From NCBI RefSeq assembly GCF_000018305.1, contig NC_009954.1, positions 120,001 through 152,000 on the forward strand: DNA of 32,000 bases. The letters are read 5' to 3'. The position numbers were made by a program, and so were the translations under genes. Positions 1 to 32,000 of the stretch are shown piece by piece. Source of the stretch: Caldivirga maquilingensis IC-167 (GTDB lineage: Archaea; Thermoproteota; Thermoprotei; Thermoproteales; Thermocladiaceae). Numbering within the stretch: the first letter of the stretch is position 1; every line of letters begins with the position of its first letter. The notes beneath the pieces were generated by a model, which did not search any database, was not told where the DNA came from, and saw only the letters and a list, made by a program, of their open reading frames with translations.

Positions 1-387
1 GACAGTACATAATCACCGTATGCAATCAGCGTGAAGTAGCCCAGGGACGACCAAAGCAATGGTATCAGTATGGGTACTCCATAGACCTTGGGCCCAAGAC
101 CCTGGGTGTAGTAATACTTGCCGAAGGGTATTCCGTAGTTGACGCCCAGTAACTCAAAGGCCATGGATACAAGGAATGTAATCACTAAAAATGTAAAGGC
201 CCTTCTAGCCTCCATATTCATTATTGAATGTGCTAGGTAGATAATTATTAAGTAGAGGGGGGATGCTATGAAACCCACAACTAAGCCTACAACACCACTC
301 ATTTGCACCGTGTTACCAATGATTAGGCAGGGTATGTATAGGTAGGCCAGGATCCATACCACGATTAGTATCCTGGACTTAACCATG
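1..387 (-). CDS. Polytopic membrane protein, carotenoid-biosynthesis-protein (DUF422)-like. The N-terminal 129 codons are in the window and the C-terminus lies beyond the left edge.
   Basis: The minus-strand frame is open from ATG (rc of 385-387) to the window edge. Translation: MVKSRILIVVWILAYLYIPCLIIGN...FELLGVNYGIPFGKYYYTQGLGPKVYGVPILIPLLWSSLGY. It is hydrophobic, and the G-x-PFG-x-Y-x-Y...GVP-x-x-IPL-x-W pattern is as I recall for the DUF422 family. A TATA-like ttaaatgcttataag lies about 25 nt upstream on the minus strand. Confidence 0.5.
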
Positions 388-624
388 ATCCTGCCTTATT
401 CACATGGCTTATAAGCATTTAATCCTATGCTTTATCAATGAGTATCATGTTTAACTATCATTAGGTAAACCATGGCGAATAATTAAGGTAACCTACTATG
501 ATTAGTAGATAAAAGCCTATTACCCACATGCTAAGGCAATACATCATCAACTATCTCCCCCTTATAGCCCCTTTCTTGGAGTAATTTCCAACCTACTGTT
601 GAAGTCACTTAATTATGCTGTCAC

Positions 625-1677
625 CTAGCCCTTTAGCCACGTGAGTTTGCTTAATGCCTTATCTAACTCCACTGTGTAAACACCAATTGCATAGTCGCTT
701 ACGCCTCCAATCCATATTAATGAATCTTCATGTATTATTAAGCCATCCCCGAATATTACCCTTGGCCTATCCCCATACTCCTCCTCAATGCCTGTTGGCT
801 CCAGTAGGTAGTTGCTTATGGCTAATAATTCACCATCACTGTTCACTAATGCTAACCCATTCCTATACGAGTAATCACTCCTGGATACTCCATGCCAGCC
901 CACAAGGTACTCATTCGATGATAATTTAACGGCGTTTGTTGACCAACCAACCTTGAATTCGAAATCCTCAAACCAAAGTACCGGCCTCATTGAATCCATG
1001 TTTAACGTTAATTCACTTAAATTAGCCTCACCGCTCCATCCAATTTCTAAACCACCTATGTTAGGTCTAATGAGCATTGATACCTTATTACCCTTAACCT
1101 CAATGAAGGCTGAATCCTTCCACCAATCCGGGACATAAGATTCACCGTTAGCGGCCTTAATGGTGAAGAATCCCCTCCTAACAACGTTAAATTCATTGTC
1201 CATAACCGCTAAAGCTTGAACAGCCCTAGGCCTTAACTCACCGCCACTGTAATAATACCCCCATCCAGTGTACAGTATTAAGTACTCATCACCATGCTTA
1301 ATGATGCGTGGATCCTCACAACCCCTAAACTCCCAAAGCTCCCTAGGCCACATTATTAACCTAGCATTAACAGGTTTATTAACACGACCATTAACAACAT
1401 CCCGTATACTTAATTCAATTAAACCTATACTTGAAACATAATTCAGGTAATCGAATATGATTCTAGGGAAGATTAGTAAGGTATCATTATTTAAAACAGC
1501 CGCTGGGTTAAATACCTCAACAGGCTTACGTGGGTAATTAGTAACATTAACATCACTAGGCATTATTAAGGTGATTCTCTTAAATATGGGCTCCGCAATA
1601 CTCCTCCTAAACCCCTTATGTACGTTGATAAAATTAACCGCTAATTCACGTAACCTACCAATAATAGTATTCTCCAT
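625..1677 (-). CDS. GH130-family (DUF377) glycosidase/phosphorylase-like protein, beta-mannoside-phosphorylase-like
   Basis: 350-aa ORF. Motifs FNPAAV, GCEDPRI, YLILYTGW, KDSAF and LIRP occur in the order typical of the GH130/DUF377 beta-propeller family. It is adjacent to and co-oriented with a GH38 mannosidase. A TATA-like aaacttaaatact lies about 25 nt upstream of the ATG on the minus strand. Confidence 0.7.
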   Translation of the reverse strand: MENTIIGRLRELAVNFINVHKGFRRSIAEPIFKRITLIMPSDVNVTNYPRKPVEVFNPAAVLNNDTLLIFPRIIFDYLNYVSSIGLIELSIRDVVNGRVNKPVNARLIMWPRELWEFRGCEDPRIIKHGDEYLILYTGWGYYYSGGELRPRAVQALAVMDNEFNVVRRGFFTIKAANGESYVPDWWKDSAFIEVKGNKVSMLIRPNIGGLEIGWSGEANLSELTLNMDSMRPVLWFEDFEFKVGWSTNAVKLSSNEYLVGWHGVSRSDYSYRNGLALVNSDGELLAISNYLLEPTGIEEEYGDRPRVIFGDGLIIHEDSLIWIGGVSDYAIGVYTVELDKALSKLTWLKG

Positions 1678-1893
1678 AAAGCTTAAGGAAGACTAAGTAT
1701 TTAAGTTTAAACATACATTGCCATAATGTTTATAGCTTCATTAATTCAATTAATCACATAATTCCGAATCTCAATGATTAATACTATTGGTGACTTTCAC
1801 TGAGCTCTATCTTCACGTAATCCTCATGGGTTAATAATAAATTAACTCACATCCCCACTAGCTAAACACGGGCTGTTAAGTTACTTAAACCCG

Positions 1894-4800
1894 TTAGCTT
1901 CCTGCATCATATTTAATTCTAATTGTTTTAATTTCAAATGGCTTTAATAATATGTTATTGAGTCCACTTAATGTTCCTACCTCATTCTTCTCAATAATGT
2001 CGGTTTCAGTAACTCCCTTCACCTTAACACCGTTAATGCCTATGCTCACATTAACCTGCCTCTCATATGGATTATAGAGCCTCAGTATTAGCTCATTCAT
2101 TGAGTCCTCAGCAACCTTAAGCGCAGTTAACATTGCCTCAGGTGGGTTAACGTGCATGAAGCTCCATTGGCCTACTCCCTGGTTCCGTGACTCACCAGTG
2201 ATTATCACGTACTTTAAACCATGGGTAATCTCGTAGGTTACCCTAGGTACCTCAGCGTCCTGGTAATTACCTAAATGCGGGTAAAGGTATATGCTTGTCT
2301 CCATTTCACCCACATCACTCCATGGGTTTGGGAAGGTTGGTGACCTTAGTAGACTTAACCCAATCCTGCCACCGCTCACACTGTAGCCATGTCTTGATGG
2401 TGCTATTACGGCTAGGCCCTTCACGTTATCTGAAACATCAACCCACCTGAGGGCTGGAACCTCAATCTTCCCCTCCCTTAATTGAACCTGCGGATTAGTC
2501 GACCTGCGCAGTGACCCGAAGGGTATGTCGAAGACCGCCTCCTCGGCATTAATTACTGTGTTAATCCAGGTCTTCACCAGTATGCCCTTATCCAACCAAT
2601 TAATACTGTACTTAACCTCAACAACCGGTGAACCCTTCCTTAAACACACCTCCTGGGTTATCCTCGACTTATTAAACTCCTTAATACTACTCACACATGA
2701 TATTAATGGACCAGTGATGGTTAATGACGGCTCCGACACGGTGCTTAACTCATAGCCCTCGTTCAATGAGTCTAGTGAGAAGCGCCATGCATCTGAAATA
2801 AGAGGCCTCTCAACATGGGCCATTAATTTAATGGGCTCCTTCAATACGTTGACGCCACTCTTCTTAATGATCAATGAATCCGCATCACCCTTATTATTTA
2901 AATTAACCTTAACGTATTCATTCTCAAGGGAGAAGCCGTCACCAGTCCTGGTGACTAAAACCCCATTACTCGGGTTTATGCACTTACCGTTTACTCCATA
3001 TGCACTAAACCCCATTGCTGGTGTATTCACGTACACGAACCTGTCTTCACCATTATCCTGGCACTCCAGGTTGACTTCAATGCTCCTCGGTATTTTAATA
3101 ACCCCGCTTCTACCCCATGGGAGTGGGTTAAACACGATTAATGAATCCCCTAAACCCAATTTCCTCCCCACCGCCGAAACGGCTTCACTCATTAATTCAC
3201 TGCTCCTTAGTAATAAGTTCCTTAACTCACTGTACGCTTCATCGTAAACCTCCTTGATTGCTGAGCCTGGTACTATGTCGTGGAATTGATTGAATAGTAG
3301 TCTCATCCACAGTTCATTGATTTCACTTAAACCATGGTCACCTGCACCCACTGCATACGCCATTGTTACTGATGCCTCAGCATCAGTGAGCTGTGCCTCT
3401 GATTTAGCTACTAATTCCTTAATCGGTAGGTTGGTGGTGTATGTTCCTATGAAGTTCTCTACGTGTATTTCACCACTCCATTTAGGTAACTTATCCTTAA
3501 CACTGCTTAATGCAGCCACGTAATCATCCTCCCTGAATTCAATAACCCTTGGGACGCTTGGTAGCTCATTGATTAATTCCCTGTACTCAATCATCTCCCT
3601 AGTGGGTCCACCGCCACCGTCACCGTAGCCGTAGGGGTATATTAACTGGGGTAGTGTATCCTTACCCCTGTACATTGACCATGCCTGGTAGGCGTTAAGT
3701 GGGGTGTGGGCATTATTGTAGTTAACTAGGATTACCTGCGTGGGTATTTCTGAACCATCGATACCAATCCAGGTGAAGGCGTGGAGTGGGAATTCTGTTA
3801 AGGAGTGGGTTATTATTCTCCATGATGAGAAGACCTCTATACCGCTCTTCCTCATTATTTGAGGTAGATTCGCCGAGAAGCCGAAGGTGTCCGGTAACCA
3901 ACCCACCTTAGCCATTCTCCCGAATCTGCTTAGGAAGTATCTTTGACCGTATAGGAATTGCCTAGCTAGGGATTCACCATCAATAATATTAGCATCACTC
4001 TCAATCCACATTCCACCCGCAATAATCCATTTACCTGATTCAATAAGCTTCTTAACCTCATTGAAGAGACCGGGGTCATTATCCTCAACCCACTTATAGT
4101 ACTGGGCTGAGCTTTGAAGGAAGCTAATACCATACTCCTTAATTAGGTTAACCATTGTTGAGAACGTCCTAATAACCTTCCTAATAGTCTCACCCCTAGG
4201 CCACAGCCACGCTGCATCAATGTGACTATGCCCAACAGCAACCAGTAAACCCTCCTTAGGGTACTTTTCACTCAACTTAATTAACCCTGAATTTAACTTA
4301 TCCTCAATTTCATGGATTGGTATTGAATCGGGGTCTATGGTTTTAGGTATGTCGCTTAGAAAACCCTTAACAACCCCTAGTCCATGTAACCCAACACCCA
4401 TTACATAGCTACCATCAGGTCTCCTGAGGTCCATTCTATTGAAGAATTGAGAGTACGGTGAGTCGTAAAGCATCATTAGGGTTAAGGTGACTTGACTCAA
4501 CGTTGGGTTAACCCTAATCCCCTTAGTCACGTTAATTAGTAATTCCTCAAGGTCAACTCTAAGCGGGTTATCCTTAGGTAAATGCTCAATGAAGTCTATG
4601 AGTGCCAGTAACCTTAATCCAAGCCTCATAATACTCCAATTAACCTCAATTAAGTAAGCGTAATCAAACCTGAAGTCCCAGGTATGCTGACCGAAGAGCG
4701 CCCTCGGTGTGGCGTTAACCTCAATAACGTTAACCCCAGGGTTAACTGGGAAGTAGGTGTGGGCCTCATCGTAACCCCAGGCCTCATTATTAATTCTAAT

Positions 4801-5040
4801 CAGTGCATTACCGGTGAGTAGAATCTTAATGAACCACCTATGCTTGGTTTCAGGTACAGTAACCCTTGTCCTAAACATGAGGTTATCATTAGGCCCTGCA
4901 CCGGTCCTGTACGGTAAATTAACGTTAACCCCATTATTCAGTAATTCCCAGTCATTAATTGAAGCATACCTACCCACTGAGGATGCCATTAACTCGAAGG
5001 CTAAGCCCTCAACACCCCCTAAATCAACTTCACGACTCAT
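1894..5040 (-). CDS. GH38-family alpha-mannosidase
   Basis: 1048-aa ORF with the GH38 catalytic-region signature VGHSHIDAAWLWP. The downstream blocks WIESDANIIDGESLARQFLYGQRYF, GWLPDTFGFS and QFHDIVPGS are also present. Length is typical of archaeal and bacterial GH38 enzymes. Confidence 0.9.
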   Translation of the reverse strand: MSREVDLGGVEGLAFELMASSVGRYASINDWELLNNGVNVNLPYRTGAGPNDNLMFRTRVTVPETKHRWFIKILLTGNALIRINNEAWGYDEAHTYFPVNPGVNVIEVNATPRALFGQHTWDFRFDYAYLIEVNWSIMRLGLRLLALIDFIEHLPKDNPLRVDLEELLINVTKGIRVNPTLSQVTLTLMMLYDSPYSQFFNRMDLRRPDGSYVMGVGLHGLGVVKGFLSDIPKTIDPDSIPIHEIEDKLNSGLIKLSEKYPKEGLLVAVGHSHIDAAWLWPRGETIRKVIRTFSTMVNLIKEYGISFLQSSAQYYKWVEDNDPGLFNEVKKLIESGKWIIAGGMWIESDANIIDGESLARQFLYGQRYFLSRFGRMAKVGWLPDTFGFSANLPQIMRKSGIEVFSSWRIITHSLTEFPLHAFTWIGIDGSEIPTQVILVNYNNAHTPLNAYQAWSMYRGKDTLPQLIYPYGYGDGGGGPTREMIEYRELINELPSVPRVIEFREDDYVAALSSVKDKLPKWSGEIHVENFIGTYTTNLPIKELVAKSEAQLTDAEASVTMAYAVGAGDHGLSEINELWMRLLFNQFHDIVPGSAIKEVYDEAYSELRNLLLRSSELMSEAVSAVGRKLGLGDSLIVFNPLPWGRSGVIKIPRSIEVNLECQDNGEDRFVYVNTPAMGFSAYGVNGKCINPSNGVLVTRTGDGFSLENEYVKVNLNNKGDADSLIIKKSGVNVLKEPIKLMAHVERPLISDAWRFSLDSLNEGYELSTVSEPSLTITGPLISCVSSIKEFNKSRITQEVCLRKGSPVVEVKYSINWLDKGILVKTWINTVINAEEAVFDIPFGSLRRSTNPQVQLREGKIEVPALRWVDVSDNVKGLAVIAPSRHGYSVSGGRIGLSLLRSPTFPNPWSDVGEMETSIYLYPHLGNYQDAEVPRVTYEITHGLKYVIITGESRNQGVGQWSFMHVNPPEAMLTALKVAEDSMNELILRLYNPYERQVNVSIGINGVKVKGVTETDIIEKNEVGTLSGLNNILLKPFEIKTIRIKYDAGS

Positions 5041-5106
5041 TTAAAACACTACCATTACTATTAATCCTTAACTTTTAACAATTACGTTTAAACCACCGTG
5101 GTTGAG

Positions 5107-5763
5107 TTACGAGGCTTCCTCAAGTTCCTTAACAGCCTTAGGTAGATCCATTAGGTTCCTAATGACTTTATCAGCATTCAATTCCTTGACCCACTTATTC
5201 AACACACCAATACTCAACAACCCCATGCCCCTACACACCTCAATATCCCTTGGGTGATCAGTAACGTATACGGCGCCCTTAACGCTACCATTATTGTAAA
5301 TACCCAGTATTCGCTTAAGTAAATCACCCTTATTGTAATTAGGCCCAAGGTCACCGAGGGCCATGTAACCATCAAGCAGGTTCAATAAGCCGTATACTGC
5401 TAATTCAGGGGTTAGTAGGTTGCTTTCAATCTCCCTACCAGTAGCCATTACAATTAACCTACCCTCCCCCTTAAGAATCCTTAAAGCCTCCAAGGCACCT
5501 GGCATTAATTCCCCGTACTCACCATCATTAATGTACCTTAACCAGCACCTCCTCCAAAACCAGTAATCAAGGGCATTGGGGCCTATGATTAAGGCTAAGC
5601 CACTCCTAATACCTCTCTCATCGTAGTACATTTCCATGAACTCACTGAACGATACACCATTAACATTACTCAACTTAACCAACACATCATAGCAACGCCT
5701 AGCAGTATCCACTAGAGTCATATCCAAATCCACTATAATTAAACCAATCCTCACACACCCCAT
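5107..5763 (-). CDS. HAD-superfamily hydrolase (phosphatase-like)
   Basis: HAD motif I, IIVDLDMTLVDT (DxDxT), lies near the N-terminus. VMATGRE (motif II-like) and VTDHPRDIE (motif IV-like) follow. I prefer the ATG at 5763 (MGCVRIGLIIVDLD...). The track start at 5811 is a TTG and would overlap the rRNA trailer helix. Confidence 0.75.
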   Translation of the reverse strand: MGCVRIGLIIVDLDMTLVDTARRCYDVLVKLSNVNGVSFSEFMEMYYDERGIRSGLALIIGPNALDYWFWRRCWLRYINDGEYGELMPGALEALRILKGEGRLIVMATGREIESNLLTPELAVYGLLNLLDGYMALGDLGPNYNKGDLLKRILGIYNNGSVKGAVYVTDHPRDIEVCRGMGLLSIGVLNKWVKELNADKVIRNLMDLPKAVKELEEAS

Positions 5764-5802
5764 TACTAGGCAAGGTAATAAACCTAATCCACCATAGGAA
5801 AA

Positions 5803-5821
5803 CCAACCCAAGCCACCAGGA
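5803..5821 (-). promoter_or_regulatory. rRNA trailer half of a 19-bp helix that pairs with the operon leader (10890-10908)
   Basis: Plus-strand 5803-5821 (ccaacccaagccaccagga) is the exact reverse complement of plus-strand 10890-10908. On the minus-strand transcript the two are complementary. The segment directly abuts the 23S processing-stem half at 5822. Confidence 0.6.
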
Positions 5822-5854
5822 GGCCACTAGGACTGGATTTGCGCCCACTACCCG
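5822..5854 (-). promoter_or_regulatory. 3' half of the 23S pre-rRNA processing stem (BHB-type)
   Basis: Sense CGGGUAGUGGGCGCAAAUCCAGUCCUAGUGGCC pairs with spacer sense GGUCACUAGGCUGGAGCGUUUACCCGCUACCCG (9082-9114). The pairing gives 11-bp and 10-bp helices around a short helix flanked by opposed bulges (UUUA and AAAU). Confidence 0.75.
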
Positions 5855-5855
5855 C

Positions 5856-9080
<3,225 letters not shown>

Positions 9081-9081
9081 A

Positions 9082-9145
9082 CGGGTAGCGGGTAAACGCT
9101 CCAGCCTAGTGACCGGAAAGAAGCCACCTTGAACTCCTAACCCCC
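9082..9145 (-). promoter_or_regulatory. 16S-23S spacer carrying two abutting processing-stem halves, with no spacer tRNA: the 23S 5' half (9082-9114) and the 16S 3' half (9115-9145)
   Basis: Spacer sense reads UUUUCGGGGGUUAGGAGUUCAAGGUGGCUUCUUUCC|GGUCACUAGGCUGGAGCGUUUACCCGCUACCCGU. The first part pairs with the leader (10856-10886) and the second with the trailer (5822-5854). The spacer is about 70 nt, too short and unsuitable for a tRNA. Confidence 0.75.
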
Positions 9146-9613
9146 GAAAAGGAGGTGATCCGGCCGCAGGTTCCCCTACGGCCACCTTGTTACGACTTCG
9201 CCCCCCTTGGGGACCCCCAACTCGACCCCCCAGTTACCCAGGGGGCCTCGTTAAGGATCCCCTCGGGTGGCGCGACGGGCGGTGTGTGCAAGGGGCAGGG
9301 ACGTATTCACCGCGCGTTGGTGACACGCGGTTACTAGGGATTCCACGTTCACGAGGGCGAGTTACAGCCCTCGATTCCTACTGGGGCGGGGTTTACGGGA
9401 TTGCCTCCCCCTTTCGGGGTCGGAACCCGCTGTCCCCGCCATTGCAGCTCGCGTGCAGCCCCGGGGTTTCGGGGCATACTGACCTGCCGTGGCCCCCTCC
9501 TTCCTCCGGCTTACGCCGGCAGTCCTCCCTGTGTGCCCCCCACCCCGAAGGGTAGGGTAGCAACAGGGAGCGGGGGTCGCGCTCGTTGCCAGACTTAACT
9601 GGACACCTCACGG

Positions 9614-9645
<32 letters not shown>

Positions 9646-9773
9646 AGCTCGTCCGGCAAGGTCGTTAGCCTGGCCTTCATCCTGCTGTCGCCCCGGGTGA
9701 GGTTTCCGGCGTTGACTCCAATTAAGCCGCAAGCTTCACCCCTTGTGGTGCCCCCCCGCCAATTCCTTTAAGT

Positions 9774-9913
9774 ATGCTGGGCGGCGGCCGTGCCGGGGTA
9801 AAGTGCCAGGGTAAAGTTGAGGATGTGAGTGCTAAAAAAGGAGGGTTCTGAGTTTACTGTACTTTGTTGGATATCTAGTTCCCGTCGGGGAACTCCGGCA
9901 CGGCCCGCCGCCT
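9774..9913 (-). other. 16S rRNA intron, 140 nt, with no ORF, inserted at about E. coli position 908
   Basis: It interrupts the universal GGCUGAAA|CUUAAAGGAAUUGGCGG. It is closed by a helix of about 17 bp (GGCGGCGGGCCGUGCCGG / CCGGCACGGCCGCCGCC) and has an AT-rich interior with a GUUCCC-CGAC-GGGAAC hairpin. The boundaries are ambiguous by 1 nt. Confidence 0.85.
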
Positions 9914-9922
9914 TTCAGCCTT

Positions 9923-9959
9923 CCGCCCCGGCCTGGGCTTGTGGCCCAGTGCCAGGTTT
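9923..9959 (-). other. 16S rRNA mini-intron, 37 nt, inserted at about E. coli position 901
   Basis: It interrupts AGUACGGCCGCAA|GGCUGAAA. Intron sense is ACCUGGCACUGGGCCACAAGCCCAGGCCGGGGCGGAA, with a CUGGGC-CACAA-GCCCAG hairpin. Removing it restores the universal sequence. The boundaries are ambiguous by 1-2 nt. Confidence 0.8.
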
Positions 9960-10855
9960 GCGGCCGTACTCCCCAGGCGGCGGGCTTAACGGCTTCCCTA
10001 CGCCACTGGGCGGGCACTAAGCCCACCCAACAGCTAGCCCGCATCGTTTACAGCTGGGACTACAGGGGTATCTAATCCCCTTTGCTCCCCCAGCTTTCGC
10101 CCCTCACCGTCGGGCGTGTTCCAGCCGAGCGCTTCCGCCACTGGTGGTCCTCCCGGGATTATCGGATTTCGCCCCTACCCCGGGAGTACCCTCGGCCTCT
10201 CCCACCCCCAAGCCCGGCAGTATCACCCCCGGCCCATGGGTTGAGCCCATGGATTTCAGGGGTGACTTACCGGGCCGGCTACGGGCGCTTTAGGCCCAGT
10301 AAACACCCCGACCACTCGCGGAGCTGGTATTACCGCGGCGGCTGACACCAGACTTGCCCCCCGCTTATTCCCCCAGCTACTTACACGGGGGAAAAGCCGC
10401 CCTCATCGGGCGGCACTCGGGGTGGCCCCGTCGCGGGTTACCGCATTGCGGAGTATTCGAGCCTGCTGCACCCCATAGGGCCTGGGCCCTTGTCTCAGTG
10501 CCCATCTCGGGGCTCCCGCTCTCACGGCCCCCACCCGTCTTCGGCCTGGCGGGCCGTTACCCCGCCAGCTACCATGATGGGCCGTAGCCCCATCCTCGGG
10601 CGAGCCGCGCCGGGTACCGGACGTGGCTCTTTTCGGGGAGGGGGCCTTCCAGCACCCTTCCCCTATGGGGGATTAGCCCCAGTTTCCCGGGGTTATCCCC
10701 CTCCCGAGGGTAGGTTGGCCACGTGTTACTGAGCCGTGCGCCGCACCCCAGCGGGTCCCTGGGGCGCTTGACTCGCATGGCTAAGCCCCACCCCGATAGC
10801 GGTCGGGTCCGGCAGGATCAACCGGTTTCAGGATGCGGCCGCAAGGCCGCTCCTG

Positions 10856-10886
10856 GGGGGTTAGGATTTGTTCGTGGCTTCTTTCC
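10856..10886 (-). promoter_or_regulatory. 5' half of the 16S pre-rRNA processing stem, with a BHB motif
   Basis: Leader sense GGAAAGAAGCCAC-GAAC-AAAU-CCUAACCCCC pairs with spacer GGGGGUUAGG-A-GUUC-AAG-GUGGCUUCUUUCC. This gives 13-bp and 10-bp perfect helices around a 4-bp helix (GAAC/GUUC) flanked by opposed bulges. Confidence 0.75.
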
Positions 10887-10889
10887 GTT

Positions 10890-10908
10890 TCCTGGTGGCT
10901 TGGGTTGG
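10890..10908 (-). promoter_or_regulatory. rRNA leader half of the 19-bp helix that pairs with the trailer (5803-5821)
   Basis: It is the exact reverse complement of 5803-5821. It is separated from the 16S stem half by only 3 nt. Confidence 0.6.
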
Positions 10909-11000
10909 ATCACCCCTCAGATTCGCCCCGGGTTTTCCCCGGTGGTGTTTCTGGGGGGCTCATGAATTTTACTGAGCGTGCAGTAGGTTCTTCAAAGGGC

Positions 11001-11016
11001 CCTTATTTAAGCTTTA
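11001..11016 (-). promoter_or_regulatory. Candidate rRNA operon promoter (TATA/box A-like)
   Basis: The minus strand reads GGGATAAAGCTTAAATAAGGGCCC. This is the only strong TATA-like element between the leader helix and the divergent moaC promoter. It would give a leader of about 150 nt. Confidence 0.45.
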
Positions 11017-11057
11017 TCCCTTGATTCCCTTTAACGCTTTTTGAGGGGCTGGGTAGT

Positions 11058-11068
11058 GTTTATATTTA
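11058..11068 (+). promoter_or_regulatory. TATA box for the MoaC gene (leaderless arrangement)
   Basis: gtttatattta is centred about 25 nt upstream of the ATG at 11088. Confidence 0.5.
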
Positions 11069-11087
11069 GTGCCTGGTTTTAAGCGTT

Positions 11088-12089
11088 ATGAGTGTTAGGA
11101 TGATTGATGTTTCGGGGAAGGAGAGTGTTTACAGGGAGGCTTGGGTTGAGGGTTTGATTAGGCTTAGGCCGGAGTTGGCTAAGGTTATTGGTGATTCATG
11201 GTTCATTGGCCTAGGTAACTTAGCCTCATCAATCTCAGTGGCCGCTGTGGTTGCTGTTAAGAGGGCTTGGGAGTTCATTCCCCTTCTTCACCCAATACCA
11301 ATAACTAATGTTGAGGTTGAGTTGACTCATGGTTACGATTACGTTGGGTTGAGGGTTGGGGCTAAGACAGTTGCCCAGACTGGGGTTGAGATGGATGCCT
11401 TATTCGGGGCCTTAACCGGCCTTGTGACTGCTTGGAATGTTATTAAGGCTAGGCACTGCGTCTGTGGGCCTAACGGTGACTGTAGGGTTGTTGAGGAGGG
11501 TGAGGTGGGTGGATTATCCTTCAGTGGTGTGGGTGAGATTAAGGGTATTGAGGGGGTGAGGGTTATTAGGAAGATTAAGGGTGGGTTAAGCAGTGGTAAT
11601 GGTACTGAGGGCACTGGGTCGATTAACGTTAATAATGCCCCATCCCTAGTAACACTCTTCGACGCCTCTAATGAACCCACGTACATCGGGGAGGCTGAGG
11701 CAAGCGGCTTCATTAAGCTTAAGCCAAGCACGGTGGAGTTGATTAGGAGTGGGGGTGTTGAGAAGGGTGATGTCTTAGCCACCGCCCAATTAGCAGCCAT
11801 ATCAATGGCTAAGAGGGCTTGGGAACTCCTACCCCTTATTCACCAGAATTACTTAACCCACGTTGCCGTTGGCGCTGAGGTTAAGGATAATGGGGTTTAC
11901 GTTAAGGTAACCACTAGGAATGTTTCAAGGACGGGTTCAGCCATGGAGGCGCTAATGGCCACTGGGGCAGCGTTACTGACTATTTGGGATATGGTTAAGA
12001 AGTATGAGAAGGATGAGAATGGACAATACCCTGACACTGAGGTAAGCTTCATTAGGCTTGAGAAGGCTGTTAAGACGCCTATGCAGTAG
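11088..12089 (+). CDS. moaC: Tandem-duplicated (two-domain) cyclic pyranopterin monophosphate synthase, MoaC-MoaC fusion
   Basis: The ORF is 333 aa, about twice the normal MoaC length. The N-half has MIDVSGKESVYREA...IRLRPE, IPLLHPIP and TGVEMDAL. The C-half has KLKPSTVELIRSGGVEKGDVLATAQLAAI, LPLIHQ, TGSAMEAL and TIWDMVKKYEKDENGQYP. A Gly/Ser/Asn-rich linker lies between them. Confidence 0.85.
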   Translation: MSVRMIDVSGKESVYREAWVEGLIRLRPELAKVIGDSWFIGLGNLASSISVAAVVAVKRAWEFIPLLHPIPITNVEVELTHGYDYVGLRVGAKTVAQTGVEMDALFGALTGLVTAWNVIKARHCVCGPNGDCRVVEEGEVGGLSFSGVGEIKGIEGVRVIRKIKGGLSSGNGTEGTGSINVNNAPSLVTLFDASNEPTYIGEAEASGFIKLKPSTVELIRSGGVEKGDVLATAQLAAISMAKRAWELLPLIHQNYLTHVAVGAEVKDNGVYVKVTTRNVSRTGSAMEALMATGAALLTIWDMVKKYEKDENGQYPDTEVSFIRLEKAVKTPMQ

Positions 12090-12090
12090 G

Positions 12091-12603
12091 TTAAATTGCG
12101 TAGTAGGATTGCTGCGTTGAGGCTGCCTTAGCCTGCTGAGTACTCTGCTGCCTGGCGGATTCAATGGCATCCTTAATCTTCACGTAATCCCTACCAACCA
12201 CTGTCACTTTAACAACATCACTAAGCACCTTAAACTCATCACCCAGGTTAACCACGTACTCCCTACTCAACAATACACCCTCGTAGACATTAATAACCAT
12301 AACCTGTCCCACAATCCTAAGGGACCCGTACTCGTATTGAATCATGACCGTTGAATGCTCCTCCGACCCATCGCCTGAACTCCCGAGGTAAAGGGTTTCA
12401 ATTACCTTAACCTTACCGTCACCCATGGGTAACTGCCCTGACACATGGATTATAGGCTTATCCTCAATGTAATTAACCTCAATATTAACACCCCTCTTCA
12501 AGTACTTAGCCACCTCACTACTCACTATACTCCTAATGTTCTCCATTGATTCAATCCTCTTAGCAAATAAGGGTACGCCACTAAGCATGCTAGTTAAATG
12601 CAC
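12091..12603 (-). CDS. Hypothetical protein with a Gln-rich C-terminal tail. The start is uncertain (12603 or the ATG at 12588).
   Basis: 170-aa ORF convergent with moaC, with the two stop codons 1 nt apart. I recognise no motif. The beta-rich core is followed by ESARQQSTQQAKAASTQQSYYAI. Confidence 0.55.
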   Translation of the reverse strand: MHLTSMLSGVPLFAKRIESMENIRSIVSSEVAKYLKRGVNIEVNYIEDKPIIHVSGQLPMGDGKVKVIETLYLGSSGDGSEEHSTVMIQYEYGSLRIVGQVMVINVYEGVLLSREYVVNLGDEFKVLSDVVKVTVVGRDYVKIKDAIESARQQSTQQAKAASTQQSYYAI

Positions 12604-12689
12604 TGGAGCTTAAAACATTTACCACGTTAAGCAGGCGCCACGACTCATAAGTTAAATAAGTATTCACTGATTAAGACCCAGTGGGCTTA

Positions 12690-13820
12690 ATGGTGAGTAG
12701 GTTAGTGAAGGCGTCTGTGGGCTTAACCTACGTTGGGTCAATTGCCGCCGGGGCATTCTCAACAGGTGTTGAGATTGTTCACTTCTTCACCTACTTTGGC
12801 TCATTAGGCGTCTTCAGTGTGATTTTAGCCACAATACTCTTCACAATATTCCCAGTAATTGGTCTTGAATACGCCAGGTTAACCGGGTTCTATGACTACG
12901 GTAGGTTCGTTAAGTCACTGATAGGAGGGGGATTATTCATACTCTTTGAGATTGTTTACGTAGCCTTAGTGGCATTATTCATAAGTGCCGTTATGGCTGC
13001 AGGTGGGCAAATGCTTCAATCAATACTCGGCATTAACCAGTACTATGGCTTAGTCATGATGTATGCGGTTTCAATAACCGTGATTACATTTGGTAGGAGG
13101 ATTGTCCTTGGGGCTGAGGCATTATTAACAATCATTAAGGTTTCAATAATAACATTAGCCACTGTGGCAGTAATAATCTTATCCTGGGGCAAGGTAACTT
13201 ATTCACTACACCATGTGATCAACCCCTCCGGTTGGCTTAATAACCCCCTGGGCTTCCTTGAGTCACCCATACTCTACGTGAGTTATAACCTAGTTGGCTT
13301 ACCGGCAATGGCCAGTGTTGCCCAGGACTTAGGGAGTAGGAGGGATGTTACTGAATCATCCCTAATCGGTGGATTAACACTAGGCCTAATGATTACTCTA
13401 GAGTACTTAGCCACAATAGGCTACTATAGTTTAGCCATTAATCCAAGTTACCAATTCGCCAACCTACCCATATACTACGCGTTACTGTACTCTAAGGCCC
13501 CCTATGGGTTAATTATACTTTACGTGGCCTTCCTATACATAGCCTTATTAACAGCCCTGGTCGGTAACGTGAATTCAATCACATATAGGGCCGAGGTGGC
13601 GTTGAGGGGTAGGAGAGGCGTGAGACCTATTGTTACAGTAATCATACTGACTGCAGCCACTGTAATAGCCACCAGTGGCTTATACTACATAGTGGCTGTT
13701 GGGTACACTTACTTATCGTACGCCTTCCTTGTATTATTCACAATACCCCTGGCCTCAGTGGGTGCCTATAGGGTCTTTATTAGACGCCCGAGAAAGGTGG
13801 AGGGTAGGTATGGTGATTAA
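12690..13820 (+). CDS. Polytopic integral membrane protein (about 10-11 TM), transporter-like
   Basis: The long ORF is almost entirely hydrophobic helices. I prefer the ATG at 12690 because a TATA-like ataagttaaataagta lies about 27 nt upstream. The track start at 12681 is a GTG. Confidence 0.75.
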   Translation: MVSRLVKASVGLTYVGSIAAGAFSTGVEIVHFFTYFGSLGVFSVILATILFTIFPVIGLEYARLTGFYDYGRFVKSLIGGGLFILFEIVYVALVALFISAVMAAGGQMLQSILGINQYYGLVMMYAVSITVITFGRRIVLGAEALLTIIKVSIITLATVAVIILSWGKVTYSLHHVINPSGWLNNPLGFLESPILYVSYNLVGLPAMASVAQDLGSRRDVTESSLIGGLTLGLMITLEYLATIGYYSLAINPSYQFANLPIYYALLYSKAPYGLIILYVAFLYIALLTALVGNVNSITYRAEVALRGRRGVRPIVTVIILTAATVIATSGLYYIVAVGYTYLSYAFLVLFTIPLASVGAYRVFIRRPRKVEGRYGD

Positions 13821-15649
13821 GCGCCCTTTTCATTAACCATGCTTCTCAACGCCTTAGCTAATTCTTCCCCGAGTTGATTAGAATTAGGCTTCATTGAGGT
13901 GTAAACCCTAGCGGCCTCCTCCTCAAGCCTCCTCCTCACTGAGTCAGGCATCTCCTTCCCTGAACCAATGAGTGAAAGCATGGACTCCATCCTACTCCTG
14001 AAGTTTGGGTCTATTAACGTTGGTGCGTACTTGGATAATGAGGTTATTAACGCTTTACCAAGCGGTGTGGGTACACACTGCCCCTTAATTATCTTGAAGT
14101 ACCTTCTCTTAACGTTAGTATGTATGTGGTCCTGCATAGTGGCGTCTGTACCTATACCGTACTTCCTCATTAACCTAAGCAACTCTGATTCACTTAAGTA
14201 GGGTGGCGGCGTGGTCTTCCTCTTAACAACCTTAGCATCCTTAACAGTGACCTGCATACCAATCCTTAATGCGCTTAAGGGTAGTGGATTAGCCCTAGGT
14301 CTCTCGAAGGGGTAAATCGTGAAGTAGCCGTCATTAATGATCCTGAGGCCTGAAGCCTCGAAGAGTACTCCACCAGCATCAACAGTAAGCCTCTGCTCCT
14401 CAATTAAGGCTGGGGGACTTAGGGTTGCTAGGAAATGCCTAACCACCAGGTCGTATATGAGCCAGTACTTAAAGTCCCTGAACCTAGCCATTAACTCAGG
14501 CTTATCAGCAGCCTTAACCGGGTGTATTGGCGGGTGGGCGTTATCATTATCCTTACCTGCAGTAGGCCTTAATTCACCAGCCAGTAGATGCCTTGCGTAT
14601 TGACCGTAGGTTGACGTTGAGGTTAGGTTCCTTAAAATACCCCTTAAATCCAGGGTGGGTGGGTAAATGTTGGTTTCAGTTCTTGGGTAGGATATGTAAC
14701 CCTGCCTGTAAAGCTCCTCTGCTGCATCAAGGGTCTGCTTACTCCTAATGTTGAGGAATCTACTAGCCCTCCTCTCAAGCTCCACGGTTTCAAGGGGCTT
14801 AGGTGGATTAACGTGAACCCTCTTAGCCTCAATATTCTTAACCACCGCCTTACCTGCCTTAACCCTACTAAGCGCCTCCTGGGCCTCCTTAAGGTTCTTA
14901 AACTTATCAATGGACTCTAATTCAATTAACTCACCGTTAGCCTCAATGATTAATTTAATCTTATAGTAAACCTCAGGCTTAAAATTCTCCCTCTCCAAGG
15001 CTCTTTGAACAACTAGGTTAAGCACCGGTGTTTGACAGGGGCCGTAGCTTAGGAACTCACCCCTATTTAATGGCGCCTTACTTGACTTGGCGCTTAAGGT
15101 TAATAGCCTAGTGAATGTTGCACCGTACTTAAGGTCAATAACCATTCTGGTGAAGACCTTCCTAGCAAGGTTAACGTTGATTGTTGTTAACTTACTGAAT
15201 GCCCTCCTAATATCATCCCTAGTGACCGCTGAGAATAATGCCCTCCTAAACCTTAAGGTGGGTTTCCTAAGCCTAGTCACAAGCATTACCTCGTAGGCTA
15301 TTGCCTCACCCTCAACATCAGAGTCTAGGGCGAGGATAATTTCCCTAGCCTGCTTCGATAATTCAACCAACGCCGTTACGTACGGCCTATCCCAACCCCT
15401 AATCACCATTACTGGCTCAAGGTCAAGGAGCTTACCCGGCTCCACTCTGTTCCAATTATTATAGGAGTGTTCAAAGTCGAAGTCAAGGATATGCCCCCTT
15501 AGGCCCATGGATGCCCAATACTCCCCATTAACCTTAAAGAAGTAGACGGGTACAATACCAATTCTCCTTAATGTGTATCCACCCTCAGCTAAGTATTGGG
15601 CTATAGCCTTAGCCACACTGTTCTTTTCAGCAACAATTAACTTATCCAT
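13817..15649 (-). CDS. topA: Type IA DNA topoisomerase (archaeal topoisomerase III-like)
   Basis: Toprim domain: MDKLIVAEKNSVAKAIA...ALDSDVEGEAIAYEV. The active-site tyrosine motif GYISYPRTETN is present. The protein is 610 aa with no C-terminal zinc-finger region. Confidence 0.9.
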   Translation of the reverse strand: MDKLIVAEKNSVAKAIAQYLAEGGYTLRRIGIVPVYFFKVNGEYWASMGLRGHILDFDFEHSYNNWNRVEPGKLLDLEPVMVIRGWDRPYVTALVELSKQAREIILALDSDVEGEAIAYEVMLVTRLRKPTLRFRRALFSAVTRDDIRRAFSKLTTINVNLARKVFTRMVIDLKYGATFTRLLTLSAKSSKAPLNRGEFLSYGPCQTPVLNLVVQRALERENFKPEVYYKIKLIIEANGELIELESIDKFKNLKEAQEALSRVKAGKAVVKNIEAKRVHVNPPKPLETVELERRASRFLNIRSKQTLDAAEELYRQGYISYPRTETNIYPPTLDLRGILRNLTSTSTYGQYARHLLAGELRPTAGKDNDNAHPPIHPVKAADKPELMARFRDFKYWLIYDLVVRHFLATLSPPALIEEQRLTVDAGGVLFEASGLRIINDGYFTIYPFERPRANPLPLSALRIGMQVTVKDAKVVKRKTTPPPYLSESELLRLMRKYGIGTDATMQDHIHTNVKRRYFKIIKGQCVPTPLGKALITSLSKYAPTLIDPNFRSRMESMLSLIGSGKEMPDSVRRRLEEEAARVYTSMKPNSNQLGEELAKALRSMVNEKGA

Positions 15650-15670
15650 TCAACAGTATTCAAGCGAAAC

Positions 15671-15681
15671 ATTTAATAAAT
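15671..15681. promoter_or_regulatory. Single AT-rich TATA element shared by divergent leaderless genes (topA and the Pro/Gln-rich protein)
   Basis: atttaataaat sits in a 58-bp intergenic region. It is about 27 nt from the minus-strand ATG (15649) and about 32 nt from the plus-strand ATG (15708). BRE-like (TFB recognition element) purine-rich tracts flank it, CGAAAC on the plus strand and GTGAAGGA on the minus strand. Confidence 0.5.
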
Positions 15682-15707
15682 CCTTCACTAAATTTAGGTT
15701 GATTGAG

Positions 15708-16556
15708 ATGTCAAGTGAGAAGAAGCCTGATGAGAAGAAGCAGACGCCTCAAGTACCTCCACCACCCATATTGACGCCGCAGCCTCAGCCGATTACTCAA
15801 GGTCAACAGAATCAACAAGGTGGGCAAGTTAACCCAATTGTTAAGCCACCTACGCAACAGGCTCCATCTCTGCCGCAGATTCCCTCACAGTACACACCAC
15901 CCCCTACTCAACAGCCCCAGAGACCAATGATGCAGCCTACCCAGGCACCCCAGGTACCGTATGCTTCACCTACATTACCACCACCATTACCGTATCAGCG
16001 TGTTCCTCCTCAACAAGCCCCGCAGCAGGCACCTATTCAATACCCTCCCCAGTATCCTCAGTATCCCCCTGCCTTACCCCCAATGATGCAGCAGTATCCT
16101 CCTCAGCCGCCGCCTCAACAGTTTATTAGGCCTGAGGAGCAGCTTTCAGTTAGTGGTGATGTTCACAGAGCCTTTAGGTACGCAATGGTGGTTGGTGTGC
16201 CATTAGCAGTGGGGGGTATTGTGATTGCTTTACTTGCATCCTTGGCAATAAGCATACCTGCCTACGTTTACTTAATTATGGGTGTTTCAGTGGTGTTACT
16301 GTCCATTGCCTTAATAATAACCAACTACTCCTGGTTTAGGTCCCTTAGAATACTTGAGAGCGAGATAGGTAAAATAAACCAACGCCTATCAAACCTCCAG
16401 CAAGCCAGGGCGCCGCCGATGCAGACTCAACCCATGATGCCTCTCCCACAGCAGATGCAGCAGAGGTACGTTATGCCACCACTCCCACCACCCTACATGC
16501 AGCAACCTCAAGGTGCTTCAGAGGGGGCATCGGATAGCAATGACTTCACTCAGTAA
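15708..16556 (+). CDS. Pro/Gln-rich low-complexity membrane protein with a two-TM hairpin core
   Basis: I prefer the ATG at 15708 (MSSEKKPDEKK...) because the track start at 15573 overlaps topA. The first 145 aa or so are P/Q-rich. Two hydrophobic helices follow (AMVVGVPLAVGGIVIALLASLAI and YLIMGVSVVLLSIALIITNY). Then come a short coiled segment and a P/Q/M-rich C-terminal tail. Confidence 0.7.
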   Translation: MSSEKKPDEKKQTPQVPPPPILTPQPQPITQGQQNQQGGQVNPIVKPPTQQAPSLPQIPSQYTPPPTQQPQRPMMQPTQAPQVPYASPTLPPPLPYQRVPPQQAPQQAPIQYPPQYPQYPPALPPMMQQYPPQPPPQQFIRPEEQLSVSGDVHRAFRYAMVVGVPLAVGGIVIALLASLAISIPAYVYLIMGVSVVLLSIALIITNYSWFRSLRILESEIGKINQRLSNLQQARAPPMQTQPMMPLPQQMQQRYVMPPLPPPYMQQPQGASEGASDSNDFTQ

Positions 16557-16589
16557 TTCATACGGCATTAAGGCTACTATTAAATACAG

Positions 16590-17372
16590 GTGGTTTCTGC
16601 ATTAAGGGATTATGACCTCCGGCGAGCGGTTTATAACCCCCTTCTTCAATTAGGCTTAATAGTGAATACAGTGCCGGATAACCCATTGAAGGATAATGAA
16701 CCCATTAACACCCTATTACTGTTGCCTGTCAAGGCTTTTGAAGCATTAACCACATACCCGGTGAGACTGAGTATTGTGAATGCCTTGATAAATGGGCCAT
16801 TAACAGTTACTGATGTTTCAAGCAGGTTAAAGTTAGCTAAGGGTATTGTGCATAGGCATTTGAAGGTTCTTGAGAAGCTTGGTTGGGTTACTGTGGCTAA
16901 TGATGAGGTCCTCAGGATACTTAACCTACCTAGGGAGGCTAATAGAGTGTACTACATGTTATCCTCATTAATATACTTCGGTTATAGTGTTGTTGTTAAT
17001 AATTATGAGGTTCAACTTAAGATTGATGGTAAATACGCAGCCTTCATAGACTCAAGGAAGGGGATTCTCATTGTTAAAACCCCCACCGCCACCTATGGTT
17101 GCGTTAAGTCCTGTGGAAACAGCGGCGAATGCTTTAATTGGGCTCTTAGGGTTTCAAGGAAGTTTAAGGTTCAGATTGAGGCACCGAGCAGTAGTGTTGA
17201 TGAGACCTTGGTTCAATTATTCCACGGAATATTGATTAAAGGCTTCACGTCACCTAAGGCTAAGTTACCTTTAATAAAAATAATTGACTTGAAGATTGAC
17301 AACATGTATAGGCAATGGTTAGGTAACCCAATTAGGGTTAATAACGTTAATCACAGGAACGGTGGGCAGTAA
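16590..17372 (+). CDS. ArsR-family winged-helix transcriptional regulator with an extra Cys-containing C-terminal domain
   Basis: The wHTH reads RLSIVNALINGPLTVTDVSSRLKLAKGIVHRHLKVLEKLGWV. The C-terminal domain of about 130 aa contains CVKSCGNSGEC. The GTG start at 16590 is uncertain. The gene lies 33 nt downstream of the previous gene on the same strand. Confidence 0.7.
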   Translation: MVSALRDYDLRRAVYNPLLQLGLIVNTVPDNPLKDNEPINTLLLLPVKAFEALTTYPVRLSIVNALINGPLTVTDVSSRLKLAKGIVHRHLKVLEKLGWVTVANDEVLRILNLPREANRVYYMLSSLIYFGYSVVVNNYEVQLKIDGKYAAFIDSRKGILIVKTPTATYGCVKSCGNSGECFNWALRVSRKFKVQIEAPSSSVDETLVQLFHGILIKGFTSPKAKLPLIKIIDLKIDNMYRQWLGNPIRVNNVNHRNGGQ

Positions 17373-17374
17373 GG

Positions 17375-17923
17375 CTACTGCCCCTCCTTATCCTTCCTCC
17401 TAATCTCAACCACATCACCTAACGTTACCTCACCGCCCCCTGATTCACCAAACTCCATTTCAGCCTCCTCCCTCTCAACAAGTAGCTTAATCCCCAGGAC
17501 CTTCTCCATTTTCCTGGCTAGGTTAATATCGGGGATTAGTTTACCATCCTCAATATTCCTAAGCGTGCTCTCCTTTATACCAAGCATGCTTGCTAATACG
17601 TCCCTACTCATACCTAACCTGCTTCTAGCATCCTTAATCACCTCACCGTAATTATCAATAACCTCAAGCCTCTCCGCTTGATTAACATTAACCTCATTAC
17701 GTCTCTTAACCTGCCTAACGGGGGTTATGTACCTCTGCCTTGGCTTAATCGTCGTTTGACCACTTGGGGTTTGTTGAATAACGCCTGAAACCACCCTAAC
17801 ACCCTTAACGTTAGCGTAACGGGAGGCGCAGCGTTGACATAGCGTTAATACGGCTCCATCTATTTCAACAACTATGGGTTCACCGTTTATTTCCCTCCCA
17901 CATATGTCACACGTAACTACCAT
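17375..17923 (-). CDS. mbf1: Archaeal multiprotein bridging factor 1 (MBF1) homologue: zinc ribbon plus XRE-type HTH
   Basis: The N-terminal zinc ribbon is CDICG...CQRC. The C-terminal HTH is LGMSRDVLASMLGIKESTLRNIEDGKLIPDINLARKMEKVLGIKL. Confidence 0.85.
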   Translation of the reverse strand: MVVTCDICGREINGEPIVVEIDGAVLTLCQRCASRYANVKGVRVVSGVIQQTPSGQTTIKPRQRYITPVRQVKRRNEVNVNQAERLEVIDNYGEVIKDARSRLGMSRDVLASMLGIKESTLRNIEDGKLIPDINLARKMEKVLGIKLLVEREEAEMEFGESGGGEVTLGDVVEIRRKDKEGQ

Positions 17924-18034
17924 ACTTCTTAGTAATGTAGCGTAGTATATTAACCTTTTGCTACCAATGAGCGATAATTCCTTTAATAGGGATTAAGGCT
18001 TAACTTTAAATTCATAATTAAAAATCCCTACACC

Positions 18035-19276
18035 ATGACGCAGGATAAGCCTGATTTAAGTAGGGTAATGAGTAAGGTGGGTGAATTAAGGGAATTCATT
18101 ATTAACCTATACAAGGACTTCATACCGATAAGGGCACTTGCCCCTGAGAATGGGGGCGATGGGGAGTGGGATAGGGCCCAGTACTTAATTAATGTTGCCA
18201 GGCAGTATTTTGATGATGTTAAGGTTATTGAGGCACCTGACCCTAGGGTGAGTAGGGGTTCAAGACCTAACGTGGTGGCTACCATTAAGGGGATTGATGA
18301 ATCTAGGACCTTCTGGGTAATAGCGCATATGGATACTGTACCAGAGGGTGATAGAGCCCTGTGGAGTGTTGAGCCTTATCAAGCGACTGTTAAGGGGGAT
18401 TTAGTGTATGGTAGGGGTGTTGAGGATAATGGTCAAGGCATAGTAATGGGCTTAGCCGTGGGTAAGGTTTTAAGGGATTTAGGCATTAAACCACCATTCA
18501 ACTATGGCCTAATACTGGCCAGTGATGAGGAGGTGGGGAGTAAGTATGGGATAAGGTACATACTGGATACTGAGAGGGATTTATTTAAGGCCAGTGACCT
18601 TATCCTCGTACCTGATGCAGGGAATCCCGATGGATCAATGATTGAGATAGCTGAGAAGGCAATACTTTGGTTAAGGATTACTATTACTGGTAAGCAGGGC
18701 CATGCCAGTGTCCCTGAGTCGGCCTTGAATGCCCATAGGTTAGGCATGATGCTTGCCCTTAAGCTTGATGAAGTGCTTCACAGTACCTATAATGCCGAGG
18801 ACCCATTATTCACGCCACCTGAGTCAACCTTTGAACCCACTAGGGTTGATAAGAATGTGGATAACGTTAACACTATACCCGGTAGACACGTGTTCTACTT
18901 CGACTGCAGGGTGTTACCTAGGTATAGTCTTGATGATGTCTTAGCCACGGTCAATAAGACTGCTGAGGAATTCTGCAGGGAGAAAGGCTGCGGATTCAGT
19001 GTTGAGGTTTTGAATAGGGATGACCCAGCACCCCCCACTAGTCCTAATAGTGAAGTTGTTCAGAGGCTTACTAGGGCTATTAAGATGATTAGGAACATTG
19101 ATGTTAAGTACATGGGTATTGGGGGAGGCACGTATGCTAAGTACATTAGGATGCTGGGTATTCCTGTGGCAGTCTGGATGACTTCAAGTAATACTGCGCA
19201 TTCCCCCGATGAGCGCGTTAACTTAAACGACGTCATAAATGATGTTAAGGTTACTTTAGCATCAATGATGATTTAA
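18035..19276 (+). CDS. M20-family metallopeptidase/deacylase (ArgE/DapE/CPG2-like)
   Basis: Metal-binding blocks FWVIAHMDTVPEGD, GRGVEDNGQG and SDEEVGSKYG are present, with a dimerisation-domain region (ITGKQGHAS). A TATA-like AT tract lies upstream of the ATG. Confidence 0.85.
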   Translation: MTQDKPDLSRVMSKVGELREFIINLYKDFIPIRALAPENGGDGEWDRAQYLINVARQYFDDVKVIEAPDPRVSRGSRPNVVATIKGIDESRTFWVIAHMDTVPEGDRALWSVEPYQATVKGDLVYGRGVEDNGQGIVMGLAVGKVLRDLGIKPPFNYGLILASDEEVGSKYGIRYILDTERDLFKASDLILVPDAGNPDGSMIEIAEKAILWLRITITGKQGHASVPESALNAHRLGMMLALKLDEVLHSTYNAEDPLFTPPESTFEPTRVDKNVDNVNTIPGRHVFYFDCRVLPRYSLDDVLATVNKTAEEFCREKGCGFSVEVLNRDDPAPPTSPNSEVVQRLTRAIKMIRNIDVKYMGIGGGTYAKYIRMLGIPVAVWMTSSNTAHSPDERVNLNDVINDVKVTLASMMI

Positions 19277-19312
19277 CCACAGGGCCATTTGAGAACCGGC
19301 AATGCTTGACCC

Positions 19313-20050
19313 TTACTTAACCTTACTTATCGGTAGTTTTCCACTTCTTAAATCATTAATTAGCTGGGTAAGCTCATTAATAGCTGACTCAAGTATTACC
19401 TTACCCTTCTCTACACTGGCTCTTGAGGGATAACCCTGAACAGCCTTAGTGTACTCTAGGGCGTAGGCGTCCTTACCATACACCCTGAACTTAACCTCAA
19501 CCCACTCATCAGCTGACCCATCCCTGGGAATCCACTTAACCAAGTGCGGGTAAGCCGCCCAAACCTCACTGGTCTCATCCTCTGCTGCATGACCCTCCGG
19601 GGTCTCTAGGACCTTCCTCCTAGCCTCCCTACCTAAGTCAATCCACCAGTTAACCAGGATTATGACTAGGTTAGTCTCCTTAGCTACATCCTTAGAGGCC
19701 ATGCTTAAAGCATCAACATTACCACCATGCCCATTAACCACCACTAGGTACTTCACCCCATTCCTAACAACCTCCCTGAATATTTCCCTATAAAGCATGT
19801 AAAGCACTTCATTGCTTATTGATATAGTGCCAGGGAACTTATCGAGGACATAAGTATTACCGTACCAAACAGTGGGGAGTAGTAGTGCATTCGTCCTCCT
19901 AGCAGCTTCCTCAGCTATGTAGGTTGCCATTAACGCATCAGTACCTAATGGTAAATGCGGCCCATGGGCCTCAACAATACCAGTGGGTAATATTGCTATT
20001 GTCTTATCAACCTTCTCGAAGTCAGGCCAGGTTAACTCCCACCAACGCAT
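19313..20050 (-). CDS. Creatininase-family amidohydrolase
   Basis: Family blocks are ILPTGIVEAHGPHLPLGTD, VVVNGHGGN and GHAAEDETS. The ORF is an intact 245 aa. Confidence 0.85.
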   Translation of the reverse strand: MRWWELTWPDFEKVDKTIAILPTGIVEAHGPHLPLGTDALMATYIAEEAARRTNALLLPTVWYGNTYVLDKFPGTISISNEVLYMLYREIFREVVRNGVKYLVVVNGHGGNVDALSMASKDVAKETNLVIILVNWWIDLGREARRKVLETPEGHAAEDETSEVWAAYPHLVKWIPRDGSADEWVEVKFRVYGKDAYALEYTKAVQGYPSRASVEKGKVILESAINELTQLINDLRSGKLPISKVK

Positions 20051-20052
20051 TA
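20030..20052. repeat. Left copy of a 23-nt perfect direct repeat spanning the creatininase start codon
   Basis: ggttaactcccaccaacgcatta is identical to 25825-25847. The flanking sequence on both sides is only about two-thirds identical by eye. Confidence 0.85.
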
Positions 20053-20660
20053 ACTGTACTTATCCACAAGCCCTTATAATATTAATCCCCCTGATTCATG
20101 CATAATTCCCTGAGTATCAGTATCCCCCTCATCATTTACCCAATAATATACTTCTGGTAAATTACACCGGGCCTCTTATCAATGCACTTAATCCTTATTA
20201 CCCTCCCTCCGTGGCGTTACCACTATATCCACTGGTGAGTTAAAGTACTCCAGGGTACTCATTATTCCCCACTTAATCTCCGCATAACCATGCAACTTAC
20301 CCAACCTCCTGCCTATGCGGATTCACTGTTATGGAGCTTATTATCACTAGGTCCATCTTCGGTAATTCCTGGGGTTATGGACACACACCTAAAGGCGCTG
20401 GCTATGGATCCAGGATTAAAACCCTCCCCTAATCCTTGGTACCGGCATTACCAGGGTCTTACCCATGCTTAATGCTAATTCCCTACACCTCCTCTGCGGC
20501 GAGCTTGAATTAATCTAATCACCCTTGGCGTTCTTAAATTCAAGGATTATTGATGCCAGGTTACAGTTAAGCATTGTCCGAACCCACGAAGTTAGGTATA
20601 TCCCTTAATATCCACGTGACGCATATTAAAACGTTTAAATTATGACTGACTAATCAATAC

Positions 20661-22022
20661 ATGGTGGATTTTGAATATATCGAGGAATTCATAGTAAACA
20701 GAATGAGGGAGACCAGGATCCCAGGACTTAGCGTGGGCATAGTCAAGGAAAATGAATTAATTTACGCAAGAGGCTTTGGGTTCAGGAACTTGGAAAGAGG
20801 ACTGCCGGCAACCCCCGGTACTATTTATGGTATCGGATCAGTAACTAAGAGCTTTACCGCATTGTCTATACTGAGGCTTGCCGAGGAGGGTAGGTTGAGT
20901 CTTGAGGATCCCGTGGATAAGTACATACAACTTAAGCTTAGGATCTCTGGAGAACCAGTCAAGATACATCACTTATTAACACACACCAGTGGAATACCCG
21001 CACTGGGTTATGCCGAGGCCTTCATAAACGGGGCCCTGGGGTTAGACAGTAACTGGTTACCGGTATCGTCGGCGGATGACGTCATGGTATTCATGAGGGG
21101 CTATGAGGACTGGGTTGTATCAAGGCCAGGTGAGAGGTTCTTTTACCTTAATGAAGGCTACGTACTCCTGGGCCACGTGGTGAGTAAAGTTAGCGGTATC
21201 CCTTACGAGACCTATGTTACGCAGCACATACTCAAGCCCCTTGGGATGAACAGAACATACTTCAACGCAGAGGAAGTCTCCAGGGACTCCGACGTGGCTA
21301 CACCGTACATACTGGATAGGAAGGGTAGGCATATACCCAGTAGGTTCCCCTTCGGGATAACGGCAGATGGTGGGTTGTTAAGCAACGTCATTGACATGTC
21401 TAGATACATCACAATGCTCATGAATAGAGGTGTGCTTAATGATGTGAGGATAGTGAGTAAGGATTACCTGGAACTTGCAGAGAGGAGGTACATCAACGTG
21501 CCCTGGAGGATAATTGGTGATGAGGGTTATGGCTATGGGTTGATAGTTAGTGAGAACTTCTTTGGTAGAAAGCTCGTGCAGCATAGTGGGAATGTCCTTG
21601 TTTACACAGCGTACATGGCCTACCTACCCAGTGATAGGTTAGGTGTGGTAATCATGAGTAACGCCGAGGGGTACTCCATGATGAAAATGGGCATTTACAT
21701 ATTAACAAGGCTCGTGGGCCACGAGCCCAGGGAACTATGGGCATTTAAACTAGAGGATACGTTGAGGAGACTGGAGGGTGTTTATGAAGCGTATAACGGT
21801 ACCGTGAGGGTTTCCGTGAAGGCACGGGGTGACTTCCTAGTGATTAAAAGCTCCACGAGGTACACCGAGGAATCAACAATACTAATCCCAGAGGAGGTGA
21901 GCGGTGACTATGCACGATTCTACACATTACTTTACGGAGCCAAGGTACCCGTGGAGTTCACTATAAAGGGAGGTAAAATATACATGACGTATGAAAGATA
22001 CGTATTCATAAAGAGAGAGTAA
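20661..22022 (+). CDS. Beta-lactamase-family serine hydrolase (class C / family VIII esterase / DD-peptidase-like)
   Basis: The S-x-x-K motif is GIGSVTKSF. The Y-x-N motif is FYLNEGY. An H-x-G-type third motif is VQHSGN. The ORF is 453 aa. Confidence 0.85.
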   Translation: MVDFEYIEEFIVNRMRETRIPGLSVGIVKENELIYARGFGFRNLERGLPATPGTIYGIGSVTKSFTALSILRLAEEGRLSLEDPVDKYIQLKLRISGEPVKIHHLLTHTSGIPALGYAEAFINGALGLDSNWLPVSSADDVMVFMRGYEDWVVSRPGERFFYLNEGYVLLGHVVSKVSGIPYETYVTQHILKPLGMNRTYFNAEEVSRDSDVATPYILDRKGRHIPSRFPFGITADGGLLSNVIDMSRYITMLMNRGVLNDVRIVSKDYLELAERRYINVPWRIIGDEGYGYGLIVSENFFGRKLVQHSGNVLVYTAYMAYLPSDRLGVVIMSNAEGYSMMKMGIYILTRLVGHEPRELWAFKLEDTLRRLEGVYEAYNGTVRVSVKARGDFLVIKSSTRYTEESTILIPEEVSGDYARFYTLLYGAKVPVEFTIKGGKIYMTYERYVFIKRE

Positions 22023-22094
22023 AGGAATGAGGTTATTCAATCACATAAAAATGAAAGAAAAATTATAAAGAATATAACAATACACAGTACTTGT

Positions 22095-23792
22095 ATGGCA
22101 GGAAAAATGCCCAATAAATGGGTAAGCCGCGTCAAGGCTCTGTTAGTGATTATACTGGTTATGGCAGTGGCTTCAATACTCATGTCACTACTCATTACTG
22201 TTAAGGCCCAACCCGCACCAATACAGTCAGTCAGGGTTAGCACTGGCGTGTTATCCTACTACGAATCACTACCATCCACTGCGCCGGGCATTGTAATTAG
22301 GGTTTACTTAATCAATGGTTCAACAATAAAACCCGCCAACGCCTTCGTAAGCATCTACGCAAACCTACCCAACGGAATCATACCCATGATTCACGCGTAC
22401 GGTAGCGTGGTAACACTACCCTTCAGTGATAATGCGTGGTCCTTCGTAATCAATAAGTGGCTGGGCACGGGCATGCCGGTGGGTAGCTACAATACATCAC
22501 TCCTAGTCTTCACAACATACGTGAGTGGTAATAAGTCCTGGATCGTACCCATGCTCATCCCATACAACGTTGGTTGGGTCCTAACCTCCAGGGGTGTTGG
22601 GATTACCACGGTTGGTTCGGCCACGCCCAGGTTCGTCGTGGCTGCCATATACATCAACGTGACTGGGATCAAGCCATTCAGTGTTGTGAGGGTGAGTGCC
22701 GTGGGTAAGCAAGACCCACAGATCCTCGGTACCTACGATGGCTACGTACTCTATAACTGCTCAGTAAGCGGGCCGCAACCAGAGATCCACGTATCATCAC
22801 CCTATGAGTTTATACCAGAGAGTACCTGCCTGGGTATAAATGGTTCATTACCACTGGTCTGGGTCACATGGAGTAATGGCGTTATACATAGGGATAGTAA
22901 CTTAGAGTTCTTTTTAGATGTTGGCTATATTGGTGTGATGCCCTGGGAGGCGGTGGCCACGGAATACGGTGAAGTAGGCCAGTCCTACAGTGCTAACGAG
23001 ACATGGGCACTGGCATTTCCAATATTCATGTCCTCCGTGAGGGGCCCTGGATCGTTTTACTGGGCATACAATGGTACGTGGGCGATTGTTAATTATAGTG
23101 TATGGTACGTGGACCCAATGACTGGCGTTACGGAGTATCTAGGTTCGGTGACGGTTTCCGAAGTCCTCTATGTACCCAGTCAGGAACCGGTGGAAGACGG
23201 TATTGATTATGGTAATGGGCCCATCAGCGTGTTGTACTATGGTGCAACCACCATATTTAATAAACTAATTGGTTACTCAGTATTGAATACATCATCAGTA
23301 ATTTACTACATAAACTTTATACCTAATCCATTGACCGGGGTTGAGGAGCTCTACGAGTGTAATGGCCCAGTCTCCATTGCATATATGGTGGGATCGAAGA
23401 CGGGGGCATTGTACTCCATTATCCTTGGCGGGGCCGAATCTGCCGTGAACACGGCCCAATTTGGCACGGGCCTTATGGCATATGTTGTGTCGCCACCATA
23501 TAATGCTATAGCAAATATTATATATGGTGCAATAGCAAATGAAATAACAGATATTATATTGACGGAGCTTGAAATAGCAGGTATCATACTACCACCATCG
23601 AACACTACCTTCATTCAAACATTTCTCGAGACGACTGGTATCAGTAACGGCACGCGCCTTTACATATCCGTCGTGATGACATCCAAACCCTTCGGGATAC
23701 CAACCTACGGCTTCATACTCAATACAACGAATTACTACGGAAATCCGCAGGAGTATACCTGCAGTTACGGTAAGGTGATGGTTATAGGTTAG
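22095..23792 (+). CDS. Large N-terminally anchored or secreted protein with many N-glycosylation sequons; function unknown
   Basis: 565-aa ORF with a basic N-terminus followed by a hydrophobic helix (RVKALLVIILVMAVASILMSLLI). It has at least 12 N-x-S/T sequons and a beta-rich, Tyr/Val/Asn-rich composition. I recognise no family motif. Confidence 0.65.
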   Translation: MAGKMPNKWVSRVKALLVIILVMAVASILMSLLITVKAQPAPIQSVRVSTGVLSYYESLPSTAPGIVIRVYLINGSTIKPANAFVSIYANLPNGIIPMIHAYGSVVTLPFSDNAWSFVINKWLGTGMPVGSYNTSLLVFTTYVSGNKSWIVPMLIPYNVGWVLTSRGVGITTVGSATPRFVVAAIYINVTGIKPFSVVRVSAVGKQDPQILGTYDGYVLYNCSVSGPQPEIHVSSPYEFIPESTCLGINGSLPLVWVTWSNGVIHRDSNLEFFLDVGYIGVMPWEAVATEYGEVGQSYSANETWALAFPIFMSSVRGPGSFYWAYNGTWAIVNYSVWYVDPMTGVTEYLGSVTVSEVLYVPSQEPVEDGIDYGNGPISVLYYGATTIFNKLIGYSVLNTSSVIYYINFIPNPLTGVEELYECNGPVSIAYMVGSKTGALYSIILGGAESAVNTAQFGTGLMAYVVSPPYNAIANIIYGAIANEITDIILTELEIAGIILPPSNTTFIQTFLETTGISNGTRLYISVVMTSKPFGIPTYGFILNTTNYYGNPQEYTCSYGKVMVIG

Positions 23793-24105
23793 GGGATAAT
23801 GACTTCATCGACCTATTACGCACTAATTCTCAAAATCCATGTGAAGTAGTAGGTCAATATTCTGCCCAAGCATTGGCTCATTGCCAATTTACCAAGCCCA
23901 TACCTAAGCTCATTGGTGTATTTATGAGGCCCCTTAATGAAAATACCCACACACTAGGGGCTTGGATTACAGTATTAATGATGGGGGAGCAACGATAAAG
24001 CATCATTAGTACTGCAAGAATCACACCACTCCACGTGGAGGATCCCAATGTGTAATGAATCTTTCAAGCGAAAGGCATAAAAACACGATTGGTACTTCAC
24101 ATACT

Positions 24106-24501
24106 ATGGAGTTGAGCGAGTTGATGAACCTGTTAATTAGTAGGGGTGTGGATTATGTGATGTCTCAATTACCAGGTTGGATTAGCAGGAGGGAGGTTTC
24201 AAGGGATGATGCAGAATTAATACTCATGTACGCAATTAGCAGTAGGCTTGATGAACTGGGCAAGAAGATTGATGATTTAAGTAAAAGAATCGATGACTTA
24301 AGTAAAAGAATTGACGTGAGATTCGATGAGTTGGGTAGGAAGATTGATGACCTACATAAGGAGGTTATTGATAGGTTAGACCTCATAAGTAATCAATTGA
24401 GGGTTCTGAATTCGAACATAGCAGCCACGTATGAGTTGACGTCAAAGGTTATGACTAAGTTAATGGAAAGCAGCCTAACACAGGCACCACCACGTTCATG
24501 A
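24106..24501 (+). CDS. Small coiled-coil protein containing a tandem heptad repeat; function unknown
   Basis: I prefer the ATG at 24106 (MELSELMNLL...) because a TATA-like gcataaaaac lies about 25 nt upstream. The central region is LDELGKKIDDLSKRIDDLSKRIDVRFDELGRKIDDLHKEVIDRLD. Confidence 0.6.
   Translation: MELSELMNLLISRGVDYVMSQLPGWISRREVSRDDAELILMYAISSRLDELGKKIDDLSKRIDDLSKRIDVRFDELGRKIDDLHKEVIDRLDLISNQLRVLNSNIAATYELTSKVMTKLMESSLTQAPPRS
24268..24309 (+). repeat. Two tandem 21-bp units (19/21 identical) encoding IDDLSKR-IDDLSKR, with a degenerate third unit following
   Basis: attgatgatttaagtaaaaga is followed by atcgatgacttaagtaaaaga, read directly from the sequence. Confidence 0.8.
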
Positions 24502-24815
24502 TGAATTACAAAAGCTGATTATACACTTTTTCATAACACAATCTAGGCCTATGTAAGCGATAAGCCAGTAAGTCAAGCCAGCCAGTGAGCCATACTGTAC
24601 GTTAGTGCGCACCCAAGCCTTCATGAAGGCCTCCGAGGATTGCAATGGCATTGCCAATGTTGAAGCTATAGACACTGGCTACCAATAAGCCAGCAACATA
24701 TCCGCTTAATTTATTATTCACAACCTGAGCATGTAGGTGTCGCTAATCGTTAATAAGAATCACTTGGCGCCATGGCCACAAAGTATTTATAGGAGTTAAG
24801 TAGGAAAATTAATTA

Positions 24816-25391
24816 ATGGGCTTAAGCACGTGGGTGCTTAATAGGATCACTTGGTTTTATGTGGGCTTCGTCTTCGTAAGCTTCGCATTACTCCTCTGGC
24901 TCTTCATAAGTGGTTACTTAACAATATACACGGGTCTACCATTGCCATACTTCATGCTCTACACAACGGGCAACGTAGCAATCACCGCCTTAGTCACCAT
25001 GATCGTAATCCTAGGCCTATATGTATACCTGGGCATTGTGCTAATACGCAGCGGCTTTAGTAGAGGTTACGTGCCGATAGGGTTCGTGGCATCAATAATA
25101 ATAGGCATGGTCCTAATCCTAACCGGGCAGTTCGTAGCCGCTGTGGTGTTCTTAATAATTGCCCTAGTATTACAAATCGGTAGCTACGCCGTGTTAACAA
25201 GCATAGCGACGAATAAGGTCTCCATGTACATGTGGTTAATAGGCGCATTACTGATATTGGCTGCGGCAATACTCACAATGATTAATAGGCTCCTCGTGAA
25301 CTACATAGAGGCAGTCATACAGTCACTATCAATACTAGCTTGTACAGTTGAGGTATGGTCAATAATGGGTAAACGAGACCGAATACGGTGA
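24816..25391 (+). CDS. Small polytopic membrane protein (about 6 TM); function unknown
   Basis: The 191-aa ORF is nearly all hydrophobic helices. A TATA-like aagtatttatagg lies about 25 nt upstream of the ATG. Confidence 0.65.
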   Translation: MGLSTWVLNRITWFYVGFVFVSFALLLWLFISGYLTIYTGLPLPYFMLYTTGNVAITALVTMIVILGLYVYLGIVLIRSGFSRGYVPIGFVASIIIGMVLILTGQFVAAVVFLIIALVLQIGSYAVLTSIATNKVSMYMWLIGALLILAAAILTMINRLLVNYIEAVIQSLSILACTVEVWSIMGKRDRIR

Positions 25392-25603
25392 TACTGGTGA
25401 TAAGTGTTGAGTTGATAGCTATGGAATTATGATTCGTCGAGTCATGATGTAAGGCCTTCTTAGCTGTGCATTAGGTAATGTGCTGGTGCTTGAATTAGGG
25501 AACGGTGGATACGTAATAAGCGCAGCAACCTTCACTGGCTATGGTACCCTCCATATCACTAATCATTTTATAAAAGTATAGTATATTACAGTTCCTTAGA
25601 ATA

Positions 25604-25845
25604 TTATTCGTACACATGTATAAATCGGTACTTATATTTAAGAAGTCGCACAACGCTTATTGATTTTAATTTCACAATGTAGTAATGCATTGACTCCCTG
25701 GCTTCCTCAACTATGTAGGTTACTATTAATGCATTAGTACTGAGGAGTGGGTGTGGCTCATGGACCTCAATTATACTTGTTGGTAGTAGGGCTATGATTT
25801 TATTGACCTTCTTAAACTCAGCTAGGTTAACTCCCACCAACGCAT
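25604..25845 (-). pseudogene. Decayed duplicate of the 5' end (promoter plus about 80 codons) of the creatininase-family gene
   Basis: The ATG at rc 25843-25845 gives MRWWELT, identical to 19313-20050, and then an in-frame TAG (rc of 25822-25824). A 1-nt deletion follows. After the frameshift the translation still aligns: AEFKKVNKIIALLPTSIIEVHEPHPLLSTNALIVTYIVEEA against PDFEKVDKTIAILPTGIVEAHGPHLPLGTDALMATYIAEEA. An internal deletion comes next. Promoter-region similarity extends to about 25890. Confidence 0.8.
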
Positions 25846-25847
25846 TA
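25825..25847. repeat. Right copy of the 23-nt perfect direct repeat
   Basis: Identical to 20030-20052 and in the same orientation, 5795 bp away. Confidence 0.85.
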
Positions 25848-25890
25848 TTAAGTCTTCTAAGTAAGCATTTAAGCTATTAATCAAGGAGTC

Positions 25891-26436
25891 TTAATCACTT
25901 AATTCATAAAGATCCTTATTCCAAGGCATTCTGGGTAGAAGCGCCATGTACACCGCCTCAGTATTCAAGTTAATCCTCTTAATTAACCCCCTGCTTAATA
26001 GGCCAATGAACCCGATTCCCTTACCTGCATTGGGAACCCCATAATACTTCTCAACAACATCATTAAGCTCCTTACCAGTCATTAACTCCCTCATAAATGC
26101 TGGCGGTATCATGAATGCTGGACTTAGCCCCAATGTGATTAAGCCTTTTCTATCAATCACCGCAGCCACTGTTACATCAAAATTCACATTGAAGGCACTT
26201 AACATTAATACACCGGCTTCAATACCGATGCCGTAGGTTGAGTCCTTAATTGAGCTAAGGGCATGCCTAGCCCTAACTACTGCACCATTAACAGTCGCCT
26301 CAAGACCCATTGGCTCCGGAGGTATGCCAGGTGGTGGATCCACCGCCTCAACTGTACCATTAATGTTAAGAATCCTTAAAGCCTCCTCAACAGCCTTAAC
26401 CTTACTTGGATTCCTTGAAGCCAAGGCCACCTTCAT
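25891..26436 (-). CDS. Inosine/xanthosine triphosphatase-like non-canonical purine NTPase (YjjX / DUF84 family)
   Basis: The N-terminus is MKVALASRNPSKVKAVEEAL. The blocks GIPPEPMGLEATVNGAVVRARHAL and YGIGIEAGV match the family pattern as I recall it from E. coli YjjX. A TATA-like aaatttaaagaag lies about 30 nt upstream on the minus strand. Confidence 0.8.
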   Translation of the reverse strand: MKVALASRNPSKVKAVEEALRILNINGTVEAVDPPPGIPPEPMGLEATVNGAVVRARHALSSIKDSTYGIGIEAGVLMLSAFNVNFDVTVAAVIDRKGLITLGLSPAFMIPPAFMRELMTGKELNDVVEKYYGVPNAGKGIGFIGLLSRGLIKRINLNTEAVYMALLPRMPWNKDLYELSD

Positions 26437-27207
26437 AAGCTTAATACTAGTTACCTTACCTTAACTTCTTTAAATTTGACCCACATTATTTAGGATTCAC
26501 TATTCACAAACATCATCTAGTTTACCGTTACTGGGTCAATCGAACACAAGACTAATGCCCTGTACCTCAAGTAAGGTATCGTTATACGATTGAGGACTCC
26601 TTAAAAGAATGCAACGCATCAATGTGCTACGTGTATCACGGTTAAGTGCGGAAAACCAAGAACACCATAATAGAAATGGGTGGTGGATCTTGTTCTTTAC
26701 GATGTTTTAAATTGATTTTCATTAATTACATGCTACATATCTCTGGATCCCATGTAAATGAGAATAATTGGATCGAAGGCCCAATTCATAATACACTGCT
26801 GAATAAATGAGACAGTATGAGAAACACCTACCGGCAATAAAGTAATAATAATAATAAAGGCAGTAAATCAATAAATCAACCCCTAGGACGAGGAGACCAG
26901 TAGGTATCTGCCCTTAATGGCCTTTTCCTAGGAATTATCCACAGTCCTATGAGCGATGAAGACACAATACTCCTCTGTCACGTAGTTTTTGTGAAGAATA
27001 AAAATTAAGAATTATTATAATTTAAAAACATAGTTAAAAATCATACTAATGTATTTAACTATAGCAATAAAAATAAAAGCGAACCAATCTATTACTCTCT
27101 AAGAAAATAGTTTAACCGTAAAATTTAAATAAAATAAGGTAAGGGCCTTTTTAAGGTACAATGTATTAAGCAGTGCAAATGTGCCGGCTCCATAATGATG
27201 GCTTAGT

Positions 27208-28002
27208 ATGAGTGCATTTAAAATCTTCCTTCTTATTTCCATACCCCTCATTTCATTATCCCTAATCCTAATATACGGCACGGCATTGATTGCACCCTCC
27301 ATAGTAAGGATCTCCACGCCTCAGAGCATGCCTTATGCCCAAGCTAGTAATGTCATTGTTAATGCCAGTGGGGTTTATGTGATCGTGAGTGTGGTAAATA
27401 ATGGTTTTAACTTCACGCCAACGAGCGGCTGGGTATTAATTGCGAACACTGGTGAGTTGGGTAATTTAACCATAATAAATGGAACACTGGCTGTGTCCAG
27501 GATGGGGCTGGAGCCTGGTTACGTGGTAATGAGCAGTGCAGGTGTGAGAGGGGTGGTCAAGGGTTACCTAGATGGGGCGCCTGCTGAGATAGCCTTCTTC
27601 AGCATAGTCCCAATTCACGTGGCCAATACGGTGGCCTTATCAAGCGTGAATTATAGTAATTGCGTACTAGTGCTTATCTTTAATGTATCATCAATAGTCC
27701 CCGTTAGGTTGTGGGGCATTGTCAACATGAGCCTATACACAGTGGTAGGTCATGAGTATGTCCTTAACACCATGAATGTGGTGTTTAATGAGAGTGTTTA
27801 TGTACCCGCTGGTGATCATACCGTTAACATAACAATCCCCATAATGCCATTCTATGACGTGGACAGGTTTATCTACGTGTATGATTGCAACCTTAAGGGT
27901 GATGTGGCGTATGCGCTCTACTTACCAATAAGCATTACTTATTATTACCCCACCGTGAACCAAACCGTGAACACCGTTATCTTCAAGTCCTTCACCGGGT
28001 GA
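27208..28002 (+). CDS. Envelope operon gene 1: N-terminally anchored extracellular beta-rich protein with many N-glycosylation sequons
   Basis: 264-aa ORF with an N-terminal hydrophobic helix (FKIFLLISIPLISLSLILIYGTALI). It has about 10 N-x-S/T sequons. Its stop TGA (28000-28002) overlaps the GTG of the next ORF (GTGA). Confidence 0.7.
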   Translation: MSAFKIFLLISIPLISLSLILIYGTALIAPSIVRISTPQSMPYAQASNVIVNASGVYVIVSVVNNGFNFTPTSGWVLIANTGELGNLTIINGTLAVSRMGLEPGYVVMSSAGVRGVVKGYLDGAPAEIAFFSIVPIHVANTVALSSVNYSNCVLVLIFNVSSIVPVRLWGIVNMSLYTVVGHEYVLNTMNVVFNESVYVPAGDHTVNITIPIMPFYDVDRFIYVYDCNLKGDVAYALYLPISITYYYPTVNQTVNTVIFKSFTG

Positions 28003-28778
28003 CTTCCATGAGACTCGAGGTCATGATTCAAGTGGTTCTGGCATTAGCCTTCGTGGTCTCCTGGTTCCTGCTGCCGATTTATGGCATTACAGGCCCTGGG
28101 TTAGCCATGGTTCTAACACCCGTGGGTTACGTGGTGGATTTCCTAGGCCTGAGATACCTCGTGGTTCCACCAACAATATTCGCAATATGGCTCTTTGCCC
28201 TAACGTCATCACTAATACCCATTGTTTGGAGGAGCACTAGATACCCACTCTACCTCTCACTACTCCTCGCTGTTCTCTCGATGACCATGCTTACTGACAC
28301 AATTCTCTTCCAGTGGCGATACATGACGGTGAGGGGCTACGTAATACAACCAACACCCACGGGTTACATCTATGTTCAACTACACCACACGCCAAGCCTG
28401 AGTCTGCCGTTTTACATACTGGTGATTTACCTAGTACTAACGCTTGTCAATACCGTGACCAGGGCTAAATGGTTGAGGTTTAGGGAGTGGAGTATTGTTG
28501 AGGTTTACCAAACAAGGGGCACTATGACTGCCATTAAGGAGTCCCTAAGGAGGCTTGGGATACCTTATGAGGAGTTTGATGATGGTATTAGGGTTGGTGA
28601 CTTAATTATTAAGGAGGTTCATGGCATGATAACAATAAGCAGGGTAGGCAGAAACCCCATGGCAACCGATGAGATTCAAGGGTTAAGTCCTGAGGAGGCT
28701 ATTGCCGTAGTGATAACACACGCAGTTCAGTATGCATTTAAGACTGGGTCCAGGGTGGTTGAGTATGAAGGTGAGTAA
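27999..28778 (+). CDS. Envelope operon gene 2: polytopic membrane protein (about 5 TM) with a soluble C-terminal domain of about 95 aa
   Basis: 259-aa ORF. The start is either the GTG at 27999 (4-nt overlap with gene 1) or the ATG at 28008. Hydrophobic helices run through about aa 160. A charged soluble tail then follows (RFREWSIVEVYQTRGTMTAIKESLRRLGIPYEEFDDG...). Confidence 0.7.
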   Translation: MTSMRLEVMIQVVLALAFVVSWFLLPIYGITGPGLAMVLTPVGYVVDFLGLRYLVVPPTIFAIWLFALTSSLIPIVWRSTRYPLYLSLLLAVLSMTMLTDTILFQWRYMTVRGYVIQPTPTGYIYVQLHHTPSLSLPFYILVIYLVLTLVNTVTRAKWLRFREWSIVEVYQTRGTMTAIKESLRRLGIPYEEFDDGIRVGDLIIKEVHGMITISRVGRNPMATDEIQGLSPEEAIAVVITHAVQYAFKTGSRVVEYEGE

Positions 28779-30192
28779 ACGGGTAGTAGCCATGGCAATA
28801 CTACTGGCCTTAGTCATGGTGCCTTCATCATTAGTCATCGTTAGTGATGTAATAAATACGTACAGGGGCAATATGAGGATTAGCACCACACAGCCGATTA
28901 AGGTAACGCCAGGCTCCTTCCTTTACCAAACACCATGCGGTCAACTCCTAATACAAAGCCAGTGGGCGCCAACTGGCACGGGCTTCAGCGGCTCCATGAA
29001 CCTACCCCTAATAACATTGAGCACAACTAATGGCTACAGGTTGATGATGACGCCAATACCCATGTTCTCACTCACCACATCAACAAGCGGCGTGTTAACC
29101 CTGGGAATAAACACCAACCCCTACATAGCCTCAGCATACCTAAACATAGGCGGAACCACACAGCAGGTATACCCAGGAACCGGCACATGGAGCCTAACCA
29201 CGGGCTCCTACACAGCAAACCTAACGGGACTCACACTAACCACCCCAGTCACGGGCACGGTAACACTAAGCGGTAATTACAACTTCACACCAACCACAGG
29301 CGTCACGTTCACGTACACCTTCACGGAAACCCTAAACCTAAAGCAGCCATCCTTCAACATAATGAACCTGTTAAACGGTTACCAGAACTGGTACGTGCCG
29401 CACGTGTACCAGGGCGATTATCAAGGCACCCGCACTTATCAATGGCCGGTTTATTACCCACTCAGCGCAGCACCACAGTACTGGGCACCAATATCCACGG
29501 GCATTAACCAACCAGTCCTAATGATGGTGCAGGCTCGGCAATGGTCCGCCGGCGCCATGTTCTGGAGTGAAGCCTACACCAGTGGTCAGTCAGTCACAAT
29601 AACAATACTGGGCACCTACTCCAGTGGCACATCAAACCCAGCGGATGGCTATGAATTCTACTTCTTCATAGTTCCAAATGGATGGGCCATATCCTCTTCT
29701 TCCAATTACTCAATACCTTACTCAGTATCCTCATCACAAATTGGTACTCAGGTATCACCTGTGCAGGGCGAGGTTATCCTACCCGTCTCTGTATATAATA
29801 CGTGGTACGTAGTGGTTCAGTGGGACCCGTACTGGCAGTACGGCTATACTGCGAGCGGTTATACTGGGCAGTGGAATGTCTGGGCTGTAAGCTATACCCC
29901 CTCCCGGCTAAGGATTAACTCGGTGAATGGTGTGGGCAGTGGTTACTTTAAGCCAAACCCAGGGGATTACATATGCGTTAGCGTCACGTATAATGCAACT
30001 ACGAACACCGTGAGCGGCATTGCCGTGGACCTAAACACGGGCGCCTACGCCATACTACCTCCCATAAACCTAGCTAGCTTTTCGAATTTTAAGCCGCCAA
30101 ACAGTGGTACCTACGTATTTGGCGTAGCTGGCAACACGGGAGGCGCCTATGCCAATTGGGCAATACTAGCCGTTAATTACACGGCGCGTTAG
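28765..30192 (+). CDS. Envelope operon gene 3: N-anchored Thr/Tyr-rich extracellular protein with a C-terminal legume-lectin-like (ConA-like jelly-roll) domain
   Basis: I prefer the ATG at 28765 (MKVSKRVVAMAILLALVMV...), which overlaps the end of gene 2 by 14 nt. The middle is Thr-rich and beta-rich. The C-terminal half carries four blocks in the L-type-lectin order: NPADGYEFYFFIVP, YVVVQWDPYW, ICVSVTYNATTNTVSGIAVDL and TYVFGVAGNTGGAYANWAIL. Confidence 0.7.
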   Translation: MKVSKRVVAMAILLALVMVPSSLVIVSDVINTYRGNMRISTTQPIKVTPGSFLYQTPCGQLLIQSQWAPTGTGFSGSMNLPLITLSTTNGYRLMMTPIPMFSLTTSTSGVLTLGINTNPYIASAYLNIGGTTQQVYPGTGTWSLTTGSYTANLTGLTLTTPVTGTVTLSGNYNFTPTTGVTFTYTFTETLNLKQPSFNIMNLLNGYQNWYVPHVYQGDYQGTRTYQWPVYYPLSAAPQYWAPISTGINQPVLMMVQARQWSAGAMFWSEAYTSGQSVTITILGTYSSGTSNPADGYEFYFFIVPNGWAISSSSNYSIPYSVSSSQIGTQVSPVQGEVILPVSVYNTWYVVVQWDPYWQYGYTASGYTGQWNVWAVSYTPSRLRINSVNGVGSGYFKPNPGDYICVSVTYNATTNTVSGIAVDLNTGAYAILPPINLASFSNFKPPNSGTYVFGVAGNTGGAYANWAILAVNYTAR

Positions 30193-30589
30193 GTACTCAG
30201 CAGATCCACTGTACATTACGGGTTAGTTAACCCTCAGCAGGCTTATCAACAGAAGTAATTACGTTAAGAACTCATTATTTATTCATACCTCGCTTTTCAG
30301 GCTAATTTCACACGCATTTTTCTACATCGTCATATTAGCCGTGGCAGCAGTACCCTCAACCATTGAGGATGAGGAAGTAAGGGGCTGCAGGTTCATGAAA
30401 CTAGGGATGGAGATTAAGGTTGAAAATAATACTTGCTAAACCTAGGTTTGGTTGACTATGAACTTTGGGCCACACTGCCTGCTGGGTCTTATGCTCCTAG
30501 GAATGCCTCAAGGACCAGGTAGCATTATGGTTATTGCAAGCATGTAACTAAATTCAGTACACCTGTGTTACCATGTTGTTTACTGGCCT

Positions 30590-30971
30590 GTGGACAACAC
30601 CACGGAACTATACATAAGTAGGGTGGATGCAAAGAGGGGTATTGCTAGGCTTATGGAATTCATGAACATAGAAATAACCGAAGTAATGAATAATGAGGGT
30701 AAGGCAGGATTCCATAGCAGGAATCTAGAGAGCATTATGAAGCTCAATATACCAATTAATACAGTGGGTGCCCAGGGACTTCATGAGAATAACCGTAAGG
30801 AGAGCCGAGGGACTGACCCTAGTTAATGATTAGGGGTTAGTGGAGCCTGGCGTTAGGGATGTTAGGGTTAATGTCATTATTCAGTTCATGAGATATGGCT
30901 TCGTTAAGAAGGTGAATACCGAGAGAATGAATGGTGGCAAGGTTGTTGAATTCATTTACATGCATAATTAA
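30590..30971 (+). pseudogene. gltX: Frameshifted, stop-interrupted fragment of a glutamyl-tRNA synthetase C-terminal region
   Basis: Frame A gives ELYISRVDAKRGIARLMEFMNIEITEV...AGFHSRNLESIMKLNIP. After a +1 shift the reading is LIQWVPRDFMRITVRRAEGLTLVND*GLVEPGVRDVRVNVIIQFMRYGFVKKV...EFIYMHN*. The RLM..N.EI, FHS, IQWVP and QF.RYGFV blocks follow the archaeal GluRS C-terminal order. No catalytic domain lies upstream. The 5' limit is uncertain. Confidence 0.65.
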
Positions 30972-31131
30972 TCCTTAATGTCCCTCAGGTGGAACCCTGT
31001 GGATAAGTACCTAAACAATAACCTGTAATGCATAATGGAGATTAGGGTTCCTGAATTCCTCACTAAGGGTATTTAGCTAACTCATCCATGGAGAAAATAT
31101 TATTAAATGCTATTTCAACAGTTAATGCATC

Positions 31132-32000
31132 ATGAGGATCTCTACAAGATCCTCAATGTTCCCGGGATCTAAGATAAGGGCTATTAATGAGGAGGTAGTT
31201 AGGCTTTCAAGCCGTGGTATTAAGATTTATGAGTTCCATATAGGGCAGCCGGGTTTACCACCAAGTAAGGACTTGCTTCTTGAGTTTACCAAGGAATTAC
31301 TTGAGAAACCCTTTGAGCTAAGCATGTACACGCCCAGTAGCGGCATTGATGAGTTGAGGGTCATGATTGCCAATGACTATAGTAAGTACTCTGGGGTCAA
31401 TGTTACGCCCAGCGATGTATCTGTCACGGCAGGGTCCGCAGAGGCACTACTTGCATTGTTCATGGCCGTAATAGATGAGGGTGATGAGGTTGTCCTCACG
31501 GACCCCACGTACTTAATGTACGAACCTGTAATTAGATTTCTTGGTGGCAAGGTTATTAAAGTAAGGGCCAGGGAGGAGCTGGGCTGGTTACCCAGTGAGG
31601 ATGATTTGAGGAGTGCCGTGGGCAGGAAAACTAAAGCCATAATCCTGGTTAATCCAGACAATCCCACGGGTAGGGTACTTGGTGAAAAGATCATTAAATT
31701 GGCTGTGGACTTGGCGAAGGACTATGATGCCTATGTGATCTACGATGAGGCATATAAGCATCTTTACTACGAGGGAAACCATACATATGCCCTTGGGCTT
31801 GATATGGAGCATGTGATTGCCGTAAATACCTTCTCCAAGGACCCCGCAATGCCTGGTTGGAGGCTCGGCTACGTGGTTACTCATGAGGAGTTTATCAAGG
31901 TTTTTAATAGGGTTAAGCAGTACACGAATCTAAACCCACCAACACCATCCCAGTACGCAGGGCTACTTTACTTAACTAAGTACAAGGAGAGGTACCTAAG
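31132..32000 (+). CDS. Class I/II PLP-dependent aminotransferase (aspartate aminotransferase-like), 3'-truncated by the window edge
   Basis: The frame is open from ATG 31132 to the window end, so it is absent from the ORF track. Motifs are VNPDNPTG, YDEAY and NTFSKDPAMPGWRLGY (PLP-lysine region). A TATA-like aaatattattaaatg lies about 25 nt upstream. Confidence 0.85.
   Translation, partial: MRISTRSSMFPGSKIRAINEEVVRLSSRGIKIYEFHIGQPGLPPSKDLLLEFTKELLEKPFELSMYTPSSGIDELRVMIANDYSKYSGVNVTPSDVSVTAGSAEALLALFMAVIDEGDEVVLTDPTYLMYEPVIRFLGGKVIKVRAREELGWLPSEDDLRSAVGRKTKAIILVNPDNPTGRVLGEKIIKLAVDLAKDYDAYVIYDEAYKHLYYEGNHTYALGLDMEHVIAVNTFSKDPAMPGWRLGYVVTHEEFIKVFNRVKQYTNLNPPTPSQYAGLLYLTKYKERYL

Follow-up and report, generated by a model that had tools for sequence, protein, structure and literature searches.

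A 5.8-kb Vulcanisaeta-like segment inserted at the start of a creatininase gene of Caldivirga maquilingensis, which may have entered by an integrase-free homologous crossover

In the Campbell-type "pop-in" constructs of archaeal and bacterial genetics, a single crossover in the longest run of identity, independent of any site-specific recombinase, leaves the insert flanked by direct repeats of the homologous region; each of these combines incoming and resident sequence, and recombining them with each other would regenerate the empty site. Homology-facilitated illegitimate recombination, described in naturally transformable bacteria, relies on a one-sided homologous anchor: one conserved gene segment holds the foreign DNA, the far end is joined without homology, and recipient DNA is usually replaced or deleted. 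Archaeal integrase-borne elements of the SSV, pNOB8 and pTN3/pT26-2 types have terminal direct repeats, insert at gene ends and reconstitute the gene, which in pTN3-like elements is expressed from the element promoter; att sites within protein genes also occur in archaea (PMC8371274).

The locus described here, in a window of 32,000 nucleotides of the C. maquilingensis genome (G000), has features of each of these systems. The direct repeats, the position of the putative crossover, the apparently hybrid repeats (three of four arms assigned) and the empty site preserved in congeners are as in a Campbell-type insertion. In contrast to the laboratory constructs, this would be a natural inter-genus event in which 70-75% homology over about 230 nt contained only about 24 nt of perfect identity, the circle would have consisted of chromosomal DNA instead of a plasmid, and one junction contains an unexplained inverted 80-nt piece. 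The terminal direct repeats, the gene-end position and the reconstituted gene recall the integrase-borne elements, but there is no integrase, no split integrase gene at the ends and no backbone genes, the target is the start of a protein gene instead of a tRNA gene, and the homology of the repeats extends far beyond the core. The anchoring of foreign DNA by one conserved gene segment is shared with homology-facilitated illegitimate recombination, whereas at this locus a 5' region, either the recipient's own or the equivalent one of the donor, is present twice. In the reading that we prefer, with a probability of roughly 0.58, a Vulcanisaeta fragment was inserted at the creatininase start by an integrase-free, circular, Campbell-type homologous crossover. 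The features are as follows:

19313-20050 (-), intact creatininase-family gene (PF02633, E 1.5e-60); body native (Caldivirga-type) right up to the core
20029-20052 (+), left copy of the 24-nt core: start codon plus 7 codons, MRWWELT; putative crossover site
20053-20115 (-), apparently imported (V. thermophila-like) upstream/promoter region, now before the intact creatininase, from upstream-region alignment
20088-20599 (-), remains of a 5-formyltetrahydrofolate cyclo-ligase family gene, a pseudogene broken by many stops and frameshifts
20661-22022 (+), predicted Pab87/CubicO-type serine hydrolase (beta-lactamase fold plus octamerisation domain), Vulcanisaeta-type xenologue
22095-23792 (+), 565-aa beta-rich surface protein with an N-terminal anchor; V. 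thermophila 85% identity, next best 61%
24055-24501 (+), coiled-coil protein, likely true start 24106; 82% identity to V. thermophila neighbour gene
24816-25391 (+), 191-aa polytopic membrane protein; 82% identity to V. thermophila neighbour gene
25421-25537 (+), conserved non-coding tail of the trio formed by the three preceding genes, last stretch collinear with V. thermophila locus 2; 76% over 118 nt
25550-25630 (-), "X", single-copy stretch of about 80 nt in the putative circle-closure interval; 80% over 51 nt, E 1e-6
25660-25823 (-), dead creatininase 5' fragment, codons 8 to about 62; in-frame TAG, deletions of 1, 4 and 7 nt
25824-25847 (+), right copy of the 24-nt core
25848-25890 (-), native yjjX-creatininase spacer/promoter, now stranded before the dead copy; orthologous to the G001/G004 spacer
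25891-26436 (-), yjjX-type NTPase (PF01931), chromosomal right flank

The observations in the initial annotation of this window are confirmed, namely a perfect 23-nt direct repeat at both ends, placed inside a diverged duplication of the creatininase 5' end whose right copy is dead, and an accessory cargo with no visible integrase. The window contains exactly two copies of the 23-mer (20030-20052 and 25825-25847, both on the + strand), and it appeared in 0 of 100 shuffles of the sequence; the identical run is in fact 24 nt long (20029-20052 = 25824-25847) and consists of TA, the codons ATG CGT TGG TGG GAG TTA ACC and a T, the start of the creatininase-family gene. Past the core, the coding sides are alignable with 74% identity over 121 nt (19905-20025 versus 25701-25821) or, in a second alignment, 75% over 169 nt, and the homology covers about 185 nt, reaching about 25660. 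Directly after the core the right copy has TGG changed to TAG, and it then carries a 1-nt deletion and the gaps of 4 and 7 nt. The regions of about 45 nt upstream of the two copies are weakly alike and still alignable, which would reflect old cross-genus homology of creatininase promoters.

Identity between the two copies peaks in the core and is not uniform, since a run of at least 24 matches arose in only 1.1% of trials when the match and mismatch columns of the alignment were shuffled (P = 0.011 under uniform divergence). The 5' 50 nt are the most conserved part of the creatininase gene across genera, the core window is among its most conserved 24-mers in the ten orthologues compared, and the longest exact matches of the G000 gene to the Vulcanisaeta genes of G018 and G020 lie at the core. 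The core, as the conservation peak of the gene, is therefore the expected crossover point for a homology-driven insertion of Campbell type, and its perfection would need no dedicated att site; the same two properties, conservation and exact match to Vulcanisaeta, speak against a role as a dedicated recognition site.

The empty site is preserved in two congeners, G001 and G004, an arrangement that the initial annotation had proposed to look for in related genomes: the yjjX-type gene, 86-91% identical there, adjoins creatininase at a distance of 48-60 nt, with a single copy of the core. When the G000 flanks are joined across the segment, they align with G001 and G004 in one HSP (83.9% and 82.3% over 1330 nt, with 2-3 gaps), which identifies the 5.8-kb segment as a true insertion that duplicates the 5' end of its target gene. 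The body of the intact creatininase is 83% identical in nucleotides and 88% in amino acids to that of G001, with 39 of the first 40 nt the same, versus 73% in nucleotides to V. thermophila. The region before it (20053-20115) resembles the creatininase upstream region of the Vulcanisaeta genome G018 and not the yjjX-creatininase spacer of G001 and G004, whereas 25848-25890, before the dead copy, has ...CTTAATAATG in common with these spacers. Thus, the left upstream arm is donor-like, and the left body and the right upstream arm are native. For the fourth arm, which is the dead fragment, identity is 65-71% to all of the orthologues and highest, at 73%, to the intact G000 copy; the tree places it weakly with the native copy, G000+G001 (57/67), and the AU test rejects neither a donor nor a native placement. 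It has 13 states in common with Vulcanisaeta G009 and 14 with the intact copy, and among its GC-ward differences some, for example CCCTACTACC and GAGTTT, agree with other lineages.

The cargo listed in the initial annotation is correct, and its short decayed ORF remnants can now be assigned to the cyclo-ligase pseudogene, detected by tblastn in three frames (E 2e-22) with a 253-aa V. thermophila protein that matches PF01812; an intact paralogue is located elsewhere in the genome (1430005-1430718). The hydrolase has both domains at full length (PF00144, E 4.9e-69; PF13969, E 3.9e-36), as in the self-compartmentalising Pab87/CubicO serine hydrolases of Pyrococcus abyssi, a likeness that extends to predicted family membership only. 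It is 76% identical to the V. thermophila protein versus 64-65% to the Caldivirga copies, and in the tree it groups with V. thermophila (100/99) inside Vulcanisaeta (87/93), apart from the Caldivirga clade. The congeners hold their 64-65% identical copy at another locus, and that locus is empty in G000. The 565-aa surface protein matches neither Pfam nor PHROGs, and its AF2 model is of low confidence (pLDDT 46). The coiled-coil gene contains 21-nt repeats, and its product differs from that of V. thermophila by a 15-aa indel in the heptad repeat. The membrane protein is 61-65% identical to the products of V. distributa and V. moutnovskia genes located near the creatininase genes of these species.

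The gene order of the left part of the segment is that of V. thermophila locus 1, where creatininase is followed by the gene for the 253-aa cyclo-ligase and then by the hydrolase; the pseudogene in G000 occupies the same place. The trio is 82-85% identical in amino acids and 81-85% in nucleotides to its counterpart at V. thermophila locus 2, versus 31-60% for the genes that neighbour it there. The hydrolase tree and this excess of identity over the neighbours mark the cargo, at the level of sequence, as foreign and Vulcanisaeta-like. Locus 2 keeps a decayed 95-nt 3' end of the hydrolase gene, and therefore the adjacency of hydrolase and trio is older than both copies. In V. thermophila today, the hydrolase and the trio are at two loci about 280 kb apart; thus no single known donor arrangement fits the whole segment, and its full gene order is found in no single extant genome. 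Divergence is also unequal, the hydrolase being 76% and the trio 85% identical in nucleotides, which gives a hint of more than one transfer. Homology to L055 stops at 25537. The stretch X matches DNA just downstream of the hydrolase gene at V. thermophila locus 1, in inverted orientation, and is present in only G000 and G018 among 41 genomes. In the k-mer comparison suggested in the initial annotation, the tetranucleotide distance of the segment is at the 93.5th percentile and its GC content is 0.444 versus 0.431, so that composition is not clearly foreign.

We propose the following history. In the ancestor of C. maquilingensis, yjjX would have been directly upstream of creatininase, as it still is in the two congeners. 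The ancestor would then have taken up chromosomal DNA of a Vulcanisaeta lineage closely related to V. thermophila, in a fragment that spanned the donor creatininase from about codon 62, its promoter, the cyclo-ligase gene, the Pab87-type hydrolase and the trio. The fragment may have circularised, and the circle may have integrated by a single homologous crossover in the longest identity between donor and recipient, the 24 nt coding for MRWWELT. This would have produced a left hybrid of donor promoter, core and native gene, which is intact and presumably now driven by the imported promoter, and a right hybrid of native promoter, core and donor 5' fragment, which is dead. The redundant imports, cyclo-ligase and creatininase fragment, would have decayed later, while the imported hydrolase was retained and the native copy lost. 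Several observations fit this history poorly: the affinities of the dead fragment, the inverted X in the closure interval, which a simple circle does not predict, the separation of hydrolase and trio in V. thermophila, the greater divergence of the hydrolase and the indistinct composition. In addition, an untouched core of 24 nt is somewhat unlikely if the dead copy decayed freely after insertion.

The same foreign insert could have arrived with a dead fragment of native origin, although we regard this as unlikely. Linear donor DNA would have been anchored by homology at the gene start, with an illegitimate join of its far end within a second, sister copy of the recipient gene. The first 185 nt of the native gene would have been duplicated in this way, by homology-facilitated illegitimate recombination or by unequal exchange, and the duplicate would have decayed. 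The highest identity of the fragment, to the intact G000 copy, and its weak position in the tree would follow, the inverted X would suit a messy illegitimate join, and one homologous and one illegitimate join are needed, the same as for a circle. Against this, a clean run of 24 nt anywhere in the alignment is improbable (P = 0.011) if all of the 29% divergence arose after duplication, and the near-equal sharing of states with G009 and the GC-ward differences speak against a native origin too. Moreover, homology-facilitated illegitimate recombination normally deletes recipient DNA and makes no duplication.

The initial annotation took the segment for a possible relic of an integrated element, with the repeats as attL and attR. 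The insertion, the foreign cargo and the duplicated target end are upheld; the origin from a plasmid or provirus, with a creatininase 5' fragment in attP, the 24-mer as att core, and an integrase and backbone that were later deleted, is improbable. In its favour, the segment is bounded by perfect direct repeats, lies at a gene end and leaves the target reconstituted behind an incoming promoter, much as when pTN3-type elements integrate into the 5' half of tRNA genes; an empty site exists too, a feature common to every insertion model. However, neither end contains an integrase or a fragment of one, the ends being the cyclo-ligase pseudogene and the creatininase fragment; none of the ORFs of the segment or the window has a recombinase domain or encodes an integrase or a function in replication, virion formation or conjugation; and the tyrosine recombinase domain PF00589 has no match anywhere in the 2.08-Mb genome, whereas 14 of 14 control genomes match. 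Highly degraded recombinase remnants are possible within the segment. The cargo, which the initial annotation had proposed to compare with plasmids and viruses, has no relative in phage, plasmid and IMG/VR collections (50,697 phage records and 72,556 plasmids for the 565-aa protein), and PHROGs gave only generic hydrolase and coiled-coil matches. The core coincides with the conservation peak of the gene, and the left part of the supposed element is the ordinary chromosomal creatininase neighbourhood of the donor. Further points in favour of the element are an apparent second move of the trio, to V. thermophila locus 2, and an 11-kb interruption of the V. souniana creatininase, but the latter is at a different site (codons 156-162) and without repeats.

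We consider it very improbable that the arrangement is ancestral to G000, G001 and G004 and that the two empty sites are secondary precise deletions between the repeats. Such recombination would restore exactly the G001/G004 sequence, and the three genomes are about equally distant from one another, so that the tree polarises the event weakly. This history requires one gain, at least two losses and a loss of the native hydrolase in only G000, versus one gain and one loss for a gain in the G000 line; the trio is at the creatininase site in 0 of 5 congeners and absent altogether from 4 of 5. Even if true, it would alter only the timing, since an insertion is still required. Finally, the two copies might be ordinary tandem paralogues or repeat each other by chance, with no insertion. 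Nothing speaks for this beyond their homology, and it is refuted by the different origins of the upstream arms, the hydrolase tree and the joined-flank alignment with its empty site; the other foreign genes between the copies, the non-uniform identity and the shuffled sequences also count against it.

The islet is an old, decayed, clear but fairly ordinary gene transfer. It offers a rare natural case from a hyperthermophilic crenarchaeon in which the mechanics of inter-genus transfer are readable from both junctions, the empty site and the donor gene order. The preferred reading, a Campbell-type crossover, suggests that about 24 nt of identity in a conserved gene start sufficed as an anchor for 5.8 kb of foreign DNA, with no integrase involved. 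The consequences of the transfer are the xenologous replacement of a Pab87-type hydrolase, the import of a fast-evolving surface-protein module and, if the imported promoter is used, a promoter swap for a housekeeping-type gene. For annotation, the locus is a warning against taking a perfect repeat at a gene end for an att site without further evidence.

A more speculative idea, to which we give little credence, is that the block of hydrolase, surface-protein, coiled-coil and membrane-protein genes is a recurrently mobile, integrase-free cassette that uses short, highly conserved gene segments as anchors when it passes between Caldivirga and Vulcanisaeta. If true, genes would flow by a so far undescribed route in hyperthermophilic Thermoproteales, a group apparently without tyrosine recombinases. 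Pointers to it are the trio at creatininase in C. maquilingensis, the trio with the hydrolase stub by the Lhr-CbiA genes in V. thermophila, and the interrupted creatininase of V. souniana.

The segment of about 5.8 kb at the creatininase start is an old, decayed islet that moved between genera and was most likely inserted by homology. The empty site anticipated in the initial annotation exists in relatives. Of five congeners, two (G001 and G004) carry the yjjX-type NTPase gene immediately upstream of the creatininase gene, with 48-60 nt between them; the M20 peptidase, HTH and topoisomerase genes on the opposite side are those of Caldivirga maquilingensis. The joined flanks from C. maquilingensis (26436 to 25848 plus 20052 to 19313) align as a single HSP both with G001 (83.9% over 1330 nt, 2 gaps) and with G004 (82.3%, 3 gaps). 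The segment is absent from the creatininase site in 5/5 congeners, the G002 contig being short; the C. maquilingensis genome is one contig of 2,077,567 bp. Exact-pattern scans for the dead-copy junction gave no match in 185,579 species genomes or in JGI metagenomes.

The previously reported 23-mer GGTTAACTCCCACCAACGCATTA indeed occurs exactly twice in the window, in direct orientation, at 20030-20052 and 25825-25847, and the true length of the identical run is 24 nt. The locus contains the following features.

19313-20050, minus strand, intact creatininase-family gene (PF02633, E 1.5e-60)
20029-20052, left copy of the 24-nt core
20088-20599, minus strand, cyclo-ligase pseudogene with many stops and frameshifts, derived from a gene of the 5-formyl-THF cyclo-ligase family (253 aa)
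20661-22022, Pab87-type hydrolase gene (PF00144 and PF13969)
25660-25823, minus strand, dead creatininase fragment
25824-25847, right copy of the core

On the minus strand the core reads TA-ATG-CGT-TGG-TGG-GAG-TTA-ACC-T, which is the start of the intact creatininase gene. The right-hand copy is dead, as had been claimed: TGG is changed to TAG immediately past the core, deletions of 1, 4 and 7 nt follow, and homology to creatininase fades out at about 25660. Beyond the core, identity between the two copies is 74-75%. When match and mismatch columns were shuffled, a run of at least 24 appeared in only 1.1% of trials; thus the identity of the two copies does peak in a discrete core, as the initial annotation held. 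The untouched core also argues against pure post-duplication decay of the dead copy. In ten orthologues compared, the first ~50 nt are the most conserved part of creatininase, and the longest exact match of the C. maquilingensis gene to V. thermophila and to another Vulcanisaeta genome (G020) lies exactly at the TGGTGGGAGTTAAC motif. Thus, for a Vulcanisaeta donor, the core is the best stretch for homologous pairing, and it is explicable without a dedicated att site.

The imported genes derive from the line of V. thermophila. There, a 253-aa cyclo-ligase is encoded precisely between creatininase and the Pab87-type hydrolase; it matches the pseudogene by tblastn with E 2e-22 (parent family PF01812), and an intact cyclo-ligase paralogue is kept elsewhere in C. 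maquilingensis, at 1,430,005-1,430,718. The hydrolase is 76% identical to that of V. thermophila, 68-69% to those of other Vulcanisaeta and 64-65% to the Caldivirga copies. In the tree it groups with V. thermophila (100/99) inside the Vulcanisaeta group (87/93), separately from the Caldivirga clade (100/100). The flanks of the Caldivirga-type hydrolase locus of G001 and G004 map to C. maquilingensis near 1.385-1.392 Mb, where neither a copy nor a remnant of the gene was found. On this phylogenetic and positional evidence, the C. maquilingensis hydrolase is a xenologous replacement. Other Vulcanisaeta were ruled out as carriers of the donor-type arrangement, since they have the hydrolase within another conserved gene order (methyltransferase, Lactamase_B, hydrolase, cupin); linkage to creatininase is confined to the V. 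thermophila line and the segment described here.

The remaining cargo is a trio of genes for a 565-aa surface protein, a coiled-coil protein and a membrane protein. For the 565-aa protein, identity to the V. thermophila homologue is 85%, the next relatives being V. souniana (61%) and Caldivirga MAGs (~45%); its AF2 model (pLDDT 46) is unusable. Downstream of this homologue, V. thermophila has the same coiled-coil and membrane genes (82% each), and nucleotide identity is 81-85% from 21929 to 25537, other V. thermophila genes around the trio having just 31-60% identity to their best matches in C. maquilingensis. The V. thermophila trio locus starts with a decayed 95-nt hydrolase 3' end; thus the adjacency of hydrolase and trio is older than either copy. 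Membrane-gene homologues are found within a few kb of creatininase in V. distributa and V. moutnovskia, together with proteins distantly related to the 565-aa one (25-27% identity), and in V. distributa the coiled-coil gene is also near creatininase. In V. thermophila too, the trio seems to have been inserted, by a second transfer of the block distinct from the one described here: three other Vulcanisaeta keep its Lhr-CbiA neighbours, with no trio within 1.5 kb. Divergence from V. thermophila is greater for the hydrolase than for the trio, and more than one transfer is likely.

The second V. thermophila locus (L055, 9815-13161) has the trio with a CbiA-like gene on one side and an oligopeptide ABC operon on the other, ~4 kb from the rRNA operon; it is closer to the C. 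maquilingensis copy than to the first, creatininase-linked locus of V. thermophila itself. The coiled-coil gene contains 21-nt heptad-coding repeats at 24244-24360, and precisely this repeat has a 15-residue indel relative to the V. thermophila orthologue, consistent with slippage. Downstream of the membrane gene, the non-coding stretch 25421-25537 is 76% conserved with V. thermophila and has no Rfam match; it may encode a small RNA or have a regulatory role.

The arms of the two repeat copies differ in their affinities. Upstream of the left core, 60 nt are similar to the sequence that precedes creatininase in V. thermophila, the coding sequence just past this core is the same as in G001 at 39/40 nt, and the whole intact gene has 83% nucleotide identity to G001 versus 73% to V. 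thermophila. Thus the left repeat combines a foreign promoter, with a TATA-like box ~26-32 nt upstream of 20050, with the native gene. The yjjX-creatininase spacer of G001 and G004 has its orthologue in the 43 nt that separate yjjX from the right core (25848-25890), and each of the three spacers ends in CTTAATA-ATG; thus the right repeat combines the native promoter with the dead fragment.

We assign a probability of about 0.6 to a single homologous crossover with a circularised donor fragment. The resident partner would have comprised M20, creatininase, the native promoter and yjjX, and the incoming circle the creatininase 5' part, the donor promoter, the cyclo-ligase, the hydrolase and the trio. 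One reciprocal crossover between them would give the order native body, core, donor promoter, cargo, donor 5' fragment, core, native promoter, after which redundant imports would have decayed and useful ones been retained. The 80-nt stretch 25550-25630, in the proposed interval of circle closure, is single-copy and corresponds to DNA that follows the hydrolase in the first V. thermophila locus, but in inverted orientation, which a simple circle would not predict. It was rejected as a repeated element terminus, being single-copy and found, among 41 genomes, in C. maquilingensis and V. thermophila only.

A less probable alternative, though the best of those considered, is that the same foreign insert arrived and the native 5' end was duplicated via a one-sided homologous anchor. 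The donor or recipient affinity of the dead fragment was addressed by pairwise identities, three-taxon site patterns, a maximum likelihood tree and AU tests. The fragment, short and decayed, has 65-71% identity to every creatininase orthologue and shares several GC-ward differences with other lineages. It falls weakly with the native copy in a gene tree that is itself poorly resolved, and the AU test, with p = 0.50 and 0.13 for its two placements, rejected neither.

The initial annotation regarded the repeat as the att sites of an integrated element; the island itself stands, and the att-site reading is not supported, as no integrase or mobile-element gene was found and the core is a conservation peak. 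No recombinase, replication, virion or conjugation domain was found in any ORF of the segment or the window, and no tRNA gene in the window. The tyrosine recombinase family PF00589 has no match in the whole 2.08-Mb genome, with not even a Xer-type recombinase detected, and matches in 14/14 control genomes. That the cargo came from a virus or plasmid was rejected, with nothing beyond generic hydrolase and coiled-coil matches in PHROGs and nothing in tblastn against phages and plasmids or in an IMG/VR scan; in the suggested comparison the 565-aa protein had no relative in the phage, plasmid or IMG/VR collections. Composition, also suggested as a check, is just mildly atypical (93.5th percentile); this carries no information, GC content being similar in the donor family and the event old. 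An integrase-borne element that has since lost its backbone is unlikely: att sites in protein genes, and restored genes driven by an element promoter, are known in archaea (PMC8371274), but nothing here requires such a reading. Still more doubtful is an ancestral arrangement with the empty sites arising by secondary precise deletions, which is less parsimonious. The 23-mer matched in 0/100 dinucleotide-preserving shuffles, and a tandem paralogue pair or chance repeat is refuted. The segment is a clean, textbook-style example of inter-genus transfer and no new kind of system.

Several minor observations concern the surroundings. In G003 (L024, 10157-12199) and G005 (L026, 8673-10712), more distant Caldivirga than G001 and G004, creatininase is inverted relative to the neighbouring M20 peptidase gene and has other flanking genes, without yjjX nearby; thus its borders are rearrangement breakpoints in several lineages. 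The right border of yjjX is also a breakpoint in C. maquilingensis, since positions 26437-32000 of the window, an AT-rich gap followed by three envelope ORFs, have no counterpart beside yjjX in G001 and G004, where a 461-463-aa gene follows. In V. souniana (L034, 2814-3065 and 14127-14594), an insert of ~11 kb interrupts creatininase between codons 156 and 162. It contains a radical-SAM/SPASM gene along with ORFs lacking a Pfam match, among them a 539-aa ORF that ends at the junction; ~18 nt of creatininase are missing, and neither terminal repeats nor homologues in C. maquilingensis were found. Beside the native hydrolase gene of G004 (L051, ~11176-11274), ~90 nt are repeated many times in C. 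maquilingensis with 73-92% identity (117141, 294707, 1041084, 1256387, 1453265, 1913614 and others), and may represent a short interspersed repeat or MITE-like element. Finally, in the rRNA operon at 5848-10828 of the window, the LSU match spans 3241 nt against 2987 in the Rfam model and the SSU match 1679 against 1478, which suggests insertions or introns in both rRNA genes.

What the first reader, a model, noticed from the sequence alone, without database searches (positions are those of the whole stretch)
27208..30192. Translationally coupled three-gene operon of orphan envelope proteins: candidate undescribed cell-surface system
Three co-oriented ORFs are packed with overlapping stop and start codons (GTGA at 27999-28002, and a 14-nt overlap at 28765-28778). 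This implies one transcript and coupled translation.

- Gene 1 is an N-anchored, sequon-dense beta-rich ectodomain protein.
- Gene 2 is a 5-TM protein with a charged cytoplasmic tail domain of about 95 aa.
- Gene 3 is an N-anchored Thr/Tyr-rich protein ending in a lectin-like jelly-roll.

I recognise no pilin, S-layer (SlaA/SlaB-type), ATPase, peptidase or transporter signature. The architecture suggests a dedicated glycan-recognising surface complex rather than isolated hypotheticals. It pairs two extracellular glycoproteins with a membrane-embedded partner that has a cytoplasmic domain.

The operon sits behind an unusually long AT-rich non-coding region and between gene fragments (creatininase, GluRS), which is an accessory context. 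By eye it uses more C/G-ending codons than the housekeeping block.
Basis: partly seen in the sequence, partly recalled or inferred. Interest (0 to 1): 0.72.

Follow-up and report, generated by a model that had tools for sequence, protein, structure and literature searches.

The report
Truncated archaeal thread-pilus operon
These three genes are not an unknown system: they are the conserved accessory genes of the archaeal "thread" pilus (the Sulfolobus Saci_0406-type filament), here missing the main subunit gene, and one of them looks like a sugar-binding adhesin built on a thread-subunit domain.

Summary
The three packed, co-oriented ORFs are real. The window is Caldivirga maquilingensis. In 10 other genomic loci and about 60 hot-spring metagenome contigs the same trio follows a fourth gene, g0. 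The g0 family profile matches the solved thread-filament subunit of Sulfolobus acidocaldarius, Saci_0406 (PDB 7PNB), at E = 8e-34. The conserved unit is therefore g0-g1-g2-g3.

In this window g0 has been lost. Only its last 13 codons (27157-27195) and a degraded stretch survive, inside the "long AT-rich non-coding region".

- g3 has a signal peptide, the thread donor-strand motif (DVxxxYxG) and a thread-subunit-like domain (hhalign 98.3%). Its C-terminal domain has a legume-lectin fold (Foldseek E about 2e-7). I read it as a candidate thread cap or adhesin.
- g1 is a membrane-anchored protein with two tandem beta-sandwich domains.
- g2 is a polytopic membrane protein with a cytoplasmic domain.
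- By synteny in Metallosphaera, g1 corresponds to Saci_0405 and g2 to Saci_0407/0408.

The claims "orphan", "no pilin" and "undescribed system" do not. Thread assembly and anchoring are still unknown, so the trio remains moderately interesting.

The parts
26886..26948 (-). Probable decayed remnant of the pyridine-nucleotide-disulphide oxidoreductase gene that lies upstream of the cassette in Vulcanisaeta thermophila
   Evidence: blastn gives 79.6% over 54 nt, E = 4e-7, against L004 7130-7183. tblastn gives 52% over 21 aa with an in-frame stop. The evidence is weak.
27061..27195 (+). Remnant of g0, the thread major-subunit gene (Saci_0406 family). 27157-27195 reads YNVLSSANVPAP*; 27061-27156 is degraded and contains stop codons.
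   Evidence: The g0 C-terminus in homologues is ...NFGYNVISSTSVPAP*. Nucleotide homology with V. thermophila starts exactly at 27157. The degraded stretch was found by tblastn.
27208..28002 (+). g1: membrane-anchored protein with an N-terminal TM helix (aa 3-32), two tandem beta-sandwich ectodomains and 10 N-glycosylation sequons. Positional equivalent of Saci_0405.
   Evidence: AF2 pLDDT is 88.9. Foldseek returns only generic tandem Ig/FN3-like matches. It follows g0 in 59 of 61 metagenome loci and in Metallosphaera.
27997..28002 (+). GGGTGA: a Shine-Dalgarno-like site for g2, overlapping the g1 stop codon TGA
   Evidence: 16S 3' end GGATCACCTCC.
28008..28778 (+). g2: polytopic membrane protein. 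It has 4-5 TM segments (aa 1-155), a conserved loop RGYxIxPTPTGYIYV, and a C-terminal domain of about 100 aa with no sequons that is presumed cytoplasmic. Equivalent of Saci_0407/0408.
   Evidence: No Pfam or PDB sequence match. The Metallosphaera homologue scores hhalign 99.9% and lies upstream of the thread subunit.
28765..28845 (+). g3 signal peptide (aa 1-27), with predicted cleavage at ...IVS|DV
   Evidence: It aligns with the Saci_0406 signal peptide, which is cleaved at LVA|DV.
28846..29349 (+). g3 N-terminal part: donor-strand motif DVINTYRG followed by a thread-subunit-like beta-sandwich (aa 28-195)
   Evidence: hhalign of the g3 family against the g0 family gives 98.3%, E = 1.8e-14, over 145 columns. 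The AF2 model is confident over aa 45-195, and the donor strand has low pLDDT.
29362..30192 (+). g3 C-terminal L-type (legume) lectin-like domain (aa 200-475) and stop codon
   Evidence: Foldseek against PDB returns legume lectins, ERGIC-53 and VIP36 at E = 2e-7 to 4e-6, TMt 0.5-0.6. Pfam Lectin_L-type_dom matches 4 of 20 homologues and PA14 matches 9 of 20, mostly weak hits (best E 0.006 and 6e-6), with no hit for the window protein.
30194..30250 (.). 57-nt block conserved with the region just downstream of g3 in V. thermophila, but inverted
   Evidence: blastn 82.5%, E = 2e-10.

Best explanation
The three ORFs are genes 2-4 of a conserved four-gene cassette for the archaeal "thread". This is the thin, Sec-dependent, type-IV-pilus-independent filament whose subunits are joined by donor-strand complementation (Saci_0406, PDB 7PNB). 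The cassette order is g0 (major subunit), g1, g2, g3.

In this Caldivirga maquilingensis locus g0 has been lost.

**Proposed mechanism (inferred)**
- g3 is exported by Sec and cleaved before Asp28.
- Its N-terminal strand DVxxxYxG inserts into the acceptor groove of a thread subunit. That places a thread-like domain and a lectin-like domain at a filament end, as a cap or adhesin that binds glycans.
- g1 (membrane-anchored tandem beta-sandwich) and g2 (polytopic membrane protein with a cytoplasmic domain) form the membrane-side assembly or anchoring platform.
- The genes are translated from one transcript. The junctions are tight: a 5-nt spacer with a Shine-Dalgarno-like site, then a 14-nt overlap.

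**Shown:** homology, synteny, domain architecture, fold and the loss of g0.
**Inferred:** the roles of g1, g2 and g3, and whether the trio is still expressed or useful here.
For: - **Organism.** g3 is 100% identical to a C. maquilingensis protein.
- **Synteny.** g1-g2-g3 are syntenic in V. thermophila, three other Vulcanisaeta, Caldivirga MU80 (two copies), Caldivirga UBA161, two Tardisphaera and a Thermoprotei MAG. A gene of about 200 aa (g0) precedes them every time.
- **Identity of g0.** The g0 profile against PDB gives 7pnb_A, the Saci_0406 filament, at E = 8e-34 over the full length.
- **Metagenome loci.** In 80 loci found with the thread subunit, wherever the contig is long enough, g1 follows in 59 of 61, g2 in 31 of 32, the g3 N-domain in 18 of 19 and the lectin domain in 13 of 15.
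- **g3 N-domain.** It is homologous to g0 at hhalign 98.3%, with the shared motif A|DV[VI][FY]xYxG.
- **g3 C-domain.** It has a legume-lectin fold and weak Pfam lectin and PA14 hits in homologues.
- **g0 remnant.**
- **Selection.** dN/dS against V. thermophila is 0.16, 0.19 and 0.28.
- **Junctions.** The geometry is conserved and Shine-Dalgarno-like sites are present.
- **Sulfolobales.** Metallosphaera has the order g2-g0-g1. This fits the published layout saci_0408/0407 (own promoter, fused in some strains) then saci_0406, saci_0405.
Against: - The defining major subunit gene is absent from this locus. I could not search the rest of the C. maquilingensis genome, so a functional thread in this organism is not shown.
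- The locus is surrounded by gene fragments, and the native promoter upstream of g0 is probably gone.
- g1 shows no detectable similarity to the thread subunit. Its model gives only generic Ig-like matches. The published "cap" idea for its presumed counterpart Saci_0405 is therefore neither confirmed nor explained.
- The equivalences with Saci_0405, 0407 and 0408 rest on synteny in Metallosphaera plus the text of the paper, not on S. acidocaldarius sequences.
- Sugar binding by g3 is not shown. The window protein has no Pfam lectin hit, and I did not check the metal- and sugar-binding residues.
Confidence: 0.8

Rival explanations
1. The trio is a non-functional relic in this genome. After the thread subunit gene and its promoter were lost, g1-g3 are no longer expressed or useful and simply have not decayed yet. 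This rival concerns present function. It is compatible with the thread-cassette identity.
For: - g0 is reduced to 13 intact codons plus degraded sequence.
- Both ancestral neighbours appear decayed: a Pyr_redox remnant at 26886-26948 and an inverted 57-nt block with a weak MFS remnant downstream.
- Creatininase and GluRS fragments flank the locus.
- Normally g1 starts only about 15 nt after g0, so it has no promoter of its own.
Against: - All three ORFs are intact and match V. thermophila in length (264 vs 265, 256 vs 256, 475 vs 475 aa).
- dN/dS is 0.16-0.28, although this averages over both lineages and cannot detect recent relaxation.
- Neighbours decayed while the trio stayed intact, which is what selection on the trio would produce.
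- A second g0 elsewhere in the genome is not excluded. Caldivirga MU80 has two cassettes.
Confidence: 0.35
2. One reading: an autonomous, previously undescribed glycan-recognising surface complex of three proteins, unrelated to any filament.
For: - No Pfam, NCBIfam or PDB sequence hit for the three window proteins.
- The lectin-like fold of g3.
- In this genome the trio stands alone, without a filament subunit.
- A stand-alone g3 homologue exists in a Sulfolobaceae MAG (L019).
Against: - The link to the thread subunit gene is near-universal.
- g3 carries a thread-subunit-like domain and donor strand.
- The g0 remnant shows that this locus once had the subunit too.
Confidence: 0.07
3. The trio are accessory or pilin-like components of a type IV pilus-like system driven by a T2SSE-family ATPase and a T2SSF-family platform protein.
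For: A T2SSE + T2SSF gene pair lies 0.2-6.5 kb upstream of the cassette in Vulcanisaeta JCM 14467, V. distributa, Vulcanisaeta JCM 16159, Caldivirga MU80 and two metagenome contigs.
Against: - No such pair lies within 10 kb upstream in V. thermophila, the two Tardisphaera, L012, L039, L050 or L094, and no homologue of either gene was found anywhere in this window.
- The spacing to the cassette varies.
- g0 and g3 have Sec-type signal peptides cleaved after the hydrophobic core, not class III signals.
- Threads are made in a pibD deletion mutant.
Confidence: 0.05

Closest known systems
Thread filament gene cluster of Sulfolobus acidocaldarius (saci_0404-0409; subunit Saci_0406, PDB 7PNB/8RZL; Gaines et al. 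2022, PMC9715654)
   Same: - The gene that heads the cassette in all relatives is a full-length homologue of Saci_0406 (E = 8e-34).
- Same Sec signal peptide and DV-x-x-Y-x-G donor strand.
- g1 and g2 occupy the positions of Saci_0405 and Saci_0407/0408 in a Sulfolobales genome.
- The accessory genes are of unknown function in both.
   Different: - Here the subunit gene itself is deleted.
- The gene order differs: g0-g1-g2-g3 in Thermoproteales, Tardisphaera and the metagenome loci, against g2-g0-g1 in Metallosphaera.
- The papers I read do not mention a lectin-bearing thread-like protein. They propose Saci_0405 as the cap, whereas here g3, not g1, carries the donor-strand motif and the thread-like domain.
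Two-domain tip adhesins of bacterial chaperone-usher pili (FimH, PapG)
   Same: One pilin-type domain that joins the fibre by strand complementation, fused to a lectin-type domain, and encoded in the same operon as the major subunit. This is an analogy of design.
   Different: - No homology.
- The domain order is reversed: lectin is C-terminal here and N-terminal in FimH.
- g3 has a donor strand. FimH has none and only accepts one.
- No beta-barrel usher. No protein shown to be a PapD-like chaperone: g1 has two Ig-like domains, but only generic matches appear in the top 50.
Legume (L-type) lectins, and ERGIC-53/VIP36
   Same: The fold of g3 residues about 200-475 (Foldseek prob 1.00, E = 2e-7, TMt 0.5-0.6). 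A sequence reminiscent of the lectin ADG...F motif is present (ADGYEFYFF; the resemblance is from my own knowledge).
   Different: Sequence identity is 8-16%. The window protein has no Pfam hit. Conservation of the Ca/Mn and sugar-binding residues was not established.
TasA/TapA fibres of Bacillus and archaeal bundling pili (AbpA), cannulae (CanA)
   Same: Sec-exported beta-sandwich subunits that polymerise by donor-strand exchange without an outer-membrane usher. An accessory protein is proposed to nucleate the fibre.
   Different: Different protein families. The thread papers treat threads as a separate class. I found no sequence or profile link from g1-g3 to these families.

Membership tests
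Archaeal thread (Saci_0406-type) gene cassette | A Saci_0406-family major subunit gene in the locus | tested here: not met
   No g0 HMM hit anywhere in the window. Only a 13-codon C-terminal remnant at 27157-27195 plus degraded sequence. The feature is met in all 10 syntenic genomic loci and in the metagenome loci.
Archaeal thread (Saci_0406-type) gene cassette | Accessory genes orthologous to those that accompany the subunit gene elsewhere, in conserved order | tested here: met
   tblastn and HMM mapping show g1, g2 and g3 after g0 in 59 of 61, 31 of 32 and 18 of 19 loci with room. Nucleotide homology with the V. thermophila cassette runs from 27157 to 30185.
Archaeal thread (Saci_0406-type) gene cassette | Equivalence with saci_0405 and saci_0407/0408 of the type organism | tested here: inconclusive
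   S. acidocaldarius sequences for these genes were not available. In Metallosphaera yellowstonensis the order g2-g0-g1 matches the published description of 0408/0407 and 0406/0405.
Thread subunit-like protein (applies to g3) | Sec/SPI signal peptide followed by the conserved N-terminal donor strand D-V-[IV]-x-x-Y-x-G | tested here: met
   g3 reads ...LVIVS|DVINTYRG. The family consensus is A|DVVFxYxG, against Saci_0406 LVA|DVIYYYQG. Cleavage itself was not tested.
Thread subunit-like protein (applies to g3) | Head domain homologous to Saci_0406 | tested here: met
   hhalign of the g3 family against the g0 family gives 98.3%, E = 1.8e-14, over g3 residues 1-165. HMM cross-hits occur in both directions.
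Thread subunit-like protein (applies to g1, the presumed Saci_0405 equivalent) | Thread-like fold with an N-terminal donor strand | tested here: not met
   hhalign of g1 against g0 gives 0.7%. The g1 N-terminus is a 30-residue hydrophobic helix. 7PNB is not among the top 50 Foldseek matches.
Thread filament | Polymerisation by donor-strand complementation, an Asn-to-N-terminus isopeptide link, independence from PibD | not testable with these tools
   Needs EM, biochemistry and genetics. At the sequence level only, no class III signal peptide is seen in g1 or g3.
L-type (legume) lectin domain | Lectin beta-sandwich fold | tested here: met
   AF2 model pLDDT 81. The top 41 Foldseek PDB matches are legume lectins, E = 2e-7 to 3e-6.
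L-type (legume) lectin domain | Pfam family membership at the curated threshold | tested here: not met
   No Pfam hit for the window protein. Lectin_L-type_dom matches 4 of 20 homologues (best E = 0.006) and PA14 matches 9 of 20 (best 6e-6).
L-type (legume) lectin domain | Conserved metal- and sugar-binding residues, and carbohydrate binding | not tested
   No residue-level structural alignment was available. The ADG motif was noted by eye only.
Bacterial chaperone-usher pilus system | Outer-membrane usher beta-barrel and PapD-like chaperone | tested here: not met
   No Pfam or NCBIfam hits. g2 is helical-polytopic. g1 gives only generic tandem Ig-like matches.
Type IV pilus-like system | Class III signal peptides; an adjacent T2SSE ATPase and T2SSF platform | tested here: not met
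   No homologue of the Vulcanisaeta T2SSE/T2SSF genes in the window (tblastn). Such a pair lies near only 7 of the loci. The only NCBIfam line is ComGB at E = 0.98.

The most novel reading that the evidence does not exclude
g1, g2 and g3 are the missing thread biogenesis and adhesion machinery.
- g3 is a lectin-bearing cap that donates its N-terminal strand to the first thread subunit. Its extra, highly conserved strand (GVTFxYxFxET, aa 179-189) may fill its own groove, so that g3 nucleates or terminates the fibre and gives it sugar specificity.
- g1 and g2 form a cytoplasmic-membrane platform, with no usher, that chaperones and anchors the fibre.

This would be an archaeal counterpart of the chaperone-usher pathway built from unrelated parts. 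In C. maquilingensis the trio would persist without its cognate subunit, either serving a subunit encoded elsewhere or displaying g3 alone.
Probability: 0.35. Interest if true: 0.7.

Novelty: new member of a known kind. Interest (0 to 1): 0.5.

Why it matters
Threads are abundant adhesive filaments of Sulfolobus. A 2026 review still states that how they are assembled and anchored is unknown.

The same three accessory genes travel with the subunit gene from Sulfolobales to Thermoproteales and Tardisphaera. One of them is a thread-subunit-like protein fused to a lectin-like domain. This gives concrete candidates for the cap or adhesin and for the membrane platform, and each is testable by deletion, localisation and glycan binding.

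It also questions the published assignment of Saci_0405 as the cap. If Saci_0405 is the g1 equivalent, as the Metallosphaera synteny suggests, it lacks both the donor-strand motif and detectable similarity to the thread subunit, and g3 has both.

For this window the practical result is an annotation: three "hypothetical proteins" and a "non-coding" stretch become a truncated thread operon.

Tried and rejected
- **Sequence libraries.** Pfam, NCBIfam and PDB sequence searches with the three window proteins returned nothing usable.
- **Word-indexed homologue search.** For g1 and g2 it found only V. thermophila and one contig. That would have supported "orphan" and was a sensitivity limit. tblastn and HMM searches on fetched loci, plus the full HMMER scan, found the families.
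- **Type IV pilus idea.** I raised it from the T2SSE/T2SSF neighbours in Vulcanisaeta and dropped it after checking all loci and the signal peptides.
- **g1 as a thread-like cap.** No support.
- **Viral or mobile origin of the trio.** PHROGs gave nothing for g1, g2 or g0. Only the g3 lectin-like domain matched one family, so I rejected this origin.
- **Context look-ups.** Exact-protein look-ups for Acidilobus sp. 7A and Acidianus sulfidivorans g3 found no record.
- **Structure job.** I redid it with proteins from the representative search.


Full report
**1. Observation**

The window is from Caldivirga maquilingensis. g3 is 100% identical to a hypothetical protein of that species, on a contig of 2,077,567 bp.

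Three co-oriented ORFs exist as described. The g2/g3 junction is a 14-nt overlap: ATG at 28765 and TAA at 28776-28778.

However, every g2 homologue begins MR.EV, which corresponds to ATG 28008. NCBI also annotates a 256-aa product.

The GGGTGA at 27997-28002 is complementary to the 3' end of the 16S rRNA encoded in this same window...GGATCACCTCC. It is best read as a Shine-Dalgarno-like site fused to the g1 stop codon, five bases before the g2 start. A similar GGTGGT precedes the g3 start.

The tight packing is conserved in related loci:

| Junction | Typical geometry | Count |
|---|---|---|
| g0-g1 | spacer, median 15 nt | n = 64 |
| g1-g2 | ATGA overlap | 28 of 38 |
| g2-g3 | 14-nt overlap | 17 of 28 |

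Other points checked:
g1 has one N-terminal helix and 10 sequons. g2 has four strong hydrophobic segments plus one weak one and no sequons. g3 has one N-terminal hydrophobic segment.
- GC3 of the trio (0.52, 0.52, 0.57) is at the upper end of the window's range (0.40-0.56), but not outside it in any striking way.
- The flanking creatininase fragment is a partial copy of the full gene at 19313-20050. The GluRS/GlnRS C-terminal fragments are also real.

**2. The genes are not orphans**

g3 has more than 160 homologues in Vulcanisaeta, Acidilobus, Thermoproteus, Thermocladium, Pyrobaculum, Acidianus and Tardisphaera.

The word-indexed search found almost nothing for g1 and g2. tblastn on loci fetched around g3 homologues gave a different picture. 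g1-g2-g3 are syntenic in V. thermophila (82%, 79% and 81% identity). They are also syntenic, at 32-48% identity, in three other Vulcanisaeta, two cassettes of Caldivirga sp. MU80, Caldivirga UBA161, two Tardisphaera genomes and a Thermoprotei MAG.

A full HMMER scan of 1.8 billion representatives found 15 clusters for g1. They include Marsarchaeota, "TACK" MAGs and Metallosphaera yellowstonensis.

**3. The fourth gene identifies the system**

In all ten syntenic loci a gene of 191-210 aa (g0) sits directly upstream of g1. A profile of these proteins matches PDB 7pnb_A and 8rzl_C, the thread filament of Sulfolobus acidocaldarius (Saci_0406). The match has E = 8e-34 and covers the full length, including the signal peptide and the N-terminal strand DVIYYYQG.

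Threads are thin filaments that do not depend on the type IV prepilin peptidase. Their subunits are exported by Sec and cleaved at LVA|DV. They are joined by donor-strand complementation and an apparent isopeptide link.

A metagenome scan seeded with the subunit alignment returned 80 loci. Wherever the contig extends far enough:

| Feature after g0 | Loci |
|---|---|
| g1 | 59 of 61 |
| g2 | 31 of 32 |
| g3 N-terminal domain | 18 of 19 |
| g3 lectin domain | 13 of 15 |

The conserved unit is therefore g0-g1-g2-g3.

**4. What happened in this window**

No g0 is present. Immediately upstream of g1, however, 27157-27195 reads YNVLSSANVPAP-stop, which is the conserved C-terminus of g0 (...NFGYNVISSTSVPAP).

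Nucleotide homology with the V. thermophila cassette (83%) begins exactly at 27157 and ends at the g3 stop codon. About 100 nt further upstream still translate, with stop codons, into a degraded g0 tail. A 54-nt stretch at 26896-26949 resembles the oxidoreductase gene that is the upstream neighbour in V. thermophila. Downstream, a 57-nt block is shared but inverted.

The "unusually long AT-rich non-coding region" is therefore the wreck of g0 and its neighbour.

g1-g3 are intact and have the same lengths as in V. thermophila. Their dN/dS values are 0.16, 0.19 and 0.28. Whether they are still expressed, or whether another g0 exists elsewhere in the genome, could not be tested.

**5. The three proteins**

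*g3.* The AF2 model has pLDDT 81 and pTM 0.76. It shows a signal helix, a poorly modelled N-terminal strand, a beta-sandwich (aa 45-195) and a second beta-sandwich (aa 200-475).
- The g3 family aligns to the thread-subunit family over residues 1-165 with hhalign probability 98.3% and E = 1.8e-14. It shares the cleavage-site and donor-strand motif A|DV[VI][FY]xYxG.
- The C-terminal domain matches legume lectins, ERGIC-53 and VIP36 (Foldseek E = 2e-7 to 4e-6, TMt 0.5-0.6).
- Among 20 family members, 9 give PA14 hits and 4 give weak L-type lectin Pfam hits. The window protein gives none.
- A cassette variant has a g3 of only 183-191 aa without the lectin domain (L043, L046-L050). This suggests that the thread-like part is the core and the lectin an added module.

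*g1.* The AF2 model has pLDDT 88.9. It has a 30-residue TM helix and two tandem beta-sandwich domains. Foldseek gives only generic tandem Ig/FN3-like matches. There is no profile similarity to the thread subunit.

*g2.* It has no match in Pfam or in PDB sequences. Its most conserved feature is a loop, RGYxIxPTPTGYIYV, between hydrophobic segments 3 and 4.

**6. Relation to the published cluster**

In Metallosphaera yellowstonensis the order is:
- g2 (282 aa, hhalign 99.9%);
- the thread subunit (206 aa, 35% identical to Saci_0406);
- g1 (256 aa);
- then IS elements.

[quoted passage not shown] They also state that saci_0406 and saci_0405 are co-transcribed.

By position, g2 corresponds to Saci_0408/0407 and g1 to Saci_0405, the "putative cap". 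This is an inference from synteny, because I had no S. acidocaldarius sequences for these genes. The counterpart of g3 (saci_0404, or the "variable-length" saci_0409) is unresolved.

The papers I read do not mention a lectin-bearing thread-like protein. They call the functions of the accessory genes elusive. A 2026 review says assembly and anchoring remain unknown.

**7. Mechanism**

Shown:
- membership of the cassette;
- the domain architecture;
- the donor-strand motif on g3;
- the lectin fold;
- the conserved operon geometry;
- the loss of g0.

Inferred:
- g3 joins a filament end through its N-terminal strand and presents the lectin-like domain as a cap or adhesin. In design, not descent, this resembles FimH and PapG.
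- g1 and g2 form the membrane-side platform that chaperones or anchors the fibre.

Speculative: the very conserved extra strand of g3 (G179, Y184, F186, E188, T189) fills its own groove.

**8. Rivals**

- *Relic.* A relic status in this genome is quite possible and does not conflict with the identification.
- *Autonomous lectin complex.* This is contradicted by the synteny and by the thread-like domain of g3.
- *Type IV pilus connection.* This was suggested by T2SSE/T2SSF genes near the cassette in seven loci. It is unlikely because the pair is absent within 10 kb upstream in seven other loci, the spacing varies, the signal peptides are of the Sec type, and threads form without PibD.

**9. Verdict**

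This is a truncated member of a known system, with accessory proteins that are conserved but uncharacterised. Interest is moderate. The window itself holds a damaged copy. The cassette-level picture, however, gives testable candidates for an open question.

Noticed in passing
window 29362-30189; L103 (AFV3, NC_010155.1) 1039-5088: The lectin-like domain of g3 is homologous to the C-terminal end of the largest protein of Acidianus filamentous viruses (Betalipothrixvirus AFV3 ORF1349 and relatives). tblastn gives 26-31% identity over about 75% of the domain, E = 7e-5 to 3e-4. PHROG phrog_17320 matches at E = 3e-12. The same adhesion module may serve cell filaments and virus attachment.
   Followed up: partly
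L005/L007 2344-5635; L015 3699-7067; L016 2605-5883; L008 5-1740; L041 and L082 about 280-3555: A T2SSE-type ATPase with one or two T2SSF-type membrane proteins, a type IV pilus-like module, lies 0.2-6.5 kb upstream of thread cassettes in Vulcanisaeta, Caldivirga MU80 and two metagenome contigs. It is absent within 10 kb upstream in seven other loci and has no homologue in this window.
   Followed up: partly
L043, L046, L047, L048, L050 (for example L043 1560-6105): A variant cassette. It has an extra two-domain g0-like gene (about 336 aa) upstream, then g0, g1 and g2. Its g3 is only 183-191 aa with no lectin domain. A further 142-aa g0-like gene lies downstream.
   Followed up: no
L101 (Metallosphaera yellowstonensis JH597770.1) 6423-11770: The Sulfolobales cassette is permuted (g2-g0-g1). 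Transposase genes (DDE_Tnp_2, Transposase_mut) follow directly, and no g3 lies within 8 kb.
   Followed up: partly
L015 8430-11401; L016 7399-10310; L014 781-4332; L008 7817-8473: In several draft genomes (V. distributa JCM 11216, Vulcanisaeta JCM 16159, Caldivirga UBA161, Caldivirga MU80) cassette genes are split into two to four ORF pieces. These are either real frameshifts or assembly errors.
   Followed up: no
window 5848-10828 (-): There is a 16S-23S rRNA operon. The matched spans (1679 nt for SSU, 3241 nt for LSU) exceed the Rfam model lengths (1478 and 2987), which suggests insertions or introns. The ORFs listed inside it (6448-9555) are spurious.
   Followed up: no
window 25604-25840 (-) and 19313-20050 (-): The 78-aa creatininase fragment next to the locus is a partial second copy of the full creatininase gene 5.5 kb away.
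   Followed up: partly
window 27208-27387: The NCBI product for g1 is 205 aa and starts at residue 60 of the ORF. Alignment with 18 homologues supports the 264-aa form, which includes the TM helix.
   Followed up: yes
window 30194-30406: A 57-nt block downstream of g3 matches the g3-MFS intergenic region of V. thermophila in inverted orientation. A weak match to the MFS transporter C-terminus follows (44% over 27 aa, E = 0.4), on the opposite strand to the gene in V. thermophila. This suggests a small inversion and decay of the downstream neighbour.
   Followed up: partly
window 22095-23792 (+): A 565-aa ORF with no Pfam match lies upstream, next to a 148-aa ORF with weak coiled-coil-type Pfam hits (best HSBP1, E = 2e-6) and a 191-aa membrane-like ORF. 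None of them is conserved next to thread cassettes elsewhere.
   Followed up: no
L019 9527-10921 (Sulfolobaceae MAG): A full two-domain g3 homologue with the donor-strand motif DVLYFYKG stands alone, with no g0, g1 or g2 within 9 kb.
   Followed up: partly
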